Source of the DNA: Spirochaetaceae bacterium
GTDB taxonomy: Bacteria; Spirochaetota; Spirochaetia; DSM-27196; SLST01
DNA length: 64,000 bases
NCBI GenBank assembly: GCA_007118855.1
Contig: SKQU01000140.1
Location: forward strand, 17,289-81,288
Reading direction: 5' to 3'
Part shown: positions 1-64,000 of the stretch, piece by piece
Layout of the letters: every line of letters begins with the position of its first letter
Position numbering within the stretch: the stretch's first letter is position 1
The notes under the pieces: generated by a model
The model's input: only the letters and a program-made list of their open reading frames with translations
The model's database searches: none
What the model was told of the DNA's origin: nothing
Made by a program: the position numbers and the translations under genes

Positions 1-1171
1 GGTACGGAGAGACGAAATCCCGGTAGTCGGCGAGCCGGTCGGCCGGCAGGAGGACCTGGATGGTCCCGGCGAATCCACCGCCGTGGACCCTGCAGGCGGC
101 TCCCGCACCGTTTGCGAATCCCGAGTCGTTGAGGTAGTGCTCGGTGAGTGCGAGTGCGAGCACCACGCCCTGTTCGTCCGGGGCTCCCGCCGGAGCGCAG
201 TTCTGGAGATAGAGGCCCGACGATCTGCCCGAGTCGGCCATGAGTCTCAGATACCCGTCCATGCGGCCGGAGCGCAGCGCCGCCACCATCCGCTCGACGC
301 GGGCGTTCTCGTCGAAGAAGTGGATCGCCCGGCACACCGCCCGGTCACCGACCGCCGGGCGCAGCTCGCCGATCGCCGCGTAGAAGTCGCCTTCTTCGAC
401 GTCGCGGAGGACTTCGCCGCCAAGCGTCGCCGCGACCGCGCGCATATCGGCGGGTATCGCCGCGTACTCGTCGGTCAGGTCGGCATGACTCGCGCCGGTG
501 TCGACGACGAGCAGCGCGAGGCCGGCCTCCTCGAACGAGGCGTCGATCCGCTCGATGGCGGCCGCCGCGGGATCGGCGAAGTCGATCGCCACGACTCCTC
601 CGGTGGCGCAGGCGAGCTGGTCCATCAGGCCGCAGGGCTTGCCGAAGTAGGTGTTCTCCGCGTACCGACCGATCTCGGCTATTCGCGTCGGACCGACGCG
701 CCCGCCGTTGTACACCTCGTCGAGGATCACGCCGAAGAGCACCTCGATGCTCGCGGAAGACGAGAGCCCCGATCCGGCGCGGACCGTCGAAGCGATCGTC
801 GCGTCGAATCCGCCCACCCGGTATCCGTCGCGCCGGAACCCCGACGCCACGCCGCGCAGCAATGCGGCTGTGGTACCCCGCTCCTGCGGTTGCACGTCGG
901 TCTGGCGCAGATCCGCCTCGACCAGCGGATAGCCTTCGCTCGCGATACGGACGAGCGAGTCCTCTCGCGGGCAGACCGCGGCGACCGACTCCAGATCGAC
1001 CGATGCGGCCAGGACGCGCCCGCGGTTGTGATCGGTGTGATTGCCGGCGAGCTCCGTGCGGCCGGGGGCGGAGGCGATCCAGATCTCGCGCGGCTGCGTT
1101 ACCGCGAGCTCGCCACGGAGGCGACGCAGCACCCGGTCGAATCGCTTCGACGAATCTGCAGAGGTACCCAT
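1..1171 (-). CDS. GHMP-family sugar kinase, galactokinase-like (3' end runs off the left edge)
   Basis: Absent from the ORF track because it has no stop inside the window. My reverse-strand translation from the ATG (complement of 1169-1171) reads MGTSADSSKRFDRVLRRLRGELAVTQPREIWIASAPGRTELAGNHTDHNRGRVLAASVDLE...RAGSGLSSSASIEVLFG...VHGGGFAGT, which carries a galactokinase-type signature plus the GHMP ATP motif. Confidence 0.8.
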   Translation of the reverse strand, partial: MGTSADSSKRFDRVLRRLRGELAVTQPREIWIASAPGRTELAGNHTDHNRGRVLAASVDLESVAAVCPREDSLVRIASEGYPLVEADLRQTDVQPQERGTTAALLRGVASGFRRDGYRVGGFDATIASTVRAGSGLSSSASIEVLFGVILDEVYNGGRVGPTRIAEIGRYAENTYFGKPCGLMDQLACATGGVVAIDFADPAAAAIERIDASFEEAGLALLVVDTGASHADLTDEYAAIPADMRAVAATLGGEVLRDVEEGDFYAAIGELRPAVGDRAVCRAIHFFDENARVERMVAALRSGRMDGYLRLMADSGRSSGLYLQNCAPAGAPDEQGVVLALALTEHYLNDSGFANGAGAACRVHGGGFAGTIQVLLPADRLADYRDFVSPY

Positions 1172-1218
1172 TTCGCCCGAACGTAGCACGAATCGAGCCG
1201 ACGTCGCAAACCCGTCCG

Positions 1219-1248
1219 TTGACCGGCTCAGGGTGCGCGCCGTATGAT
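1219..1248 (+). promoter_or_regulatory. candidate promoter of manA (TTGACC-N18-TATGAT)
   Basis: TTGACC at 1219-1224 and TATGAT at 1243-1248. The -10 box ends 8 nt before the manA ATG, so any leader would be very short. Confidence 0.3.
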
Positions 1249-1256
1249 CGGGGGCG

Positions 1257-2537
1257 ATGGTCTACCGACTGCGGAACACGGTCCAGCACTACGAATGGGG
1301 CTCGTCGAAGGCTCTCGTCGACCTCTACGGGTTTGACAACCCGGGTCGACAGCCTCTGGCCGAGCTCTGGGTCGGCTCGCACCCGAAGGCGCCCTCCCGG
1401 CTCGTCACCGGGTCCGGCGAGGTGCCGCTCGACGAGTACATCACGGCGAATCCGCTCCGCGCGCTGGGTGCCAGCGCGGCGCTGGGTGCCAGCGCGGCGG
1501 GGGAGGATCCAAAGGTTCCGGACGGGCTTCCCTTCCTGTTCAAGATTCTGTGCGCACAGACGCCGTTGTCGATTCAGGTGCATCCCTCGCGAGCGCAGGC
1601 CCAGGCGGGCTACGCAGCCGAGCAGCGTTGCGGCGTGGAGGAATCGGACCCGCGGCGGAACTACCGCGACCGGAATCACAAGCCGGAGCTGATCTGCGCG
1701 ATCGGGGAGTTCTGGGGACTGCGGGGGTTTCGCCCCGTCGCGGAGATCCGCGATGAGTTCACCACCGTCGAGTTCAACAAGGCGGACCCGCACCTGTCGC
1801 TTCCCGAGTCGGAGAACGGCCTCGCTTCGTTCTTCCGCGAGCAGCTCGAACTCCCGGAGGTGTCGCGGCGGGAGCTCATCGCGGCGGCCGTCTCGCTCGC
1901 AGGCGGGAGATGGCATGGTCGGCCTCTGGACCGACTCCCGCAGCCCGGCGATCCTCTTGCGCGCTACTTCTGGGTGCTGCGCATCGCGGACGCGTACCCG
2001 GGCGACATAGGCGTGCTCGCCCCGCTGGTGCTGAACGTCTTCTCGCTTCGGCCCGGCGAGGCGACCTTCCAGCCGGCCGGCGTGCTGCATGCCTATCTGC
2101 ACGGCGTGGGGGCGGAGGTCATGGCGAACAGCGACAATGTCCTGCGAGGAGGCATGACGCCCAAGCACATCGATATCGCCGAGCTGATGCGGGTGGGGCG
2201 GTTTCGCAGCGAGTCGCCGCAGATTCTCACCGGTCTCGCCGACCATGATCCGGTCGACCGAGGGTGTCGGCTGATGCGCTACCCGACGCCGTTCGAGGAG
2301 TTCGAGTTCAGCCGCGTCCTACCAGCCGGCAGGTGCCGTTTGCGCGGCGGATCGCCGCAGGTTCTCTTCTGCCATAGGGGGGCGGTGCGGGTGTGCCCGG
2401 CCGGCCGGGCGGGTGCCGCACCGGCGGACATCGCGCTCGCACCCGGCGAGGCGGTCTTCGTTGACGCGGAGGACGAGACGGTGGAGATCGTCGGGGACGA
2501 CGGTGCGGAGGTCTTCCGCACGCGTGTTCCGGTGTAG
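1257..2537 (+). CDS. manA: mannose-6-phosphate isomerase, type I
   Basis: MVYRLRNTVQHYEWGS, ELWVGSHPKAPS, FKILCAQTPLSIQVHP and NHKPELICA are the classic type I PMI blocks. The N-terminus lines up with E. coli ManA (MQKLINSVQNYAWGS). Confidence 0.93.
   Translation: MVYRLRNTVQHYEWGSSKALVDLYGFDNPGRQPLAELWVGSHPKAPSRLVTGSGEVPLDEYITANPLRALGASAALGASAAGEDPKVPDGLPFLFKILCAQTPLSIQVHPSRAQAQAGYAAEQRCGVEESDPRRNYRDRNHKPELICAIGEFWGLRGFRPVAEIRDEFTTVEFNKADPHLSLPESENGLASFFREQLELPEVSRRELIAAAVSLAGGRWHGRPLDRLPQPGDPLARYFWVLRIADAYPGDIGVLAPLVLNVFSLRPGEATFQPAGVLHAYLHGVGAEVMANSDNVLRGGMTPKHIDIAELMRVGRFRSESPQILTGLADHDPVDRGCRLMRYPTPFEEFEFSRVLPAGRCRLRGGSPQVLFCHRGAVRVCPAGRAGAAPADIALAPGEAVFVDAEDETVEIVGDDGAEVFRTRVPV
1461..1496 (+). 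repeat. perfect 18-bp in-frame tandem duplication inside manA
   Basis: gcgctgggtgccagcgcg at 1461-1478 is repeated exactly at 1479-1496, encoding ALGASA twice. Confidence 0.95.
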
Positions 2538-2540
2538 GCC

Positions 2541-2987
2541 GTGCGCTTGCTCGTCGACTGCGACAGTCTGCAGGAGCGGCTACGTCGGATCATCGTCCGT
2601 GCCGCCGGGCGTCACGGGATCGAGGCGATCTTCGTCGCCAACCGTGCGGTGCGAGTTCCCGACGCACCGCAGGTCACCGCCGTGGTTGCAGACGATGCCG
2701 ACGAGTGGATCGTGGGCGAGGCCCGGTCCGGGGACCTCGCGATCACGCGTGATATTCCCCTCGCTGCGCGCCTTGTGCCGCTTGGAGTCGAGGTGATCAC
2801 CGATCGCGGTGAGCACTACACGAGCGAGAATATCCGGGCGCGTCTTTCCGAGCGCGACCTGGCGGCCGGGTGGCGGGAGGCGGGGCTTCTTCAGCAGCGG
2901 GGGCGCGCATACGGCGCCCGCGAGACGCAGGCCTTCGCGAACCTGCTAGACCGGCAGCTTGCGGGCAGGACCGGCAGGTCGAGTTGA
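2541..2987 (+). CDS. YaiI/YqxD family protein (UPF0178)
   Basis: GTG start 4 nt after the manA stop. MRLLVDCDSLQERLRRIIVRAAGRHGIEAIFVAN...DEWIV...GDLAITRDIPLAARL matches the YaiI pattern (VDADACP...LVAN...DDWI...D.VIT.DIPLA). Confidence 0.75.
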   Translation: MRLLVDCDSLQERLRRIIVRAAGRHGIEAIFVANRAVRVPDAPQVTAVVADDADEWIVGEARSGDLAITRDIPLAARLVPLGVEVITDRGEHYTSENIRARLSERDLAAGWREAGLLQQRGRAYGARETQAFANLLDRQLAGRTGRSS

Positions 2988-3012
2988 ACACCCTGACCGA
3001 AATTGTTAGATT
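2984..3012 (+). promoter_or_regulatory. candidate promoter of the flavodiiron gene (TTGAAC-N17-TAGATT)
   Basis: TTGAAC at 2984-2989 and TAGATT at 3007-3012, in a local AT-rich island. The SD AGAGG lies 9 nt before ATG 3039. Confidence 0.45.
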
Positions 3013-3038
3013 TGTATCGATAAAAAAGAGGTGTGACG

Positions 3039-4277
3039 ATGAAGACAACCGAGGTCACCGAGGGAATATTCCGCCTCTCGGCAAACGTCGAAGACATCCT
3101 TTTCGAGGGTATCTGGCCGATTCCGAACGGCGTGTCGATGAACTCGTATATCGTCAAGGGCACGAAGGCTGCGATCGTCGACGGGGTGTGCGACTGGGAC
3201 GGGGTCCCGCAGACGCTCTACGACCAGCTCGACCGGATGCAGATCGACATCAACGACCTGGACTACGTGATCATGAACCACCTCGAGCCCGACCATTCGG
3301 GATGGTTTCGCAGCTTTCTGCAGCTGCGAAGCGACGTGACGGTGATCACGAGCGAGAAGGGCGCCGAGCTCGTGAAGCACTTCTACGGGTACGAGGGAGA
3401 TATCCGCGCGGTCAAGACGGGAGACACGCTCGACCTTGGTGAGGGGAGGGTGCTGCTCTTTGCCGAGATACCGAACGTCCACTGGCCCGAGACCATCGCG
3501 ACCTACGACACGAAGAGCAAGACGCTCCTGCCCTGCGACGCCTTCGGCAGCTTCGGTTCGATCGGCGAGAAGATGTACGACGACCAGCTCGACGAGCAGG
3601 AGCTCGCCTTCTTCGAGCAGGAAGCGACGCGATACTACGCGAACATCGTCGGGCCCTTCTCCGCCTTCGTTCAGCGGGCCATCGACAAGCTCAAGGACAT
3701 CGAGATCAAGATCATCGCGCCGGGACACGGGATCGTGTGGCGACGCAATCCCGCGAAGATCGTGGGCGATTACATCCGCTACGCAAGCTACAGCAAGGGC
3801 CCGGCCAAGACCGACGTCACCGTCCTCTACGCGTCGATGTACGGGATGACGGCGAGGGGGATTGACCCGGTCATCGAGGGACTGCGCAGTGAAGGTGTCA
3901 CGGTCCATGTACATCGGCTGCCGGAGGCTCCCTGGGGCGATGCGCTCGCGAGCGTCTGGCAGAGCTCGGGGGTCGTGGTCGCTGCTCCGACGTATGAGTA
4001 CAAGATGTTTCCGCCCATGGCTGCGCTGCTCGAAGAGCTCGGACGCAAGAAGGCGCTCAACCGGAAGGCGTTCAGCTTCGGCAGCTACGGATGGTCGGGC
4101 GGTGCACAGAAGGAACTCGCCGAGATCACGGAGCGCAACCGGATGAACTGGGACTTTCTCGAGCCGGTAGAGTTCCGCGGAGCGCCGACCAGCGAGCATC
4201 TGGAGCTGATTCGGCAGCGCGGGAAGGAGCTCGCGGTCAAGGTGACGGAGTGGGTTGCCGCCTCCCCGGCTTCGTAG
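3039..4277 (+). CDS. flavodiiron protein (FprA-type O2/NO reductase; metallo-beta-lactamase-like plus flavodoxin-like domains)
   Basis: NSYIVKG...VIMNHLEPDHSG is the diiron H-x-E-x-D-H motif. The C-terminal half is flavodoxin-like (VTVLYASMYGMT...). ATG 3039 is preferred over GTG 3033 on SD spacing. Confidence 0.9.
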   Translation: MKTTEVTEGIFRLSANVEDILFEGIWPIPNGVSMNSYIVKGTKAAIVDGVCDWDGVPQTLYDQLDRMQIDINDLDYVIMNHLEPDHSGWFRSFLQLRSDVTVITSEKGAELVKHFYGYEGDIRAVKTGDTLDLGEGRVLLFAEIPNVHWPETIATYDTKSKTLLPCDAFGSFGSIGEKMYDDQLDEQELAFFEQEATRYYANIVGPFSAFVQRAIDKLKDIEIKIIAPGHGIVWRRNPAKIVGDYIRYASYSKGPAKTDVTVLYASMYGMTARGIDPVIEGLRSEGVTVHVHRLPEAPWGDALASVWQSSGVVVAAPTYEYKMFPPMAALLEELGRKKALNRKAFSFGSYGWSGGAQKELAEITERNRMNWDFLEPVEFRGAPTSEHLELIRQRGKELAVKVTEWVAASPAS

Positions 4278-4303
4278 CCCTCCCGTCTGTAGGCGAGACG
4301 CAG

Positions 4304-4340
4304 AGAAAGGCGGCCGTGAAGCGCCGCCTTTCTTTGCGGT
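4304..4340 (+). terminator. intrinsic terminator after the flavodiiron gene
   Basis: An 11-bp stem (agaaaggcggc 4304-4314 with gccgcctttct 4323-4333) followed by T-rich ttgcggtt. Confidence 0.6.
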
Positions 4341-4346
4341 TCATAC

Positions 4347-4374
4347 TTGACTATTCATATTGGTTTAATATAGT
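4347..4374 (+). promoter_or_regulatory. candidate strong promoter of the sulfur-carrier operon (TTGACT-N16-TATAGT)
   Basis: TTGACT at 4347-4352 and TATAGT at 4369-4374, in a sharply AT-rich stretch. SD GGAG lies before ATG 4394. The leader is too short for a riboswitch. Confidence 0.55.
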
Positions 4375-4393
4375 ATTGGACCGAGGAGATGCA

Positions 4394-4600
4394 ATGAGAA
4401 CGACGATCAACGGCGTTGAGAAGGAGATCGACGAAGCGACCTCCGTCCTTCGGCTCCTGGAAGTCGAGGATGTCGAGTCCCCCGACATGGTGGCCGTGCA
4501 GCTGAACGGCACGATTGTCGACCGGTCGCAGTACGCGCAGACGACCCTTGAGAACGGCGACGTCGTCGAGTTCCTCTACTTCATGGGTGGGGGAGCGTAG
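4394..4600 (+). CDS. ThiS/MoaD-family sulfur-carrier protein with a GG-Ala C-terminus (HcyS-like)
   Basis: 68 aa: MRTTINGVEKEIDEATSVLRLLEVEDVESPDMVAVQLNGTIVDRSQYAQTTLENGDVVEFLYFMGGGA. Size and pattern fit a beta-grasp carrier. The longer 4091 start in the track has no support. The stop overlaps the next start (TAGTG). Confidence 0.8.
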   Translation: MRTTINGVEKEIDEATSVLRLLEVEDVESPDMVAVQLNGTIVDRSQYAQTTLENGDVVEFLYFMGGGA

Positions 4601-5856
4601 TGTTTCAGCCGGCGACCCGCGGTCTGCGCACCCGTGCGATTCACGGCGGCATCCACCCGAATCGCAACCGGGGGGCGACGACCGTCCCGCTCTACTACTC
4701 GAGCTCGTTCGCCTTCGACTCTGCCGAGGATCTCGCCGACGCCTTCGAGGGGCGCCACCCCGGGCATATCTACAGCCGGATCAGTAATCCCACCGTCGGG
4801 GCGTTCGAGCAGCGGATGGCCGCCGTCGAAGGCGGCGTCGGGAGCTTTGCCGCGACGAGCGGGATGGCCGCGATCGGGGCGCTGTGCGGCGTGCTCGCGG
4901 AGGCGGGCAGTCGTGTCGTATTCGCGCGCAGCCTCTTTGGGGGAACCGTGATCTACCTGCGCGAGGTGGCACAGCGGGCGGGCATCCACGTCGATTTCGT
5001 CGACCTGGAGGACCTCCCGGCGCTCGAACGGGCGCTCGAGACCGGCCCCCGTCTGCTCTTCGCAGAGGCGTTGGGCAATCCTCGACTCGACATCCCCCCT
5101 TTCGACCGCGTGATCGCGCTCGCCTCTTCTGCAGAGGTCCCTCTGGTCGTCGATGCGACGCTCATGTCACCGGCGCTCTTCAGCGCGAAGGAGTGCGGCG
5201 CCGCGCTCGTGCTGCACTCCACCACGAAGCTGATCACGGGCAACGGCACCGCGATCGGCGGGGTGATCACCGATCTCGGGCAGTTCGACTGGAGCGGGCA
5301 CCGCTCGCCGGCGATCGCACGGGAGGTGGATCGGGTTGGACCGGGGTTCGCCTTTCTCGCGGCCCTTCGTCGCGCGGGCGGACTGAGTGCCGGCGTGACG
5401 ATGAGCCCCTTCAACGCATTCCTGGGCGCGCTCGGCCTCGAGACACTCGCCCTGCGCGCCGAGACGCAGAGCCGCAGCGCGCTCGAGCTCGCGCGCTACC
5501 TCACGACGCACGACCGGGTGACCGACGTGCGCTATCCCGGGCTTGCGGGGGACCGGTACCATGAGCGCGCCGTGCGGTTCTTCCACGGCGGGAGCGGACC
5601 GCTTCTGACCTTTTCGGTGCTCGACCGGGCGTCGGCGTTCACCGCGATGAACCGGCTGCGCCTGGCGCTGCGGGCGACGAACCTGGGGGACTCGAAGACG
5701 CTCGTGATTCATCCGGCGAGTACGATCTTCCACGAGTGCTCGGCAGAGGAACGCGATTATTCGGGCGTGACCGACGGGCTCATCAGGGTCTCCGTCGGTC
5801 TCGAAGACCTCGAGGACATCATCGGTGATTTCGACCAGGCATTGGCGGACGCGTAG
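4600..5856 (+). CDS. metY: O-acetylhomoserine sulfhydrylase family PLP enzyme (MetY-like)
   Basis: TRAIHGG...YSRISNPTV...AFEQRMAAVEGG...STTKLITGNGTAIGG (PLP lysine)...IHPASTIFHE are the Cys/Met-metabolism PLP enzyme blocks. Confidence 0.85.
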   Translation: MFQPATRGLRTRAIHGGIHPNRNRGATTVPLYYSSSFAFDSAEDLADAFEGRHPGHIYSRISNPTVGAFEQRMAAVEGGVGSFAATSGMAAIGALCGVLAEAGSRVVFARSLFGGTVIYLREVAQRAGIHVDFVDLEDLPALERALETGPRLLFAEALGNPRLDIPPFDRVIALASSAEVPLVVDATLMSPALFSAKECGAALVLHSTTKLITGNGTAIGGVITDLGQFDWSGHRSPAIAREVDRVGPGFAFLAALRRAGGLSAGVTMSPFNAFLGALGLETLALRAETQSRSALELARYLTTHDRVTDVRYPGLAGDRYHERAVRFFHGGSGPLLTFSVLDRASAFTAMNRLRLALRATNLGDSKTLVIHPASTIFHECSAEERDYSGVTDGLIRVSVGLEDLEDIIGDFDQALADA

Positions 5857-5870
5857 TCCGCGGGGGTTCT

Positions 5871-6707
5871 ATGGCATTCAGTGACGAACAGGTTCAGCGG
5901 TACAGCAGGCACATTCTGCTGAAAGGGGTCGGCGGCAAGGGACAGCGGAAGCTGCTCAACGCCCGCGTCCTCGTCGTGGGTGCCGGAGGGCTCGGAAGCC
6001 CCATCTCGCTCTATCTCGCGGCCGCCGGTGTCGGCCACCTCGGCATCGTCGATCCGGACACCGTGGAGCTGAGCAATCTCCAGCGGCAGATCATCCATCA
6101 CACCTCGGACGTGGGGAAGGCCAAAGTCCAGTCGGCCGCCCGCAAGATCGCGGACCTCAATCCGGACGTGGAGGTGATCCCCTACGAACAACGCCTCGAC
6201 GCCGAGAACATCCTCGACATCATCTCCGGGTACGACTTTGTTGTGGAAGGGACCGACAACTTCCCCACGAAGTTCCTCGTGAACGACGCCTGCATTCTCT
6301 CCGACAAACCGTTCAACCAGGGAGGGATCCTTCGCTTCCAGGGGCAGACGATGACGCACGTACCGGGAAGCGCAAGCTACCGGTGCGTCTACCGCGAGCC
6401 CCCCCCGCCCGGGTCGGTTCCCACCTGCAGCGAGGCGGGCGTGCTCGGCGCGATCGCGGGGATGCTCGGCACGATCCAGGCGACCGAGACGCTGAAGTAC
6501 CTGCTCGGCATCGGGGATCTGCTGGTGAACCGGATCCTCTTCTTCGACGCCCTGTCCATGCAGACGAGAGTCGTCGACGTGAAACCCACCGAATGGGCCG
6601 AGCCGGCCGCCTCGAACACGAAGATCGACCGGCTCGTCGAGTACGAACAGCCGGCGTGCGACCTCAATCTTGAGCGCCAGTACGGGCCGAAGGGAGACGC
6701 GACATGA
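5871..6707 (+). CDS. ThiF/MoeB/HesA-family E1-like adenylyltransferase (HcyF/MoeZ-like, no rhodanese domain)
   Basis: QRYSRHILLKGVGGKGQRKLLNARVLVVGAGGLGSPISLYLAAAGVGHLGIVDPDTVELSNLQRQIIH, with YRCVY...PTCSEAGVLG. Only 278 aa, so there is no C-terminal rhodanese. Confidence 0.88.
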   Translation: MAFSDEQVQRYSRHILLKGVGGKGQRKLLNARVLVVGAGGLGSPISLYLAAAGVGHLGIVDPDTVELSNLQRQIIHHTSDVGKAKVQSAARKIADLNPDVEVIPYEQRLDAENILDIISGYDFVVEGTDNFPTKFLVNDACILSDKPFNQGGILRFQGQTMTHVPGSASYRCVYREPPPPGSVPTCSEAGVLGAIAGMLGTIQATETLKYLLGIGDLLVNRILFFDALSMQTRVVDVKPTEWAEPAASNTKIDRLVEYEQPACDLNLERQYGPKGDAT

Positions 6708-7396
6708 GCGAGCGGCTCGTCATACCGCAGGAGATCATCGCCGCTATCGCCGAGCAGGCGGTTGCCGAGGCCCCGAATGAGGCGTGCGGGTATCTGCGGG
6801 GCCTCGAGGGTCGCGTGCACGGCCGGATGGAGCTCACGAACGTGGATGCGAGTCCGGAGCACTTCACGCTCGATCCGCAGGAGCAGTTCGCCGCGCTGAA
6901 GGAGGCTCGCCGGTACGGTGAGCAACTCCTCGCGGTCTACCACAGCCATCCGGAGACGCCGGCGCGCATGTCCGACGAGGATATCAGGCTGGCCAACGAC
7001 CCGAAGACGGTCTACGTGATCCACAGCCTTGCCGACGGACGGACGCGCGGATTCCGCGTCGACCGCACCAGGAGCGTGGTTGAGGTGCCCATCGAGATCG
7101 TCCCGGCTGCACCGGAGACAACGAATCCGGAGACAACGAAAGAGGAGAAAGCCATGGCCGACACGCCGATTGACAGGGATCTCGATCTAAGCGGCGAGGT
7201 GTGCCCGTACACCTTCGTCAAGAGCAAGCTCGCGCTCGAGGAGCTCGACCCGGGACAGGTGCTTCGCGTGACCGTGGACAACAGCGAGAGCGCGAGCAAT
7301 GTACCCAGGAGCCTCTCACTCGAGGGTCATGACATCGTGAGTCTCGAGCAGGCCCGGGGGAAGTGGCTCATCACCGTGCGAAACGCCGACGCATAG
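6704..7396 (+). CDS. JAMM/MPN+ metalloprotease fused to a TusA/SirA-like sulfurtransferase domain
   Basis: The N-terminal ~140 aa carry EACGYL...AVYHSHPETPARMSDED (E...HxHx7Sx2D). The C-terminal ~78 aa read DLDLSGEVCPYTFVKSKLALEELDPGQVLRVTVDN (TusA-type Cys-Pro motif). ATGA overlap with the upstream gene. An in-frame internal ATG at 7154 has its own SD. Confidence 0.8.
   Translation: MSERLVIPQEIIAAIAEQAVAEAPNEACGYLRGLEGRVHGRMELTNVDASPEHFTLDPQEQFAALKEARRYGEQLLAVYHSHPETPARMSDEDIRLANDPKTVYVIHSLADGRTRGFRVDRTRSVVEVPIEIVPAAPETTNPETTKEEKAMADTPIDRDLDLSGEVCPYTFVKSKLALEELDPGQVLRVTVDNSESASNVPRSLSLEGHDIVSLEQARGKWLITVRNADA
7112..7141 (+). repeat. 15-bp tandem duplication in the JAMM-TusA linker
   Basis: ccggagacaacgaat (7112-7126) and ccggagacaacgaaa (7127-7141) encode PETTN and PETTK, immediately before GAGGAG (7142-7147) and ATG 7154. 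Confidence 0.9.
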
Positions 7397-7402
7397 GCCT
7401 CT

Positions 7403-8797
7403 TCAGAACGCAGCGTTTCCCGGGGTGCGAGGGAAGGGGATCACGTCGCGGATGTTCTGCATGCCGGTGCAGTACTGGATGAACCGCTCGAACCCGAGCC
7501 CGAACCCCGAGTGGGGAACCGTGCCGAAGCGCCGCAGCTCGAGGTACCACCAGTAGTCGTCCCGCTCGAGCCCGAGCTCGACGATCCGGGCTTCAAGCGC
7601 GTCCAGGTTCTCCTCGCGCTGGCTGCCCCCTATGATCTCACCGAGCCGGGGGACGAGCACGTCCATCCCGCGGACCGTCCTCCCGTCGTCATTCTGCTTC
7701 ATGTAGAACGCCTTGATGTCGCGCGGGTAGTCGGTGACGATGACGGGGCCGCGGTAGATCTCCTCGGTGAGGAACTTCTCGTGCTCGCTCTGCAGATCCC
7801 TGCCCCAGCTCACCGGGTACTCGAAGGAGGCGCCGCTGTTCGTCAACGCCTCAACCGCCTCGGTATAGGTGATCCGGTTGAAGTCGCTCTCGGCCACCGA
7901 TCGAAGGCTCTCGACGAGGCCCTTCTCGATTCGCTGGTCGAAGAACGCCATATCCTCCTCACATTCGGCGAGCAGTCCCCGTATCAGCACCTTGAGAAAC
8001 TCCTCGGCGAGGTCCATGTTGCCGTGGATGTCGCAGAACGAGACTTCAGGCTCGATCATCCAGAACTCCGCGAGGTGCCGCGTCGTGTTCGAGTTCTCGG
8101 CGCGGAAGGTCGGACCAAAGGTGTAGACGCGATCCATCGCCGTCGCGTAGATCTCCGCGTTCAGCTGCCCGCTGACGGTGAGGAAGGCGGGGCGCCCGAA
8201 GAAGTCGCGGCCGTAGTCCACCTGCGGTGAGGAGGACCCGGGCAGCTTCTCGAGCTCGAGCGTCGTGACCTGGAAGAGCTCTCCGGCGCCCTCGGCGTCG
8301 CTCGCCGTGATGATGGGGGTGTGCACGTAGAGGAACCCGCGCTCGTTGAAGAAGCGATGGATCGCGAAGCTGATGTGGTTGCGGACCCGGGCGATCGCGC
8401 CGAAGGTGTTCGTTCGGGGCCGCAGGTGAGCGATCTCCCGCAGGTACTCGAAGCTGTGTCGTTTCTTCTGCAGCGGGTACTCGTCGCCCGGCGACGGGCC
8501 GACGAGAACGAGCCCCGTGGCCGCGATTTCGACCGCCTGGTTCTGTCCCGGGCTCTCCACGAGCGTGCCGGTGACGACGACGCTCGCTCCGGTCGATACC
8601 GGTTCGACCGCGGCGGCGAGCTCACGGTCGGCGCCGTCGATCGTTGCCTGGATGTTCGACAGACAGGAGCCGTCGTTGATCTCGAGAAAGCTAACGCTCT
8701 TGCCGGCCCGCTTGGTGCGAACCCATCCGGCCACGGTGATCCGGCGACCGTCGGCCGGTGCCCGAAGCGCATCCCGGACGCGAACCCGATCCTGCAT
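7403..8797 (-). CDS. asnS: asparagine--tRNA ligase
   Basis: [11 protein letters not shown]...[10 protein letters not shown]...[21 protein letters not shown]...GFGLGFERF. The start is set at MQDRVRVRD (8797) by spacing to the OB-fold as in E. coli AsnRS. In-frame alternatives lie at 8815 and 8833. Confidence 0.93.
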
Positions 8798-8878
8798 TGC
8801 CGATTCTGCTTCCATGCAGGAGGAGTACCACATCGGCGCCCCGCGGTCAAACTGCCAGGCGGGTGATACTCTGGTAGA

Positions 8879-9232
8879 ATGGACGGCGTGATTCAGATAT
8901 ACGGTCGCAAAAAATGCCCGGACACGAGAAAGGCCGAGCGGTTCTTTCGCGAGCGTCGGGTGGCGTACCAGCTCGTCGACATCGACGTCAAGACTCCCGG
9001 AGCACGGGAGCTCGAGCTCTTCGCCTCCGTCCTCGGTGCCGACGAGCTGCTCGATACGCAGGGCAAACGGTACCGCGAGCGCGGCCTTGCCTACATGGAG
9101 TTCGACGCGCTGAGTGAGATAGGCGAAGACCCCGCGCTCCTGCGCACACCGATCGTTCGCAGCGGCCGCGAGGTCTCCATCGGTCCGGACACGGCATCCT
9201 GGGAGAAGCTCGCGACGCAGGACAGCGGATGA
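8879..9232 (+). CDS. ArsC/Spx/YffB-family thioredoxin-fold protein
   Basis: [31 protein letters not shown]...LLRTPIV is the typical ArsC-family N-terminal Cys and fold pattern. Confidence 0.75.
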
Positions 9233-10482
9233 GCTCGTTCGACGCCCGTATAGAGAGCGAGATCGGCCGACTGCGACGGGTGGTCATCCATACCCCGGGT
9301 CGGGAGATCGAGTCGATGTCGCCGCGCACCGCCTCGCAGGTCCTCTATCACGACATCATCCCGCTCTCGGTCGTATCCGGGGAACACGCGGTGCTCAAGC
9401 GATTTCTGTCGCTCGTCGCCAGGGTCGACGAGGTGACCGACCTTCTCGCCGAGGCGCTCGCCGACCCGGGGCAGCGCGAGCTTCTGGTCAACGCGGTGTG
9501 CGGGGAGGATCCGGCGGCACGCAGAATCGCCGAGCTGCTGGAGGAACGGCCCGAACGGCTCGTCACGATGCTCGTCAACGGGCTTGCGGCCCGCCGGGAG
9601 ACGCTCTCAGACCTGCTCTACGGCCCGGAGCACGATCTGCCGCCGCTTGCGAACCTCTACTTCATGCGCGACTCGTCGTTCGTGGTGCGCGATCGCGTCG
9701 TCGTCGGTGCGATGGCCCACCGGGTGCGGTCCGGCGAGGCGATGCTTCTTCGATCAATCTTCGGCTCCTCGATCGTGGCGAACGCCGGTATCCTCTACGA
9801 CGGCTGCGAGGAGGCCGGACGCAGGGCCGACGTCAGGATCGAAGGCGGTGACGTGCTCGTGGTACGCCGCGATCTGCTTGTGGTCGGGGTGTCCGAACGG
9901 ACCTCCGCGGCCGCGATCGACGAGCTTTCCCGCCGGCTCGTCGAGTCGACCGGTGAGCCCCTTTCGGTGATCGTCGTGCTCCTGCCGCACGATCGCTCCA
10001 CGATCCATCTCGACATGGTCTTCACGCTCCTCGATCCCGAGACGGCGCTCGTGTATGAACCGCACGTGACAGGACCGCGCCGCCTCGAGGTCTACCGGAT
10101 GAGGCTCGCCCCCGGCGCGACGACCCGTTTCGAGAAGTGCGACGGGCTCATCGCCGCACTTGCGGCCGAAGGAGAGCATCTGCGGACGATCGCCTGCGGT
10201 GGCCGGGATCCGGTCGTGCGGGAGCGCGAGCAGTGGCTGAGCGCCGCCAATGTCTTTGCCTTCGCCCCGGGAAAGATCGTCGGCTATGACTGTAACGTGG
10301 CGACGATGCAGGCATTCTCCGAGGCCGGCTACGCGGTGCATCCGGCAGAAGATTTCGTCGAGGGGCGCCGGAGCGCCGACTCGTACGAGCGGCTCTTCGT
10401 CGGTATTCCCGGAGTCAACCTCGCGCGCGGAGGGGGCGGACCGCGGTGCATGACGCTCCCGGTCGTCCGGGACCCGGTGTAG
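9229..10482 (+). CDS. arcA: arginine deiminase family protein
   Basis: [18 protein letters not shown] at the N-terminus and [14 protein letters not shown] at the C-terminus (catalytic Cys block). ATGA overlap with the upstream gene. Confidence 0.8.
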
Positions 10483-10551
10483 ACGGGGGCCATCGCGGCG
10501 CGGCCGCCGCCCGGTTGGTTCGACGCGCTGTCGCGGGTATCTTAGTGAGGT

Positions 10552-11613
10552 ATGCAGAGGACCAGTGACGTACGCATCCGCAGTCTCGATCCGCTCGTGC
10601 CGCCGGCCGTGCTCAAGGAGGAGTTTCCCGCCTCTGAGGCGAGTATACGCACCGTCGTCGAGAGCCGCGAGGTGGTCGAGTCGGTGGTAAGCGGCCGCGA
10701 CTCCCGCCTGGTCGCCGTCGTGGGGCCATGCTCCATTCATGATCCGGATGCCGCGCTCGAGTACGCCCGACGGCTCAAGCGTCTGCACGACGAGCTTCGT
10801 GACCGGATCTACCTCGTCATGCGGGTCTACTTCGAGAAGCCGCGCACCCGGCTCGGATGGCGCGGGCTGATCCTGGACCCCCATCTCGACGGCAGCTACG
10901 ACATCCAGTCGGGCCTGCGAACCGCGCGTCGGATACTCTGCGAGATCACCGACATGGGGCTCCCGGCCGGAAGCGAGATGCTTGATCCGATCGTTCCGCA
11001 GTACACCTCGGACCTGATCAGCTGGGCGTCGATCGGGGCGCGGACGACCGAGAGCCAGACTCACCGCGAGATGGCGAGCGGCCTGTCCATGCCCGTTGGG
11101 TTCAAGAACGCGACCGACGGAAGCATCGACGTTGCCGTCAACGCGCTCTCCTCGTCGCGGTATCCGCACAGCTTTATCGGGATCGACCCGGAGGGTCGCA
11201 CCTGTGTGCTCAATACGGCGGGGAACGAGTATGGCCACATCATCCTTCGCGGTGGTCGGGCCGGACCCAACTACCACGATGAGTCGGTAGAGGACGCATG
11301 CAGACAGCTCGCGGATGCCGGCTATACGCCGGCCGTGATGGTCGACTGCAGTCACGCGAACTCGGTGAAGGACCCGACGCGTCAGGTGAAGGTGCTGCGC
11401 TCCATTGTCCGCCAGCGGCGTGAGGGCCAGACGTGTCTCGTCGGGTTCATGCTCGAGAGCAACATCGGCCACGGTAGACAAGCGATCGCCGAACGGATCG
11501 AGGACCTCGCCTACGGCGTCTCCATTACCGATCCGTGCCTTGGCTGGGACCGGACCGAGCGCGCGCTGCGCTGGGCGTACGACGAGCTCGGGCAGCGCGC
11601 GTCCGCGACGTGA
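10552..11613 (+). CDS. aroG: 3-deoxy-7-phosphoheptulonate (DAHP) synthase, class I
   Basis: Collinear with E. coli AroG as I remember it: VGPCSIHDP...VMRVYFEKPRT..GW.GLI.DPH...GARTTESQ.HRE.ASGLS.PVGFKN.TDG. Confidence 0.92.
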   Translation: MQRTSDVRIRSLDPLVPPAVLKEEFPASEASIRTVVESREVVESVVSGRDSRLVAVVGPCSIHDPDAALEYARRLKRLHDELRDRIYLVMRVYFEKPRTRLGWRGLILDPHLDGSYDIQSGLRTARRILCEITDMGLPAGSEMLDPIVPQYTSDLISWASIGARTTESQTHREMASGLSMPVGFKNATDGSIDVAVNALSSSRYPHSFIGIDPEGRTCVLNTAGNEYGHIILRGGRAGPNYHDESVEDACRQLADAGYTPAVMVDCSHANSVKDPTRQVKVLRSIVRQRREGQTCLVGFMLESNIGHGRQAIAERIEDLAYGVSITDPCLGWDRTERALRWAYDELGQRASAT

Positions 11614-11624
11614 CCGACGCCTCC

Positions 11625-12440
11625 TCAGATGTTGCTGACGAGGTACCCGCCATCGACCGGGATCGTGATCCCGGTGACGAAGCCGGCAGCCGAGTCGGAG
11701 GCGAGGAACAGCGACACGCCGGCGAGCTCGGACGCGTCTCCGAAGCGACCCGCGGGGGTGTGCGCGATCACGTCGCGGCCGCGCGGCGTGAGGTCGCCGG
11801 TTGCCTCGTCGATCAGAAGGGCCTTGTTCTGCTTCCCGATGAAGAATCCGGGGGCAATCGCGTTGACGCGGATGTTGTCCGGGGCGAACTCCTTCGCGCA
11901 GGCCATCGTGAGGTTCAGGACCGCGGACTTCGCCGCATCGTAGGCCCAGACTCCCGACAGCGGGACGTAGGAGGCCATCGACGCCATGTTGATGATCGCG
12001 CCTCCCATCTTCTTCTCCTTCCAGTACCCCACGGTGACCTTGGTCGGGACCATGAGCCCGGCCACGAGGTTGAGCCGAAGGATCTCTTCGAAGAGCTCGA
12101 TGTCTACGTCGACGAAGTCACTCTTTCCGCGGTTGCCGCCCGCGGCGTTGACCAGGACGTGCGGCCCGCCGAGCTCTGAAGCGCATGCTTCGACTGCCGT
12201 GCGAACGGAGTCCTCGGATATAGCGTCGACCTCGAGCGCCTGTATGCGGTCGCTCGCGTCGGTCTGCGCCGTGAGGCGCTCCTTCGCCGCCTGGGCGAAC
12301 TCCATCCTGATGTCCCACAGCGAGACGCTCGCGCCGGCCTTCAGGAAGGCTTCAGACATCGCGGCCGCGATGGCGCCACCACCGCCGGTGATGGCAACCG
12401 ACTTCCCCTCGAGCGAGAACATCCCTTTCAGATAGTCCAT
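11625..12440 (-). CDS. SDR-family oxidoreductase (UxuB-like fructuronate/mannonate reductase candidate)
   Basis: FSLEGKSVAITGGGGAIAAAM... is a Rossmann motif, and the YDAAK catalytic pair is present. The specific substrate is inferred only from context. Confidence 0.8.
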   Translation of the reverse strand: MDYLKGMFSLEGKSVAITGGGGAIAAAMSEAFLKAGASVSLWDIRMEFAQAAKERLTAQTDASDRIQALEVDAISEDSVRTAVEACASELGGPHVLVNAAGGNRGKSDFVDVDIELFEEILRLNLVAGLMVPTKVTVGYWKEKKMGGAIINMASMASYVPLSGVWAYDAAKSAVLNLTMACAKEFAPDNIRVNAIAPGFFIGKQNKALLIDEATGDLTPRGRDVIAHTPAGRFGDASELAGVSLFLASDSAAGFVTGITIPVDGGYLVSNI

Positions 12441-12459
12441 TCCTCTCTCCTTGTGCCGG

Positions 12460-13689
12460 CTATGCCGGCCTTACGAGCTCTTTTCTGAATCGCACGAACA
12501 GGGGCAGGCCGTCCTTCATGACCGGCTTGACCTCTCCCTGGATGAGCGGGCGCGCGTACCGGTCGAACTCGCCGGTCACCGAGAACCCGTCCGCCGCGAT
12601 CCACTCGCGGGGGAACAGCTTCTCGCCGTTGGCCACGTCAGAGAGGAGCGCGAGACCGGTCTCGCACCGGTATGGGTCGTCCGAGGTCCGCTCCAGCGTG
12701 ACCATCTTTCCGTTCTCGCCGGCGAGCGCGCGTCGAACCGCTTCTGTCCCGAGCGTGTACGCCTCCATCGAATCGGTGAGCGAAGCGAAGTGCGCCCCGG
12801 TGCGTTGAATCGTGGAGGGGATCGCGAAACGCGCCTTGACCTTGATCTCGCGCTCGACGAGGTCCTTGACGAACAGACCGGCGCCGCCGAGCTGGGTGTG
12901 CCCAAAGGCGTCGCTGGCAAACTCACCCGTCTGGTTTGCGATGTAGGAGCCGTCAGGGTACTTCGTTCCCTCCGAGACGACGATAACGCACCGGTTGATT
13001 GTGGCGAGGTAGTGCTCGACACGGGCCTTGAAGGCCGCGACGTCGAAGGGTACTTCGGGAAGCAGGATGATATGCGGGGCGTCCTCTTCGCACCGCTTCG
13101 CGAGCGCCGTGCCCGCGGCGATCCACCCGGCGTTGCGCCCCATCGCCTCGATGACGTTCACGGTGTCCGTCGTGTACATCGCCTCGGTATCGCGGCCGGC
13201 CTCCATGACCATGGTCGCGAGGTACTTCACGACGCTGCCGTAGCCGGGAGCGTGGTCGGTGCAGGCGAGATCGTTGTCGATCGTCTTGGGGACGCCCATC
13301 GCTCGCAGCTCGTAGCCCTCGCGTGCGGCGAGCGCGCTGACCTTGTCGGCGGTATCCATCGAATCATTGCCGCCGATATAGAAGAAGTACCGGATATTGT
13401 ACCTTCTGAATACATCGAGGATCTTCCGGAAGTCCTCGTCGGTCCTGACCTTGTACCTGCACGAGCCGAGCGCCGAGGCGGGCGTCGCCTTCAGCCCTTC
13501 GATCACGGCCGGGTCTTCCCGCCGCAGATCGAAGAGCGCCCCGTTCAGCACCCCGAGAATACCGTTGTGCGCGGCGTACACGCCGGTGATCTCCTCGTGC
13601 TTCATCGCTTCCTGTATCACCCCGCACGCGCTCGCGTTGATGACCGCCGTCGGTCCTCCGCTCTGTGCCACAACGCAGTTGCCCTTCAT
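12460..13689 (-). CDS. 6-phosphofructokinase, long (about 410 aa) PfkA-family type, possibly PPi-dependent
   Basis: MKGNCVVAQSGGPTAVINAS...FFYIGGNDSMDTA...PKTIDNDL. GGNDS replaces the ATP-type GGDGS. The start is moved to ATG 13689 (SD GAGGGG); the 13803 start in the track adds 38 implausible residues. Confidence 0.85.
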   Translation of the reverse strand: MKGNCVVAQSGGPTAVINASACGVIQEAMKHEEITGVYAAHNGILGVLNGALFDLRREDPAVIEGLKATPASALGSCRYKVRTDEDFRKILDVFRRYNIRYFFYIGGNDSMDTADKVSALAAREGYELRAMGVPKTIDNDLACTDHAPGYGSVVKYLATMVMEAGRDTEAMYTTDTVNVIEAMGRNAGWIAAGTALAKRCEEDAPHIILLPEVPFDVAAFKARVEHYLATINRCVIVVSEGTKYPDGSYIANQTGEFASDAFGHTQLGGAGLFVKDLVEREIKVKARFAIPSTIQRTGAHFASLTDSMEAYTLGTEAVRRALAGENGKMVTLERTSDDPYRCETGLALLSDVANGEKLFPREWIAADGFSVTGEFDRYARPLIQGEVKPVMKDGLPLFVRFRKELVRPA

Positions 13690-13702
13690 CTGTTTTCGCC
13701 CC

Positions 13703-14470
13703 TCATTGAACGCCCGAACGATCGACGACGACCTCGATCCCGAAACTGCCCAGATGCTGAGCGTCGGCGAATCCGCCGTCGGTGACGAGTATATCGACAT
13801 CACCTGCTCGTGCGAACACCGAGAACGCCTCCCGTCGGTACTTGGACGAGTCGGCGAGCACGATCCGCCGCGAGGAGACTCCTATCACCGCCTGCTTCAG
13901 CTGCGACTCGATGATGTTCTGCGCGGAGAACACCCCGCGCTCGGAAAACCCCGTCGTGCCGAGGAAGCACGTCTCGATCTGGAACGACCGCAGCGATTCG
14001 ATCGCGATCGGCCCAATGAACGACCCGGCCTCGCTCCTGTAGCTGCCGCCGAGCGAGAAGAGCGACACCCCGGGCCTGCCCGCGAACTCGATCATCACGT
14101 CAATGGAGTTCGTCACGACCCGCAGGTTCATCTCGCTGATCTCCTTCGCGAGACAGAGACAGGTGCTTCCCGCGTCAATGTAGATCGTCTCGCCCTCGGC
14201 AACGAGTGACCGCGCCCTTCGCGCGATAGCCTTCTTCTCCTCGATTCGTTCGGCCTGACGCGTCCCGATCGGGCGCAGCAACCGTGTGTCCTGCGCCACC
14301 TGCGCGCCGCCGCGGGTCCGAATGAGACAGCCCATATCCTCGAGCGCCGAGAGGTCCTTTCGGATCGTCACTTCCGAGACTTCCAGCCGCGTGGCGAGCT
14401 CTGCGACGGTCGCGGTGCGCAGCAGCGAGAGTAGCCTCAGGATTTCTTCGTAGCGGGACGTGTTCCCCAT
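13703..14470 (-). CDS. DeoR-family transcriptional regulator
   Basis: MGNTSRYEEILRLLSLLRTATVAELATRLEVSEVTIRKDLSALEDMGCLIRTRGGA is the HTH. The C-terminal sugar-phosphate-binding domain reads YIDAGSTCL...VVTNS. Start set at ATG 14470. Confidence 0.9.
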   Translation of the reverse strand: MGNTSRYEEILRLLSLLRTATVAELATRLEVSEVTIRKDLSALEDMGCLIRTRGGAQVAQDTRLLRPIGTRQAERIEEKKAIARRARSLVAEGETIYIDAGSTCLCLAKEISEMNLRVVTNSIDVMIEFAGRPGVSLFSLGGSYRSEAGSFIGPIAIESLRSFQIETCFLGTTGFSERGVFSAQNIIESQLKQAVIGVSSRRIVLADSSKYRREAFSVFARAGDVDILVTDGGFADAQHLGSFGIEVVVDRSGVQ

Positions 14471-14484
14471 GCTTCGTTCACTTT

Positions 14485-14585
14485 CGTATTGCACTCTAAA
14501 ACGAAGCGCCGTATTCGTCAACGCCCGGTCCGGGGAGCCTGAACGGGCCGATTGCGGGCAGAAGTCCGGCTTGACAACCGTATTC
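14485..14585. promoter_or_regulatory. three direct CGTATT(C/G) repeats in the divergent DeoR/HAD control region (candidate operator sites)
   Basis: cgtattg at 14485, cgtattc at 14510 and cgtattc at 14579. The third lies in the spacer of the candidate HAD-operon promoter. Confidence 0.3.
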
Positions 14586-14599
14586 CTGCATGGTATGTG
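14571..14599 (+). promoter_or_regulatory. candidate extended -10 promoter of the HAD/LarA-like/gnd/uxaC/uxaE operon
   Basis: TTGACA at 14571-14576, a 17-nt spacer, then TGgTATGTG (TG at 14591-14592, hexamer at 14594-14599). Confidence 0.45.
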
Positions 14600-14637
14600 T
14601 TTCGATATCGACCCTTATTCGTAAACAAGGAAAGACC

Positions 14638-15531
14638 ATGGACACAAGAGATCCGGCCCAGGCGCTTCGAGACATGAAGCCGGAGAGGGAGTTCTTCATC
14701 GGCTTCGACTCCGATGGCTGCGTATTCGACACGATGGAGATCAAGCACAAGGAGTGTTTCTGCCCGAATTACATCGGCAGCTACAATCTGCAGGCGGTGT
14801 CCAGGTATGCCCGCGAAGTATGGGAGTTTGTGAACCTGTACTCGAAGTCCCGCGGATGCAACCGCTTTCTCGCGGTTACCCGCGCCATGGAGCTTCTCGC
14901 GCGGCGCCCGGAGACCGCAGCCCGCGGGGTCAAGGTGCCCGAACTGAAGGCTCTTCGCGACTGGATCGGCCGCGAGACCAAGCTGGGGAACCCGGCGCTG
15001 AAGGCCGAGCTCGACAGAAACGCCGACGAGGAGCTGCGCAACGTATACGCGTGGTCGCTCGCCGTGAACGAGGCGATCGGGGCGATGGTGCGCAACGTGC
15101 CGCCCTTTCCTCTCGTGCGCGAGTCGCTCGAGAAGATCTCCGGAAGGGCCGATGTCATCGTGGTGTCGCAGACGCCGCTCGAGGCTCTCGAGCGCGAGTG
15201 GGAGGAGCACGGCATCGACGGGATGGTCCGGATGATCGCCGGACAGGAGATGGGAACGAAGGCGCAGCACATACAGTACGCCGCGAAGGACAAGTACCCG
15301 TCGGACAGGATCCTCATGATCGGCGACGCTCCCGGGGATTTCGACGCCGCGAAGAATAACGGCGCGCTCTTTTTCCCGGTCAACCCGGGACACGAGGAAG
15401 CCTCCTGGGAGCTGTTTCACGGAGAGGCGCTCGACAGGTTCTTCGCCGGCAGCTACGCCGGCGAGTACGAGGAGCGGCTGATCGAGGAGTTCGACCGATA
15501 TCTGCCCGAGACCCCTTCCTGGGAGGAATGA
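14638..15531 (+). CDS. HAD-superfamily hydrolase (phosphatase-like, large cap)
   Basis: FFIGFDSDGCVFDT is the DxDG nucleophile motif; VIVVSQTP and MIGDAPGDFDAA are HAD motifs III/IV. Start at ATG 14638 after AAGGAAAG. Confidence 0.8.
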   Translation: MDTRDPAQALRDMKPEREFFIGFDSDGCVFDTMEIKHKECFCPNYIGSYNLQAVSRYAREVWEFVNLYSKSRGCNRFLAVTRAMELLARRPETAARGVKVPELKALRDWIGRETKLGNPALKAELDRNADEELRNVYAWSLAVNEAIGAMVRNVPPFPLVRESLEKISGRADVIVVSQTPLEALEREWEEHGIDGMVRMIAGQEMGTKAQHIQYAAKDKYPSDRILMIGDAPGDFDAAKNNGALFFPVNPGHEEASWELFHGEALDRFFAGSYAGEYEERLIEEFDRYLPETPSWEE

Positions 15532-15534
15532 GCC

Positions 15535-16809
15535 ATGCTGTACTATGGAGCCGGGTCAGCCGGCACCCGGATGACCGATGAGGATCTTCGAAGCGCGTTG
15601 CACGAGGCGTTGGACAGGATCGGCCGACGAGACAAGGTGATCGCCGTCCCGCCGGACATCACGCGATTCCACAGCCGGGCGGGCCTCATGACGCAGTACG
15701 CTTACGAGTACTACGGGTCTTCACTCGCCGACATCCTGCCGGCCCTCGGGACCCACACCCCGATGAGCGACGAGGAACGCGTCGAGATGTTCGCCTCGGT
15801 CCCGGCCGATCTCTTTCGCGCGCACAGGTTTCGCACGGACATCGTGACGCTCGGAGAGGTGCCTGCTGGTTTCATCGAGCGGGTTTCCCAAGGCAAGCTC
15901 TCGTTCACGTGGCCCGCGCAGACGAACAAACTCGTCGCGGATGGAGGACACGACCTCATTCTCTCACTCGGTCAGGTCGTTCCGCACGAAGTCATCGGCA
16001 TGGCCAACTACAACAAGAATATTTTCATCGGCACCGGAGGCAGCGAAGGCATAAACAAGAGCCACTACCTCGGAGCGGTCCACGGGATGGAGCGGATCAT
16101 GGGTCGGGCGGATAACCCGGTACGCCAGGTCCTCAACTACGCGCACCGGGAGTTCGCCTCACACCTGCCGATCGTGTTCGCCCATACGGTGGTCGGACGC
16201 GAGAGCGACGGCTCGCTCGCGCTGAAGGGACTCTTCGTGGGCGACGACGAAGAGTGCTTCCTGCGGGCCGCGGAGCTCTCGCTCGAGGTGAACTTCACGA
16301 TGGTCGAAGAGCCGTTCAGAAAGGTCGTCGTCTACCTCGACCCCCAGGAGTTCCGCAGTACCTGGCTGGGGAACAAGAGCGTCTACCGGACGCGGATGGC
16401 CATCGCAGATGGAGGGGAGCTCGTGGTCCTCGCGCCGGGCGTGAAGGAGTTCGGTGAGGACAAGGAAATAGACAGGCTCATCCGGCGGTACGGCTACGTG
16501 GGTACCGACCCGATCATCCGGCTCGTTGAAGAGAGAGAGGATCTTCGCGCCAATCTCTCCGCGGCCGCGCATCTGATCCACGGCAGCTCCGACGACAGGT
16601 TCACCATCACCTACTGCCCGGGGCATCTCTCAGAAGAGGAAGTGGAAGGAGTCAGCTTCCGCTACGGGGATCTCGACCGGATGATGAAGCGATACGATCC
16701 CACACAGCTCAGGGACGGATACAACACCCTCCCGGACGGCGAGGAGATCTACTACGTCTCGAATCCCGCGGTCGGCCTCTGGGCACACGCCGACCGGTTC
16801 AACGCATAG
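15535..16809 (+). CDS. LarA-family (nickel-pincer-type 2-hydroxyacid racemase/epimerase-like) protein, substrate unknown
   Basis: 424 aa. DLILSLGQVVPHEVIGMANYNKNIFIGTGGSEGINKSHY aligns without gaps to the L. plantarum LarA segment as I remember it (DLLISEGFIESHFFAGFSGGRKSVLPGIASYKTIMANHS). This keeps the H-x9-K-x15-H spacing. ALGTHTPMS matches ATGFHRPST. The alignment is from memory and unverified. Confidence 0.5.
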   Translation: MLYYGAGSAGTRMTDEDLRSALHEALDRIGRRDKVIAVPPDITRFHSRAGLMTQYAYEYYGSSLADILPALGTHTPMSDEERVEMFASVPADLFRAHRFRTDIVTLGEVPAGFIERVSQGKLSFTWPAQTNKLVADGGHDLILSLGQVVPHEVIGMANYNKNIFIGTGGSEGINKSHYLGAVHGMERIMGRADNPVRQVLNYAHREFASHLPIVFAHTVVGRESDGSLALKGLFVGDDEECFLRAAELSLEVNFTMVEEPFRKVVVYLDPQEFRSTWLGNKSVYRTRMAIADGGELVVLAPGVKEFGEDKEIDRLIRRYGYVGTDPIIRLVEEREDLRANLSAAAHLIHGSSDDRFTITYCPGHLSEEEVEGVSFRYGDLDRMMKRYDPTQLRDGYNTLPDGEEIYYVSNPAVGLWAHADRFNA

Positions 16810-16820
16810 GAGCGAAGAGA

Positions 16821-18290
16821 ATGGCAAACACTGACGGCAGAAGGGCCGACATCGGCCTGATCGGTCTCGCGGTGATGGGGCAGAACCTCGTGCTCAACAT
16901 GGCCGACAACGGCTTCACCGTCGCGGTGTTCAACCGCACCGTCTCCAAGGTCGATGACTTCCTCGCCGACGCGGCGGAAGGATACGACACCGTGCTCGGT
17001 GCGCACAGCATGGAAGAGTTCATCGGCATGCTCAAACGGCCGCGGAAGGTCATGCTGATGGTGAAGGCCGGCGACGTAGTGGACAAGTTCATAGAGACCG
17101 TCCTGCCTCATCTTGAAGAGGGAGATCTCATCATCGACGGCGGAAACTCACACTTCCCGGACACGACTCGCCGGACGAAGTCGTTGGCCGAGAAGGGCAT
17201 CCTCTATATCGGTACCGGCGTCTCGGGAGGCGAGGAGGGCGCGCGTCATGGTCCGTCGATTATGCCGGGGGGCAATCCAGGGGCGTGGCCGCTCGTGAAG
17301 GAGATTTTCCAGGCGATCGCCGCCAAAACCGAAGACGGCGAGCCGTGCTGCGAGTGGGTTGGTGAGGAAGGCGCCGGGCACTACGTCAAGATGGTCCACA
17401 ACGGCATCGAGTACGGCGACATGCAGCTCATCTGCGAGGCGTACCAGCTCATGAAAGACGGCCTCGGGATGACGCCCGATGAGATGCACGAAGTCTTCGC
17501 CGAGTGGAATACCGGCGAGCTCGACAGCTATCTCATAGAGATCACCCGCGATATCCTCGCGTTCAAAGACACCGACGGCTCGCCGCTGGTGGAGAAGATC
17601 CTCGACACGGCCGGCCAGAAAGGCACCGGGAAGTGGACCGGCATCAGCTCTCTCGAGCTTGGTGTGCCCGTTACGCTGATAGGAGAGGCCGTGTTCGCGC
17701 GGTGTCTGTCGGCGATGAAAGATGAGCGGGTCAAGGCGTCGAAGGTACTCGACGGTCCCAGTCCGTCGTTCTCGGGTGACCGGCAGGCCTTCATCGAGGA
17801 CATCCGGCAGGCGCTGCTTGCGTCGAAGATCGTCTCCTACGCGCAAGGTTACATGCTGATGCGTGAGGCCGCGCGCGAGATGGGGTGGAAGCTCAACTTC
17901 GGCGGCATCGCCCTGATGTGGCGCGGGGGATGCATTATCCGCAGCGTCTTCCTCGGCAGGATCAAGGACGCGTTCGACAGGACCCCTGACCTCACCAATC
18001 TGCTGCTCGACGATTACTTCCGGGGCGTGATCGACCGGTGTCAGGATCCGTGGAGGCGTGTCGTCGCGCAGTCGGTCACGATGGGGGTGCCGGTCCCTGC
18101 GTTCGCGACCGCACTCACCTTCTTCGACGGCTACCGAACGGAGCGCCTGCCGGCGAACCTGCTTCAGGCGCAGCGTGACTACTTTGGCGCGCATACCTAC
18201 GAGCGCCTTGACAAACCGCGGGGCGAGTTCTACCACACGAACTGGACCGGCACCGGAGGCACGACCTCGGCGTCGACGTACCAGGTGTAG
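16821..18290 (+). CDS. gnd: 6-phosphogluconate dehydrogenase, decarboxylating
   Basis: [30 protein letters not shown]...GGNSHF...[20 protein letters not shown]...[18 protein letters not shown]. Confidence 0.95.
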
Positions 18291-18328
18291 CCGACACGGG
18301 CCATGAGACAGGACCGATTGGAGCGACT

Positions 18329-19750
18329 ATGACGAGGTTCATCACCGAGGACTTCCTGCTCTCGAACGAGCCGGCGCGGCGGCTCTACCACGAGCATGCC
18401 GCCGCGATGCCCATCTTCGACTACCACTGCCATCTGCCTCCGGGCCAGATCGCAACGGATCATCGGTTCGCGAATCTCGCCGAGATATGGCTTGCCGGCG
18501 ATCACTACAAGTGGCGGGCAATGCGGGCGAACGGGGTCGACGAGCGGCTCGTCACCGGATCGGCCGACGAACGCGAGAAGTTTCAGGCATGGGCGCAGAC
18601 CGTGCCGGCGACGGTTGGCAATCCGCTGTACCACTGGACGCACCTGGAGCTCGACCGGCCGTTCGGGATCAGCGACGTGCTGCTCGACGGCTCAACCGCC
18701 GAGTCGGTCTGGAACCGGGCGAACGAGCTGCTCGCGACAGGGGAGTTCACCGCGCGGGGTATCATGCGCCGGATGAACGTCAGGTTCGTCTGCACGACCG
18801 ACGATCCGCTCGACGACCTCGAGCACCATCGGTCGCTTGCAGCCGACGCGTCGTTCGCGGTGACGGTGCTGCCGGCCTTCCGGCCGGACAAGGGCATACA
18901 CATCGAGGCTCCTGATGTCTTTCGCGACTGGGTACGGCGGCTCGAAACCGTGGTCGCCCGCGAGCTTCACTCCTACGACGATTTCATCGAGGCGCTCGTC
19001 GAGCGGCTCGACTACTTCCACGAAGCCGGGGCGCGCATCAGCGACCATGCGCTGCAGGCACCGGTATTCGTGATCTCCGACGCGGCCGGCCTGCAGGCGA
19101 CGTACCGGAAAGTCCGGGACGGCGGACAGGCGAGCATCGAAGAGGCGGCCGCTTTCCAGACCGACGTGCTGCTCGCGCTTGGGCGAGCCTACGCGAAGCG
19201 CGGATGGGTGATGCAGCTGCACATGAACGCGCTGCGCAACAACAATCCGCGGCTGTTTGCCGAGCTGGGGCCCGACACCGGGTTCGACTCGATCGCCGAC
19301 GAGCCGGTCGCCGAGCCGCTGAACCGGCTGCTCGGAGAGCTCGACCGTAGCGCCGAGCTTCCAAAGACGATCCTGTATACGCTGAACGCGTCGAAGAACG
19401 ATGTGCTCGCGTCCACGATCGGCAACTTCCAGGACGGATCGGTCCCGGGCAAGATGCAGTTCGGCTCGGCATGGTGGTTTCACGACCAGAAAGACGGCAT
19501 GACGAAGCAGATGGTGAGTCTCGCGAATATCGGGCTGCTCAGCCGATTCGTCGGCATGCTCACCGACTCACGCAGTTTTCTGAGCTACACGCGCCACGAC
19601 TACTTCCGTCGACTGCTCTGCGATCTCATTGGCGGATGGGCGCAGGCCGGTGAGGCACCGCGTGATTTCCGGCTGCTCGGCGAGATGGTGGAAAACATCT
19701 GCTGGCATAACGCCCGGGGCTACTTCGGCGTACCGCTCAAGGAGGAGTGA
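18329..19750 (+). CDS. uxaC: glucuronate isomerase
   Basis: [35 protein letters not shown]...[17 protein letters not shown] is the canonical UxaC N-terminus. Confidence 0.93.
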
Positions 19751-19751
19751 G

Positions 19752-21380
19752 GTGGAGAACCTGGTCCGTCTCGTAGTGGAACGTGATCTGCTGAACATGA
19801 GTCAGGCGGAGCTGGACGCGCTGAAGCCGGAGGAGGACGACGATCTCCTGCTCGGCTCCACCCGCGGGGCGCTCTACAAGCGCAGCCTGCAGGTCGTAGG
19901 CAACGCGCTCGTCGCGATCGCCCGGATGCCCGCAGGCCGCGGATCCGGCGATGCGGGCGGGGCCCGCGGCGGCGCGCCGGGTGTGACCGGGCCGTTCGGG
20001 TCGACGACCTTTGAGAAGCGCCTGGTCGTGTTCAGCCCGGAACCGGTGCGGTTCGGGTTCTCCGGCCATTCCGGAATGGCCGGAGCCGTTCATTATCAGG
20101 AGGTGGTTCCGGGACCGGTCAACCTTGGTCCGCTGTGGGAGCTCTTCTCCTGGACCCGTCCGTGCTCACTGCGTGAGAAGCGGACGACGATCGGTATGGG
20201 CGATCGGATCGGCATGGCGACGCCCGGACACATCCGTGCCGCGCGGCGGTTCGACGTTTCGCCAGTACTCGCCCAGCAGAGCATCCGCGAGCTCGACTTC
20301 ACCGGCAGGAGCTTTTCGGACGTCGTTGCCGATGCGAGCTTTCTCGTCTTCCAGGAAGCCTTCACCTCCGGGTATGGCGCCGACGGCGACCACCTGAAGA
20401 CCATTCCCGACATCGACCGGGCGCTCGCCAACGGGATGCCGATGATCACGCTCGACCTGACCGGGGTCATGAGACCGCAGGCTGCCGACTGGGGCGACGC
20501 TGAGATCACGGCCGCCTTCAATCGCCTTCCCGCCGACTTCCGGCGCCGCGTCGAGGAGGAGTATGCCGGCCGCTCCTTCGCGCTCGAATCCGCGCGAATC
20601 GAGATCGATGAGGCGACCGCCCGTCGATGCGCGGTCATGTACGGGCCCGCGCTCTCCTTCAGCGAGGAGGTCGATCGGCACCTCGCGCGACGGACCGGCG
20701 GCGCGTACGATCTGGAGATCAGCGTCGACGAGACGACTACACCCACGCTTCCGAGTCATCACTACTTCATCGCGCGGGAGCTGGAGGTTCGCGGTGTTGC
20801 GGTCAACAGCCTCGCGCCCCGGTTCGTCGGCGACTTTCAGAAGGGGATCGACTACATCGGCGATCTCGATGAGTTCACCCGGCAGTTCACCGTGCACGCA
20901 GAGATCGCCCGGGCGGCCGGCGGGTACAAGGTGAGCGTCCATTCCGGCAGCGACAAGTTCAGCGTCTACCCGGTCGTCGGCGACCGGACGCGGATGCGGC
21001 TGCACCTGAAAACGTCCGGGACGAGCTGGCTCGAGAGCCTGCGAACGATCGCGCAGGCCGATTCCGGCACGTACCGCCTGATCCACCAGCGTGCCTTCGA
21101 TTACTTTCCAGCCGCTCTCAAGGCATACCACATCACGGCGGATGTCGACGCAATCGCGCCGCTCGCCGACCGGAGCGACGCACAGCTTCCGGCCTATCTC
21201 GACGACGCGGGCTGCCGGCAACTGCTTCACATCTCCTACGGCGGACTGCTGCGGGATCCGGAGGTGCGCGAGCGCTACTTCGCGGCCCTGCACGCGCATG
21301 AGAGTCCGCATGTGGCGAACGTACGGAATCACATCGTGAGGCATCTCGAACTCCTGGGTGCCCCGAAATCCGGCGCTTGA
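19752..21380 (+). CDS. uxaE: tagaturonate/fructuronate epimerase (UxaE family)
   Basis: GMGDRIGMATPGHIRAARRF...PVLAQQSIRE...GADGDHLK...VHSGSDKFSVYP resemble the Thermotoga TM0440-type UxaE blocks. The start is uncertain: GTG 19752 follows AGGAGG, ATG 19797 is the alternative, and the 19629 track start overlaps uxaC. Confidence 0.7.
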   Translation: MENLVRLVVERDLLNMSQAELDALKPEEDDDLLLGSTRGALYKRSLQVVGNALVAIARMPAGRGSGDAGGARGGAPGVTGPFGSTTFEKRLVVFSPEPVRFGFSGHSGMAGAVHYQEVVPGPVNLGPLWELFSWTRPCSLREKRTTIGMGDRIGMATPGHIRAARRFDVSPVLAQQSIRELDFTGRSFSDVVADASFLVFQEAFTSGYGADGDHLKTIPDIDRALANGMPMITLDLTGVMRPQAADWGDAEITAAFNRLPADFRRRVEEEYAGRSFALESARIEIDEATARRCAVMYGPALSFSEEVDRHLARRTGGAYDLEISVDETTTPTLPSHHYFIARELEVRGVAVNSLAPRFVGDFQKGIDYIGDLDEFTRQFTVHAEIARAAGGYKVSVHSGSDKFSVYPVVGDRTRMRLHLKTSGTSWLESLRTIAQADSGTYRLIHQRAFDYFPAALKAYHITADVDAIAPLADRSDAQLPAYLDDAGCRQLLHISYGGLLRDPEVRERYFAALHAHESPHVANVRNHIVRHLELLGAPKSGA

Positions 21381-21405
21381 CAGGCGCGTTTCGAGCCCGT
21401 ATCTT
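21377..21405 (+). promoter_or_regulatory. candidate promoter of the 57-codon ORF (TTGACA-N17-TATCTT)
   Basis: TTGACA at 21377-21382 (overlapping the uxaE stop) and TATCTT at 21400-21405. Confidence 0.4.
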
Positions 21406-21434
21406 ACCGCAATCATCGCCCACGAGGAGGACAT

Positions 21435-21608
21435 ATGGCAGCAGGGAACCTATCAAAGAACGCTCGTCGTGAGGGCGCTCAGCAGCTCCAGAGCCGCTGG
21501 GGTGGCAAGATCGTCATGAAGTCGGTTTTTGAGAACGGCAAGATGAAGCATTTCGCAGTCTGCGACAAGACTGGGAATACCGGCCGCAAGCCCCGCGACC
21601 TGATGTAG
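21435..21608 (+). CDS. small basic hypothetical protein (57 aa), not in the ORF track (below its length cutoff)
   Basis: MAAGNLSKNARREGAQQLQSRWGGKIVMKSVFENGKMKHFAVCDKTGNTGRKPRDLM. A strong SD GAGGAGG sits 5-6 nt upstream, with its own promoter-like element and a GC-rich terminator. Codon third positions follow the genome bias. The overlapping 85-aa minus-strand ORF (21479-21736) is rejected. Confidence 0.6.
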   Translation: MAAGNLSKNARREGAQQLQSRWGGKIVMKSVFENGKMKHFAVCDKTGNTGRKPRDLM

Positions 21609-21615
21609 GTCAAGG

Positions 21616-21664
21616 CCCTCGCACGAGGCCCCCGGCCGGGGCGCCCCGTGGCGAGGGGTTTTTT
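21616..21664 (+). terminator. intrinsic terminator or attenuator between the small ORF and dcd
   Basis: ccctcgcacg (21616-21625) pairs with cgtgGcgaggg (21647-21657) around a further GC-rich inner helix, followed by T6 (21659-21664). The 3' arm contains the only SD-like element (GAGGGG, 21653-21658) for dcd ATG 21668. Confidence 0.65.
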
Positions 21665-21667
21665 GCC

Positions 21668-22189
21668 ATGATCGTTTCCGGACGTGAGATCGAGCGAAAT
21701 CTCGGCGGCAAGATCATCATTGATCCATACGACCACTCACGGCTGAACCCCAACTCGTACAACCTCAGCCTCCACGACCGGCTGCGCGTCTACCGGTCAA
21801 AGGCGCTCGACATGCGCGTGGAGAACTTCTCGGATGAGATCGCGATTCCCGACGACGGCCTGCTCCTCGAGCCACAGCGGCTCTACCTGGGCAGGACGGT
21901 CGAATACACGGAGACCGACGGCTACGTTCCCATGCTCGAGGGACGAAGCTCAGTCGGTCGACTTGGGCTGTTCGTGCACATCACCGCGGGATTCGGCGAC
22001 GTGGGTTTCAGGGGGTACTGGACGCTCGAGATCTTCTGTGTGCAGCCCATCCGCATCTACGCCGGCATCCAGATCTGTCAGATCTTCTACCACACGATCG
22101 AAGGCGCCTACGATCCGTACACGAGCGGGAAGTATCAGAACAACCGCGGTATCCAGCACAGCATGCTGTTCAAGGACTTCCAGCGGTAG
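21668..22189 (+). CDS. dcd: dCTP deaminase
   Basis: MIVSGREIERNL..GKIIIDPYD...LNPNSYNLSL...PMLEGRSSVGRLGLFVH..AGFGDVGF.GYWTLEI. Confidence 0.9.
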   Translation: MIVSGREIERNLGGKIIIDPYDHSRLNPNSYNLSLHDRLRVYRSKALDMRVENFSDEIAIPDDGLLLEPQRLYLGRTVEYTETDGYVPMLEGRSSVGRLGLFVHITAGFGDVGFRGYWTLEIFCVQPIRIYAGIQICQIFYHTIEGAYDPYTSGKYQNNRGIQHSMLFKDFQR

Positions 22190-22192
22190 TTC

Positions 22193-22221
22193 TTGCCTCG
22201 CCCGACCGTCTCGGGCATAAT
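22193..22221 (+). promoter_or_regulatory. candidate promoter of the antiporter operon (TTGCCT-N17-CATAAT)
   Basis: TTGCCT at 22193-22198 and CATAAT at 22216-22221. The ATG at 22234 lies only 12 nt after the -10 and has no SD. Confidence 0.3.
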
Positions 22222-22233
22222 CCCGCAGTACCC

Positions 22234-23481
22234 ATGTCCTTCCCGGCTTTGCTGAACGACGGCGGCTTCCTCGAGTTCCTGCGGGCCCATCCCCTCTTCG
22301 CGATCGGGCTCATGCTGATCGTCGGGTATCTTCTCGCGCGCGTCGCGGGCGCCGTTCGGCTGCCGGAGATCACCGGCTTCATCCTCGCCGGGCTGGCCAT
22401 GGGAGCCGGCGGACTGGCGATCCTCGGCAAGGGTGCGGCTGAGGACCTGGCGGTCATCACGGAGGTGGCGCTCGGTATCATCGCGCTGACGATCGGCGGC
22501 GAGCTGCGGCTTGCGAAGCTGCGACGTGTCTATCGTTCGGTCGGATGGATTACCGCCGGGCAATTCGTCCTGACCTTCTTCCTCGCCGGCGGTGCGCTCC
22601 TGCTGCTCTCGATTCCGCTTCCCTATGCGCTGCTGCTCGGCGCGATCGCCACGACGACCTCGCCGGCGGCCGTGATCGCGATCGTCCAGGCGACGCGGGC
22701 GCGTGGGCCCTTCGTCGACCACCTGAACGGAACGGTTGCCCTCGGCGATGCCTTGTCGATCGCCGTCTTCGGCGTCATCCTGGCCATGGTGCCCGCGATG
22801 CTCGGCGACGGCTCGGGAGCGTCTCTGCTGATCTGGCGGTCGGTGGCGGATCTCGCCGTGAGTCTGGCCCTCGGCGCGCTGATCGGCTTCGTGATATTTG
22901 CGACCACGCGACGCCAGTCGAATCCCGGCGAGGTCATGATTCTCACGCTCGGGTTTCTCTTTCTGTCCACGGCGCTGGCCGTCTCGCTGCGGTTCTCGCC
23001 GCTCTTGATGAATATGGCGGCCGGCGCGGCGATCGCGAATCTCAGCGCCGGGAATACCCGGATCTTCCGGACTCTCGAACCGCTGACCCCGCCGGTGTAT
23101 GCGCTCTTCTTCGTCATTGCCGGCACCAAGCTCAACCCGTCGCTCCTGTTCGGGGCCGAGGTGCTGGTGCTCGGGGCTGCGTTCGTGGCGGCGCGCTGGG
23201 TCGGGAAGTATTTCGGCTCGTATCTTGGCGCGCGAATCGGTGGAAGCGAGCCGGTTATCCGCAACTGGATTGGAGTCGGGTTATTCGCGCAGGCCGGGGT
23301 CGCGCTGGGGCTCGTCCTGCTCCTGCAGGCGGCGAGCGAGTTGGGACAGATACCCGGGCTCTCGCCCGACCTCGTGCGGACGGCGACCAATGTGGTGCTG
23401 CTGTCGATCTTCGTCAACGAGATATCCGGCCCGCCGATCGCCAGGCTCGCCGTGACCCGGGCCCTGGATCTGGAGGAGTGA
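22234..23481 (+). CDS. cation:proton antiporter (CPA2/Kef-type membrane domain only)
   Basis: 415 aa, polytopic and hydrophobic. LPEITGFILAGLAMG at the start of TM2 is typical of the Na_H_exchanger family. No KTN/RCK domain is present. Confidence 0.85.
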   Translation: MSFPALLNDGGFLEFLRAHPLFAIGLMLIVGYLLARVAGAVRLPEITGFILAGLAMGAGGLAILGKGAAEDLAVITEVALGIIALTIGGELRLAKLRRVYRSVGWITAGQFVLTFFLAGGALLLLSIPLPYALLLGAIATTTSPAAVIAIVQATRARGPFVDHLNGTVALGDALSIAVFGVILAMVPAMLGDGSGASLLIWRSVADLAVSLALGALIGFVIFATTRRQSNPGEVMILTLGFLFLSTALAVSLRFSPLLMNMAAGAAIANLSAGNTRIFRTLEPLTPPVYALFFVIAGTKLNPSLLFGAEVLVLGAAFVAARWVGKYFGSYLGARIGGSEPVIRNWIGVGLFAQAGVALGLVLLLQAASELGQIPGLSPDLVRTATNVVLLSIFVNEISGPPIARLAVTRALDLEE

Positions 23482-24317
23482 TGGAACTTGCAGACGCACT
23501 TGACCCGGTAGCCTGTGCCGTCGGGCTGAAAGCCCGAGACAAGGAGGAGGCGCTGCGCAAGCTCGCGGAGCTGGGGACCCGTTCGGACGCGCTCTCCGGG
23601 GTGGGAGTCGAGACGATCTACCAGGTGCTGAGCGATCGTGAGCGGCAGGGCTCGACCGGTTTCGGCAAGGAGGTCGCCCTTCCGCACGCCCGCGTGCCGG
23701 GCATGGATCGTTTCATCGTCTACTTCGCGGTCTTCCCCGGCGGGGTGCCCTTTGAAGCGCTGGACCGCAAGAAGGCGAAGGTCTTCTTCGTCATCCTCGG
23801 GCCGGCCGAGCAAGTCCAGCAGCACCTGCGGCTGCTCGCCGCCGTGTCGCGGATACTCGCGCACACGAATGCGAAACAGGAGTTGCTGCGCGTGCGCACC
23901 GTGGAGGCCGCCCTTGAGTCGATCCAGCGGCACGCGGGGCAGCCGAGTCTCGCGACATCGCAGGCCGGCGGTCCCGAGGGCACGATGAAGCTGCTGCTCG
24001 TGACCGTCTACTTTGAGCAGTTCATGTACGACATCCTCGAATCGCTGCTCGAGTTCGGCGTTGAGGGGGCGACGATCCTCGAGTCGAGCGGCATGAGCCG
24101 GTACATCTCGAACGTGCCGCTCTTTGCGGAGTTCATCGGCTTCATGAACGAGAGCAAGAACACCAGCCACACGATCCTCGCGATCGTCCCGGAGCGTCAC
24201 ATCGCCGCAATCGTCGAGCGGATCGAGGGGGTCACCGGTGACCTCGACAAGCGCGAAGGCGCGATCGTGCTCGCGCTCGATCTGAGCTTCTCAAAGGGCA
24301 CGATGAAGATGCTCTAA
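23481..24317 (+). CDS. PtsN-like PTS EIIA (type 2) domain fused to a C-terminal PII-like domain
   Basis: [24 protein letters not shown] and [27 protein letters not shown] align with E. coli PtsN blocks, including the phosphorylatable His. The last ~110 aa ([37 protein letters not shown]...[23 protein letters not shown]...GAIVLALDL) follow the beta-alpha-beta, T-loop, beta-alpha-beta pattern of GlnB. ATGA overlap with the antiporter. The 590-aa track ORF is real only from 23481 onward. Confidence 0.75.
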
Positions 24318-24664
24318 CCCGGGGCGCCGGGCGGTGGCGCCATGCGGTAGAAGCAGGAACGCTCCCCCGTGTGGCAGGCCGGGCCGGTCTGTTCGACGAT
24401 CAGCAGCACCGCGTCTTCGTCGCAGTCCACTCTGATCTCGAGCACGCGCTGTACATTCCCGGAGGTCTCACCCTTCTTCCAGAGACGGTCTCGGCTGCGC
24501 GAGTGGTAGTGGGCGTATCCGGTTGCCAGTGTCAGTTCCCACGCCTCGCGGTCCATCCACGCGAGCATCAGCACCTCACGCGTGCCGGCATCCTGAGCGA
24601 TCGCCGCCACGAGCGGTGAGCGGCCGAAGTCCGGCTCGACGGAGGTGCTCACGCGCTCACCCAT
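24314..24664 (-). CDS. hisI: phosphoribosyl-AMP cyclohydrolase
   Basis: [89 protein letters not shown]. Confidence 0.92.
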
Positions 24665-26223
24665 CGCTCGCCTTCGAGTCGCATCGCGTACTCGTCTTCG
24701 AGTTTCCTCGTGAGTCCGTCGTGGAGTCGGGCCGCGGTCGAGTGCAGGTCGCGGGACGGGTCATCACTTCGCGGGTAGGACGGGTCCTCGAGCCTGATGC
24801 CGCTCGTCATCAGCGTCTCAGAGAGCAGCTTGGCCGCCAGAAGACGGTCCCACTTCGAAACGCTGAAGACCAGGAAGTCGTCGAGCATGCCGATGACCTC
24901 CCACGTCACCTGTTCGGCCTGGCTGTAGCGCCCGGCGTCCTTGTCCTGGTCGGTGAACCGGGTCGGCAGCTCCCGGGCGATCCGGTCGAGGTTGGGCACG
25001 AGGTGGGCGAGGTTGAAGAGCCCCGTGGCCGCGTTGAACAGAATCGGCTTACCGGCCGCTTCGGCCTGCGCCACGTCTTCCTTGCTCACCGCCGGTCCTA
25101 TGTCGGCGCAGTTCAGCCGGCCCTCCTGATCGTAGACGAGAACGCCGCCCTTGACGTCAACCGGCGTCTTGTAGGCGAAGTCGAACCCGGCCTGTTTTCC
25201 GGACAGCGCGAGGTAGGCGACCTCGACCGGGTCGGGGAGCGCTCCGAGGTTGTCGACGTTGCCGAGGTAGACGAACCGTTTGCCGTCGTCGGCGAGCCGG
25301 CGGTAGATGTCCGCGAGAACCGCGAAACTCTGGCCGTGACCTCCGGGCAGGGGCAGCGTCTCGTTCTCACGCTCCCAGGCGTGCGAGAAGACCCGTTTGG
25401 GTCTGCCCTCCTCGCTGTGAGTGTACGCGGATATCAGAGGCTGAACCGCGCCGAGCGCCCGGGTCGGGTCGAGACCGGTCTCGTCGATCAGGTCGGACAG
25501 GAGCGGGCTTGACCGGTATCGGTCGTACTCCTCGGCGAGTTGCTCGTCGGTGTGGACGCTCGTCATCTGGAACAGCGGGAGCAGCGGATCGGGGAGCGAG
25601 CGGCTGCATCCCGGCAGCCGTGTCTCGAGCAGCCTCCGGCTTCGCTTCGCGGTGACGAGCAGGTTGCGCATCTTGAGCTCGAGAAAAGTCGGCCCGAACG
25701 AACCATCCGGCTGCACGAAGCCCGGGGTAAGCCCTTTCGCGCGTCCGCGGCTGACCTCGGACATCCGGTCGAACGAGTCCTCGAGCAGCGTGCACAGTTC
25801 CTCGCTGAACGACTGATTCTTCGTTCGGTCCGCGTAACTTGTCGCCGAGCCGCCGTTGAGGACACCGTAGGCCACGCGGGGCAGGAGCAGCAGTCCGAGC
25901 TCGTGGAGCGCGTCTCGCTCGAAGACGAGCTCGCCTCCGTCCCGCCGTGTAGCCACATCCTCGAGGCGCGCGATGAGCTCATGCGGCAGCAGGTTGGCCA
26001 GGCGTTCCCGCGCGCGGCCGCTACCGAGCCGGATCGCGGGATTGCCCGTGAAGTCGATCACCGTCGATCCGTCCACGTCCGGCATCTCGCTCACGGCGAC
26101 CGGCTGCAGGTGGTCGAAGTCGCCCCGATTGAACTTCTCGAGTATGGAGAGTGAGAGCTCGACGTCGATCTCCTTCTCACGCATGTTCTGAAGGATCTCA
26201 GGGGAGGTGGACGTGTCCTTCAC
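24649..26223 (-). CDS. UDPGP-family UTP--hexose-1-phosphate uridylyltransferase (eukaryotic-type UGPase-like)
   Basis: [13 protein letters not shown] (compare LNGGLGTSMG) and [15 protein letters not shown] (compare N.DNLGA) are the UDPGP family blocks. Confidence 0.65.
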
Positions 26224-26233
26224 CAGGCTCTCC

Positions 26234-27253
26234 TCATAGCGCGAGCGAGACCGCCGCGTGCGCCGCTCCGTAGAGCGACACCTGGTAGTCCTTGATCAGG
26301 ACCACCGGCGTCTCGCGAAGCAAGGGGGTGATCCGTTCGTTGTAGTTGGACTCGAACGCACGCATGAACCGGTGATCGTCGGTGAACCAGCGTTCGTTCT
26401 TCGCCGCGATGCCCCCGGCGAGGTAGAGCCCGGCGAACGGCAGGAGGAAGAGCGCCGTAGTGCTCGCGAACTGCGCGTAGAGCTCCACGAAGTGCTTCAT
26501 GATGTGCGAGCACCCGGTATGGGTGCCGGCCGCCGCGGCTACGGCTCCAGGCCGGTCGGTGGGAGGAAGACCCAGGATCTGTGAGACCGTCTCGTCACGA
26601 TCGAGACGTTCGCTCTCATAGTAGAAGGCGAACAGATTGGCGATTCCCTGGCCGGAGACGTACTGTTCGGCCCCCGGCTGCTGAGGGAACCGCCGCCGCA
26701 GGAAGCGCGTGAATTCGTCGGTCACCGGATCCATCGAGGCGAAGTCCGCGTGCCCTCCCTCCGAGGGGTGAGCGGCGTAGTGCCCCCGATCCTCGATCAG
26801 GTATCCGGTGCCGAGGCCGGTCCCCGCTCCCACGACCGCCCGCACGGTCCCGCGGGGGGCGGGGGTTGTTCCGTCAGGGTGGGCGAAGACGGTGGTGTCG
26901 ATCCGGGGATGCGAATCGAGAAGCGGCAGCGCGTAGCATATCGCCGAGAAGTCGTTGATCACGAAGACCGGTATACCCACGAAGCGCTCGACGTCGGCAC
27001 GGTCAATCGTGAAGTGAACGTTCGTCATGCGACAGATCCCGTCGCGGATGGGGCCGGCCCCGCTGAGGCAGCACAGCCGAGCGGCGCGCCAGAGCTCCGG
27101 GTGGCGGTCACGGAAGCGTGCAAGGGCATCCTTGACGTCCGTCAGCGCCGCCGTGTCGAACCGCTCTCGCGATTGGAGGGCAAAACGCCCCTCGTCCTCT
27201 TCGATCGCCGCGATGCTTGTGTTCGTTCCTCCAATATCCCCAACCAGGATCAT
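26234..27253 (-). CDS. glk: glucokinase (Glk family)
   Basis: MILVGDIGGTNTSIAAIE...VINDF.A..YALP...AVVGAGTGLGTGYL...SEGGHADFA. Confidence 0.85.
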   Translation of the reverse strand: MILVGDIGGTNTSIAAIEEDEGRFALQSRERFDTAALTDVKDALARFRDRHPELWRAARLCCLSGAGPIRDGICRMTNVHFTIDRADVERFVGIPVFVINDFSAICYALPLLDSHPRIDTTVFAHPDGTTPAPRGTVRAVVGAGTGLGTGYLIEDRGHYAAHPSEGGHADFASMDPVTDEFTRFLRRRFPQQPGAEQYVSGQGIANLFAFYYESERLDRDETVSQILGLPPTDRPGAVAAAAGTHTGCSHIMKHFVELYAQFASTTALFLLPFAGLYLAGGIAAKNERWFTDDHRFMRAFESNYNERITPLLRETPVVLIKDYQVSLYGAAHAAVSLAL

Positions 27254-27301
27254 GGGCCGACTCTACCGGAGCGCTGGGAAAAAGGCAAGGAAGACGCTAT
27301 C

Positions 27302-27331
27302 TTGAACCTGCCGACGGTTATCCGGTAGCAT
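27302..27331 (+). promoter_or_regulatory. weak candidate promoter of the DHH-to-TIM-barrel operon (TTGAAC-N18-TAGCAT)
   Basis: TTGAAC at 27302-27307 and TAGCAT at 27326-27331, in the 98-bp divergent spacer shared with glk. Confidence 0.25.
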
Positions 27332-27351
27332 GTCCCGAATTGGAGGAATGC

Positions 27352-28281
27352 ATGGGGGGCGACAGAAAGCGATACCGCCTCGTGACCCGCAGCGACTTCG
27401 ATGGGCTTGTCTGTGCAGTGCTCCTCAAAGAGCTCGATCTCATTGACGAGATCAAGTTCGTGCATCCGAAGGACATGCAGGACGGGCTGATCGCGATCAG
27501 CGACAACGATATCACCACCAATCTGCCCTATGTGGATGGCGTCCATCTCGCATTCGATCACCATCTCTCGGAGTCTCGTCGGAATGCCGTGCACGACAAC
27601 TACATCATCCATCCGGAAGCGCCGTCTGCCGCCCGTGTCGTGTACGAGCACTATGGCGGAGCAAAGCGGTTCAAGGGTGTTCCCCGCGATCTCATGGAAG
27701 CCGTGGACAAGGGCGACTCGGCGAGCTTCACGATGGAGGAGGTGCTCGAGCCGAGGGGATGGAACCTCCTGAACTTCATCATGGATGCGCGAACCGGGCT
27801 CGGACGGTTCCGGAACTTCAGGATCTCGAACTATCAGCTTATGATGGACCTCATCGACTACTGCCGGGAGTATCCCATTGAGGAGATCCTCAAGCTCCAG
27901 GACGTCCGTGAACGGGTCGAGCTCTACCGCGCCCACGAACGGCTCTTCCAGGAGCAGACCCGTTCGTGCTCGGAGGCGCAGGGCAATGTGCTCGTCCTCG
28001 ACCTGCGCGGCGAGGAGACGATCTACGCCGGGAACCGGTTCATCAAGTACGCGCTCTACCCGGAGACGAATGTGTCAATCCAGGTCATCTGGGGGTTCCA
28101 GAAGCAGAACACGGTGCTGAGTGTGGGGAAGTCGATCTTCAACCGCACGTCGGACGCGAATATCGGCGAGTTGATGCTCGAATACGGGGGCGGCGGACAT
28201 ATGTCGGCCGGTACCTGTCAGGTCGCCACCGACGAGGCCGACCGGATCCTGACCGAGCTCATGGAACGACTGAGAGAGTAG
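27352..28281 (+). CDS. DHH/DHHA1-family phosphoesterase
   Basis: RYRLVTRSDFDGLVCAVLLKE...LAFDHH (DHH motif)...EYGGGGHMSAGTCQV (DHHA1 GGGH motif). The start is taken at ATG 27352; the 27217 track start overlaps the glk start region. Confidence 0.8.
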   Translation: MGGDRKRYRLVTRSDFDGLVCAVLLKELDLIDEIKFVHPKDMQDGLIAISDNDITTNLPYVDGVHLAFDHHLSESRRNAVHDNYIIHPEAPSAARVVYEHYGGAKRFKGVPRDLMEAVDKGDSASFTMEEVLEPRGWNLLNFIMDARTGLGRFRNFRISNYQLMMDLIDYCREYPIEEILKLQDVRERVELYRAHERLFQEQTRSCSEAQGNVLVLDLRGEETIYAGNRFIKYALYPETNVSIQVIWGFQKQNTVLSVGKSIFNRTSDANIGELMLEYGGGGHMSAGTCQVATDEADRILTELMERLRE

Positions 28282-29607
28282 ATGAGCCTGCCTGCGGATC
28301 TCAACGCCTCCACCCGGCAGGAGCGGCTCAGGGCACTGCGCGGGCATCTTGAGGCGAATACCGACTCCATACACGAGGTGCCTTTCACCGACGAGGTGAA
28401 CAACCACGTACACACCACGTACTCGTTCAGCCCGTACTCGCCGACCGCCGCGGCATGGATGGCGAGGAGCGCCGGCCTGCGGGCGGTCGGGAGTGTGGAT
28501 CACGATGCCATTGCAGCGGCTCCGGAGACGCTCGAGGCGTGCCGGATGATCGGGATCGGCGCCACCGTCGGGTGCGAGGTCCGCGTCAGCTTCACCGGCA
28601 CCGCGGTCGAGGGGCGCAGCATCAACAATCCGGACAGCCCGAACCTGGCCTATATCGTCTTCCACGGGGTTCCCGCAACCAGGATTGACGATGTGGATCG
28701 CTTTCTCGCACCCATCCGGGCCCGACGGAACGAGCGAAACGCGCGCCAGACCCGCGCGATGAGCGACCTGCTCGGAGCAGCCGGAGCCCCGCCCGTGAGC
28801 TTCGCCGACGTCACCGCGGGCTCTTTCGCGAGCGAAGGCGGGGGGATCACCGAGCGGCACCTGCTCTATGCCGCGAGTCTCGCGCTCATGGACTGGTTGC
28901 GGCCGGGCATCAAGCTGCGTCGGTTCGCCGAGGAGAAACTCACGGGAGAGCTGTCCGACCGGCTGCGCGAGCACCTCGACGACGCGCTCAACCCTCACTA
29001 CGTCTACGATCTGCTCGGGGCGTTGAAGGTATCCTTTCTCCCCCGTTTCTTCGAGCAACCCTCCCAGGGTGAGTGCATCCCGGTAGCCGACGCGGTGGAC
29101 TTCGCGAACTCACTCGAGGCGATTTCCGCGTATGCCTACCTCGGCGACGTGGCCGACTCTCCAACCGGCGACAAGAAGGCGGCCTCCTTCGAGGACGCCT
29201 ATCTCGACGAGCTTTTCGTGGAGCTCGAGCGTCTCGGGTTCCGCGCGGTGACGTACATGCCGCCCCGCAATACGCTCGCGCAGCTGCGCCGGGTGCAGGA
29301 GCTTTGTCGTTCACACGGGCTCATGGAGATCAGCGGAGTCGACATCAACTCGTCGCGGCAGGCCTTCACCTGCGAAGAGATCCTGCGACCGGAGTTCCGC
29401 CACCTCATCGACGCCACCTGGGCTCTGATCGCGCACGAGAGACTCGCGACGGTGTCGCGGGACTACTCACTCTTCGCTGAGGCCAATCCGGTACCGGGCG
29501 ACCTGTATGCAAGAATCGACACGTATGCGCGCATAGGTCGTGCGATCGATCCGCACCACCCTGAGGCAGTAGTCTCGGCGGCCTCCGGGATCGCCTCATT
29601 CGGATAG
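28282..29607 (+). CDS. PHP-domain (polymerase/histidinol-phosphatase-like) metal-dependent phosphoesterase
   Basis: VNNHVHTTYSFSPYSP...GSVDHD is a PHP motif I/II pattern. It starts directly after the DHH stop (TAGATG). Confidence 0.65.
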   Translation: MSLPADLNASTRQERLRALRGHLEANTDSIHEVPFTDEVNNHVHTTYSFSPYSPTAAAWMARSAGLRAVGSVDHDAIAAAPETLEACRMIGIGATVGCEVRVSFTGTAVEGRSINNPDSPNLAYIVFHGVPATRIDDVDRFLAPIRARRNERNARQTRAMSDLLGAAGAPPVSFADVTAGSFASEGGGITERHLLYAASLALMDWLRPGIKLRRFAEEKLTGELSDRLREHLDDALNPHYVYDLLGALKVSFLPRFFEQPSQGECIPVADAVDFANSLEAISAYAYLGDVADSPTGDKKAASFEDAYLDELFVELERLGFRAVTYMPPRNTLAQLRRVQELCRSHGLMEISGVDINSSRQAFTCEEILRPEFRHLIDATWALIAHERLATVSRDYSLFAEANPVPGDLYARIDTYARIGRAIDPHHPEAVVSAASGIASFG

Positions 29608-29616
29608 GAGAGAGAG

Positions 29617-30762
29617 ATGAGTTCCTACGATACCGAACGCGATCTGCCGCTGCTGCGCGGAGTGTTGCTGCGTTTCGCTGCGGCGGTGACGCTCTGCGAG
29701 ATGGACGAATCAAGGGCCGAGGCCGACCTCACCGTGCGGCCTTCAACCGGAGAGGGGGGCGACGCCCCGGCCGATGCCCCGGCGGTCGCCGAGATGCAGG
29801 CCTACGTTGACGGAAACGGGTCGCTGCCGCGTACGATTCGCGTCCAGGGCGGGCCACCTCTTGCCGTGGGCTCCACCCTCTCTGACGCCGCCGGGCGGAC
29901 TACGGAGCCGCTCATCGAGGAGCTCGGCGGGCGCGAAGACGTCGTGAGAGGGCGGGTGGCTGTGGTCACCGGCGGAGCACAGGGATTCGGCGAGCAGATC
30001 GTGCGGGCACTCGTGTGCCACGGGGCCCGGGTCTTCATCGCGGACCTCAACCTCGACGGGGCAGAGGCGCTCGCCCGTGAGCTCAACGCCGCGCACGGGC
30101 CGGTGACCAGGGGCGTCGCGGTCGACGTGTCGGACGAGGCGTCGGTCGCCGCGATGTTCGCCGAGATCACCCGGTTCGCCGGGGGAGTGGATCTGCTCGT
30201 CTCCAACGCCGGTGTCCTGAAGGCCGGTAGCGTCAAGGAGCTCTCATCGGCCGACTTCGATTTCGTGACCCGCGTGAACTACACCGGATTCTTCCTGTGC
30301 ACCCGGTTCGCTGCCCGCGTGATGGCGCAGCAGAACCGGTACGCGCCGTCGGACCGAACCACGGACATCGTGCAGATCAACTCCAAGAGCGGGCTCGCCG
30401 GGAGCAACAGGAACGGCGCGTACGCGGGCAGCAAGTTCGGGAGTCTCGGGCTGGTGCAGAGCTTCGCGCTCGAGCTCGTGAGCGACCGGATCAAGGTCAA
30501 CGCGATCTGTCCGGGGAACTTCTTTGACGGCCCGCTCTGGTCGGATCCTGATCGCGGGCTGTTTGTTCAGTATCTTCAGGCGGGCAAGGTCCCCGGCGCC
30601 GAGAGCGTCGCGGACGTCAGGGCACACTATGAGGCCCAGGTTCCCATGGGGCGCGGCTGTAGAGGCGAGGACGTCATGCACGCACTGCTCTACGTCGTGG
30701 AGCAGCCGTACGAGACGGGACAGGCGGTGCCTGTGACCGGCGGCCAGATCATGCTATCGTAG
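29617..30762 (+). CDS. SDR-family oxidoreductase (sorbitol-6-phosphate dehydrogenase-like core) with a ~110-aa N-terminal extension
   Basis: VAVVTGGAQGFGEQIV...NSKSG...YAGSKFG...NAICPGN form the core. The start ATG 29617 follows GGAGAGAGAG, so the extension appears to be translated. Confidence 0.8.
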   Translation: MSSYDTERDLPLLRGVLLRFAAAVTLCEMDESRAEADLTVRPSTGEGGDAPADAPAVAEMQAYVDGNGSLPRTIRVQGGPPLAVGSTLSDAAGRTTEPLIEELGGREDVVRGRVAVVTGGAQGFGEQIVRALVCHGARVFIADLNLDGAEALARELNAAHGPVTRGVAVDVSDEASVAAMFAEITRFAGGVDLLVSNAGVLKAGSVKELSSADFDFVTRVNYTGFFLCTRFAARVMAQQNRYAPSDRTTDIVQINSKSGLAGSNRNGAYAGSKFGSLGLVQSFALELVSDRIKVNAICPGNFFDGPLWSDPDRGLFVQYLQAGKVPGAESVADVRAHYEAQVPMGRGCRGEDVMHALLYVVEQPYETGQAVPVTGGQIMLS

Positions 30763-30773
30763 GAGTCATGACG

Positions 30774-31214
30774 ATGAAGCGAATCGGAATGGTTGCGGTG
30801 TTCGCGCTTGCCGTCTCGGCGGTGAGCACGGCTCAGACGAGCCTTGGTATCATCCTTGGCGAACCGTCCGGGCTGACCGGCAAGCAATGGTTTGGCGACA
30901 GCGCCGCTGCGGAGATGGTGGTTGCCTGGTCCTTCGTCTCGCCGGGGGCGCTCTATCTCCATCTCGACTACAAGCAGCACTTCTACCAGGAGCACATCGA
31001 TCCGGGGATGATCTTTGTGTACGCGGGGATCGGGCCGCGCATCTACATCCGCGGCGACGGCGTCACGATCGGGGCGAGGATTCCGGTCGGGATCGAGTAC
31101 CGCTTTGAAGGTGCCCCGCTCGAGGTGTTCCTCGAAGTCGCGCCGGGGCTCAATATCTTTCCGGAGACCGAGCCGAGCTTCGGAGGCGGTATCGGCGTTC
31201 GGTTCCGGTTCTGA
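30774..31214 (+). CDS. small signal-peptide protein, putative 8-stranded outer-membrane beta-barrel
   Basis: MKRIGMVAVFALAVSAVSTAQ is a signal peptide. Amphipathic alternating strands follow (GIILGEPSGLTGK, EMVVAWSF, ALYLHLDY...), with C-terminal GIGVRFRF ending in Phe. Confidence 0.6.
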   Translation: MKRIGMVAVFALAVSAVSTAQTSLGIILGEPSGLTGKQWFGDSAAAEMVVAWSFVSPGALYLHLDYKQHFYQEHIDPGMIFVYAGIGPRIYIRGDGVTIGARIPVGIEYRFEGAPLEVFLEVAPGLNIFPETEPSFGGGIGVRFRF

Positions 31215-31222
31215 CCGCCGGC

Positions 31223-32233
31223 ATGCCGAGGATCAAGGCGGGAGTGAACGCGCCGCGGGAGCGCTACGAGAGCGTCTTCTGCGAAGAGACTCGCTCGAGG
31301 ATCGGCGAGCTCGTAGACCTCGACCCGGGTCTCATCCCGCAGGAGAATACCCCCGCAGCGGCTGCCGGATCGGTTCGTGATGCGCGGGTGATCCTGAGCA
31401 CCTGGGGCGCCGTGCCGTATACGAGAGAGCTGCTCGATGCCTGCCCGAATCTTGAGCTGATTCTCTATGCGGCCGGATCATTCAAGAACCAGGTGACCGA
31501 CGCGCTGGTCGAACGAAGCCCGATCGTCTGTAGCGCGGTCCACATCAACGCGATCCCCACCGCCGAGTATTCGCTCATGTTCATCCTCGCCGCGCTCAAG
31601 GACGTGGGTCCTTTCGTCCACCAGATCCGCCGGGAGGGCCCGCGAGGTTTCCGCAAGGACAAGTTCACCCGTGGCGGCGGGTACTACCGCAGCACCGTGG
31701 CGCTCCTCGGGCTCGGTACCGTGTCGCGGTATCTCGTCGGTCTGCTCCGGAACTTCGACCTCGATATCCTGATGGCCGACGATTTTCTGACCTCCGAAGA
31801 GGCGGCACGACTCGGTGTGACGGCCGTGTCGCTGGATGAGGCGATGAGCCGCGCCGACGTGGTCTCCGTCCACCACGCCGACGTCGAGCGGAACCGGGGG
31901 ATCGTCAACCGCCGGACGCTCGGGCTGATGAAGCAGGGCGCGCGCCTCGTGAATACCTCGCGCGGGCGTATGATCGACGAGGATTCGCTCGTGGAAACGC
32001 TCTCGGCCGGTCGTATCTCGGCGTACCTGGACGTTACCTATCCCGAGCCACCCCCGGAGGGTCATCCCTTCTACACCCTTGCGAACTGTGTGCTCACGCC
32101 GCACATCGCCGGCTCGATCGGACCGGAGGTGCACCGGATGGGCGACTACTGTGTCCGCGAGCTCGAGCACTGGCTCGCCGGCGAGCCGTTCGAGCACACG
32201 ATCGACATTCGCGATCTGTCGAACCGGGCATGA
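31223..32233 (+). CDS. D-isomer-specific 2-hydroxyacid dehydrogenase family protein
   Basis: VALLGLGTVSRYL (NAD fold)...LVNTSRGRMIDEDSLVETL..GRISAYLDVTYPEP...LTPHIAG. Confidence 0.85.
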   Translation: MPRIKAGVNAPRERYESVFCEETRSRIGELVDLDPGLIPQENTPAAAAGSVRDARVILSTWGAVPYTRELLDACPNLELILYAAGSFKNQVTDALVERSPIVCSAVHINAIPTAEYSLMFILAALKDVGPFVHQIRREGPRGFRKDKFTRGGGYYRSTVALLGLGTVSRYLVGLLRNFDLDILMADDFLTSEEAARLGVTAVSLDEAMSRADVVSVHHADVERNRGIVNRRTLGLMKQGARLVNTSRGRMIDEDSLVETLSAGRISAYLDVTYPEPPPEGHPFYTLANCVLTPHIAGSIGPEVHRMGDYCVRELEHWLAGEPFEHTIDIRDLSNRA

Positions 32234-32246
32234 AAAAGGAGTCAAT

Positions 32247-33116
32247 GTGAAGGCGGGTATCTGTACGATAGCAATGAAGGATCGCACCATCGGGGAGGCG
32301 ATCGAGGCCGCCGCGCGTTCCGGCGCCGGCGGCGTGGAGATCTGGGGGCGCGTCCCGCACCTGCCGCCTGCCGACAGCTCGGCCGACAGCACGGCCGACA
32401 GCTCGGCCGACAGCACGGCCCGCGCCCGGATCGGTTCGCTGCTCCGTGACGCGGGGCTCGAGGCGGTCGCGCTCGGCTCGTACTATCGGCCGGATGGAAC
32501 CGCGGCGTCGGGCCGCGATGTTCCGGAGGAAGAGCGGGGGGACTATGTCCTGGCGGCCGCCCGGGATCTGCGCTGTCCGCTCGTGAGGATCTGGTGTGGG
32601 CGAAGCGAGTACGACGAGACACCGCCGTCGGTGCGCGAGGCGATCTATGACGAAGTGCGCGATTTCGCGGATGCCGCGGGCCGTGAGGGCTGCAGGGTCG
32701 TTCTCGAGCGGCACAACCGGACCCTGACCGCGAGCTGGGAATCGGCCGCGCGGGTGATCGATGAGATCGACCACCCCGGCGTCTCCCTGTGCTACCAGGT
32801 GCCGTACCCGATGCAACCGCACGAGCTGCGGGCCAGGACGCCGGACGACTTCACGTCGCTCCTTTCGCGTTGCGCGCACGCCCACCTGCAGAACTACGTG
32901 CAGCCGGCCTCCCCGGGGTCCGGCGGCGAGTCTGACTCGCACCTGCCGCGCACCTTGCTCGCGCACGGCATCGTCGACTACGGCGTCTTCGGCCGTGAGG
33001 CGCGCCGACTCGGATACGAGGGATGGGCGATGGTCGAGTTTCCGGCCTCGGTCCGGGGGGCGATGAGCGAAGACGAAGCGCTTGCCGCCGACGTCGCCTT
33101 CATCGCTTCGCTGTAG
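32247..33116 (+). CDS. xylose-isomerase-like TIM-barrel protein (sugar phosphate isomerase/epimerase family)
   Basis: GTG 32247 lies 5 nt after AAAGGAG. GAGGVEIWG...VRIWCG...VVLERHN...MVEF are the typical AP_endonuc_2/TIM-barrel blocks. The 32079 track start overlaps the previous gene. Confidence 0.75.
   Translation: MKAGICTIAMKDRTIGEAIEAAARSGAGGVEIWGRVPHLPPADSSADSTADSSADSTARARIGSLLRDAGLEAVALGSYYRPDGTAASGRDVPEEERGDYVLAAARDLRCPLVRIWCGRSEYDETPPSVREAIYDEVRDFADAAGREGCRVVLERHNRTLTASWESAARVIDEIDHPGVSLCYQVPYPMQPHELRARTPDDFTSLLSRCAHAHLQNYVQPASPGSGGESDSHLPRTLLAHGIVDYGVFGREARRLGYEGWAMVEFPASVRGAMSEDEALAADVAFIASL
32370..32417 (+). repeat. 24-bp x2 (12-bp x4) in-frame tandem repeat inside the TIM-barrel gene
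   Basis: gccgacagctcggccgacagcacg at 32370-32393 is repeated exactly at 32394-32417, encoding ADSSADST twice. Confidence 0.95.
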
Positions 33117-33126
33117 CGCGCGTTCG

Positions 33127-34125
33127 CTATCGGCTTCTGAGGCGCCACGATTCGCCACAGGGGACGAACTCGACCGTGGTTATCTCGGTCCCCACGACCC
33201 TGCGCGATTCGGCGATCCGCGCGCCGGAGTCATCCACGGCGTACGAGCGGCCCTCCCACATGAGATCGAGGAAGGAGCCGGTAAGCGTCGCATTGACGCC
33301 GGCCACCGCGCCGCCCTCTCGAACCCGATCCGGCAGCGTCCGGTCGAACCGCCTGCGTACCTCGGGCGTGAACGGCTCGCCGTTCGCGCGCAGGTCGATC
33401 CACAGCTCGCTGCCGTCGAGCCGATCGTGCCAGGTGTCGAAGAAAGTGTCTCTGCAGATCGTGAACCCGACGGTGATCCCCGTGAGCTCGACCGGTTCGG
33501 CCGCATCCAGATTGCCCGGCCGGATTCCGAGGTCGCGGCGCTCCTCCTCGGTGAGGTAGACCTTGTCCTGCTCATAGACGACCGCGCCGGTTTCGTCGAA
33601 CACGATGAGCCGGTTGCGTAGCCCTCGTTCGTGTGGTGAGTCGGCCGGCACGAAGAAGGTTCCCGCGACGATCGTCACCTCGTGGGTCGCGGCGAGCCGC
33701 TTCCACAGGACGATCGCCTGCGCGGAAGCCTCCTCCGCCGCCGAGCTCAACAGCGCGGAAAGGTTCGTGTACTGCCCGCGCTCGCCGGACGGGTCTCTCC
33801 CGACTTGCTCGGCAGCGATCAGGCGCAGGGCCTCCTCGATCGTCGATGCCGACTCGACGACCCGCGGGAAGCGGGCCGCGACGAGAAAGACGTTGAGGTA
33901 TTCGGGGAAGACGACGATGTCGGCGCTGTGGTCGTTGACGGCGCGCTCGACGATCTCCTCCACGGTGTCGCGATACGCGGCGACCGAGGAGTATGCCTCC
34001 TCGGTCACCCGGAATTGCACCGTGGCGACGGTCACTGCCGCACGCTCGTCTGGCGTCGCGACGGCCGCAATCACGAACGTCATACAGGCGAGTATGGCGA
34101 GATACCTTGCGCTTCCGCGGGTCAT
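33127..34125 (-). CDS. carbon-nitrogen hydrolase (nitrilase superfamily) with an N-terminal signal or anchor
   Basis: VVFPEYL (catalytic Glu) and GFTICRDTFF (catalytic Cys). The N-terminus MTRGSARYLAILACMTFVIAAVA is hydrophobic. Confidence 0.75.
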   Translation of the reverse strand: MTRGSARYLAILACMTFVIAAVATPDERAAVTVATVQFRVTEEAYSSVAAYRDTVEEIVERAVNDHSADIVVFPEYLNVFLVAARFPRVVESASTIEEALRLIAAEQVGRDPSGERGQYTNLSALLSSAAEEASAQAIVLWKRLAATHEVTIVAGTFFVPADSPHERGLRNRLIVFDETGAVVYEQDKVYLTEEERRDLGIRPGNLDAAEPVELTGITVGFTICRDTFFDTWHDRLDGSELWIDLRANGEPFTPEVRRRFDRTLPDRVREGGAVAGVNATLTGSFLDLMWEGRSYAVDDSGARIAESRRVVGTEITTVEFVPCGESWRLRSR

Positions 34126-34171
34126 ACCCTCAGGTTATCAGGGACGCCGGCGACTGCAAAGCGGGGGCAAG

Positions 34172-35452
34172 CTACACCGTGATGTCCGGGGCGTGCTCGA
34201 GGACGTAGCGCTCGGCCTCTTCGCTCCAGAGGTTCTTGTTCGCTCGGCAGATCTCCGCGAGCGTCGCGTAGAAGGGGTCTTCCTTGCCGCGCGATGCGAA
34301 GTCGTCGATCGCGACGAGCGGCATGCGTTTGTTCGTGTAGACGAGCTTCTTCCCGCCCGGAATGTCGGGCAGATTGAGCGTCGTCTCGACGACCGCGTCG
34401 AGCCCGCCTACATGGGTGATCATCGCGACCGGGTTGACGATGCCGCGGCCCATGAGATCGAGCGCCTCGCGCATGTCGCTTGTGTTGCCGCCGGAGGTGC
34501 CCACCACGTGATGCGACTCGTAGTGGACGTTGTAGAAGTTGAAGCTCGCGCTGAAGGACGGGTCGGTGGGTCCTGCAAAGAAGTTCAGACAGCCGTCGTT
34601 TCCGAGGATTGCGTCGCCCTGCTCCACGACCGGCTTCACCGGTGCGAATACGAAGACGTCGTCGAAGCCGGTGCCGTCGGTATAGCCGCGGAGCCCCGCG
34701 ACCGCATCGCTCATGTCACGCGTGTTCACGTAGTGGAGCTCCACCCCGTGCTCGGCTGCATGCTCGACGGTGTAGATCGTCTTCGCCCGGTCGATCCGCG
34801 CCTGATCAATGTCGGTGACGACCATGAGTCGCGGCCGCGGGTTGGTGTGGATCGCGTAGTCGATCGCACCAAGGCCCATGGGCCCCACGCCCGCGAGAAG
34901 CGCGAGCGTCCCTCCGTCGACGATCCCCATGCGATGCTCATAGCTTCCCTGACTCGTGTGGTACTGCGCATGGAAGGCCCCGGCGATGCAGCTCACCGGC
35001 TCGGCAAGCGATCCCATGAAGTAGGCGCTCCCCGGATAGGGCAGGAGGCAGTCCTGCAGCATCACTTCCTTCGGGATGATGATGTAAGTCGCATCCCCCC
35101 CGATGTGCTGGTAGGTGTAGCCGGGGGCGGAGAGAATGCCGACCGGGCCTTCGGGGTAGAACATCGCCGGCTGGATGCCGAACCGTTGGCCCTCCCGGAA
35201 CTTGTCCTTCCACTTCGCGCCCACCTTGACGAGCTCGCCGCAGAACTCGTGTCCGATCATGACCGGGTTCTCGGCGATGTCATCCGGAACGCGCTTGTGA
35301 TCCGAGCCCTGTTTGGCGGCCTTGTAGCTCGACATACAGATGCTGTCGCTCACGATGTGCGCGAGTATCTCGTCGTCGTTGATCTCCGGCAGCTCGAAGC
35401 TCTCCATCCTGAGATCCTGCTTGCCGTACATCCTGACCGCGGTCGTCTTCAT
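34172..35452 (-). CDS. zinc-type MDR dehydrogenase, L-sorbose-1-phosphate reductase (SorE)-like
   Basis: MKTTAVRMYGKQDLRMESFELPEINDDEILAHIVSDSICMSSYKAAKQGSDHKRVPDDIAENPVMIGHEFCGE...NFFAGP...VGTSGGNT...GGKKLVYT is collinear with Klebsiella SorE as I remember it. ATG 35452 (SD GGGAG) is preferred over GTG 35458. Confidence 0.8.
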   Translation of the reverse strand: MKTTAVRMYGKQDLRMESFELPEINDDEILAHIVSDSICMSSYKAAKQGSDHKRVPDDIAENPVMIGHEFCGELVKVGAKWKDKFREGQRFGIQPAMFYPEGPVGILSAPGYTYQHIGGDATYIIIPKEVMLQDCLLPYPGSAYFMGSLAEPVSCIAGAFHAQYHTSQGSYEHRMGIVDGGTLALLAGVGPMGLGAIDYAIHTNPRPRLMVVTDIDQARIDRAKTIYTVEHAAEHGVELHYVNTRDMSDAVAGLRGYTDGTGFDDVFVFAPVKPVVEQGDAILGNDGCLNFFAGPTDPSFSASFNFYNVHYESHHVVGTSGGNTSDMREALDLMGRGIVNPVAMITHVGGLDAVVETTLNLPDIPGGKKLVYTNKRMPLVAIDDFASRGKEDPFYATLAEICRANKNLWSEEAERYVLEHAPDITV

Positions 35453-35454
35453 GC

Positions 35455-37911
35455 TCACACTCCCTTCCTGTAGCGGCGGACAAGATCCTCGCCCGTCTGC
35501 ACCGTGCTGACGGTATGCCCCTCAAGCGGCAGGAGCCGCTCGTGAAGCGCGTCGATGATCCACTCCTTCTGCGGGAAAAACTCCGGCTCGAGCTCAACCG
35601 CCGGCGTGATCCAGTTCCGGCTGCCGACCACCACCGGCGGTCCGTCGAGCTCGTCGAAGGCAACCTGCGTGATCTGCGAGGCGATCGTGTGCAGGTAGCT
35701 TCCGCGCTCGCACGCGTCGGAGGCGAGCAGGAGCTTCCCGGTCTTCGCCACGCTCTCGGCGATGCGCTCGATATTGAGCGGGTTGATGAAGCGCGCGTCG
35801 ATCACCTCCGCGCTCACCCCGTACCTCTCCTCGAGCTCGGCCGCGGCCTCGATCGCCACGTAGAGCGTCGCGCCGATCGTCACGATCGTCACCTCCGTGC
35901 CTTCCCGCTTGATCGAAGGCTCTCCTTCCTCGACCTCATAATACTCAGTCGGCACCCCGCCCGGGTGGAATTGCTCGCCGATGTCGTAGAGCTTCTGGCT
36001 CTCGAAGAAGATCACCGGGTCGCTTCCGCGCAGCGCCAGATTGAGCATGCCCTTCGCATCGTACGGGGTAGCCGGGAACATGACCTTGAGTCCCGGAATG
36101 TGGGCGACAAGGCTCGTCCAGTCCTGGCTGTGCTGGGCCCCGTACTTGCTGCCGACGCTGACCCGCACCACGAGCGGCATCCTGAGGACCCCCGCGCTCA
36201 TGCTCTGCCACTTGGCCGCCTGGTTGAAGATCTCATCGCCCGCGCGGCCCATGAAGTCGCAGTACATGAGCTCCACGAGCGCGCGGCCGCCGGAGAGCGC
36301 GTAGCCGACGCCGCTTCCCACGATCGCTCCCTCGCTGATTGAAGAGTTGAACAGTCGGTGGTAGGGGAGCGCTTCGGTCAGGCCCCGGTAGACGGCGAAG
36401 GCCCCGCCCCAGTCGCGGTTCTCCTCGCCCCACGCCGCGAGCGTGGGGTCTTCGTAGAAGCGGTGGATGACCGCTTCGAAGAGCGCGTCGCGGTAGGCGG
36501 TCACCTTCATCTTGGAGAGCTCCTTGCCGTCCTCGTCGAAGGCGCTGCGGCTCTTGCGCGCGATCTGCTGCACCCGCGGATTCTCCTCGAGCGGCAGGAG
36601 TACCTCGGGCTCGCGCTCCTCGAGCCGGTCGGCCGGCGCATTGCTGAACATCACCGTCTCTATGAACTCGCCCGGGGCGCGCGGCGAGAGCTCCTCGTCG
36701 ATCGCAAGCCGCAGCGCGCCTTCGATCTTCCCGATGACCCGCTCCTGCATCGCGCCGAGCTCGGCTTCGTCGATCACCTTCGCCTCGATCAGGCGCTCTG
36801 AGAAACTCCCCAGCGCGTCGGCCGCTTCCCAGAGCTGTATCTCCTCCTTCGTCCGGTAGGAGGATGCGTCGCTCGGCGAATGGCCGCTCGTGCGGTAGGT
36901 GATCGTGTCGAGGAGCACCGGGCCGCGCCCCTCGTTGAGGACCTCCTTCTTGCGGGCGATCGCGTCGGCAACCGCAAGCGGGTTGTACCCATCCACGCGC
37001 TCGGCGTGCATCATCTCCTCGTTCACCCCGGCGCCGGCGCGGGCGAGCACCTTGAAGCCCATCGTCTCGCCGTAGGTCTGGCCGCCCATCCCGTAGAAGT
37101 TGTTGATGAAGTTGAAGATGACCGGAGGGGCTCCGCCGACGTCTTTCGGCCAGAGGCTTCGGTACTGGTCCATGGCACTCATCATCATCGCTTCCCACAC
37201 CGGCCCGCATCCCATCGACGCGTCGCCGATGTTCGCGATCACGATCCCCGGCTTGCGGTTGATGCGCTTGTAGAGCGCCGAGCCGAGCGCGATGTCCGCG
37301 CTGCCGCCGACGATCGCGTTGTTCGGCATGCTGCCGAACGGCGCGAAGAAGGCGTGCATCGACCCACCGAGCCCACGGTTAAAGCCGGTCTTGCGCGCGA
37401 AGATCTCGGCGAGCGTGCCGTAGAGCACGAAGTTCTCCGCGAGATCCGTCATCCCGTCGTAGTCGTTGCGTTCGGCGACGGCGAGCACCTCGCCGTCGAG
37501 ATATCCTTTCATGACCGATTCGAGCGCACTGTCGTCGAGCCTGCTGACGGCAGAGAAGCACTTCGCGAGGATCTCGCCATGGCTGCGATGACTTCCGAAG
37601 ATGTAGTCCTCCGGCTCGAGCTCGAGGCAGGTGCCGACGGCCGTCGATTCCTGGCCGATCGACAGGTGCGCCGGACCCTTGTGCGAGTATTCGATCCCGC
37701 GGTAGGAGTTCTGCATCTTGATGTCGTTGAGCATCGTTTCGAACTCGCGGATCGTGAGCATGTCGTAGAGCACGCGCTTGAGGCGATCGGCACCGTAGCG
37801 TTTGACCTCGTCCTTGGGCGAGGCCGAGTAGGCGTTGATGGGGATCTCGCCGAGCTTCACCGAGCCGGCGCTTCGTACCTCTTTCGGGTTCACGAGTTGT
37901 GACTGGGGCAT
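35455..37911 (-). CDS. 2-oxoacid/acetoin-type dehydrogenase E1 component, fused alpha-beta subunits (TPP-dependent)
   Basis: 818 aa. The N-terminal half carries the TPP motif GDASMGCG...[11 protein letters not shown]. The C-terminal half is a transketolase-like beta subunit ([19 protein letters not shown]...PLVVRVSVG). Confidence 0.88.
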
Positions 37912-37927
37912 TTCTCTTCTCCTTCTC

Positions 37928-39241
37928 TTACTCTGCGAGGGTGAGGTCGATCTGCGCGATCGCGCGGGCGACCGACTGCAGGAAGCGGGCGGCCGGCGCG
38001 CCGTCGACGACCTGGTGGTCGATCGTAAGCGAGAGTCCCATCATCGGGATCGTCCCTTCGCCTTCCGGCGCCGGGCGCGGCGTGACCGCACAGATACCCA
38101 TGATCCCCACCTGCGGCGCGTTGAGCACCGGCGTGAATCGCTCGACGCCGTAGGCACCAAGGTTCGTGACGGTGAACGTCCCTCCGGACAGCTCGTCCGG
38201 GCTGACCCCGCCTTCAAGGCAGCCCTTCGCGAGCCGGTGGGCTTCCGTTGCGAGGTCGACGAGCGAGTGGCGATCCGCGGCCCGGATGACCGGCACCATG
38301 AGGCCTTTTGGCGTGTCGACGGCGAACCCCAGGTCGACCGCGTCGAAGGTCCGTATCACTCCTTCGCTGAACGTCGCGTTGAGTGACGGAAAGCGTGGCA
38401 GCACGCGGCTGATCGCGAAGAGCACGAGATCGTTGATCGAGATCTCGTTCAGGCCGACTGTATCGCCGCGCGGTTGTGCCGGATCCGCCGCCTTGAGCCG
38501 CTTGCGGTAGGCGAGGATCGCCCGCGCATCCGCCGAGCCATCCATCGTGAGCTGCGCCGTTGAGGCGATGGAGGCATGCATGCGCTCGGCGATGAGCTTG
38601 CGCACGCCCTTGATCGGCGTCTCGCTGACCGGTTGCACAGGGCCGGCCGGTCGCGCGGGACCCGCTGCCGGGCCCGCCGCCACAGCCTGCCCCGCCGCGC
38701 GGGAGGGGGCGGCCTCAATGTCTCGCACCATGATTCTTCCGCCGGGACCCGAGCCGGAGAGCGCTTCGTAGTCGACTCCCTTCGTCTCGGCGAGCTTTCG
38801 GGCTCGCGGGCTGATCTTCGCGCCTCCGCGACGGCGACGCGCTCGTGTGTCCTGCGTGGGCGTCTGCGGGGGGGCTGCGGCCTGCTCCCGGGAAGCCCGC
38901 GGCTCGCGTGCCGTCGACTCCGGAGCCGCCGCCGGTGGTTCTACCGGCGCGGGCTTCGATTCTGCCGCCTCGTCGGCCTTGCCTGCTGATTCGACCTTCT
39001 CTCCGGCTTGCCCGACAACGGCGATGGCGTCGAGCACCGGCACGTCGTCTCCGGGCGCGACGAGTTGCTCGAGCAGGACGCCCTCGGCGGTCGATTCCAC
39101 CTCCATCGTCGCCTTGTCGGTCTCCACCTCGACGAGCACGTCGCCCTTCGCAACGTGTTCGCCGGGAGCGACCTTCCACTCCACGATGATACAGCTCTCA
39201 ACGCTGTTCCCCTGCCTCGGCAGGAGTACCTCCTGTGCCAT
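37928..39241 (-). CDS. dihydrolipoamide acyltransferase (E2) with one lipoyl domain
   Basis: Lipoyl domain [16 protein letters not shown], Pro/Ala linker, subunit-binding domain [34 protein letters not shown], and catalytic [14 protein letters not shown]. Confidence 0.92.
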
Positions 39242-40029
39242 TACCTCTCTCCTCCGGCTCGTGCCGTCTGTCCGCCGACGATCTGAAGCTCCACGCCTGC
39301 CTCCCTGATCTCATCCGCCGCGCCCGGCGGCAGCGCGTCGTCCGTGAGTACCACTGCGATCTCCTCGAGGCCGAGCACACGCGCGAATCCGGTGCGGCCG
39401 TACTTGCTGCTGTCCGCGAGCAGGATGGTCCTGTCGGCTCTTCTCGCCATCATGCGCACGATTTCCGCTCCTTCCACAAGGTGCGTCGTTGTTCCGTTCG
39501 CGGCGCTGAACCCGTCGGTGCCGACGAAGGCGAGTCTGACATGGAACCCCTCGAGCTCCGCGAGTGCGAGCGGCCCGACGAGCGATTCGGTAACCGCCTG
39601 GAAGCTTCCGCCCACGACCGTGAGTTTGAGCGCCGGGTTCGCGCGCCCGTAGGGGACGAACAGGAGCGAGTTGGTCACCACATGGACGTCGCGTCGACCA
39701 AACAGGTAGCGCCCGATCAGCGAGGTAGTGGTCCCGGCCTCGATCATGATTGCGTCGCCGTCGCCCACCATCCCGGCCGCAGCGGCTGCAATCAGTGTCT
39801 TCTGTTCCTGGTTGGCGCGCTGCCGCTCGAGTATCTCCGGGTGAAACGCCGGGCTCGCGCCGCCCCAGGTGCGCACGATCACGCCCTTGTCCGCCAGAGC
39901 GTTGAGCGTGGAGCGTACGGTCACGGTCGACACGTCGAGTCGCTTCCCGAGCTCAGTCACCGAGATGCCCTCTTCAGCCACCAGAAGGTCGAGGGCTCGT
40001 TTCTCTCGCGTGGTCAGGCTTTGAAACAC
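39241..40029 (-). CDS. DeoR-family transcriptional regulator
   Basis: ISVTELGKRLDVSTVTVRSTLNALADKGVIVRTWGG is the HTH. The DeoR C-terminal domain reads IMIEAGTTTSL...VVTNS...FVGTDG. GTG start. Its stop overlaps the E2 ATG (TAATG). Confidence 0.88.
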   Translation of the reverse strand: MFQSLTTREKRALDLLVAEEGISVTELGKRLDVSTVTVRSTLNALADKGVIVRTWGGASPAFHPEILERQRANQEQKTLIAAAAAGMVGDGDAIMIEAGTTTSLIGRYLFGRRDVHVVTNSLLFVPYGRANPALKLTVVGGSFQAVTESLVGPLALAELEGFHVRLAFVGTDGFSAANGTTTHLVEGAEIVRMMARRADRTILLADSSKYGRTGFARVLGLEEIAVVLTDDALPPGAADEIREAGVELQIVGGQTARAGGER

Positions 40030-40039
40030 TTTCCATTAC

Positions 40040-40064
40040 CTTACGAATACAGGTATATCGTAAG
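40040..40064. promoter_or_regulatory. 25-bp near-perfect palindrome upstream of the DeoR-E2-E1 operon (candidate operator)
   Basis: cttacgaatacaggtatatcgtaag: outer arms CTTACGA/TCGTAAG, inner arms ATAC/GTAT. It lies 11 nt upstream of the DeoR GTG, in an AT-rich island. Confidence 0.4.
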
Positions 40065-40120
40065 ATAATCACAAGGATTATGCAAGTCTTCCGGAGGAAG
40101 AAGTCTCGTCGCAGACAAGA

Positions 40121-40144
40121 AGGGGCGCCCCGCGGGGCGCCCCT
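40121..40144 (-). terminator. intrinsic terminator after fucI
   Basis: The palindrome aggggcgccccgcggggcgcccct forms a 10-bp GC stem with a 4-nt loop. On the minus strand it is followed by TCTTGTCT. Confidence 0.55.
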
Positions 40145-40161
40145 GGTGCCTTCATTTTGCC

Positions 40162-41976
40162 TCAGTCCTTGTACAGCGGTCCGAAATTCGCACAGGCGCG
40201 GAAGTCACTTCCTTCGAGATCCATCCCGAACGCGGCCCACGCGTGGGGTCGGTAGATCTGCTCCTCCGGGAGATTGTGCATGTAGACCGGGATGCGGAGC
40301 ATCGAGGCGAGCGAGACGAGATCCGCGCCGAAGTGTCCGTATCCGATCGCGCCGTGGTTGGCGCCCCAGTTCGCCATGACGCTGTAGACGTCGCGGAAGC
40401 GAGGGTTGTCCGCGAGGCGCGGTACGAACCAGGTCGTAGGCCAGGTGAAGTTGGTCCGCTGGTCGAGGACATCGTGGATCTCCCTCGTGAGCTCGACGGT
40501 CCAGCCTTCGGCGATCTGCAGCGCCGGACCGAGGCCCTCGATGATATTGAGCCGGCTCATCGTGACCGGCATGCCGCCACGGGTGGAATAGCGGGTCGAG
40601 TAGCCCCCGCCGCGGAAGTAGCCGGCGTCACCGGGACACCAGACGGTCGCGTCGAGGCATCTGGCCGCCTCCTGAGCGGTGATGTCCCAGAACGGCTTCA
40701 TCGCCGGCTTTCCGTCCATCTGCTGCTCGCCGGTCCCGTCGAGCGACGCCGGCCCGGAGTTGATCAGGTGGATGATGCCGTTCTCCGCGACGCCGGTGAG
40801 CTTCCTGCCGGTCACCCGTTCGACCGCCTCCGGGCTCCAGTAGGTGCGAACGTCGGCGAAGATCTGGGCGGTTCCGGTCAGCAGGTGTCCGAAGAGCATG
40901 CTCGTCGCGTTCAGGTTGTCGTTCTCAGTCGCAACAACGTACGCCTCCCGGATTCCGTTCCAGTCGAAACTCGTGTTGAGGATCGCTTCCATGAAATCGC
41001 CGTTCGGCATGAAGTCGGTCCACTGGCGCTGCCCCTGGAAGCCGGCCGCGATCGCGTTGTGGCCGTTCGCCTCCTCGCCGTATCCCATCTCAGCGAGTCT
41101 GGGATTGCCGACCATCAGGTCGCGCGCGATCAGCGTCATCTTGACGACGCTCTGCCAGTCCGCGTCCTTCTGTTCTCGGCTGCGCTGCCGGTCCTTCTCG
41201 TTGGGGTCCGGACCCTCGGGGCAGTTCTGCTTCACCCAATCGAGCGCGCGCGCATATTCGTCCTTGTCGTAGATTCCCTCGTTCATCCTGCGGATGAACT
41301 CGCTCATATCGACGTACTCGTTGCGCATCCCCAGGTACCGCTTGTAGAACGGTTCGGTCACATAGCAGCCGGCTATGCCCATTGAGACGCCGCCCATGGA
41401 CAGATAGCTCTTGCCGCGCATCGTCGCGACTGCAAGTCCGGCCCGGGCGAACCGCAGGAGCCTCTCCTGGACGTCCTGCGGGATCGACTCGTCGTCGGCA
41501 TCCTGCACGTCCCTGCCGTAGATGCCGAAGGCCGGCATGCCTTTCTGGGCGTGGCCCGCGAGCACCGCCGCGAGGTAGACGGCTCCGGGGCGTTCGGTAC
41601 CGTTGAACCCCCAGACCGCCTTCGGGATACTCGGCGTCATGTCCATCGTCTCCGACCCGTAGCACCAGCACGGGGTCACCGTGATCGACACACCGACGCC
41701 TTCGCGCTCGAACTTCTCCTGGCACGCGGCCGCCTCGGCAACACCGCCGATCGTCGTGTCCGCGATCACGACCTCGACCGGCAGCCCGCAGGCGTGCCGC
41801 AGGCGCTCCTCGAGGAAGGCCTTCGCGCTCTGCGCCATGCGCATCGTCTGGTCTTCGAGGCTCTCGCGGACCCCACCCAGACGCCCGTCGATCGTCGGTC
41901 GGATGCCGATCCTGGGGAGGTTCCCCCGCAGTCGGTTCGTCGGTTCATTCATCTTCAACTCGGTTGTATCGGCCAT
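40162..41976 (-). CDS. fucI: L-fucose isomerase
   Basis: [29 protein letters not shown]...RHACG...EAAACQEKF...[19 protein letters not shown] is collinear with E. coli FucI. SD GAAGGAG sits 5 nt before the ATG. Confidence 0.93.
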
Positions 41977-42070
41977 TGTCGCTCCTTCTTTTCGTCATGC
42001 CATCATAATACCGATCCCTCTCGCTGGGAAGCTCGACAAGCCTCGAGGCTCCCATCCTTCAGGCGCTTAC

Positions 42071-42099
42071 TTGACACCCCAGATGGCAGTTGGTACCTT
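42071..42099 (+). promoter_or_regulatory. extended -10 promoter upstream of tRNA-Thr
   Basis: TTGACA at 42071-42076, a 17-nt spacer, then TGgTACCTT (hexamer at 42094-42099). The tRNA begins 12 nt downstream. 24 of 30 positions are identical to the rpsL promoter at 53544-53573. Confidence 0.6.
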
Positions 42100-42110
42100 T
42101 CGCGCTACTC

Positions 42111-42183
42111 GCCCCTGTAGCTCAGTTGGCAGAGCACATCCATGGTAAGGATGGGGTCATCGGTTCAAATCCGATCGGGGGCT
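42111..42183 (+). tRNA. tRNA-Thr (anticodon GGT)
   Basis: Hand-folded cloverleaf: acceptor GCCCCTG/CGGGGGC, D arm GCTC-AGTTGGCA-GAGC, anticodon stem CATCC/GGATG with loop ATGGTAA, T arm ATCGG-TTCAAAT-CCGAT. CCA is not encoded. Confidence 0.9.
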
Positions 42184-42219
42184 CGAGTGATGCAAGAAGT
42201 GTACCCACGGCCGCCTGTC

Positions 42220-42248
42220 TTGACTTTTTTGTGAGTCGGTCTTAGGCT
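42220..42248 (+). promoter_or_regulatory. candidate promoter of rpmG (TTGACT-N17-TAGGCT)
   Basis: TTGACT at 42220-42225 and TAGGCT at 42243-42248. Confidence 0.35.
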
Positions 42249-42284
42249 AAGGTGCGGTTTTCTACCGAAAGAAGAGGGACGGGT

Positions 42285-42461
42285 ATGGCGAAAGCAAAGA
42301 AGGGAGCGGTGGAGCTGATCGCGCTTCAATGTACGGAGTGCGACCGGCGCAACTATACGACGAAGAAGAACAGACGCAACACACAGGGCAAGCTCGAGCT
42401 GAAGAAGTATTGCTCGCACGATCGCAAGCATACCCTGCACCGCGAGACCAAAGTCAAGTAG
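42285..42461 (+). CDS. rpmG: 50S ribosomal protein L33
   Basis: [61 protein letters not shown] 42285 follows GAAGAGGGA; the GTG 42252 start in the track is unlikely. Confidence 0.93.
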
Positions 42462-42468
42462 TATTCTC

Positions 42469-42542
42469 AGGCCAGTAGCTCCAATTGGTAGAGCGTCGGT
42501 CTCCAAAACCGAATGTTCCAGGTTCGAATCCTGGCTGGCCTG
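42469..42542 (+). tRNA. tRNA-Trp (anticodon CCA)
   Basis: Acceptor AGGCCAG/CTGGCCT, D arm GCTC-CAATTGGTA-GAGC, anticodon stem TCGGT/ACCGA with loop CTCCAAA, T arm CCAGG-TTCGAAT-CCTGG. Confidence 0.9.
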
Positions 42543-42570
42543 CTATCCTTCGTGGCAGGAGGGGTGATGC

Positions 42571-42750
42571 ATGAAGAGAGTGATCCAGTTTTTCAAGGAC
42601 AGTTACGCCGAGCTCAGGAAGGTGCAGTGGCCTTCGCGCGAAGAGGTCGGATCCAACACGAAGGTGGTGCTCGTCTCCGTGCTCATTTTTGCCACCGTGT
42701 ACGGTATCGTGGATTTCCTGTTGCTGCAGGGCATCGAGCTGATCTTCTGA
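42571..42750 (+). CDS. secE: preprotein translocase subunit SecE
   Basis: 59 aa, below the track cutoff: MKRVIQFFKDSYAELRKVQWPSREEVGSNTKVVLVSVLIFATVYGIVDFLLLQGIELIF. SD AGGAGG. Canonical position between tRNA-Trp and nusG. The 82-aa track ORF at 42513 is in the wrong frame. Confidence 0.88.
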   Translation: MKRVIQFFKDSYAELRKVQWPSREEVGSNTKVVLVSVLIFATVYGIVDFLLLQGIELIF

Positions 42751-42770
42751 TGGCACGGTAGAGAGGCGAG

Positions 42771-43325
42771 ATGGCCAAAGGCTGGTACGTACTACACACC
42801 TATACCGGGTACGAGAACAAAATAGAGAAGACCATCAGGATCATGATGTCCGAAGGTCAGCTCGGTGAGGTCGTGAGCGACATCAAAGTGCCCGCCGAGC
42901 AGGTCGTGGAAGTCAAGGACGGCAAGAAGAAGGTAAGCAGCAAGAAGTTTCTGCCCGGGTACATCCTGCTCGAGATGGATCTGCCGGACATCGGCTGGAA
43001 GACTCCTTGTTCGTTGATCCGCCGGATCAACGGGGTGACCGGCTTCGTCGGTTCGAGCCCCGGGATGAAGCCGCAGCCGATCAGCCAGGAAGAGGCGAGG
43101 TCGATCCTGCAGAAGACCGGCGATGTGAAGGGCGAGAAGACCGCGAAGCCCAAGGAGTCGTTCGCCGTCGGCGAGAGCGTGCGGATCGTCGATGGCCCGT
43201 TTGACTCGTTCACCGGGCAGGTTGAGGAAGTCAACACGGAGAAGGGGAAGCTGCGGGTGATGGTCGGCATATTCGGCCGCGCCACGCCGGTGGAAGTCGA
43301 CTTCCTCCAGGTCGAGAAGGTTTAG
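42771..43325 (+). CDS. nusG: transcription termination/antitermination factor NusG
   Basis: WYVLHTYTGYENKIEKTI...PGYILLEM...GVTGFVG...VRIVDGPFDSFTGQVEEVN..KGKLRVMV.IFGR.TPVE (KOW). Confidence 0.95.
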   Translation: MAKGWYVLHTYTGYENKIEKTIRIMMSEGQLGEVVSDIKVPAEQVVEVKDGKKKVSSKKFLPGYILLEMDLPDIGWKTPCSLIRRINGVTGFVGSSPGMKPQPISQEEARSILQKTGDVKGEKTAKPKESFAVGESVRIVDGPFDSFTGQVEEVNTEKGKLRVMVGIFGRATPVEVDFLQVEKV

Positions 43326-43379
43326 GAGCATTGTGGGAGTCCGGTGGATCCCGGACGCCTGAACCACGAAGGAGTGTCT

Positions 43380-43811
43380 ATGGCCAAGAAGAAGGTGGCT
43401 GCAATCGTCAAGCTGCAGGTGCCCGCCGCCAAGGCGACGCCGGCCCCGCCGGTCGGTCCGGCTCTCGGACCCCATGGCGTCAGCGCGCCGCAGTTCGTGC
43501 AGCAGTTCAACGACGTGACCAGGGATATCGAGCCCGGGCTGCTCATTCCGGTCGTGATCACGGTCTACGCAGACCGGTCGTTCTCGTTCATTACGAAGAC
43601 TCCTCCGGCCGCTGTCCTGATCAAGAAGGCGATCGGCCTTGAAAAAGGGTCTCCGGAAAGCAACAAGGAGAAGGTCGGCAAGATCACCACGGCCCAGATC
43701 CGCGCCATCGCCGAGCAGAAGATGCCGGACCTCAACGCCAATGACGTGGAGGCCGCAATGAAGATCGTCGCGGGTACCGCTCGCAGCATGGGCGTCCAGG
43801 TGGAGGCGTAG
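43380..43811 (+). CDS. rplK: 50S ribosomal protein L11
   Basis: [37 protein letters not shown] 43380 follows AAGGAG. Confidence 0.96.
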
Positions 43812-44495
43812 ATGAAGCGGGGCAAGAAATATCAGGAAGCGCTGGCGAAGATCGACCGGCAACGACGGTACGACCCGTTGGAGGCGATCCGTCTCGTCAA
43901 GCAGCTGTCGTTCGCGAAGTTCGATGAGACCGTCGAGCTTTCGATGAATCTCAATCTGAAGAAGAGCGCCACCGTGCGTGACACCCTCGTTCTGCCGCAT
44001 CAGTTCAGCGCCGAGAAGCGGATCCTTGTGTTCGCGAAGGGGGAGAAGGCTGAAGAGGCGCGCCAGGCCGGGGCGGCACATGTGGGCGACGACGATCTGA
44101 TCGAGAAGATCCGCGAGGGATGGCTCGATTTCGACGTCGCGGTGGCAACTCCGGACATGATGAAGGATGTAGGACGACTCGGTCCTATCCTCGGCCGACG
44201 CGGGTTGATGCCGAACCCGAAGACGCAGACCGTCACCTTCGATCTCACAGCCGCGATCGCCGAGCTGAGACAGGGGCGCGTGGAGTTCCGGTCGGATAAG
44301 ACCGGCGTCGTGCACCTGGCCGTTGGCCGGGTATCGATGGAGCCGGAGCAGATCGCCGAGAACGTCAAGTCAGTCGTGGGTGAGGTGGAGAAGCGGCGTC
44401 CGGCGGACACCAAGGGCGAGTTCGTCCAGACGGTGGCCGTCTCCTCCACGATGGGTCCGGGCGTGAAGATCGCCGTCGGCGCGGAGCAGGGGTGA
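43812..44495 (+). CDS. rplA: 50S ribosomal protein L1
   Basis: [43 protein letters not shown]... Confidence 0.96.
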
Positions 44496-44499
44496 GGTC

Positions 44500-45036
44500 A
44501 TGGCTGAACACGTAACAAAGGTGCAACAACACAAAGTCGATTCGGTCGACGCGATCAAGGCAACGCTGTCGGAGAACAAGGATTACATCTTCACCGACTA
44601 TCGAGGGCTGTCGGTGTCGCAGATCACTGTGCTGCGACAACGTCTGCGCGAGAAACACGCCGATTACAGGGTCGTGAAGAACCGGTACGCGAAGCTGGCC
44701 TTTCGGCAGCTCGAGATGCCGGACGTGTCGGACCTGCTCGTCGGGCCAACCGCACTCGCCCTGCTGAAGGACGAAGCAGGCGCGGTCGCGAAGATCCTCT
44801 TCGAGTACGCGAAGGACACCCCGGTCGAGGTGAAGGGCGCGATCGTGGACGGTCGCGTCTTCGACGGGCCGCAGACCGAGGCTTTCAGCAAGTTGCCGAC
44901 CCGGGACGAGTTGCTCGCGCAGCTCATGAGCACCATGAACGCGCCGCTGCAGAACCTGGTGTATGCGATGAACGGGGTGACTCAGAAGCTCGTTCGGGTG
45001 CTGCAGGCCGTCGCGGATCAGAAGGCGGAGCAATAG
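44500..45036 (+). CDS. rplJ: 50S ribosomal protein L10
   Basis: KVDSVDAIKATLSENKDYIFTDYRGLSVSQITVLRQRLRE...YRVVKNRYAKLA. Confidence 0.95.
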   Translation: MAEHVTKVQQHKVDSVDAIKATLSENKDYIFTDYRGLSVSQITVLRQRLREKHADYRVVKNRYAKLAFRQLEMPDVSDLLVGPTALALLKDEAGAVAKILFEYAKDTPVEVKGAIVDGRVFDGPQTEAFSKLPTRDELLAQLMSTMNAPLQNLVYAMNGVTQKLVRVLQAVADQKAEQ

Positions 45037-45141
45037 TATTCTACACCCGGTCATGGACCGGTATTGATAGAAGACGCGGCGTTAGTCTTCGTGCGAAGTG
45101 TTGCATGCTATCGCCGCGAACGAAGCAAGGAGGAAGATAAT

Positions 45142-45534
45142 ATGGCGACACTGGCGAAAGAGGACATTCTGGAAGCCGTTGCGAACATGAGCGTGCTGGA
45201 AGTCAGCGAGCTCGTGAAGGCGATGGAGGAGAAGTTCGGCGTGACGGCCGCGGCCCCTGTGGCGGTCGCGGCACCCGGAGCTGCTCCGGCGGCCGGCGCA
45301 GACGCCGGGGAAGAGGAGCAGTCGGAGTTCAACGTGATCCTCGCGAGCTTTGACGATGGCAAGAAGATTCCTGTTATCAAGGAAGTTCGCGCCATCACCG
45401 GGCTGGGGCTGAAGGAAGCGAAGGAACTCGTCGAAGCCGGAGGTAAGGCTGTTAAGGAAAGCGTATCCAAGGACGAGGCCGCCTCGATCAAGGAGAAGCT
45501 CGAGGCGGCCGGCGCCAAGGTTGAGATCAAGTAA
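45142..45534 (+). CDS. rplL: 50S ribosomal protein L7/L12
   Basis: [39 protein letters not shown]...[21 protein letters not shown]...[16 protein letters not shown] 45142 follows AAGGAGG. Confidence 0.96.
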
Positions 45535-45568
45535 GCATCGACACCGGGCTTACACAGATCATCGTACT

Positions 45569-45607
45569 CACCATTGGGGATGGGCCGGTCGTCCAGCCCC
45601 AATGGTG
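45569..45607 (+). terminator. rplL-rpoB intergenic hairpin (attenuator-like)
   Basis: An 11-bp stem (caccattgggg 45569-45579 with ccccaatggtg 45597-45607) and a 17-nt loop, followed by tcttcatct. A partial terminator occupies this position in E. coli. Confidence 0.4.
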
Positions 45608-45684
45608 TCTTCATCTCTGCGGCGTGAACGGTATGCGTCGTACCGAATGTCGTGCCGAACGCCGTACCGCACTGGGGGGGGCAT

Positions 45685-48600
45685 ATGCTTGATCGAACCA
45701 CACACATCGAACGGACCACCGTTGGACAGCAGTCCACGCAGGTGATGGATCTTCCCGACCTGGTCGGGGTCCAAATCGCCTCGTTTGAGAGATTCCTCCA
45801 GCGGGAGACCATGAAGCGCGGCGAGCCGATCGACGAACAGGGTCTTGAAGAGGTCTTCCAGTCCATATTCCCGATCGAGAGTCAGAACGGCGACATGCGG
45901 CTGGAGTACGATCACTACGTGCTCGACGAGGAGAACATCAAGCTCAGCGAACCGGAGTGCAAGCAGAAGGGTCTGACCTACGCGATTCCGGTCAAGGCCC
46001 GCATCAACCTGGTCTTCCTGGAGACCGGTGAGATTCGCCAGAAAGACATCTACATGGGCGACATTCCGCTCATGACCGATCGTGGGACCTTCATTGTCAA
46101 CGGGGCCGAACGGGTGGTCGTCAGCCAGATTCACCGATCGCCCGGCGTCATCTTCTCCCACGAGAAGGGAGTGTACAGTTCGCGCATCATCCCCTACCGC
46201 GGAAGCTGGCTCGAGTTCGAGATCGATCAGAAGAAGGAGCTGATCTACGCGAAGATCGACCGGAAGAAACGAATCCTCGGGACGCTCTTCCTTCGGGCCC
46301 TCGGGTTCGACACACGCGAGAAGATCATCGACGTCTTCTACCGAACGACCACCATGAAAGTCTCGGACAAACGCGAGACGGTGGAGGCGCTCAACGGGCA
46401 GGTGCTCGCGCGCGCCGTCTACGCGTCGGATCAGACGTCGAACGGAGAGGGCGAGGCGCGACGGCGCTACAGGGCGGGAGAGAAGATCCATCCGCATGAC
46501 ATCGACGAGCTGATTCACTCCGGTGTGACTGAGATCGAGGTCATCGACATGGCGGACCCGGAGAGTCTCCACTCGGAGATCATCCTGAACTGCTTCGAGC
46601 GCGAGGAGAACAAGAGCACGCGGGATGATCCGGAATCCGACGAACCGTCGCGCGAGGACGCCCTCTCGGCCGTCTACGCGGTCCTGCTTCCCGGTGAGCC
46701 GATCACGGTGGACGGCGCCGAGAAAGACTTCAACAGCATGTTCTTCACGCCGCGGCGCTACGATCTCGGCCGGGTCGGGCGGTACAAGCTGAACAAGAAG
46801 TTCGACTACGCGGATCCGGTCGACAGCCACGTGCTGACGAAGGACGACATCGTGAACACGATGGCCTATCTCATCAACGTCTACATCGGCGAGGCGAATG
46901 TCGACGACATAGACCACCTCGGGAATCGCCGTATACGCAGCGTCGGCGAGCTCCTGGGCAACAGCCTGAAGACGGCCTTCACCCGCATGGAACGGATTGC
47001 CAAGGAACGGATGAGTCTCAAGGAGACTGATACGATCAAGCCGCAGGACCTGATCTCGATCAAACCGGTCGTGGCGGCGATCAAGGAGTTCTTCGGATCC
47101 TCGCAACTGTCGCAGTTCATGGATCAGGTCAACCCGCTTTCGGAGCTGACCCACAAGCGTCGACTGAACGCGCTCGGTCCCGGGGGGCTCTCGCGCGACC
47201 GTGCGAGCTTCGAGGTTCGCGACGTCCACTACACCCACTACGGCCGGATGTGCCCGATCGAGACGCCTGAAGGACCGAATATCGGGCTCATCGTGAGTCT
47301 CGCGAACTACACCCGGGTCAACGACTACGGCTTCCTGGAGACACCGTACCGCCGGGTCGCCGACGGGAAGGCAACGAAGGACATTGAGTATCTCTCCGCG
47401 ATGGACGAGGAGAAATACTACATTGCGCAGGCGAACGCGCAGCTCGATCCGAAGTCGGGGAAGTTTCTGACTCCGCTGGTGAGCGTGCGGCGCAGCGGCG
47501 ACTACACGACGAAGCCGCCGGAGCAGATCCAGTACATGGACGTCTCGCCGAAACAGGTGATCAGCGTCTCCGCATCGCTCATCCCCTTCCTCGAGCACGA
47601 CGATGCGAACCGCGCGCTTATGGGAAGCAACATGCAGCGACAGGCGGTGCCGCTTGTCTTCCCGGAGCCGCCCCGTGTCGGCACCGGGATGGAGCTCAAG
47701 TGCGCCTATGACTCCGGGGTGCTCGTGAAGGCGAAGCGAGCCGGTGAGGTGGTTCTCGTTACGTCGCAGTCGGTTCAGGTCAGACCGACCGACGCGAAGA
47801 GCGAGGTCGACACCTATCTGCTGATCAAGTACCAGCGGACGAATCAGGACACATGCTTCATCCAGAAACCGGTTGTCGAGGTGGGGCAGAAGGTCAAGGC
47901 CGGCGACGTGATCGCTGACGGCCCGGCGACGCATCAGGGAGAGCTCTCTCTGGGGAGAAACGTGCTCGTCGGCTTTGTGCCGTGGAACGGCTACAACTAC
48001 GAAGATGCGATCCTCGTCTCCGAGAAGATCGTGAAAGAAGACATCTTCACGAGCATCCACATCAAAGAGTTCACGGTTGACGTGCGTGAGACCAAGCTCG
48101 GTCCTGAGAAGATTACCCGCGACATACCGAACACGAGCGAGAAGGCTCTTGACCAGCTCGATGAAGAGGGAATCGTGCGGATCGGAGCAAAGGTTGGCAG
48201 CGGATACATTCTCGTCGGTAAAGTGACGCCGAAGAGCGAAACCGAGACGACGCCGGAGTTCAAGCTCCTGAACTCGATATTCGGGGAGAAGGCGAAGGAG
48301 GTGCGCGACACCTCGTTGAGAATACCGCACGGTGTCGAGGGCACCGTCATCGATGTCCAGCGACTGAAGCGCAGCGAGGGAGACGATCTGTCGCCAGGAG
48401 TCGACGAGGTGGTCAAGGTGCTCGTCGCGACCAAGCGGAAGCTGCAGGAGGGCGACAAGATGGCCGGCCGTCACGGCAATAAGGGGGTCATCGCCCGCGT
48501 CCTCCCGGAGGAGGACATGCCGTACCTGACCGACGGAACGCCGCTGGATGTGTGCCTGAACCCGCTCGGTGTGCCGAGCCGCATGAACCTCGGTCAGATA

Positions 48601-49197
48601 CTCGAATGCGAGCTCGGTTGGGCCGGATCAATCCTCAACGAATGGTATTCGACTCCGGTTTTCGAGTCGGCGAGCAACGGACAGATAGAAGAGAAGCTCA
48701 AAGCGGCCGGCTTGCCGACGAACTCGAAGGCCGTGCTGTACGACGGCCGCACGGGCGAGCCGTTCGAGAATGAGGTCACCGTCGGGCAGATGTACATGCT
48801 CAAGCTGCACCACCTGGTTGACGACAAGATGCACGCGCGGTCGACCGGACCGTACTCGCTGGTCACGCAGCAACCACTCGGCGGCAAGGCTCAGTTCGGC
48901 GGGCAGCGTCTTGGTGAGATGGAGGTCTGGGCGCTTGAAGCATACGGCGCGGCGAACACGCTGCAGGAGCTCCTGACGATCAAGAGCGACGACATGAACG
49001 GTCGCGCCAAGATTTACGAGAGCATCGTGAAGGGCGAGCCGTCCACCAGCGCGGGCGTTCCGGAGAGCTTCAACGTCCTGGTGCAGGAGCTGCGCGGACT
49101 TGCGCTCGACATCTCGATCTGGGACGGGAAGGGCAAGCAGATTCCGCTGACCGAGCGGGATGAGGAGCTCATCAACCGTCAGGGCAGCAACTTCTAA
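45685..49197 (+). CDS. rpoB: DNA-directed RNA polymerase subunit beta
   Basis: 1170 aa: [17 protein letters not shown]...[15 protein letters not shown]...[11 protein letters not shown]...NMQRQAVPL...[13 protein letters not shown]. Start set at ATG 45685. Confidence 0.98.
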
Positions 49198-49208
49198 TCG
49201 GAGGAATC

Positions 49209-53453
<4,245 letters not shown>

Positions 53454-53537
53454 AGACGACTGGGGAGAATGGGTCCCGGTACGCGTGCAGAATCGGCTCT
53501 GCCGATTCTGCTCAGACGACTGGGGAGAATGGGTCCC
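53454..53537 (+). repeat. two perfect 24-nt direct repeats (60-nt period) immediately after the rpoC stop
   Basis: agacgactggggagaatgggtccc occurs at 53454-53477 and again at 53514-53537. Confidence 0.95.
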
Positions 53538-53545
53538 AGTCGTCT
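53487..53545 (+). terminator. two consecutive 10-bp hairpins after rpoC (no U-tract)
   Basis: Hairpin 1: gcagaatcgg (53487-53496) with ccgattctgc (53502-53511), 5-nt loop. Hairpin 2: agacgactgg (53514-53523) with ccagtcgtct (53536-53545), 12-nt loop. The second abuts the -35 of the rpsL promoter. Confidence 0.4.
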
Positions 53546-53573
53546 TGACACCCAATAGGCCTGTTGGTACATT
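53545..53573 (+). promoter_or_regulatory. extended -10 promoter of rpsL-rpsG
   Basis: TTGACA at 53545-53550, a 17-nt spacer, then TGgTACATT (hexamer at 53568-53573). Confidence 0.6.
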
Positions 53574-53611
53574 ACGGGCTCACGTACGGAAAAAGGGAGT
53601 ATTCAGAAAGC

Positions 53612-53986
53612 ATGCCAACTATCAACCAGTTGGTCCGAAATGGCCGAAAGACATTGAAGAAGGGGACGAAGTCTCCCGCGCTCCAGTCTTGCCCGCAGAA
53701 GCGGGGCGTCTGTACGCGCGTGATGACGATTACCCCCAAGAAGCCGAACTCCGCGCTTCGCAAAGTTGCGCGTGTTCGGCTCACCAACGGGATCGAGGTG
53801 ACCGCCTATATTCCGGGGATCGGCCACAATCTGCAGGAGCACTCGGTAGTGCTTCTGAGGGGCGGACGCGTGAAGGACCTGCCCGGCGTGCGGTACCACA
53901 TCGTTCGCGGCGCGAAGGATACCCTTGGCGTCGACGATCGACGTAAGGCGCGTTCGAAGTATGGGACGAAGCGGCCAAAGGCGTAG
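53612..53986 (+). CDS. rpsL: 30S ribosomal protein S12
   Basis: [60 protein letters not shown] 53612 follows AAAGGGAG. Confidence 0.97.
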
Positions 53987-53994
53987 GTAGCGAG

Positions 53995-54465
53995 ATGCCG
54001 AGACGACACATTGTACCGCGGAAACAAGCAGTGCCGGATCCTCGATACGGAAGCACGGTCGTTGCAAAGTTCGTTGCACGCATGATGCTCGACGGCAAGA
54101 AGTCGGTCGCCCAGGGTGTCTTCTACGGTGCGATGGACGAGATCGAGAAGAAGGGTGATGCCAAGGCGCTTGATGTCTTCCTGAAAGCGATCGAGAATGT
54201 GCGGCCGGCGGTGGAAGTCAAGAGCCGGCGGGTCGGCGGATCTACCTACCAGGTCCCTGTCGAAGTGCGTGAGAACCGGCGCGAGGCGCTTGCAATGCGC
54301 TGGCTGATTGCCGCGGCTCGCAGCCGCAGCGGGCGAAGCATGAGTCAGAAGCTCAGCGGCGAGCTGTTGGACGCCGCGAATCAGTCCGGGAATGCCTTCA
54401 AGAAGAAGGAAGACACGCACAGAATGGCCGAGGCTAACAAGGCCTTCTCGCATTACAGGTGGTAG
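53995..54465 (+). CDS. rpsG: 30S ribosomal protein S7
   Basis: [27 protein letters not shown]...[29 protein letters not shown]...KAFSHYRW. Confidence 0.97.
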
Positions 54466-54546
54466 TCCACCTGTAATGCCGCAGAAGCCCGTAAGGGCTT
54501 CTGCACGCACCTACAGGTGGTAGTCCACCTGTAATGCCGCAGAAGC
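54454..54546 (+). repeat. two perfect 35-nt direct repeats (58-nt period); the first contains the last four codons and the stop of rpsG
   Basis: tacaggtggtagtccacctgtaatgccgcagaagc occurs at 54454-54488 and again at 54512-54546. Confidence 0.95.
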
Positions 54547-54574
54547 TGCAGGACAGCTTCTGCGCTGATCTTTT
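54539..54574 (+). terminator. candidate terminator after rpsG (last of four hairpins)
   Basis: gcagaagctg (54539-54548) pairs with cagcttctgc (54554-54563). TTTT at 54571-54574 follows after 7 nt. Upstream hairpins lie at 54455-54474, 54481-54504 (GTAA loop) and 54513-54532. Confidence 0.45.
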
Positions 54575-54785
54575 ACAGCTCGGCTCAAGGTTTTCTTGAG
54601 CAGTGCAGACCAAACCGGTCGTCTCTTTCGCTGGAGAGCTGGTTGGCAGGATCGTTCGGCACGCGGTCCCGCAGAGTACGAGTGCCGCGGGATGGCAAGG
54701 TGGTCGCGATTCTACGGGTGCAAAGGCACTCGTCTCGCGCTTGTCCGGTCCGGCCGGACCCACCTTACATGACATTGTTCGCAAT

Positions 54786-54820
54786 CGATCCAACCGCAGG
54801 AATATCCAGCGGTTGGATCG
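54786..54820 (+). promoter_or_regulatory. 12-bp stem hairpin in the tuf upstream region
   Basis: cgatccaaccgc (54786-54797) pairs with gcggttggatcg (54809-54820), 11-nt loop. It ends 58 nt before the tuf ATG. Confidence 0.4.
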
Positions 54821-54877
54821 CGAAGTACAGAATCAGGAACGGACCACGGGTTCGTGGCAAGACCCAAGGAGGGCGGA

Positions 54878-56071
54878 ATGGCTAAGGAGAAGTTTGCGAG
54901 GACCAAGCCCCATATCAACGTCGGCACCATAGGCCACGTCGACCATGGCAAGACGACGCTGACCGCGGCGATCACGATGATCAGCTCCGCGCGGATGGGC
55001 TCCGGCAAGATCATGAGCTATGAGGAGATCGACAATGCTCCTGAGGAAAAGGCTCGTGGCATCACGATCAACACTCGGCACGTTGAGTACGAGTCAGAGA
55101 AACGGCACTACGCTCATGTCGACTGCCCGGGGCACGCGGACTACATCAAGAACATGATCACCGGCGCGGCTCAGATGGACGGGGCGGTTCTCGTGGTATC
55201 GGCTCCGGATTCGGTCATGCCGCAGACGAGAGAGCACATCCTGCTCGCGCGACAGGTCGGCGTTCCTGCGATCATCGTGTTCCTGAACAAGACCGATCAG
55301 GTTGATGATCCCGAGCTCATTGAGCTGGTAGAGGAAGAGGTGCGCGAGGTGCTGAACGAGTATGAGTTCCCCGGCGACGAGATTCCGATCATCAAGGGAA
55401 GCGCCTTTGAGGCGATGAACAATCCGGCCGACGAGGAGAAGATCAAGCCCGTCCTCGAGCTCATGGAGGCGATGGACACCTACTTTCCGCTTCCCGAGCG
55501 TGCGGTGGATCTCGATTTCCTGATGCCGATTGAGGACATCTTCTCCATCCAGGGCCGCGGCACGGTCGTCACCGGACGTATTGAGCGCGGTATCGTCCAT
55601 GTGAACGATAAGGTACAGATCGTGGGGATCCGCGACACGAAGGAAACGGTCGTGACTGGCGTTGAGATGTTCAACAAGCTGCTCGACGAGGGGCAGGCCG
55701 GAGACAACATCGGTGCGCTGCTGCGTGGGATCGACAAGAACGAGGTCGAGCGTGGACAGGTTCTCGCGAAGCCCGGCTCGATCACTCCGCACACCAAGTT
55801 CAAGGGAACGATCTACGCCCTGAGCAAGGAAGAGGGCGGTCGCCACAGTCCGTTCTTCACCGGGTACCGTCCGCAGTTTTACTTCCGGACGACCGACATC
55901 ACGGGCACGGTTGCACTCCCTGAGGGCAAGGAAATGGTCATGCCCGGCGACAACACCGAGATCATCTGCGAGTTGATCCACCCGATCGCCATGGACAGGG
56001 GGCTTCGGTTCGCTATCCGGGAGGGTGGCCGGACGGTTGCGTCCGGTCAGGTTATCGAGATTGTTGAGTAA
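54878..56071 (+). CDS. tuf: elongation factor Tu
   Basis: [33 protein letters not shown]...[25 protein letters not shown] 54878 follows AAGGAGGG. Confidence 0.98.
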
Positions 56072-56077
56072 GGCGGG

Positions 56078-56105
56078 AGGAGCCTCACCCTGGGGTGAGG
56101 CTCCT
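56078..56105 (+). terminator. tuf-rpsJ intergenic hairpin (attenuator-like)
   Basis: A 12-bp stem (aggagcctcacc 56078-56089 with ggtgaggctcct 56094-56105) with loop ctgg, followed by tgcgatt. Confidence 0.4.
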
Positions 56106-56121
56106 TGCGATTGGAGGCGGC

Positions 56122-56430
56122 ATGGCTAACGACAGGATACGGGTTCGACTGCGGGGCTTCGACACGGAACTGGTGGACCAGAGCGCGAAGTCCATCGTGC
56201 AGACAGTGCAGAAGTCGGGGGCAAAGGTGTCCGGCCCGATTCCGCTGCCCACACGTATCAGCAAGTTCACCGTCCTGCGCTCTCCGCACGTGAACAAGAA
56301 AGCGCGTGAGCAGTTCGAGATGCGTACGCACAAGCGGTTGATCGATATCATGGAACCGACGTCGGTGGTCATGGATGCACTGATGAAGCTCGAGCTGCCG
56401 GCCGGGGTTGACGTCGAGATCAAGCAGTAG
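56122..56430 (+). CDS. rpsJ: 30S ribosomal protein S10
   Basis: [44 protein letters not shown]...[24 protein letters not shown]. Confidence 0.97.
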
Positions 56431-56461
56431 GGCCTTCGCGGCCCGGCTTACAGGAAGACAC

Positions 56462-57088
56462 ATGCTTGGGTTGATTGGGAAGAAAGTTGGGATGACGCAG
56501 ATCTTCAATGATTACGGGGAACTGATGCCGGTTACCGTGATCAGGATCGAGCCGAATCTCGTGGTGGACCGACGCACCGTCGATCGCAACGGGTACGATG
56601 CCGTCGTGCTTGGCGCGTCCGATGCGAAACCGTCGCGGCTCACTGCCCCGGTGCTCGGGCAGTTCAAGAAGAACGGCCTGGAGCCGAAGCGTCGCCTCGT
56701 CGAGATGCGGGACTTTGACCGCGAGTGCGCGATCGGGGACACCCTGGGCGTAGAGGTCTTCGAGAACTCCGCCTTCGTTGACGTCACCGGTACGTCGAAG
56801 GGAAAGGGCTACCAGGGAGTGATGAAGCGCCACGGGTTCGGCGGTGGTCGCAAGACGCATGGCAGCAAGTTTCACCGGGCAGGCGGGTCGACCGGAATGG
56901 CCGCATGGCCGTCCAAGGTACAGAAGGGCACGAAGATGGCCGGTCGTATGGGCGGCGTTCAGCGCACGGCCCAGAACCTGCGGATCGTCAGTATTGACGC
57001 GGAGCGGCAGATGCTGCTCGTCAATGGAGCCATTCCCGGAGCCCGTGACGGATACGTCATTGTTCGTACTGCCAGGAAGAAGGATTAG
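56462..57088 (+). CDS. rplC: 50S ribosomal protein L3
   Basis: MLGLIGKKVGMTQIFNDYGELMPVTVI...GTSKGKGYQGVMKRHGFGGG. Confidence 0.97.
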   Translation: MLGLIGKKVGMTQIFNDYGELMPVTVIRIEPNLVVDRRTVDRNGYDAVVLGASDAKPSRLTAPVLGQFKKNGLEPKRRLVEMRDFDRECAIGDTLGVEVFENSAFVDVTGTSKGKGYQGVMKRHGFGGGRKTHGSKFHRAGGSTGMAAWPSKVQKGTKMAGRMGGVQRTAQNLRIVSIDAERQMLLVNGAIPGARDGYVIVRTARKKD

Positions 57089-57091
57089 AAG

Positions 57092-57721
57092 ATGGACACA
57101 AAGGTCCTGTCGACAGCGGGCAAGGAACTGCGCTCCATTACACTCGCCGACGAGGTGTTCGGGCGAAAGGTATCGGACGGTGTGATCTACCACGCAATCC
57201 GGAACGAGCTCGCCAATGCGCGGGTGGGTACCGCGAAGACCAAGACCCGCAGCGAAGTGGCGGGCAGTCATCGAAAGCCGTGGCGACAGAAAGGCACGGG
57301 GCGCGCGCGCGCCGGTACGTACCAGAGCCCCGTGCGCGTCGGTGGCGGCGTTGCGTTTGGACCGCGGCCGCGGGATTATTCCTACCGGATGCCGAAGAAG
57401 ATGAAGCGTGCGGCGATGATGTCGCTCTTGAGCCAGAAGGTCAGCGAGGAGCGGCTTCTGGTGGTGGAGGACTTCACCGTCGAGGACGGCAAGACGAAGA
57501 AGCTCGCTGAGATCATGAGCGCCCTCACCGCGCAGGAGCGCACCGTGCTGATACTCGGCGACGACGATGCGATGATCAAAAGGGCCGGTCGGAATATCCC
57601 GTGGCTGAGGTACCTGTCGTACAACAGGCTGCGGGCGCACGACCTCTTCTACGGACAGCGCATTGTGCTGACCGAAAGCGCAGCACAGAAGTTGAACGAG
57701 TTCTACGGCGGTGAGGAGTGA
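57092..57721 (+). CDS. rplD: 50S ribosomal protein L4
   Basis: GSHRKPWRQKGTGRARAGTYQSPVRVGGGVAFGPRPRDYSYRMPKKMKR. Confidence 0.96.
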   Translation: MDTKVLSTAGKELRSITLADEVFGRKVSDGVIYHAIRNELANARVGTAKTKTRSEVAGSHRKPWRQKGTGRARAGTYQSPVRVGGGVAFGPRPRDYSYRMPKKMKRAAMMSLLSQKVSEERLLVVEDFTVEDGKTKKLAEIMSALTAQERTVLILGDDDAMIKRAGRNIPWLRYLSYNRLRAHDLFYGQRIVLTESAAQKLNEFYGGEE

Positions 57722-57723
57722 GT

Positions 57724-58008
57724 ATGGACGCTGACCAGGTCATCATAGAGCCGCTGCTCACAGAGAAGACCACCCGTATGAGGGAGACGCACACGTATGC
57801 CTTCCGCGTTGACTCGCGTGCGAACAAGCTCGAGGTGAAGGACGCCCTGGAGGCGATGTTCGGTGTGCATCCTCTCGCCTGCCGTATCCTCAACGTGAAG
57901 GGGAAGCCGAAGCGGGTGCGGTACCGAAAGGGGTATACGTCCCGCTGGAAGAAGGCGATCGTGACACTTCCGCCGGGTGAGACGATCGCTATCTTCGAGG
58001 GAGCCTGA
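57724..58008 (+). CDS. rplW: 50S ribosomal protein L23
   Basis: MDADQVIIEPLLTEKT...YAFRVDSRANKLEVKDALEAMFGV...KKAIVTL. ATG 57724 is preferred over GTG 57718 on SD spacing. Confidence 0.95.
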   Translation: MDADQVIIEPLLTEKTTRMRETHTYAFRVDSRANKLEVKDALEAMFGVHPLACRILNVKGKPKRVRYRKGYTSRWKKAIVTLPPGETIAIFEGA

Positions 58009-58009
58009 T

Positions 58010-58834
58010 ATGGGATTGAAGGAGTACAATCCGAAGACGCCGGGGCTTCGCTATCGGACGACGCTGGACTACAGCGATCTGGACAAGCGGGATTCCCAGA
58101 AGGCGCTGACAAAAGGCGCCGGCTTCGCTGCCGGACGAGATTCGGCCGGTAGAATCAGTGTCCGACGCAAGGGCGGCCGACACAAGCGGCTCTACCGTAC
58201 GGTCGACTTCCGGCGCGACAAGATGAACGTGCCGGGCAGAGTCGACTCGATCGAATACGATCCGAATCGTAGCGCGAATATCGCGCTCGTGGTCTATGCC
58301 GACGGGGAGAAGCGGTACATTCTCGCTCCCCGGGGGCTGCAGCGAGGAATGTCGGTTGTTGCGGCGGACAACGCCGCGCCGACCGTAGGCAACTGCCTGC
58401 CGCTCGAGAGCGTTCCGCTCGGAACCACGGTGCATAACGTTGAGCTGCAGTATGGCCGCGGCGGACAGCTGGCGCGATCGGCCGGGACCGGCGCAGTGGT
58501 GGTGGCACGTGACAAGGATTACGTGACGCTCAAGCTCCCGTCCGGTGAGATGCGCCTTGTGTTTCGCAGGTGTCGAGCCACAATCGGGGCGGTGGGTAAT
58601 GAGGACCACATGAACGTCAGCCTCGGGAAGGCCGGTCGTTCTCGTCATCTGGGTCGCCGGCCAAAGGTTCGCGGAGTGGTGATGAACCCCGTCGACCATC
58701 CGCATGGTGGCGGTGAGGGCCGTACTTCGGGCGGACGACATCCGGTGAGTCCGTGGGGTCAGCAGGCGAAAGGTCACAAGACGCGGAAGAAGCGGAAGCA
58801 GTCGAGCAAGTTCATCGTCAAGCGACGGAAATAG
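58010..58834 (+). CDS. rplB: 50S ribosomal protein L2
   Basis: MGLKEYNPKTPGLRYRT...GGRHKRLYR.VDFRR...MNPVDHPHGGGEGRTSGGRHPVSPWG. Confidence 0.97.
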   Translation: MGLKEYNPKTPGLRYRTTLDYSDLDKRDSQKALTKGAGFAAGRDSAGRISVRRKGGRHKRLYRTVDFRRDKMNVPGRVDSIEYDPNRSANIALVVYADGEKRYILAPRGLQRGMSVVAADNAAPTVGNCLPLESVPLGTTVHNVELQYGRGGQLARSAGTGAVVVARDKDYVTLKLPSGEMRLVFRRCRATIGAVGNEDHMNVSLGKAGRSRHLGRRPKVRGVVMNPVDHPHGGGEGRTSGGRHPVSPWGQQAKGHKTRKKRKQSSKFIVKRRK

Positions 58835-58843
58835 GAGCGCGGC

Positions 58844-59122
58844 GTGTCACGATCGGTCAAGAAGGGCCCGTTCATAGAGAAGAGCCTCTATTCGCGGGTG
58901 GTGGATATGAGCAAGAGCGGTCAGAAGAAGATGATCAAGACGTATTCTCGGACGAGTACGATCATCCCCGAGATGGTTGGTCTGACGATCAGCGTCTACA
59001 ACGGGAAGACCTGGGTTCCCGTGTATGTGACGGAGAACCTTGTGGGGCACAAGCTCGGTGAGTTTGCTCCGACGAGGTTGTTCCGCGGCCATGCGGGAAG
59101 CGACCGAAAGGCGAGGAGGTAA
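58844..59122 (+). CDS. rpsS: 30S ribosomal protein S19
   Basis: GTG start. [14 protein letters not shown]...[34 protein letters not shown]. Confidence 0.96.
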
Positions 59123-59124
59123 GG

Positions 59125-59487
59125 ATGGCGAGCACCACCGGGTACCGTGCGGTTGCACGCTATCTGCTTGTCTCACCGTTCAAGGTAAGACCGGTAGCGG
59201 ACGCTGTACGCCGTCGTCCGTACTCTGAAGCGGTTGCGATCCTCGATCATCTTCCCCAGAAGGGCGCCGGCTTGATCAAGAAAGTTCTCAAGTCAGCGGC
59301 GGCGAACGCGCTGGTTCAGAACAAGAATTTGGACGAGGACATGCTCTACGTGAAGGAACTGCGGGTTGATGAAGGCCCGCGTCTGCGTCGGGTGTGGTTT
59401 CGCGCCCGTGGACGGGCGGATCTGCTTCACAAGCGTATGAGCCATATCACGGCGGTTGTGGACGAGATCGGGCGATCGGGGGACTAG
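59125..59487 (+). CDS. rplV: 50S ribosomal protein L22
   Basis: YRAVARYLLVSPFKVRPVADAVRRRPYSEAVAILDHLPQKGA...VDEGPRLRRVWFRARGRADLLHKRMSHI. Confidence 0.95.
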   Translation: MASTTGYRAVARYLLVSPFKVRPVADAVRRRPYSEAVAILDHLPQKGAGLIKKVLKSAAANALVQNKNLDEDMLYVKELRVDEGPRLRRVWFRARGRADLLHKRMSHITAVVDEIGRSGD

Positions 59488-60201
59488 ATGGGACAGAAGG
59501 TTAATCCGTACGGCATGCGCCTGGGCATCAACAAGGGCTGGAGATCCAAGTGGTACGTGGATCCGCGCGAGTACGCGAACACGCTGCACGAGGACCTCAA
59601 GCTCCGTCGCATTCTGGAGGAGCTGCCGGAGACGCGAAACGCGGAGATCTCGGAAGTCGAGATAATCCGACATCCGCAACGGATCACGCTGATGATCCAG
59701 ACCTCCCGCCCCGGGGTGATCATTGGCACGAAGGGATCGAATATCGAGAAGATAGGTTCGGCGCTGCAGAAGGCTGCCGGGAAGAAGATCCAGATCAAGA
59801 TCAAGGAGATCAAGCGCCCGGAGACGAATGCGCAGGTTGTCGCATTGAACGTGGCGCGACAGCTGCGCACTCGCAGCTCGTTCCGCCGGACCCTGAAGAT
59901 GGCGATCAGCAGTGCGATCAAGGGCGGGGTGCCAGGTATCAAGATCCGTATTGCCGGTCGACTTGGTGGTGCTGAGATGTCACGGGTCGAGACCCAGAAG
60001 TCGGGTCGAATTCCTCTCCATACCTTGCGGGCGGATATCGACTACGGATTCGCGACCGCGAACACCACGTTCGGCTCGATCGGGGTGAAGGTGTGGATCT
60101 TCAACGGTGAGGTTCTCCGCAAGGACACCAAGGAGGACGCCGGTCTGTTGCTTCGAAAGGGTCGTGAAACCCGCGAACGTGCCGGGGCAAGGAGCGAGTA
60201 A
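59488..60201 (+). CDS. rpsC: 30S ribosomal protein S3
   Basis: [23 protein letters not shown]...[14 protein letters not shown]...[30 protein letters not shown]. Confidence 0.97.
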
Positions 60202-60632
60202 TGCTGAGTCCGAAGCGAACAAGATACCGCAAGAAGCAGCGGCGGGTGAAACGCAGTATACTCGGTGCCGCAACTCGCGGGAACGAGCTGTCCTTTGGCG
60301 ACCACGGGCTGGTCTCGACGGATAGCGGCTGGATCACCAACCGGCAGATCGAAGCTGCGCGTATTGCGATGACCAGACACATCAAGCGTGGAGGCAAAGT
60401 CTGGATCCGGATCTTCCCGGACATTCCGTATACCAAGAAGCCTGCGGAAACGCGTATGGGGAAAGGGAAGGGCTCGCCCGAGCATTGGGTTGCCGCCGTG
60501 CATCCGGGAACCGTGATGTTTGAGATAGCGGGCGTGCATAATGAGCTTGCCGAGTCGGCGATGAAGCTCGCGTCCAGCAAACTGCCGATCAGAACGAAGT
60601 TCGTTTCACGGAGGGGGCTGGTCGATGCGTGA
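60201..60632 (+). CDS. rplP: 50S ribosomal protein L16
   Basis: [15 protein letters not shown]...[52 protein letters not shown]. Confidence 0.97.
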
Positions 60633-60831
60633 TTCGTTCAAAGAACTGACCTTCGAGGAACTGCTTCAAAGGCGCGAACAGCTGAAGAAGCGGTATCGCG
60701 AGCTGCGGTTCAACATGGTCGTGGGTCATGTGGACAATCCGCTTGAGAAGCGGACGCTGCGACGCAAGATCGCTCGTCTCAACACGCTCATTTACAACCA
60801 TGCTGACGTTGCCGGGGTGACGGAGGAGTGA
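60625..60831 (+). CDS. rpmC: 50S ribosomal protein L29
   Basis: [49 protein letters not shown]. Confidence 0.93.
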
Positions 60832-60833
60832 TG

Positions 60834-61118
60834 ATGGCTGATAGCGAAAGCACGGGCAACGTCGCGCCCGGACGGGCAAAGCTCGTCTACCAGGGGCGCG
60901 TTGTCAGCGACAAGATGGACAAGACGATCGTGGTCGAAGTGACCAATCGCACCGTTCATCGGCTTTACAAGAAGTATGTGACGCTGAGCAAACGCCTGAA
61001 GGCTCATGATGAGCGGAACGAGGCGCATGAGGGCGACACGGTGCGCATCGAGGCGGCGCGTCCGATCAGCAAGGACAAGCGATGGCGACTCCTCGAGATC
61101 GTTGAGCGGGCGAGATAA
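60834..61118 (+). CDS. rpsQ: 30S ribosomal protein S17
   Basis: [16 protein letters not shown]...[26 protein letters not shown]...RPISK.KRW.L. The start is ambiguous among GTG 60828, ATG 60831 and ATG 60834. Confidence 0.94.
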
Positions 61119-61130
61119 GAGGGTGGCGCA

Positions 61131-61499
61131 ATGATCCAGATGAACACGTACTTGAACGTTGCGGACAACAGCGGCGCCAAACGCGTCCAGTGTATCAAGG
61201 TACTCGGGGGCTCCAAGCGGAAGTACGCCGGCGTGGGAGACATCGTTGTCGTCGCCGTCAAGGATGCGCTTCCTGGTGCTCCGGTCAAGAAGGGCAACGT
61301 GGAGCGTGCCGTGATAGTTCGCACACGCAAGGAGTACAAACGGCTGGACGGCACGTACATCCGGTTCGATGACAATGCGTGCGTGATCGTCGATGCTGCC
61401 GAGAACCCGAAGGGCAAGCGCATCTTCGGGCCGGTCGCTCGCGAGCTACGGGACGGCGACTTCATGAAGATCGTATCGCTCGCGCCCGAGGTGCTGTAG
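61131..61499 (+). CDS. rplN: 50S ribosomal protein L14
   Basis: [46 protein letters not shown]. Confidence 0.97.
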
Positions 61500-61512
61500 A
61501 GGAGCTGGAAGC

Positions 61513-61824
61513 ATGGCGAAGTATCGAATCAAAAAAAACGATCAGGTCAGAGTCATCGCAGGAAAGGACAAGGGAAAGGAAGGTCGGGTACTGCGGGTCG
61601 ACCGTGATGCGGCTCGGGTCCTCGTGGAAGGCGTGAATCTCGCGAAGAAAGCGATGCGAAAGAAGCGCCAGGAAGACCGGGGCGGCATCATCGATATAGA
61701 GATGCCCATTCATATCTCCAACGTGATGCTCATGACGAAAGGCGGGGATCCCACCAGGGTCGGCACGAAGATTGAGAAAGGGACGAAGACGCGCATTGCT
61801 CGCAAGAGCGGTGAGGCGGTATAG
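61513..61824 (+). CDS. rplX: 50S ribosomal protein L24
   Basis: [24 protein letters not shown]......V.VEGVNL.KK (KOW motif). Confidence 0.95.
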
Positions 61825-61835
61825 GTGAAGATCTG

Positions 61836-62393
61836 ATGGCAGACATGAAGTACGTATCAAAACTGAGGCAGGTGTACCTGGACCAGATCGTTCCGGAGCT
61901 GATGGAGGAGTTCGGGTACAAGACCCCCATGCAGCTACCGAGGCTTGAGAAGATTGTGCTGAGCATGGGCGTCGGCGAAGCCATTCAGAACAAGAAGCTT
62001 CTCGACTCGGCGGTGGTCGAGCTCGGGATGATCGCGGGGCAGCGCGCGGTGAAGACGAAGGCGCGGAAGTCTGTCGCCAATTTCAAGGTCCGACAGGGTA
62101 TGGAGATCGGGGCCCGCGTCACGCTGCGGGGAACCAGAATGTGGGATTTCCTGTATAGGCTCGTGAATGTAGCGCTTCCCCGGGTCAAGGACTTCCGGGG
62201 GGTGAACCCGAACTCGTTTGACGGGCACGGCAATTACGCGCTCGGAGTCACAGAGCAGATCATCTTCCCTGAGATCGACTACGACAAGATCGAGCGCGTC
62301 AGCGGGCTGAATATCGCGATCTGCACGACTGCGAAGACCGATCAGGAAGCGAAGCGGCTGCTGGACAAGCTCGGCATGCCGTTCAGGAAGTAG
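61836..62393 (+). CDS. rplE: 50S ribosomal protein L5
   Basis: [16 protein letters not shown]...[32 protein letters not shown]...[10 protein letters not shown]. Confidence 0.96.
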
Positions 62394-62408
62394 GAGGCGA
62401 TTCAACCG

Positions 62409-62594
62409 ATGGCCAAGAAGTCAATGATCATCAAGGCACAGCGCCCACCAAAATACAGCACACGGCTCGTACGACGGTGCAGAGTGTGCGGGCGACCTCG
62501 AGGATACATGCGAACGTTCCAGATGTGCCGTGTCTGCTTCAGGAAGTATGCCAGTGAGGGCATGATTCCCGGCGTGACAAAGTCGAGCTGGTAG
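62409..62594 (+). CDS. rpsN: 30S ribosomal protein S14, type Z (zinc-binding)
   Basis: 61 aa: [61 protein letters not shown] (CxxC...CxxC). Confidence 0.96.
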
Positions 62595-62603
62595 GAGAGG
62601 TGT

Positions 62604-63002
62604 ATGAGCGTTTCTGATCCTGTAGCGGATATGCTGACGAAGATACGGAATGCAGCCCTCGCGAAGTTCGAGAAGGTCGATATTCCAACGTCGAAGTTGA
62701 AGCTTGAGATCGTCAAGATCCTGAAGAACGAAGGGTACATCAAGAATTTCAAGAAGGTGACGGAGGGCAACCTCACCGTCATCCGGATCTTCCTGAAATA
62801 TGACGATTCCGGGAGTCCGATCATCAAGGGCCTTCAGAAGGTGTCGACGCCGGGACGCCGAGTCTACACAGGGTACAAGAAGATGCCACGGGTCTACAGC
62901 GGCTATGGTACGCTTATCGTATCCACATCTGAGGGCGTGACCACGGGACGAAAGGCGCTTGAGCGGAAGGTCGGTGGTGAGCTGATCTGCTCGGTCTGGT
63001 AG
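62604..63002 (+). CDS. rpsH: 30S ribosomal protein S8
   Basis: [16 protein letters not shown]......[22 protein letters not shown]. Confidence 0.96.
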
Positions 63003-63011
63003 GAGAAGAGT

Positions 63012-63551
63012 ATGTCACGAATTGGAGTCTTGCCGATTCCCCTGCCGAAGGGCGTGACGGTTGAGGTGAAACCGGAAGAGGTTGCCGTTAAAGGTCCGCG
63101 CGGCGAGCTTTCACAGAAGTACTCTCGTGACGTATCCGTTGAGGTGAACGATGACGTCGTGGTGGTGCGCAGAAGGGACGACACAAAGATCTCCAAGAGC
63201 ATGCACGGTCTGTATCGTAATCTGATACGAAACATGGTGACGGGAGTATCCGAGGGGTTCACCAGAACCCTTCTGATCAACGGGGTCGGGTATCGCGCGG
63301 AGGTACAGGGCAACATCCTCGTCCTGAATCTCGGCTACTCGAACCCGGTGGAGTATCCTATACCGGAGGAACTGTCGATTGCATGCGATGGTCCTACGAA
63401 GATCATTGTCAGCGGGAACAGCAAACAACAGGTGGGTCAGGTTGCGGCGGAGATCCGGTCAGTCCGTCCTCCCGAGCCGTATAAGGGGAAGGGAGTTCGC
63501 TATGAGGACGAGTACGTGCGCCGCAAGGTCGGGAAAGCCGGCGTCAAGTAG
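63012..63551 (+). CDS. rplF: 50S ribosomal protein L6
   Basis: MSRIGVLPIPLPKGVTVEV....V.VKGPRGELS...GVGYRAEVQGN.L.LNLGYS.PVEY..P....PEPYKGKG.RY. Confidence 0.96.
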   Translation: MSRIGVLPIPLPKGVTVEVKPEEVAVKGPRGELSQKYSRDVSVEVNDDVVVVRRRDDTKISKSMHGLYRNLIRNMVTGVSEGFTRTLLINGVGYRAEVQGNILVLNLGYSNPVEYPIPEELSIACDGPTKIIVSGNSKQQVGQVAAEIRSVRPPEPYKGKGVRYEDEYVRRKVGKAGVK

Positions 63552-63560
63552 GGTGGAGCG

Positions 63561-63920
63561 ATGAAGCGACTGATAGAGAAGCGGGCGAGGCGGAAGCGGC
63601 GCAAGATGTCGATCCGGCGGAAGATTGTGGGTACGCCGGAGCGGCCGCGACTGACCGTGTTCAAGAGCAACAGGCACCTCTATGCGCAGGTGATCGATGA
63701 TTCTGACGGGAAGACCGTCGTCTCGGTCTCCAGCAGGAGCGGCGACACCAAGGGCCTGAAGCCGACCGTCGCAGATGGGGCAAAGCTGGGCGAAGCGATT
63801 GGGGCCAGGATGAAGGAGCACAAGATCTCCGAAGCGGTGTTCGATCGTAACGGGCATCTCTACCATGGGGTCGTCAAGGCAGTGGCTGACGGTGCCCGGA
63901 AAGCGGGAATCACGTTGTAG
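63561..63920 (+). CDS. rplR: 50S ribosomal protein L18
   Basis: RRKIVGTPERPRLTVFKSNRHLYAQVIDD..GKT..S.S....VFDRNG.LYHG.VKA.AD.AR.AG. Confidence 0.96.
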   Translation: MKRLIEKRARRKRRKMSIRRKIVGTPERPRLTVFKSNRHLYAQVIDDSDGKTVVSVSSRSGDTKGLKPTVADGAKLGEAIGARMKEHKISEAVFDRNGHLYHGVVKAVADGARKAGITL

Positions 63921-63929
63921 GAGGCGGTC

Positions 63930-64000
63930 GTGGACCAGGACAGAGAGTTAACTGAGAAGCTGATAAAACTGAACCGCGTCGCCAAAGTCGTCAAGGGTGG
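63930..64000 (+). CDS. rpsE: 30S ribosomal protein S5 (5' fragment; continues beyond the window)
   Basis: GTG 63930 follows TAGGAGG. VDQDRELTEKLIKLNRVAKVVKG matches the S5 N-terminal ..E.L...NRV.KVVKGG block and sits in the expected position after rplR. Confidence 0.85.
   Translation, partial: MDQDRELTEKLIKLNRVAKVVKG

Follow-up and report, generated by a model that had tools for sequence, protein, structure and literature searches.

Homocysteine is the precursor of methionine, and in the pathway considered here a small ubiquitin-like protein delivers its sulfur. The closest described system is that of Wolinella succinogenes (HcyS-Ala/HcyF/HcyD/MetY), which has the same four protein types as the locus analyzed in this study, including an extra residue behind the glycines of the carrier and an E1 enzyme without rhodanese domain. 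Krishnamoorthy and Begley are said to have demonstrated in 2011 the trimming of Ala, the adenylation, the MetY step and the JAMM release biochemically in this organism. According to published papers the Wolinella MetY uses a protein thiocarboxylate. The same logic, in which a beta-grasp protein donates the thiocarboxylate and an E1 and a PLP enzyme act together with a JAMM protease that releases the amino acid, is followed by CysO/MoeZ/Mec+/CysM of M. tuberculosis for cysteine and MetO/MoeZ/Mec/MetM of Streptomyces for homocysteine. CysM and the threonine-synthase-like MetM are fold-type II enzymes using O-phospho substrates, and the MoeZ of both systems carries a rhodanese domain.

The gene neighbourhood as such was classified earlier, and this type of pathway had been predicted by 2006. 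Row 4e in Table 1 of Iyer, Burroughs and Aravind 2006 (PMC1779556), which includes Wolinella, combines ThiS/MoaD, JAB, an E1 always lacking the rhodanese domain, SirA and sulfur-assimilation genes including O-acetylhomoserine sulfhydrylase. According to these authors the neighbourhoods, including the Wolinella type, "always contain a SirA", and SirA/TusA was predicted to replace the rhodanese.

The operon analyzed here consists of four ORFs at positions 4394-7396 (+) of a 64-kb stretch of DNA, the whole of which was analyzed and is referred to as the window. They encode a ThiS-like carrier, a MetY-type PLP enzyme, a ThiF/MoeB E1 and a JAMM::TusA fusion. The original prediction had described a 68-aa ThiS/MoaD-like ORF ending one Ala beyond its glycines, an O-acetylhomoserine sulfhydrylase homologue as second gene, a 278-aa E1 without rhodanese domain and a JAMM/MPN+ metalloprotease as last gene. 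All four assignments were confirmed by the profile searches that it had proposed, with matches to ThiS, PF01053, PF00899 and Prok-JAB and, additionally, TusA. It had further equated this gene set with that of the thiocarboxylate-dependent pathway of Wolinella, which is supported in silico by the domains, the catalytic residues (intact in JAMM, E1 and PLP enzyme), the synteny and the signatures of MetY. Taken by its sequence, the operon therefore probably encodes a protein-thiocarboxylate-dependent homocysteine synthesis of the HcyS/HcyF/HcyD/MetY kind. It is an ordinary, stripped-down member of a known pathway type.

The 5' boundary of the operon is formed by a terminator-like hairpin (4299..4338, +) closing the upstream flavodiiron-protein gene (3033-4277). 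Its predicted RNA fold of -31.7 kcal/mol (z = -5.5) was equalled in 0/200 shuffles, and the stem ends in UUUCUUUG. Next to it, a sigma-70-like promoter TTGACT-N16-TATAGT (4347..4374, +) matched 10 of 12 consensus positions within an AT-rich island (GC 0.33-0.38 across 4321-4410), one of only three in the window. This site had been called the best-looking promoter; the site and its island were found as described, but it is one of four sites with 10/12 matches in the window and ties with the other three. A Shine-Dalgarno sequence GAGGAG (4383-4388) precedes the ATG of the carrier gene by 5 nt. The carrier stop is joined to the GTG start of MetY by a TAGTG overlap (4598-4602) and the E1 stop to the start of JAMM::TusA by an ATGA overlap (6704-6707). 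Translational coupling had been proposed for all four genes; however, MetY and E1 do not overlap, with 14 nt (5857-5870) lying between them. At the 3' end the operon is bounded by a convergent tRNA-synthetase gene. Since the genes are flanked by terminator, promoter and a convergent gene and are connected by overlaps or the 14-nt gap, the operon appears to be a self-contained transcription unit with a single promoter.

The first gene (4394..4600, +) encodes an HcyS-like sulfur-carrier protein of 68 aa (Pfam ThiS, E=1.9e-12), the pro-form with one extra Ala and thus the C-terminus FLYFMGGG-A. The best PDB matches were 3CWI/2K5P (E=1.7e-12). The suggested structure prediction was carried out with AF2 and yielded a model with a pLDDT of 88.8 and a disordered tail at residues 66-68; Foldseek aligned it to 3CWI with a TM of 0.89 and to E. 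coli ThiS with 0.85. The carrier is accordingly modelled as a beta-grasp fold whose C-terminal Gly-Gly is masked. Within the family F60-L-Y-F-M-G-G-G67 was invariant. What follows is either a variable tail, from 1 to 20 or more residues long, or a whole enzyme fused in frame, which is a MetY or resembles cysteine synthase. Such tails and fused enzymes behind GGG require an endoprotease, which explains the co-encoded JAMM.

The second gene (4600..5856, +) starts with GTG and encodes a MetY-type PLP gamma-replacement enzyme of 418 aa belonging to the O-acylhomoserine sulfhydrylase clade (PF01053, E=1.9e-102). It remained below every NCBIfam equivalog cut-off, the best match being TIGR01326 of the OAH/OAS subfamily (377 bits, cut-off 495). 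The PLP lysine K210 (codon 5227-5229) aligned with the lysine of 7KB0 and 3RI6; the latter is the structure of the biochemically defined, carrier-dependent MetY of Wolinella (Tran et al. 2011). Overall similarity was 38% identity (270 bits) to Wolinella MetY versus 40% (297 bits) to the free-sulfide MetY of T. maritima, so overall identity alone does not discriminate carrier-linked from free-sulfide enzymes. Two signatures were common to our MetY and 3RI6: a deletion of the DPSYHG loop, leaving a short loop at 230-251, and HPASTI[F/Y] in place of HPASTTH (here HPASTIF, I376). Short loop and HPASTIF were also found in 37/38 ThiS-adjacent MetYs, whereas free-sulfide MetYs carried neither signature. 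In a neighbour-joining tree our MetY likewise grouped with 3RI6, and the branch was separate from 7KB0, 8SF5 and the canonical MetYs encoded as second copies.

The third gene (5871..6707, +) encodes an HcyF-like ThiF/MoeB-type E1 adenylyltransferase of 278 aa with PDB matches to Uba4, ThiF and MoeB (E about 1e-50) and a conserved GAGGLG ATP loop. C186 (in PTCSEAG), C172 and C263 were each conserved in 73/73 sequences. In the profile search PF00899 (E=2.5e-79) was the sole domain across the 278 aa and a rhodanese domain was not detected. In line with this, the MoeZ model NF005902 was matched over 15-271 of 392 only, without its rhodanese part, and a C-terminal extension of rhodanese size was present in 0/73 aligned E1s.

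The fourth gene (6704-7396, +) encodes a protein of 230 aa with Prok-JAB at residues 8-109 and TusA at residues 159-226. The HcyD-like JAMM/MPN+ metalloprotease domain (residues 1-133; 6704..7102, +; Prok-JAB E=1.3e-21) was modelled with a pLDDT of about 95 and has the complete motif E26, H80-x-H82, S90 and D93, invariant in 47 homologues. PDB matches were 2KKS (E=1e-21) and P. furiosus JAMM1 5LDA (E=1.4e-10), and several homologues bear the JGI label "CysO-cysteine hydrolase". The TusA/SirA-like sulfur-transfer domain (residues about 155-230; 7166..7396, +; PF01206, E=4.1e-19; pLDDT about 90) contains Cys167 in GEVCPYTF, and its Cys-Pro was conserved in 77/77 family members. It matched 1JDQ (E=3e-10) and YeeD/TsuB of Spirochaeta thermophila 8K1R (E=3.6e-9) but stayed below the cut-offs for YedF (47 vs 79) and TsuB (29 vs 147).

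Conservation of the gene set was analyzed in 80 species-representative loci, of which those containing ThiS, MetY, ThiF and JAMM were considered complete. Complete synteny was found in 41/80 loci from many phyla and groups (Spirochaetota, Desulfobacterota, Bacteroidota/Ignavibacteriota, Planctomycetota, Margulisbacteria, Bacillota, Omnitrophota, Campylobacterota and others), and this recurrence is more than chance. Neighbours in other loci included PAPS reductase/CysD, CysNC, sulfite reductase, siroheme genes, a sulfate ABC transporter and CysK/M. The census reproduces the components listed for class 4e in the table of PMC1779556, and our operon agrees with the class by carrying TusA alongside ThiS, JAB and the rhodanese-less E1.

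Sulfite reductase together with sulfate-assimilation genes was present in 24/41 complete loci and missing in 10/41; because of the latter, clustered sulfite reductase is accessory rather than core. Its absence from our operon, as originally stated, extended to the entire 64-kb window, in which homology and Pfam searches revealed no homologue of Sir, CysD/H, CysNC, DsrE, YeeE or rhodanese. A homoserine-activating gene (metX/metA) and methionine synthase were likewise absent from the 64 kb. The absence of any sulfur-source gene nearby is a local peculiarity. The original contrast, with TusA taking the place of sulfite reductase, did not hold. TusA was found in 39/41 complete loci, and in 24 loci it forms the C-terminal part of a fusion with sulfite reductase; being near-universal and often fused to this very enzyme, it is no stand-in for it. 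Moreover, as SirA/TusA is always present in row 4e and was already predicted to act there in 2006 (PMC1779556), the idea of a persulfide relay is an existing prediction and not peculiar to this operon.

Based on homology and the variable tails across the family, the carrier would be made with an extra Ala after the invariant Gly-Gly-Gly and trimmed by the JAMM protease. According to its conserved ThiF/MoeB motifs, the E1 would then adenylate the exposed C-terminal glycine with ATP, and the addition of sulfur would lead to carrier-COSH. The MetY-type enzyme would exchange the O-acyl group of activated homoserine for the thiocarboxylate, and an S-to-N acyl shift would give carrier-homocysteine. 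Finally, hydrolysis of the amide by JAMM would release homocysteine and recycle the carrier.

As physiological donor in the sulfur addition we slightly favour a persulfide on Cys167 of TusA, which would take the role of the rhodanese in MoeZ and Uba4. The domain shares the TusA fold and the reactive Cys-Pro with known persulfide relays (E. coli TusA-IscS and S. thermophila TsuA-TsuB, beside the rhodanese domain of Uba4/MOCS3), and its motif is CPYT and not CPxP; a TusA protein is not known to pass sulfur to the acyl-adenylate of a Ubl in any system. The sulfur on Cys167 could be supplied by genes located elsewhere, for example by a cysteine desulfurase or by thiosulfate uptake with a rhodanese. 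The latter would resemble sister Spirochaetales, in which the genes directly upstream of ThiS-MetY-JAMM encode TusA, a tandem rhodanese and a TsuA-like transporter for thiosulfate. Alternatively, within the same pathway free bisulfide of a sulfidic habitat could attack the acyl-adenylate directly and TusA would be an accessory, for example with a protective or regulatory function or one in another pathway. We regard this as possible but less likely. The missing sulfur-source gene in operon and window fits it, as do the names of the MAGs, which point to sulfidic sediment where HS- may be plentiful. Ten of the 41 complete loci are equally minimal and belong mostly to Desulfobulbia and soda-lake Spirochaetales living with sulfide. 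In the Wolinella reconstitution in vitro sulfide alone reportedly sufficed, so TusA may be dispensable. Yet even minimal loci are among the 39/41 that kept TusA, its Cys is invariant, and its fusions to JAMM and to sulfite reductase arose independently; besides, other E1s that form thiocarboxylates have a rhodanese domain, which is missing from this one.

The product could also be cysteine, alone or together with homocysteine, if the MetY-type enzyme acted on O-acetyl- or O-phosphoserine like CysM with CysO. Bifunctionality is common among OAH sulfhydrylases, the top NCBIfam match and the annotation of 8SF5 are both OAH/OAS, and a PALP cysteine-synthase-like gene was present in 19 related loci, in two of them fused to the carrier. 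Nevertheless we consider it unlikely, as the sole PLP enzyme here is of fold-type I, not CysM-like, and bears the signatures of Wolinella MetY, a homocysteine maker. Separate MetY and CysK/M genes in related loci imply a division of labour, and our operon has neither a fold-type II PALP partner nor an E1 with rhodanese. That Ubl, E1 and JAMM mainly form a conjugation and deconjugation system of the SAMP/TtuB kind, with MetY as target or bystander, is very unlikely. The E1 reached 317 bits on the model of SAMP-activating UbaA and the JAMM domain 68 bits on that of desampylase, and JAMM1-SAMP2 (5LDA) is among the PDB matches; both scores, however, are far below the cut-offs of 450 and 130, respectively, which speaks against membership. 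Also, MetY sits between carrier and E1 with start/stop overlap across many phyla, the neighbours elsewhere are sulfur-assimilation genes, and an E2-like gene is not present. Still less credible is a ThiS/ThiF pair for thiamin located beside metY by chance, even though the carrier scores above the cut-off of TIGR01683, the equivalog model for thiamin ThiS (68 bits, cut-off 37), and its closest structure 3CWI was deposited as "ThiS". Going by Pfam annotation, which covered the recurrent neighbour families of the 80 loci (roughly 22 among the 25 largest clusters), no thiamin gene such as ThiG, ThiH or ThiO occurred. Thiamin ThiS ends in GG without tail and needs no JAMM, whereas our carrier has the extra residue together with a JAMM, and carriers of the FLYFMGGG clade go together with MetY, JAMM and sulfur assimilation.

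Within the pathway of the Wolinella kind the operon shows some features of its own. The comparison with Wolinella was made by sequence for MetY (3RI6) and by protein type for HcyS, HcyF and HcyD; unlike in Wolinella, genes for sulfite reductase or sulfate activation are not located nearby, and compared to class 4e it is a minimal core without genes for sulfate transport, activation and reduction. The E1 differs as well, having lost its zinc tetrad by replacement of three of the four ligands (S169, A243, A246). As the CxxC...CxxC zinc motif was retained in 64/73 E1 sequences, this loss is another local peculiarity. The fusion of JAMM to TusA, which is not described in the class 4e entry of PMC1779556, is both recent and local. 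Both domains are connected by a flexible Pro/Glu/Thr-rich linker (7103..7165, +; pLDDT below 50 at residues 139-145), which resulted from the gene fusion. When aligned with L004 and L009, two relatives without the fusion, the region showed indels of +2 and +3 nt merging the two frames, and the linker still retains an internal Shine-Dalgarno sequence (AAGAGGAG, 7140-7147) and an ATG (7154-7156).

The operon comprises four genes on the plus strand at positions 4394-7396, and ORF calling together with profile searches bore out all four assignments of the original prediction. ORF 1 (4394-4600, +; 68 aa, MRTTINGVEKEIDEATSVLRLLEVEDVESPDMVAVQLNGTIVDRSQYAQTTLENGDVVEFLYFMGGGA) encodes the ThiS-like carrier, ORF 2 (4600-5856, +; 418 aa, GTG start) the PLP enzyme MetY, ORF 3 (5871-6707, +; 278 aa) the E1-like enzyme and ORF 4 (6704-7396, +; 230 aa) a JAMM protein fused to a TusA domain, here written JAMM::TusA. 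The four genes had been described as translationally coupled, with TAGTG and ATGA overlaps. These were found for the stop of ORF 1 and the start of ORF 2 (TAGTG) and for ORF 3 and ORF 4 (ATGA), but MetY and E1 are separated by a 14-nt spacer. The promoter TTGACT-N16-TATAGT (4347-4374) matches the consensus at 10/12 positions and lies inside an AT-rich island as predicted; however, it is not the sole best of the window, since three other sites reach the same score. A GAGGAG ribosome-binding site is located 5 nt upstream of the carrier ATG. No riboswitch was found in the leader at the Rfam gathering threshold, the only matches of the window being two tRNAs, and a leader length of about 12 nt excludes SAM or T-box control. 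A hairpin (4299-4338; -31.7 kcal/mol, z = -5.5) is present at the 3' end of the preceding flavodiiron gene. On the other side a convergent class II aminoacyl-tRNA synthetase gene (7403-8833, minus strand) ends six bases past the last operon stop.

The identical locus was present in three assemblies, namely two ENA metagenome contigs and the MAG GCA_007132295.1 (contig SLOX01000111). The nearest species representatives were Spirochaetales/Spirochaetaceae MAGs whose isolate names (e.g. CSSed..., T3Sed10 and B1Sed10) we take to denote bins from soda-lake sediment.

Judged by gene content and by the residues described below, we regard the locus as a genuine and compact representative of the known protein-thiocarboxylate homocysteine-synthesis family, predicted to function like the Wolinella succinogenes system of carrier (HcyS), E1 (HcyF), JAMM (HcyD) and MetY. 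Membership in this pathway held at the sequence level, with one exception: the Wolinella system has an accessory sulfite-reductase linkage and the locus studied here has none. It is not categorically new. The points of interest are small ones: a gene set reduced to the minimum, a JAMM::TusA fusion of recent origin, an E1 without a zinc site and the role of TusA.

MetY belongs to the Cys/Met-metabolism PLP enzymes (PF01053, E=1.9e-102) and carries the PLP lysine K210. Its best NCBIfam match was the OAH/OAS sulfhydrylase subfamily with 377 bits, below the cut-off of 495, and it remained below all equivalog cut-offs. Compared with solved structures it scored 297 bits (40% identity) against the free-sulfide MetY of Thermotoga maritima (7KB0) and 270 bits (38% identity) against the carrier-dependent MetY of Wolinella (3RI6). 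Whole-sequence similarity to PDB entries therefore failed to discriminate between the two kinds, and indel and motif signatures together with a tree were needed. In an alignment of 53 MetYs, the canonical free-sulfide set consisted of 7KB0, 8SF5 and the second-copy MetYs of four loci from our comparative census (L024, L030, L039 and L040). A loop of 9-15 residues (DPSYHG...) of the canonical enzymes was absent from the window MetY (residues 230-251, 5287-5352), from 3RI6 and from 37 of the 38 ThiS-adjacent MetYs. The second signature is HPASTI[F/Y] instead of the canonical HPASTTH; it was found in 33/38 ThiS-adjacent MetYs, with the variant TIF in the window (residues 371-378, 5710-5733) and VIY in 3RI6. 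A neighbour-joining tree placed 3RI6 among the ThiS-linked enzymes and set the canonical MetYs apart as a clade of their own. We infer that the loop deletion may open the active site to the carrier tail. Both signatures could serve as an annotation aid to separate ThiS-linked from free-sulfide MetYs.

The carrier was recognized as ThiS (Pfam E=1.9e-12; TIGR01683 68 bits, cut-off 37). Its best solved relative was the Geobacter metallireducens "ThiS" (3CWI/2K5P; E=1.7e-12 over the full length), which likewise contains ...VEFLYFMGGG. The beta-grasp fold expected for the 68-aa product was recovered: an AlphaFold model (24 homologues; pLDDT 88.8) had the beta-beta-alpha-beta-beta...beta order of this fold with a disordered tail (residues 66-68), and Foldseek matched it to 3CWI with a TM of 0.89 and to the ThiS subunit of the E. 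coli ThiS-ThiF complex with a TM of 0.85. The C-terminus was compared mainly in the 64 of 80 species loci with a ThiS ORF, as the word-indexed protein search with the short 68-aa query returned only 24 homologues. Throughout the census loci and these homologues F-L-Y-F-M-G-G-G was invariant near the carrier end. It was followed by variable residues (A, R, Q, S, GS.. and up to about 20), and only two or three sequences lacked any extension past GGG. In other phyla the carrier even forms the N-terminal part of in-frame fusions to MetY (478-481 aa; L052:5043-6479 and L086:5234-6679) or to a cysteine-synthase-like PALP enzyme (372-383 aa; L024:4862-5980 and L056:4772-5923), reminiscent of ubiquitin fusion precursors that have to be cleaved by JAMM. 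A conserved site followed by arbitrary residues or a fused enzyme is the pattern expected of a carrier that is matured by the JAMM of its own locus, which at the level of the family supports the proposed reading as an "HcyS-Ala" carrier.

The N-terminal half of ORF 4 is a Prok-JAB domain (residues 8-109, E=1.3e-21) with PDB relatives 2KKS and Pyrococcus furiosus JAMM1. Its motif residues E26, H80, H82, S90 and D93 were invariant in 47 homologues. The E1 is of the ThiF/MoeB type (Pfam E=2.5e-79) and aligned with Uba4, ThiF and MoeB at E ~1e-50; profile searches found no rhodanese domain in it. The reactive cysteine of ThiF and Uba4 is matched by a retained loop cysteine (PTC186SEAG). Three of the four zinc-binding cysteines are lost, the positions being occupied by S169 (6375-6377), A243 (6597-6599) and A246 (6606-6608). 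The CxxC...CxxC tetrad was kept in 64 of 73 family members, and its loss is common to the soda-lake Spirochaetales clade (L004, L008, L009, L015, L020) and a few others. C172, C186 and C263 were invariant in all 73 sequences. C263 (6657-6659) belongs to a conserved tail motif at the C-terminus, ...EYEQxxC(D/E)L, located past the part that aligns to the solved ThiF, MoeB and Uba4, and may be a candidate persulfide acceptor in place of a rhodanese cysteine.

For the census, 80 species-representative loci were retrieved by alignment of JAMM homologues, and the ORFs called in them were queried with the five domains of the window operon. The ThiS-MetY-ThiF-JAMM set was complete in 41 loci, mostly in that order; many of the incomplete ones were interrupted by contig ends. 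The loci belonged to Spirochaetota, Desulfobacterota, Bacteroidota/Melioribacter, Planctomycetota, Margulisbacteria/Saganbacteria, Omnitrophota, Bacillota/Thermoanaerobacterium, Campylobacterota and further taxa. Genes that recurred in the neighbourhood were those of PAPS reductase/CysD, CysN/C, sulfate ABC transporter and binding proteins, sulfite reductase, siroheme and haem-precursor enzymes, CysK/M-like PALP enzymes, Rrf2 regulators and DsrE2, and no thiamin genes were present among the annotated neighbour families. This neighbourhood corresponds exactly to class 4e of Iyer, Burroughs and Aravind (2006; PMC1779556). According to these authors the class includes Wolinella, its E1 "always lacks" rhodanese, its clusters "always contain a SirA" and the SirA is predicted to act in a rhodanese-like manner.

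Ten of the 41 complete loci, mostly from Desulfobulbia-type Desulfobacterota and soda-lake Spirochaetales, were minimal in the same way as the operon studied here and lacked a sulfur-source gene within 4 kb. In four sister Spirochaetales loci (L010:2912-6485, L011, L017 and L019), whose JAMM is up to 69% identical to that of the window (L010/L011), four extra genes are inserted between E1 and ThiS. One encodes an unannotated protein of 367-376 aa with only a weak beta-propeller match; the others, a TsuA-like thiosulfate transporter (205 bits to the Spirochaeta TsuA model), a tandem-rhodanese sulfurtransferase and TusA, are located directly upstream of ThiS, which is followed by MetY (L010 and L011 only) and then by JAMM.

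The TusA domain of ORF 4 spans residues 159-226 (E=4.1e-19). In the AlphaFold model of the fusion (pLDDT 90.1, pTM 0.65) JAMM (1-133) and TusA (~155-228) are two well-folded domains, and the Pro/Glu/Thr linker between them is disordered, with pLDDT < 50 at residues 139-145. An assembly error was rejected as the origin of the fusion, the 230-aa ORF being identical in all three assemblies. The fusion was also rejected as a hallmark of the lineage: the closest relatives, L004 and L009 (JAMM 82-84% identical), carry separate genes for a 150-aa JAMM and a 79-aa TusA, which overlap as ATGGCTGA. In the window, indels of +2 and +3 nt in the linker bring both frames together. The former tusA ribosome-binding site AAGAGGAG (7140-7147) and ATG (7154-7156, Met151) are retained, so that TusA might still be produced as a separate protein besides the fusion. 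Other JAMM::TusA fusions, found among others in the homologues P0051, P0072 and P0100 and in two Desulfobulbia-type loci (L016 and L080), show an identity of only about 40%. Their relatives are unfused and therefore the fusion arose more than once.

The original prediction had seen TusA as standing in for a missing sulfite reductase (Sir). This was refuted by the census, in which 68/80 loci had a TusA, among them 39 of the 41 with the complete gene set. It was a stand-alone gene of 74-85 aa in 44 loci and formed the C-terminal domain of a Sir fusion in 24 (700-800 aa). JAMM::TusA was occasional, JAMM::Sir::TusA was found once (L066), and JAMM::Sir(::TusA) proteins were seen as well; examples of the Sir fusions are L054:8411-10753, L024:8365-10476, L066:7977-10751 and L051:8001-9284. 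The Cys-Pro of TusA was conserved in 77/77 sequences. The Sir::TusA and JAMM::Sir(::TusA) arrangements suggest that reduced sulfur is handed directly from siroheme to TusA.

In a sulfidic habitat free HS- is a live candidate for the sulfur donor. However, based on the universal retention of TusA, its invariant cysteine, the rhodanese-less E1 and the locus contexts, we would slightly favour a persulfide relay via TusA as the physiological route. Such a relay is the prediction of 2006 and no new idea. A further-reaching model, which we consider tentative and rather doubtful, makes TusA the obligatory donor and homocysteine synthesis independent of free sulfide. Here, a persulfide on Cys167 of the TusA domain would be charged from thiosulfate or by a cysteine desulfurase encoded elsewhere. 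Its sulfur would pass to the carrier adenylate on E1, perhaps through Cys263 in the C-terminal tail of E1 or through C186, and JAMM::TusA would couple maturation and recycling of the carrier to its re-sulfuration on one scaffold. If true, obligatory donation by TusA would be the first demonstrated TusA-to-Ubl-thiocarboxylate relay and would explain the Sir::TusA proteins of many relatives as direct capture of nascent sulfide. Literature searches on HcyS/HcyD/HcyF or on TusA and thiocarboxylate returned nothing relevant beyond clinical homocysteine papers.

According to Price et al. (2018) the pathway was missing from KEGG and MetaCyc and mis-annotated in UniProt. With four genes, one promoter and no sulfate-reduction genes the locus is a clean minimal example of this under-annotated pathway. 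The census furthermore yields annotation rules, namely a carrier with FLYFMGGG plus tail, a short-loop MetY with HPASTI[F/Y] and a TusA that is nearly always there. The role of TusA in such systems has been a prediction since 2006, and the compact fused version would offer a convenient test construct.

Outside the operon the window is chromosomal and carries genes for sugar metabolism and a 2-oxoacid dehydrogenase, two tRNAs and the rpoB/rpoC/ribosomal cluster; no further sulfur, methionine or thiamin genes were found within the 64 kb. Two adjoining ORFs with high GC3 (27217-28281 and 28282-29607, +; 354 and 441 aa) had no Pfam match at E<=1e-5. Directly upstream of the operon and separated from it by the strong terminator lies the flavodiiron protein gene (3033-4277, +), which combines metallo-beta-lactamase/ODP and flavodoxin domains and is FprA/NorV-like; its adjacency is kept in the 82%-identical relatives. 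Just past the convergent tRNA-synthetase gene, an ArsC/Spx-family thiol-redox protein of 117 aa (8879-9232, +) is preceded by a 9/12 promoter-like site with an extended TG, and this adjacency is kept in relatives as well.

Follow-up and report, generated by a model that had tools for sequence, protein, structure and literature searches.

Among the groups of LarA homologues catalogued by Desguin et al. (2020, Sci Rep 10:18123), group 18 ('G2E3') is described as a "putative hexonate epimerase". Its listed neighbours are an SDR, Gnd, a ribokinase-family kinase and UxaC, and Table S1 of that work gives no LarBCE linkage for the group; for group 19 it suggests that the native substrate may be an isomer or an aldaric acid. 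The enzymes GntE1 and GntE2 epimerise D-mannonate/D-gluconate, and LarAH15 of Phytophthora nicotianae interconverts the same two acids with a narrow substrate spectrum, a Km of 9.4 mM and a kcat of 111 s-1 (Urdiain-Arraiza and Desguin 2024, JBC 301:108069). Lactate racemase activity is absent from all three. The cloning primer of LarAH15 encodes M-A-TLLFAEG, which matches the group-18 entry PITG_09435, and by this N-terminal match LarAH15 appears to be of the group-18 type. Extracts of Lactobacillus suebicus exhibit an orphan 6-phosphomannonate 2-epimerase activity and do not epimerise free mannonate (Valk et al. 2020, Front Microbiol 10:3027).

The DNA surveyed here, a stretch of 64 kb from an uncultured spirochaete (hereafter the window), carries a genuine 424-aa ORF with an ATG start, which the first-pass annotation had proposed as a LarA-family epimerase. 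By profile, structure and residue checks, the protein is a member of the LarA (nickel-pincer nucleotide, NPN) superfamily. The profile of the LarA N-terminal region, Pfam Lar_N, matches at E 2.1e-8 (34 bits, cut-off 23.3), and the NCBIfam equivalog NF052594 (NPN_18_hexonate, "nickel-dependent putative hexonate epimerase") at 652 bits against a cut-off of 500 bits, covering model positions 3-410 out of 411. The AF2 model (pLDDT 86.6) leads to the same superfamily, to which its 19 best Foldseek matches in the PDB all belong (TM 0.55-0.77); the TM score is 0.77 to GntE2 of Thermotoga maritima (4NAR) and 0.66 to the lactate racemase LarA (5HUQ), both at a probability of 1.0. The 4NAR sequence is also retrieved by phmmer (E 1.6e-33), and it is the sole match of a profile built from 24 group-18 sequences when run against the PDB sequences. 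The protein is 60-64% identical to group-18 members of Dataset S1 (S. thermophila, M. roseus) and 50% identical to a diatom member of the group, while the top match in a scan of GTDB genomes reaches 73%. A 72%-identical homologue is named 'D-mannonate epimerase' in one NCBI record. The profile score and the signature described below place the 424-aa protein in Desguin's group 18, within the GntE (gluconate 2-epimerase) branch.

The link to LarA itself is drawn from the Pfam and NCBIfam profiles, from a MAFFT alignment with TM0442 as a bridge and from the fold search; pairwise BLAST of the 424-aa protein against LarA is not significant (E 0.43) and pairs the wrong segments. The first-pass annotation had aligned the peptide DLILSLGQVVPHEVIGMANYNKNIFIGTGGSEGINKSHY, residues 140-178 of the protein, without gaps to LarA. 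In the L. plantarum reference sequence, taken from Dataset S1 of Desguin 2020, the segment reads DLLISEGFIESH174FFAGFSGGRK184SVLPGIASYKTIMANH200S, and the gapless alignment is therefore correct, with 10 of 39 positions identical and H151/K161/H177 opposite H174/K184/H200. The H-x9-K-x15-H pattern claimed from that alignment is conserved as well, K161 and H177 standing at the same x9 and x15 spacing as in LarA; since it arises in 218 of 20000 shuffles of the 424-aa protein (~1%), the motif by itself is weak evidence. The motif ALGTHTP, previously likened to the His108 region, contains H74, which MAFFT sets opposite H108.

In the MAFFT alignment the catalytic His pair of LarA (H108 and H174) corresponds to H74 and H151, the cofactor-tethering Lys184 and the Ni-ligand His200 to K161 and H177, and the carboxylate-binding D72/R75 and K298 to D41, R44 and K281. 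All of these catalytic, cofactor and carboxylate residues (D41, R44, H74, H151, K161, H177 and K281) show no variation across 24 homologues of several phyla. The 20-residue group-18 signature, D R H H E V K H V W L N K S A A L I H S, is complete in the protein and includes H74, H151, E152, V153, W277, L278, N280 and K281, followed in the C-terminal part by S342-A344-A345-L347-I348-H349-S351. Signature positions 1-13 were assigned by MAFFT against LarA; the last 7, which MAFFT misaligns to the truncated LarA, were read from LSAAAHLIHGSS, a motif that recurs unchanged in the group-18 members published in Dataset S1. The protein also follows the GntE pattern: E152 and V153 come directly after the catalytic H151, and W277 occupies the position of Y294. 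The position of LarA I362 is occupied by Ser351, as throughout group 18, whereas groups 19 and 20 have Arg. An invariant Arg, R355, lies four residues past Ser351; it is one of the residues specific to group 18, along with K175, R191 and R285/R287.

Table 1. Features of the locus, with coordinates in the window and the basis of each assignment
Feature	Coordinates	Strand	Size and basis
SDR oxidoreductase, presumed fructuronate reductase	11625..12440	-	271 aa; NF006132
PFK-family protein, short pyrophosphate-dependent type	12460..13692	-	410 aa from M38; NF010675; 3K2Q
DeoR-family regulator	13703..14473	-	likely start M17 of ORF 13703-14521; Pfam HTH_DeoR, DeoRC
HAD-superfamily protein	14638..15531	+	~297 aa from M17 of ORF opening at 14590; Pfam HAD_2
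LarAH group-18 gene, NPN-dependent hexonate 2-epimerase (predicted)	15535..16809	+	424 aa; NF052594; Lar_N; 4NAR; AF2 + Foldseek
gnd, NADP-dependent decarboxylating 6-phosphogluconate dehydrogenase	16821..18290	+	489 aa; TIGR00873; Pfam 6PGD, NAD_binding_2
uxaC, glucuronate/galacturonate isomerase	18329..19750	+	473 aa; Pfam UxaC E 1.2e-206; NF002794 630 bits
uxaE, tagaturonate/fructuronate epimerase	19764..21380	+	538 aa; Pfam UxaE E 6.1e-152

The minus strand carries DeoR-PPi-type PFK-SDR, and the plus strand HAD-LarAH18-Gnd-UxaC-UxaE (Table 1). The neighbours named in the first-pass annotation, a HAD phosphatase gene, gnd, uxaC and uxaE, are borne out by HAD_2, TIGR00873 and the two Pfam profiles (E 1e-206 and 6e-152), and its intergenic gaps of 4 and 12 nt are corrected to 3 nt (HAD stop 15531 to 15535) and 11 nt (16809 to 16821). 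The gnd product scores 781.6 bits with TIGR00873 (cut-off 426.7). The mechanical ORF of uxaE begins at 19629, overlapping uxaC; with the likely GTG start, at 19764, the protein has the same length as its homologue at the related locus L001. The DeoR gene is divergent from the HAD-LarAH18 operon and holds the same position in loci L001, L007, L074, L080, L087 and L088. The HAD protein (AF2 model, pLDDT 93.8) has a DSDG motif I, a GDAPGD motif IV and a large C1 cap, and the PFK-family protein has the motifs GGNDS and PKTIDND, with 538.6 bits for NF010675 (cut-off 273) and E 3.9e-111 to 3K2Q. The nearest subfamily for the SDR is that of D-mannonate oxidoreductase (UxuB-SDR), with 235 bits for NF006132, below the cut-off of 281. 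A GntK-type kinase, uxuA, kdgK, kdgA and UxaB were not found within the 64-kb window, nor were larB/larC/larE found there or in nine Pfam-annotated related loci. The ribokinase-family kinase is absent at the locus, and HAD and PFK-family genes stand there locally. A scan for promoter and terminator consensus sequences inside the operon gave nothing beyond the shuffle expectation.

The context of LarAH18 was surveyed in 85 loci from many phyla. Gnd and a UxuB-type SDR each occur within 4.5 kb of LarAH18 in 51 of the 85 loci, and UxaC lies within 8 kb in about 40. A PfkB kinase immediately flanks LarAH18 in 32 loci, mostly in the order SDR-kinase-LarAH18-Gnd, and 40 loci have neither a PfkB kinase nor a HAD gene. 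The eight-gene set is found again, rearranged, in a 72%-identical Spirochaetia relative; the local gene set likewise recurs in rearranged form in other Spirochaetota, and the HAD-LarAH18-Gnd triad is kept across phyla. The HAD gene never occurs together with the LarAH18-flanking PfkB kinases, and in the sampled loci the PFK-family gene appears only alongside the HAD gene. KduI and KduD are close to LarAH18 in some loci, and a PdxB-like enzyme is seen at Bacteroidales loci. The operon logic (UxaC, UxaE, a mannonate-oxidoreductase-like SDR and Gnd) is conserved in relatives, and the present work establishes the conserved gene neighbourhood along with the family membership, the fold and the residues.

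The 424-aa enzyme is probably an NPN-dependent epimerase of 2-hydroxyacids, with a six-carbon sugar acid as substrate and inversion at its C2, the conversion of D-mannonate to D-gluconate being the best candidate reaction. The first-pass annotation had suggested just such a D-mannonate/D-gluconate C2 epimerase, and the suggestion gains support from the group-18 placement, the activity of LarAH15 and the conserved operon logic. Since group 18 and its uronate/Gnd link are already published, the interpretation is supported and not new. Substrate, direction, cofactor loading and kinase identity are the parts of it that we infer. By analogy with LarA, the cofactor would be tethered to K161 and its nickel ligated by H177, while H74 and H151 would alternate as acid and base and the hydride would be parked on the pincer pyridinium ring, with a transient 2-keto intermediate during the inversion of C2.

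The setting of the enzyme would be a DeoR-controlled uronic-acid regulon, in which glucuronate and galacturonate would be isomerised by UxaC, tagaturonate converted to fructuronate by UxaE and fructuronate reduced to mannonate by the SDR. The LarAH18 epimerase would then make gluconate and a kinase 6-phosphogluconate, from which Gnd would yield ribulose-5-phosphate, CO2 and NADPH. Uronates would thus reach the pentose-phosphate pathway in a redox-neutral way, instead of taking the UxuA/KdgK/KdgA route. That 40 of the 85 loci are without a dedicated kinase fits a gluconate product, which a housekeeping kinase could manage. Against the mannonate/gluconate reading stand the high Km of GntE for free mannonate (9-120 mM), the score of the SDR under the mannonate-oxidoreductase cut-off, a group 18 without the Arg of groups 19 and 20 at the I362 position, and a 64-kb window without a GntK-type kinase, uxuA, kdgK, kdgA or larB/larC/larE.

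An unlikely alternative, though one of appreciable weight, is that the enzyme acts after a kinase, as a 6-phospho-D-mannonate/6-phospho-D-gluconate 2-epimerase that feeds Gnd directly. The kinase would be the LarAH18-flanking PfkB type in Bacteroidota and other phyla; in this window its place might be taken by the HAD protein or by the PFK-family protein of the PPi type. The direct flanking of LarAH18 by a PfkB kinase in 32 of the 85 loci argues for this order of steps, as do the resemblance of these kinases to the sugar-acid kinases KdgK and IolC and not to GntK, the position of Gnd, nearly always directly downstream of LarAH18, the mM-range Km of GntE for free mannonate, and the L. suebicus extracts, which act on 6-phosphomannonate and leave free mannonate (Valk et al. 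2020). Counted with these is a search of the accessible literature in which no publication was found tying LarA enzymes to 6-phosphomannonate; the same search found none on 'LarAH18' or on nickel-pincer enzymes with phosphogluconate as substrate, and 'phospho' has 0 occurrences in the 2024 LarAH paper (Urdiain-Arraiza and Desguin 2024). However, LarAH15, apparently of the group-18 type, turns over free D-mannonate with a kcat of 111 s-1, and the 40 loci without an adjacent kinase or HAD are fitted more easily by a gluconate product. The active-site signature is also invariant whether HAD, PfkB or neither is the neighbour, and the difference from GntE1/2 at position 362 is the loss of an Arg in group 18, not a gain. 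L. suebicus has no established LarA homologue, because the candidate of Valk et al. is described as aldose-1-epimerase-like. As proof of a LarA-type 6-phosphomannonate epimerase this candidate (A0A0R1W1H9) was rejected, TM0042 and not TM0442 being cited for it. At the HAD-type loci, phosphate handling of an unconventional kind is distinctly unlikely: LarAH18 would act there on 6-phosphomannonate/6-phosphogluconate with HAD, with or without the PPi-type PFK, in place of the PfkB kinase, or HAD and the PdxB-like enzyme would protect Gnd. HAD may take over the function of the PfkB sugar-acid kinase of other lineages, for instance by phosphoryl transfer, or may, with the PdxB-like enzyme of Bacteroidales, spare Gnd by removal of the inhibitor 4-phosphoerythronate. 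Sequence and fold searches of the PDB with the HAD protein return generic subfamily-IA HAD matches only, and thus no function is assignable to it. The PFK-family protein was considered as a sugar-acid kinase and rejected: by NF010675 and 3K2Q it belongs to the short PPi-PFK subfamily as an ordinary member, and its sequence therefore carries no sign of an altered substrate. It may serve glycolysis downstream of the pentose-phosphate pathway.

Another acid of the uronate pathways (altronate, idonate, or a uronic or aldaric acid) is highly unlikely as the substrate, with mannonate/gluconate then a side activity. Desguin et al. 2020 kept group 18 at 'hexonate' and considered an isomer or aldaric acid for group 19; at the Q295, V297 and I362 positions group 18 has L, N and S where groups 19/20 have T, A/G and R, and the KduI and KduD genes near LarAH18 in some loci point the same way. 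Yet UxaE funnels tagaturonate to fructuronate and UxaB was not found in the window, so mannonate is the expected hexonate; the adjoining Gnd points to a gluconate skeleton, and the narrow spectrum of LarAH15 is centred on gluconate/mannonate. It is extremely improbable that the protein is a lactate racemase, in spite of the shared LarA fold and catalytic residues and of the name 'nickel-dependent lactate racemase' that JGI gives to many homologues. The NCBIfam LarA equivalog NF033504 yields 15.9 bits against a cut-off of 460, the residues that select the substrate in lactate racemases, F175/F176, Y294/Q295 and W358/T359, are replaced, with E152/V153 in place of F/F, and GntE1, GntE2 and LarAH15 are without lactate racemase activity. 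The neighbours, too, belong to uronate and pentose-phosphate, not lactate, metabolism.

The analysis confirms that an uncultured spirochaete carries a widespread, named LarA subgroup within an operon that leads from uronates to the pentose-phosphate pathway, and a redox-neutral uronate route is attractive for pectin fermentation. If 6-phosphorylated mannonate were the substrate, LarAH18 would supply a gene for the orphan 6-phosphomannonate 2-epimerase activity of L. suebicus. The points that would matter are the kinase feeding Gnd, the choice between free and 6-phosphorylated mannonate, and the role of the tightly coupled HAD protein.

Compared with the described systems, the 424-aa protein shares with L. 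plantarum LarA (5HUQ) the fold, all of D72/R75/H108/H174/K184/H200/K298 and presumably the proton-coupled hydride-transfer mechanism, but it is only ~15% identical, has other substrate pocket residues and fails the LarA equivalog. GntE2/TM0442 of T. maritima (LarAH20, 4NAR) is the best solved-structure match and has the same catalytic set and, in the proposal of Rodionova 2012 as cited by a later paper, the same role, from mannonate by way of gluconate and 6PG to Gnd; it differs in its 25% identity, in its signature (S, T, G, N, R vs V, L, N, H, S here) and in its pairing with a gluconate kinase gene, none being found in this 64-kb window. The L. suebicus route (Valk et al. 2020) also runs through UxaC, UxaE and fructuronate reductase, then 6-phosphogluconate and Gnd, and is likewise redox-neutral, yet the kinase precedes the epimerase there, an order that this locus may or may not share. 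LarAH15 is NPN-dependent too and, as is usual for GntEs, shows E and V next to the catalytic His, but it is eukaryotic, stands without operon context and is assigned to the group-18 type by its N-terminal match to PITG_09435. The closest system is Desguin group 18/NF052594, with the same SDR, Gnd and UxaC neighbours; its published neighbour table has neither a HAD nor a PFK-family gene, the two partners at this locus. The 424-aa protein itself, above the equivalog cut-off and with the full signature, does not differ from the group, and the gene is a confirmed LarA-family epimerase of a catalogued subgroup, largely an ordinary find.

The 424-aa ORF, LarAH18, that the first-pass annotation placed at 15535-16809 is present with an ATG start, and its GC3 of 0.82, in a window of 63% G+C, is like the bias of the surrounding real genes. 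The peptide quoted from it (residues 140-178) had been aligned without gaps to a LarA segment. Against the L. plantarum LarA sequence in Dataset S1 of Desguin et al. 2020, in which D72, R75, H108, H174, K184 and H200 occupy their published positions, this alignment is correct (10/39 identical), and H151, K161 and H177 do lie opposite LarA H174, K184 and H200. By themselves, the gapless alignment and the H-x9-K-x15-H motif are weak evidence for homology, since the motif is found in 218 of 20000 shuffles of the protein (~1%) and pairwise BLAST with LarA gives a non-significant hit in the wrong register (E 0.43). Homology to LarA is solid on four independent lines: the Pfam Lar_N match (E 2.1e-8, with a score that exceeds the gathering threshold); NCBIfam NF052594, "nickel-dependent putative hexonate epimerase" (652 bits vs a cut-off of 500, near-whole model); phmmer against PDB 4NAR, the T. 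maritima TM0442/GntE2 apoprotein (E 1.6e-33); and the fold of an AlphaFold2 model (pLDDT 86.6), whose best 19 PDB matches all belong to the LarA superfamily. The latter include 4NAR (TM 0.77), LarA (5HUQ/6C1W, 0.65-0.66), the broad-spectrum racemase 9EID and the malate racemase 7S91, and the first match beyond them falls to E 6e-3 and TM 0.18. The first-pass observation is thereby confirmed.

Within the superfamily, the protein carries the residues of group 18, which was defined by Desguin et al. 2020 with 25 members, including Spirochaeta, Treponema, Tannerella, Acidobacterium, Phytophthora and diatoms, and labelled "putative hexonate epimerase"; none of its enzymes was among those assayed there. 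A MAFFT alignment with 24 homologues (64-89% identical), TM0442 and LarA places D41, R44, H74, H151, E152, V153, K161, H177, V196, W277, L278, N280 and K281 opposite LarA D72, R75, H108, H174, F175, F176, K184, H200, I220, Y294, Q295, V297 and K298, respectively, all 13 being invariant in the homologues except L278 (V in 1/24). These residues reproduce exactly the first 13 positions of the published group-18 signature ("D R H H E V K H V W L N K S A A L I H S"), and its last seven correspond to the motif LSAAAHLIHGSS, identical in published group-18 sequences. Among the Dataset S1 proteins, identity is 64% to Melioribacter roseus, 60% to Spirochaeta thermophila and 50% to the diatom P. tricornutum (all group 18), and 25% to T. 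maritima GntE2 (group 20). The named matches and the related loci belong to Spirochaetota, Bacteroidota and Acidobacteriota.

Coordinates of the LarAH18 neighbourhood and of other features of the window
Feature	Position	Strand	Remarks
Cys/Met PLP-dependent enzyme, then ThiF, then JAB-TusA fusion protein	4600-7396		resembles a thiocarboxylate system of the sulfur-carrier-protein type
SDR	11625-12440	-	best match D-mannonate oxidoreductase subfamily, 235 bits, below cut-off 281
PFK-family gene, pyrophosphate-type	12460-13692	-	GGNDS, PKTIDND; NF010675 539 bits; 3K2Q E 4e-111
DeoR regulator	13703-14473	-	divergent from plus-strand operon
HAD	14638-15531	+	ends 3 nt before epimerase gene
LarAH18	15535-16809	+	ends 11 nt before gnd
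gnd	16821-18290	+	ends 38 nt before uxaC
uxaC	18329-19750	+	
uxaE	about 19764-21380	+	
Na+/H+ exchanger-family ORF	22234-23481		overlaps the next ORF in a different frame
ORF with PTS EIIA-2 domain	22545-24317		22234-24317 could be a frameshift, or an antiporter fused to an EIIA-like regulatory domain
Glucokinase	26234-27253	-	
2-oxoacid dehydrogenase E1 alpha + beta fusion, 817 aa	35455-39241	-	E1_dh + Transket_pyr + Transketolase_C; E2 acyltransferase gene adjoins, second DeoR regulator and L-fucose isomerase just beyond E2
tRNA-Thr(GGT), tRNA-Trp(CCA)	42111-42543		
506-aa ORF	42792-44315	-	probably spurious, given unusual codon-position GC and no match in Pfam
rplJ (L10; Pfam), then rpoB, rpoC, more ribosomal-protein genes (ORF sizes only)	44500-64000		after the tRNAs

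All eight genes from the SDR to uxaE recur in a Spirochaetia relative with a 72%-identical LarAH18, in the order UxaE-UxaC-SDR-PFK-DeoR / HAD-LarAH-Gnd, uxaC-uxaE having moved to the minus-strand operon; that the set stays together despite being rearranged speaks for a functional unit. The PFK-family gene shares a DeoR-controlled operon with the mannonate-oxidoreductase-like SDR, its position is conserved in several Spirochaetota, and in one Bacteroidota locus (L010) it adjoins HAD-LarAH18-Gnd. Outside its ribosomal part, nearly every credible ORF of the window was scanned, and neither larB, larC and larE nor GntK, UxuA, KdgK and KdgA were found.

LarAH18 is probably a C2 epimerase that depends on the nickel-pincer nucleotide and turns D-mannonate into D-gluconate as part of a redox-neutral uronate route. 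UxaC and UxaE would yield fructuronate, which the SDR would reduce to mannonate; LarAH18 would turn this into gluconate, a kinase would form 6-phosphogluconate, and Gnd would deliver ribulose-5-phosphate. By analogy with LarA, the chemistry would be proton-coupled hydride transfer to the pincer, with His74/His151 as acid/base, K161 as the tether and H177 as the nickel ligand. A candidate for the gluconate kinase is a housekeeping GntK from another part of the genome, the PFK-family protein being less likely. The reaction itself is known from LarAH15 of Phytophthora nicotianae, described by the same laboratory in 2024 as a D-gluconate 2-epimerase of narrow spectrum (D-mannonate Km 9.4 mM, kcat 111 s-1). 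Its cloning primer encodes M-A-T-L-L-F-A-E-G, matching "MTLLFAEGSKTAEL" of PITG_09435, a P. infestans protein assigned to group 18 in Dataset S1. Judged by this N-terminus, LarAH15 would be a group-18-type enzyme, so that the type would already have been shown to perform the D-mannonate/D-gluconate reaction, in support of the mannonate/gluconate interpretation made in the first-pass annotation.

The commonest group-18 neighbours listed by Desguin et al. 2020 are SDR (36%) and 6-phosphogluconate dehydrogenase (32%), followed by ribokinase-family kinases (16%), UxaC (12%) and KduI (12%); LarB/C/E are absent from that list. For the present comparison, 80 loci were fetched from distinct GTDB species and neighbours were labelled by tblastn with the proteins of the window and of two Bacteroidota loci. 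Over 85 non-redundant loci, Gnd and a UxuB-type SDR each lie within 4.5 kb of LarAH18 in 51, UxaC within 8 kb in about 40, an adjacent PfkB-family kinase in 32 and a HAD of the window type within 3 kb in 13. The HAD and the PfkB kinase are mutually exclusive: no locus has both, and 40 have neither (Fisher p 0.0014, uncorrected for phylogeny). The kinases, of ~360 aa and of two types, lie directly beside LarAH18 (e.g., L004:8898-9974, L005:8902-9981 and L051:8914-9993, in loci of other genomes) in Bacteroidota, Ignavibacteriota, Verrucomicrobiota and Planctomycetota. Among curated models they come nearest to KDG kinase and IolC rather than to GntK, but they reach no cut-off and have no equivalog. 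Both types are candidate kinases for gluconate or mannonate. The many loci without a dedicated kinase fit gluconate as the product.

The HAD occurs in Spirochaetota, Bacteroidota (L010, L021), Planctomycetota (L028, L032) and Neomarinimicrobiota (L026), and the HAD-LarAH18-Gnd triad, which reappeared in 3/3 further lineages when starting from HAD homologues, spans at least five phyla (the window, the five loci just named and L087-L089). The PFK-family gene was seen only with the HAD (7/7), which also occurs without it. The HAD motifs are complete (DSDG, the Ser/Thr motif, the conserved Lys and GDAPGD) and the cap is unusually large. The family has >8000 database matches of ~295 aa, none with a functional name. 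Its model is confident (pLDDT 93.8); neither model nor sequence gives a specific match to solved structures, the fold matches being generic subfamily-IA HADs (TM 0.4-0.6) such as phosphoglycolate-phosphatase-like proteins, BT2127 pyrophosphatase, beta-phosphoglucomutase and mannitol-1-phosphatase. Ideas considered are a phosphoryl-transfer enzyme replacing the PfkB kinase, a phospho-hexonate phosphatase, or a repair phosphatase for 4-phosphoerythronate. This compound is reportedly a potent inhibitor of 6-phosphogluconate dehydrogenase (Collard et al. 2016; Sachla and Helmann 2019), and it also serves as substrate for PdxB, whose gene is the other accessory neighbour of Gnd. A PdxB-like gene (~380 aa, D-2-hydroxyacid dehydrogenase, 2-Hacid_dh + DUF3410) stands beside LarAH18 in 21 loci, mostly of Bacteroidales and Ignavibacteria (L011, L015, L017, L021, L022, L030, L067 and others; e.g., L022:11282-12421), usually between LarAH18 and Gnd and often alongside a Gfo/Idh/MocA oxidoreductase; the HAD is also present in only 1/21.

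The main alternative, that the enzyme acts on 6-phosphomannonate, is unlikely, although the kinase-LarAH18-Gnd adjacency would suit the kinase-first order that Valk et al. describe for Lactobacillus suebicus, in whose extracts a 6-phosphomannonate 2-epimerase activity was measured, and no test of phosphorylated acids as substrates was found in the LarA literature examined. Against it stand the activity of LarAH15 on free mannonate, an active site that does not vary between kinase-containing and kinase-free contexts, and the candidate of Valk et al., which appears not to be a LarA homologue. Valk et al. 2020 (PMC6978723) describe this candidate epimerase as aldose-1-epimerase-like and cite "TM0042", which points to a confusion with TM0442 (GntE, homologous to LarA). 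Epimerization of a different hexonate is quite improbable. The automatic name "nickel-dependent lactate racemase" is frequent among the homologues, yet it is wrong for the window protein, which reaches just 15.9 bits on the lactate-racemase equivalog NF033504 (cut-off 460); a lactate racemase is scarcely credible.

For the putative mannonate/gluconate epimerase, the remaining interest lies in the phosphorylation step, in free versus phosphorylated substrate, and in the HAD-LarAH18-Gnd triad with its PfkB exclusivity, of which no description was found in the searchable literature. According to papers citing it, the idea of GntE as the link from mannonate through gluconate to GntK/Gnd comes from Rodionova et al. 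2012, and a 72%-identical homologue is called "D-mannonate epimerase" in one NCBI record; neither the family nor the mannonate/gluconate hypothesis is new to the literature or to the NCBI naming models.

Follow-up and report, generated by a model that had tools for sequence, protein, structure and literature searches.

A PtsN-like EIIA domain joined to a divergent PII-like domain is encoded in a gene overlapping that of a membrane-only antiporter in a soda-lake spirochaete

Results

Organization of the locus

The analysed window was a stretch of 64,000 nucleotides from the genome of a soda-lake spirochaete (95% complete). An antiporter gene and a gene for a two-domain protein lay on the forward strand, with dcd and a convergent hisI as their neighbours. 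The following features were assigned.

22193-22221, + strand: promoter-like TTGCCT-17-CATAAT (consensus scan, 9 of 12 matches; pattern match only)
22234-23481, + strand: antiporter ORF, 415 aa (membrane domain only; Na_H_Exchanger, NapA-like CPA fold)
23472-23478, + strand: Shine-Dalgarno-like GGAGGAG, read in the sequence, within the 3' end of the antiporter gene and serving the second gene
23479-23483, + strand: TGATG stop/start overlap (TGA 23479-23481, ATG 23481-23483, one base in common)
23481-24317, + strand: EIIA-PII-like fusion, 278 aa plus TAA stop (ORF, Pfam, homologue alignment)
23481-23945, + strand: PtsN-like PTS EIIA_2 domain, residues 1-155 (PF00359, profile, Foldseek)
23685-23687, + strand: His69 codon CAC, predicted phospho-acceptor (aligned with PtsN His73)
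23940-23984, + strand: variable linker, approximately residues 154-168 (pLDDT below 50; gapped, poorly conserved columns)
23985-24314, + strand: divergent PII-like domain, residues 169-278 (AF2, Foldseek, hhalign, Pfam)
24090-24161, + strand: T-loop-like segment joining beta2 to beta3, made up of residues 204-227 ([24 protein letters not shown]); no other part of the protein is as strongly conserved

The preliminary description had set the start of the region at 22193; a promoter-like hexamer does stand there, but the antiporter ORF begins at 22234, its ATG following 12 nt after the promoter-like site. The dcd gene, on the same strand, ended 45 nt upstream, so transcriptional read-through from dcd is possible. 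The junction of the two genes read GGAGGAG-TGATGG, showing that stop and start share a single nucleotide and not the ATGA reported earlier. If translation began instead at a GTG at 23478, the overlap would be 4 nt and the protein 279 aa long; the homologue alignments start at the ATG. The tight coupling of the fusion gene to an antiporter with no cytoplasmic domain, as originally claimed, was borne out by this overlap and by the conserved adjacency of the two genes. Metatranscriptome contigs from soda-lake sediment covered both genes and one of them crossed the junction (23384-23637), a weak hint that the pair is expressed, as contigs from RNA libraries can include DNA.

In the antiporter, Pfam gave Na_H_Exchanger alone (PF00999, residues 29-403, E = 2e-32). 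No second domain was detected in this protein and no RCK/KTN domain (TrkA_N) in either the antiporter or the fusion, in agreement with its initial portrayal as a bare membrane protein of 415 aa. Among the antiporter homologues listed (at least 120), PF00999 was likewise the sole domain and the length was approximately 415 aa. The antiporter family profile aligned with Thermus NapA over nearly its full length, and K325, invariant in relatives, occupied the position of NapA K305, the lysine of TM10. By sequence, the antiporter appears to be CPA2-type and NapA-like, although the marks of the class are mixed: the acidic pair of TM5 (D156-D157 in NapA) reads G171-D172 in the window antiporter and D-D in 27 of 48 relatives, and the CPA1 protein MjNhaP1 scored as well as NapA, but over the N-terminal half. 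The exchange would be expected to be of the Na+(K+)/H+ type.

The two halves of the fusion protein

The open reading frame of 278 aa and both of its proposed parts were recovered. PTS_EIIA_2 (PF00359) matched residues 15-149 with an E value of 5e-23 and 82.1 bits (cut-off 27), covering profile positions 11-142 of 144, and it was matched by 50 of 50 family members. The N-terminal half contained the phospho-histidine context [16 protein letters not shown]. Its best solved relatives were PtsN structures; 1a6j (E. coli PtsN) was matched with an E value of 4e-24 in the profile search and with a TM-score of 0.92 in Foldseek. When aligned to 1a6j by phmmer, His69 fell opposite PtsN His73 and His115 opposite His120, and R53, H69 and H115 were invariant in 50 of 50 homologues. 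The earlier reading of the first 150 residues or so as EIIA-Ntr (PtsN)-like with a phospho-histidine therefore stands, on the evidence of PF00359, 1a6j and the alignment of His69. The PtsN equivalog TIGR01419 (NCBIfam) gave 69.5 bits, under its cut-off of 138.7, and the rpoN-hpf-ptsN-rapZ-npr cluster, a proteobacterial hallmark, was not the setting of the fusion gene. Judged by these matches, the EIIA half is PtsN-like and is not a PtsN orthologue.

An ordinary EIIA of the fructose/mannitol class that serves a sugar-PTS permease was considered, since names given in databases, 'PTS sugar transporter subunit IIA' for example, point that way; the NCBIfam fruA subfamily_domain also matched the fusion (E = 6e-19, under its cut-off). 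However, the closest solved structures are those of PtsN, neither EIIB nor EIIC is encoded near the pair, the consistent partner gene is an antiporter, and a search of the genome, which is 95% complete, detected no PTS_EIIC (PF02378). A role in sugar uptake is hardly credible in the face of these results.

AF2 modelled residues 169-267 as beta-alpha-beta, a 24-residue loop and a second beta-alpha-beta. In the model of the C-terminal domain (pLDDT 79, pTM 0.70), a strand (5-12), a helix (15-27) and a strand (34-39) preceded the loop, and a strand (64-73), a helix (74-88) and a strand (97-103) followed it; the pLDDT of the T-loop-like segment was low, as in flexible loops. All top Foldseek matches to this model belonged to the PII superfamily. 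PstA/DarA came first (best match 4wk1, PstA, E = 1.4e-5, TM 0.77 on the target), followed by PII, GlnK, GlnZ, SbtB, CPII and PotN, showing that the domain models as PII-like in the structure prediction proposed earlier as a check. VIA-align, which is independent of Foldseek, returned DUF3240, CPII, SbtB, CutA1 and PII with Z-scores of 9.3-10.9, and also the generic ferredoxin-like domain V of EF-G and the C-terminal domain of HisG with similar Z-scores of about 10-11.

At the sequence level the resemblance was fainter. The Pfam P-II profile (PF00543) scored 13.4 bits in the window protein against a cut-off of 25 and was sub-threshold in 45 of 50 family members (best E = 1.5e-4, still below the cut-off), and no other PII-like Pfam family was matched in the 50 members at E values up to 1. 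The Pfam family DUF190 likewise had no match among these 50. When compared with 25 canonical PII proteins by hhalign, the domain aligned in register over 96 columns (E = 2e-4), with [11 protein letters not shown] at the position of the PII B-loop; the B-loop motif T-G-x-x-G-D-G-K-I-F (GDGK), R101/R103 and Q39 were not conserved in it. A search of the C-terminal profile against PDB sequences yielded marginal PII matches only (E = 0.5-1.2), and the ESM Atlas search gave no usable match. As modelled, the C-terminal half is PII-like at the level of the fold and is no canonical PII. The description of the last 110 residues or so as PII/GlnB-like was thus right about the beta-alpha-beta and loop architecture, but not about canonical PII, given the sub-threshold Pfam score and the absence of GDGK and R101/R103. 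Since the canonical ligand residues are absent, the sequence does not imply ligand sensing.

Within the T-loop-like segment, G204, M205, Y208, S210, P213, F215, A216, F218, F221 and M222 were invariant, and so were G253, G260 and A261 at the B-loop position. These residues bear on a second explanation, in which the C-terminal domain is a ferredoxin-like docking or oligomerisation adaptor that senses no small molecule, leaves the PTS as the sole input and replaces the CorC/RCK platform. The missing nucleotide and 2-oxoglutarate residues of canonical PII, the Z-scores shared by generic ferredoxin-like and PII-like domains, and the hydrophobic character of the conserved loop, which is more interface-like than ligand-site-like, all favour it; moreover, PtsN depends on a cytoplasmic domain of YcgO, a part that the present antiporter lacks. 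However, the top Foldseek matches are all ligand-binding proteins of the PII superfamily, the invariant G253, G260 and A261 suggest a conserved pocket, and PstA and SbtB bind nucleotides despite non-canonical residues. A purely structural adaptor is somewhat unlikely on this balance, though credible.

Conservation of the pair

Relatives were present in 301 species genomes, and there were at least 120 full-length clusters at 90% identity, an occurrence far beyond chance. The fusion is kept in relatives, with its frame intact. The antiporter lay directly upstream, in the same orientation, in 77 of 79 testable species-representative loci (77 of 80 when one locus cut by a contig end is counted), and the loci with this adjacency belonged to several phyla. 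For the majority of these 77 loci, the gap at the junction did not exceed 30 nt. In a phylum sample, each of the 11 orthologous loci had the antiporter directly upstream with the same orientation. A paralogous group retained the pairing with the gene order reversed. The closest relatives came from haloalkaline soda lakes. No protein of at least 488 aa with a PII-like domain, as expected of a triple fusion with the antiporter, was found, which is weak evidence.

A split form was also observed, in which a PII-like gene and an EIIA gene stood directly upstream of MnhE of an Mrp operon; it was present in this genome and in members of four further genera. Contigs C254 and C405 had no exact overlap that would complete the MnhE gene. 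P213 was invariant and F215 conserved in at least 90% across the fused and split forms. The loop motif VPLFA.F was common to the CPA2-linked and the Mrp-linked forms, indicating that the loop may contact EIIA or the membrane, and not one antiporter.

EIIA domains and PTS components in the genome

All three Na_H_Exchanger genes of this genome were tied to an EIIA_2 domain: the first is the present pair, the second has an overlapping EIIA gene, and the third encodes an antiporter-Usp-EIIA fusion. Two Mrp operons were tied to EIIA, one of them ending with an EIIA gene. Of the two diadenylate cyclases encoded, one carried a fused EIIA domain. A search for donors of the ptsI/ptsH type, recommended at the outset, recovered one HPr, HprK and three EI-N-containing (EI-like) genes. 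With EI, HPr and HprK encoded and no EIIC detected, the PTS looks purely regulatory. HPr was near-universal, occurring in 395 of 401 Spirochaetota genomes, so a co-occurrence test with HPr does not discriminate.

The fusion might act on another target, such as Trk/Kdp K+ uptake, a metabolic enzyme or transcription, in the manner of proteobacterial PtsN, and be merely co-transcribed with the antiporter. E. coli PtsN has several targets (PMC13104625), two Lentisphaeria loci carried the fusion with no adjacent antiporter, and several low-GC spirochaete loci carried the fusion or an EIIA and PII-like pair in the same condition. However, the adjacency in 77 of the 79 testable loci, with stop and start overlapping or nearly so in several phyla, the survival of the pairing in reversed order, the location of the split forms on another antiporter class (Mrp), and the antiporter-Usp-EIIA fusion in the same genome all argue against an unrelated target, which we judge to be quite improbable.

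Discussion

We think it fairly probable that the fusion is a soluble regulator with two inputs, PTS phosphorylation and possibly a ligand, which gates the antiporter encoded upstream. Through this pair, ion and pH balance would probably be linked to metabolic state. HPr/NPr would reversibly phosphorylate the EIIA half on His69, the donor being the apparently regulatory PTS, and through this phosphorylation the EIIA half would report the PEP/pyruvate state, that is, carbon and energy. The invariant hydrophobic T-loop-like segment probably contacts the antiporter, as the T-loops do in GlnK-AmtB and SbtB-SbtA, and the PII-like domain may additionally bind a nucleotide-type ligand. By analogy with PtsN-YcgO, the unphosphorylated form would inhibit the antiporter by binding to it, and phosphorylation would release it. 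Because the antiporter offers no RCK or CorC for EIIA docking, the fused PII-like domain plausibly replaces them as the adaptor for EIIA. Complex prediction with the antiporter and the fusion returned a score of 0.02, which speaks neither for nor against binding. PII proteins are trimers whereas CPA antiporters are dimers, which counts against a simple stoichiometry of any complex.

A more ambitious version can be drawn, a network centred on the PTS and devoted to cation/proton antiport. In it, a single HPr relay would serve seven EIIA domains (on all three CPA antiporters, two Mrp operons and a diadenylate cyclase), the PII-like domains would be receptors of the c-di-AMP that the EIIA-controlled cyclase makes, and the T-loop would plug the antiporter. 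We hold this to be rather improbable. If true, carbon and energy state and a second messenger would be integrated on one antiporter-plugging polypeptide.

To our knowledge, the switching of membrane-only CPA2 antiporters is largely obscure, because the known regulators work through RCK/KTN domains. If the two-input regulator is real, it would be a third mode of switching such antiporters. The closest relatives come from soda lakes, a habitat in which Na+/H+ antiport determines the pH of the cytoplasm, and the regulator could thus also account for how alkaliphiles keep their spending on antiport in line with their energy state. PtsN-type EIIA and PII are two well-studied signalling folds, and no report of both on one polypeptide was found. 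The preliminary description knew of no characterised example, and our literature searches likewise found no account of an EIIA and PII-like fusion; neither PII nor fusions nor spirochaetes are mentioned in a 2026 review of PTS-Ntr (PMC13104625). The system lends itself to testing, as it consists of only two genes, both small, everted-vesicle assays are standard, and one histidine would have to be mutated.

Comparison with known systems

A closer parallel than the regulation of K+ transport by PtsN, invoked at first as precedent, is the inhibition of YcgO. Unphosphorylated E. coli PtsN binds through its His73 face to the CPA1 K+/H+ antiporter YcgO/CvrA and inhibits it; YcgO carries RCK and CorC, and PtsN docks on CorC (PMC11808508; bioRxiv 10.64898/2026.08.14.744764). 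Both systems combine a PtsN-type EIIA bearing the same phospho-histidine with a cation/proton antiporter of the Na_H_Exchanger superfamily, and phosphorylation is expected to switch binding. They differ in that YcgO is a CPA1 protein with RCK and CorC, whereas the antiporter here is NapA-like and membrane-only. Further, ptsN and ycgO are unlinked, whereas the genes here, known from sequence, are translationally coupled and the EIIA is fused to a PII-like domain. With the present pair, the recent PtsN-YcgO finding, a single case from the proteobacteria, would broaden into a system widespread in several phyla.

Like GlnK-AmtB and SbtB-SbtA, the pair has a small regulator of beta-alpha-beta/T-loop/beta-alpha-beta form encoded beside, and presumably co-expressed with, the transporter that it would gate or plug, and the long loop between beta2 and beta3 is the likely contact element. 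However, GlnK and SbtB are stand-alone trimers matched to trimeric transporters, with adenine nucleotides as their ligands (and, for GlnK, 2-oxoglutarate as well), whereas the fusion carries an EIIA, has no canonical binding residues, shows an unusually hydrophobic invariant loop and would have a presumably dimeric CPA partner.

PstA/DarA (4wk1, 4d3h), a PII-like receptor of c-di-AMP, is the best structural match by Foldseek, and the genome has two diadenylate cyclases; in PstA the T-loop is short and the B-loop long, and the opposite is true of this domain. K+ transport and cation/proton transport are among the processes that c-di-AMP is known to regulate; that the C-terminal domain binds it is pure conjecture. 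In the RCK/KTN-gated CPA2 systems (KefC/KefF, KhtTU, CpaA), a soluble cytoplasmic sensor also controls a CPA2-type antiporter. Here, by contrast, neither protein has an RCK/KTN domain, and the sensor, whose fold family is unrelated, brings in a PTS input.

Gene pair and junction

Two plus-strand ORFs occupied the locus, encoding an antiporter and a protein that joins an EIIA domain to a PII-like domain (hereafter the fusion):

22193-22221: promoter-like site (pattern match)
22234-23481, plus strand: antiporter ORF, 415 aa; Pfam Na_H_Exchanger at residues 29-403 (E 2e-32)
22744-22749 and 23128-23130: antiporter residues 171-172 and 299, co-varying core positions
23481-24317, plus strand: fusion ORF, 278 aa, TAA stop

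Na_H_Exchanger was the sole domain found in the antiporter by Pfam search, with no RCK/KTN, CorC or Usp domain, in agreement with the preliminary description of a bare membrane domain without KTN/RCK. The ATGA overlap reported there needs correction: the junction reads GGAGGAG-TGATGG, in which an SD-like element precedes a 1-nt TGATG overlap, the last base of the antiporter TGA (23479-23481) being the first base of the fusion ATG. The fusion might instead start from a GTG at 23478, but the ATG is where homologues begin aligning. On the antiporter strand, dcd ended 45 nt upstream, and convergent hisI overlapped the 3' end. Soda-lake sediment metatranscriptome contigs, from the same sample as the DNA run containing the locus, lay within window 21628-24158 and covered dcd, the fusion, portions of the antiporter and the junction of the two genes (23384-23637), with no coverage of 21400-21627 or 24250-24477, a weak hint that antiporter and fusion are co-expressed.

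Domains of the fusion protein

Residues 15-149 of the fusion matched PTS_EIIA_2 (Pfam, 82 bits). Among solved structures PtsN proteins came closest in profile and fold searches alike, led by 1a6j (profile E 4e-24; Foldseek TM 0.92 on target), bearing out the earlier alignment of the N-terminal part with EIIA-Ntr. In a pairwise alignment His69 lay opposite the phosphorylation site of E. coli PtsN, His73, and His115 opposite His120; R53, H69 and H115 were unchanged across 50 homologues. The score against the NCBIfam PtsN equivalog (69.5 bits) was under the cut-off of 138.7, and the gene was not located in an rpoN cluster. The protein is PtsN-like and not a PtsN orthologue.

The C-terminal part gave only 13.4 bits with Pfam P-II (E 0.1). 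Matches were sub-threshold in 45 of 50 family members (best 1.5e-4), and members of a split form, in which the two domains are separate genes, scored 20-21 bits. AF2 models of the whole fusion (pLDDT 80) and of residues 165-278 alone (pLDDT 79, pTM 0.70) both had beta-alpha-beta, a 24-residue low-confidence loop and a second beta-alpha-beta. Top Foldseek matches in the PDB were exclusively PII-superfamily chains, including PstA/DarA 4wk1 (1.4e-5), PEPE_1480, Chlamydomonas PII, TTHA0516, PotN, GlnZ, GlnK, SbtB and CPII. With a Foldseek-independent aligner, DUF3240, CPII, SbtB, CutA1 and PII (Z 9.3-10.9) were interspersed among generic ferredoxin-like folds, EF-G domain V for example, showing that the fold by itself is no proof of PII ancestry. 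When a profile of the PII-like domain alone was compared with 25 canonical PII sequences by hhalign, 96 columns were in register (E 2e-4, probability 47%), and the canonical ligand residues (GDGK B-loop, R101/R103) were not conserved. We conclude that the C-terminal part is a PII-like domain that has diverged, rather than a PII of the GlnB/K type. Sequence does not reveal a ligand, should there be one. The best-conserved stretch was the T-loop-like segment GM..Y.S..P.FA.F..FM; in all fused and split forms P213 was invariant and F215 near-invariant (>=90%).

Distribution of the fusion and its antiporter

Clustered at 90% identity, the fusion family comprised at least 120 clusters. Those listed all measured 272-279 aa and were covered over their full length; only their EIIA part was annotated in databases. 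The profile of the PII-like domain alone recovered 1226 clusters at 50% identity; among the best 150, 51 were about 270 aa, every one containing EIIA, and 79 were stand-alone proteins of at most 135 aa. In a 422-aa Bacillota MAG protein annotated as PrmC methyltransferase (P0391 / P0397), the PII-like domain lay at residues 302-412, which may reflect an artefact of gene calling that fused two genes or a genuine third architecture.

Relatives were encoded in 301 species-representative genomes. The nearest (90-91% identity) were MAGs from soda-lake sediment; carriers included Alkalispirochaeta, Marispirochaeta, Salinispira and a gutless-worm symbiont, and further Cloacimonadota, KSB1, Kiritimatiellales, Lentisphaeria and Chitinivibrionales. 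An antiporter homologue ended within a few bases of the fusion start, on the same strand, in 77 of the best 80 loci, one of the 80 being truncated by a contig end. Two Lentisphaeria MAGs (L137:1255-3322 and L149:907-3089) had a full fusion without an adjacent antiporter, next to an S49 peptidase and a GH4 glycosidase, and a paralogous group retained the pairing in reversed order, fusion then antiporter. No computable outcome spoke against the preliminary description: the fold was PII-like, and the fusion was conserved in relatives and not disrupted.

Perfect co-variation of core residues 171-172 and 299 split the antiporters into two groups. D171-D172 occurred with E299 in 27 of 48 family members, and G171-D172 with K299 in 18, including the window antiporter and its close soda-lake relatives; the other three had G or T at 171 and K, Q or R at 299. 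Position 171 aligned with NapA D156, which is linked to electrogenic transport, and K325, at the NapA K305 position, was invariant. Ion stoichiometry or selectivity may not be the same in both groups.

Split form and EIIA inventory of the genome

In four other genera a separate PII-like gene (113-130 aa) was followed by a separate EIIA gene and then MnhE, with which an Mrp-type antiporter operon begins. We read the module as an EIIA combined with a PII-like domain, with two unrelated antiporter classes as its likely targets. One related genus had a SulP/STAS anion transporter directly upstream of the PII-like, EIIA, MnhE cluster (L024:1907-3328, minus strand). In low-GC phylum members (L035:1233-2106, L038:1462-2324, L039:1396-2254) an EIIA gene preceded a stand-alone 115-aa PII-like gene, near ssb and rpsF-like genes, with no antiporter within 1.5 kb.

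The genome carrying the window (3.9 Mb, 95% complete) contained seven EIIA_2 domains, listed by contig (C) with retrieved locus (L):

C419 (window contig): antiporter, then EIIA-PII-like fusion
C393 (L158:1273-3314, minus): 148-aa stand-alone EIIA_2 gene, 4-nt overlap with the start of a 532-aa Na_H_Exchanger gene
C403:592-3102 (L007:592-2508, minus): 836-aa Na_H_Exchanger-Usp-EIIA_2 polypeptide
C350:8817-13695 (L157:318-5196, minus): Mrp-type operon of MnhE, MbhD-like, MnhB and Proton_antipo_M; 166-aa EIIA_2 gene last, overlapping the final subunit gene
C254 (L002:1-996, minus): split pair at the head of an Mrp operon; 113-aa PII-like, 155-aa EIIA, ATGA overlap, MnhE N-terminus to the contig end
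C52 (L006:1057-2772, plus): 571-aa EIIA_2 and DAC diadenylate cyclase fusion
C173: orphan EIIA

The C393 genes form a third EIIA-antiporter pairing in this genome, and in the C403 protein an antiporter is directly fused to EIIA. Contig C405 ended with the remainder of an MnhE; no exact sequence overlap joining C254 to C405 was found. The C52 domain arrangement suggests c-di-AMP synthesis under PTS control; a second, CdaA-like DAC was on C192. All three Na_H_Exchanger genes of the genome (C419, C393, C403) were tied to EIIA_2. A search for PTS phosphotransfer genes, proposed in the preliminary description, recovered HPr, HprK and three EI-like genes, and PTS_EIIC was not found in this 95%-complete genome. 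The PTS therefore looks regulatory, with the majority of its EIIA outputs seemingly aimed at cation/proton antiport.

Comparison with known systems

The nearest tested precedent is PtsN-YcgO. In E. coli, PtsN in its unphosphorylated state docks on the CorC domain of YcgO, a CPA1 antiporter, with its His73-bearing face and inhibits K+/H+ antiport, and H73E abolishes binding (PMC11808508; bioRxiv 10.64898/2026.08.14.744764). YcgO carries this CorC docking domain, whereas the window antiporter is without any cytoplasmic domain, so the fused PII-like domain is proposed as the transporter-contacting element. By analogy with GlnK-AmtB and SbtB-SbtA, in which the T-loop contacts the transporter, it would touch the antiporter probably via its T-loop. 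From phosphorylation onwards, we infer that the state of His69, possibly together with a ligand, would decide whether the fusion binds the antiporter. Literature searches gave no description of an EIIA-PII-like fusion, in line with the preliminary description, which was aware of no characterised example. Regulation of a CPA antiporter by PtsN, of transporters by PII-like proteins and of CPA2 by RCK is already known. What is new is the joining of EIIA to a PII-like domain on one protein, the fixed association of this fusion with antiporters that lack further domains, and a split PII-like/EIIA version that occurs in parallel on Mrp operons.
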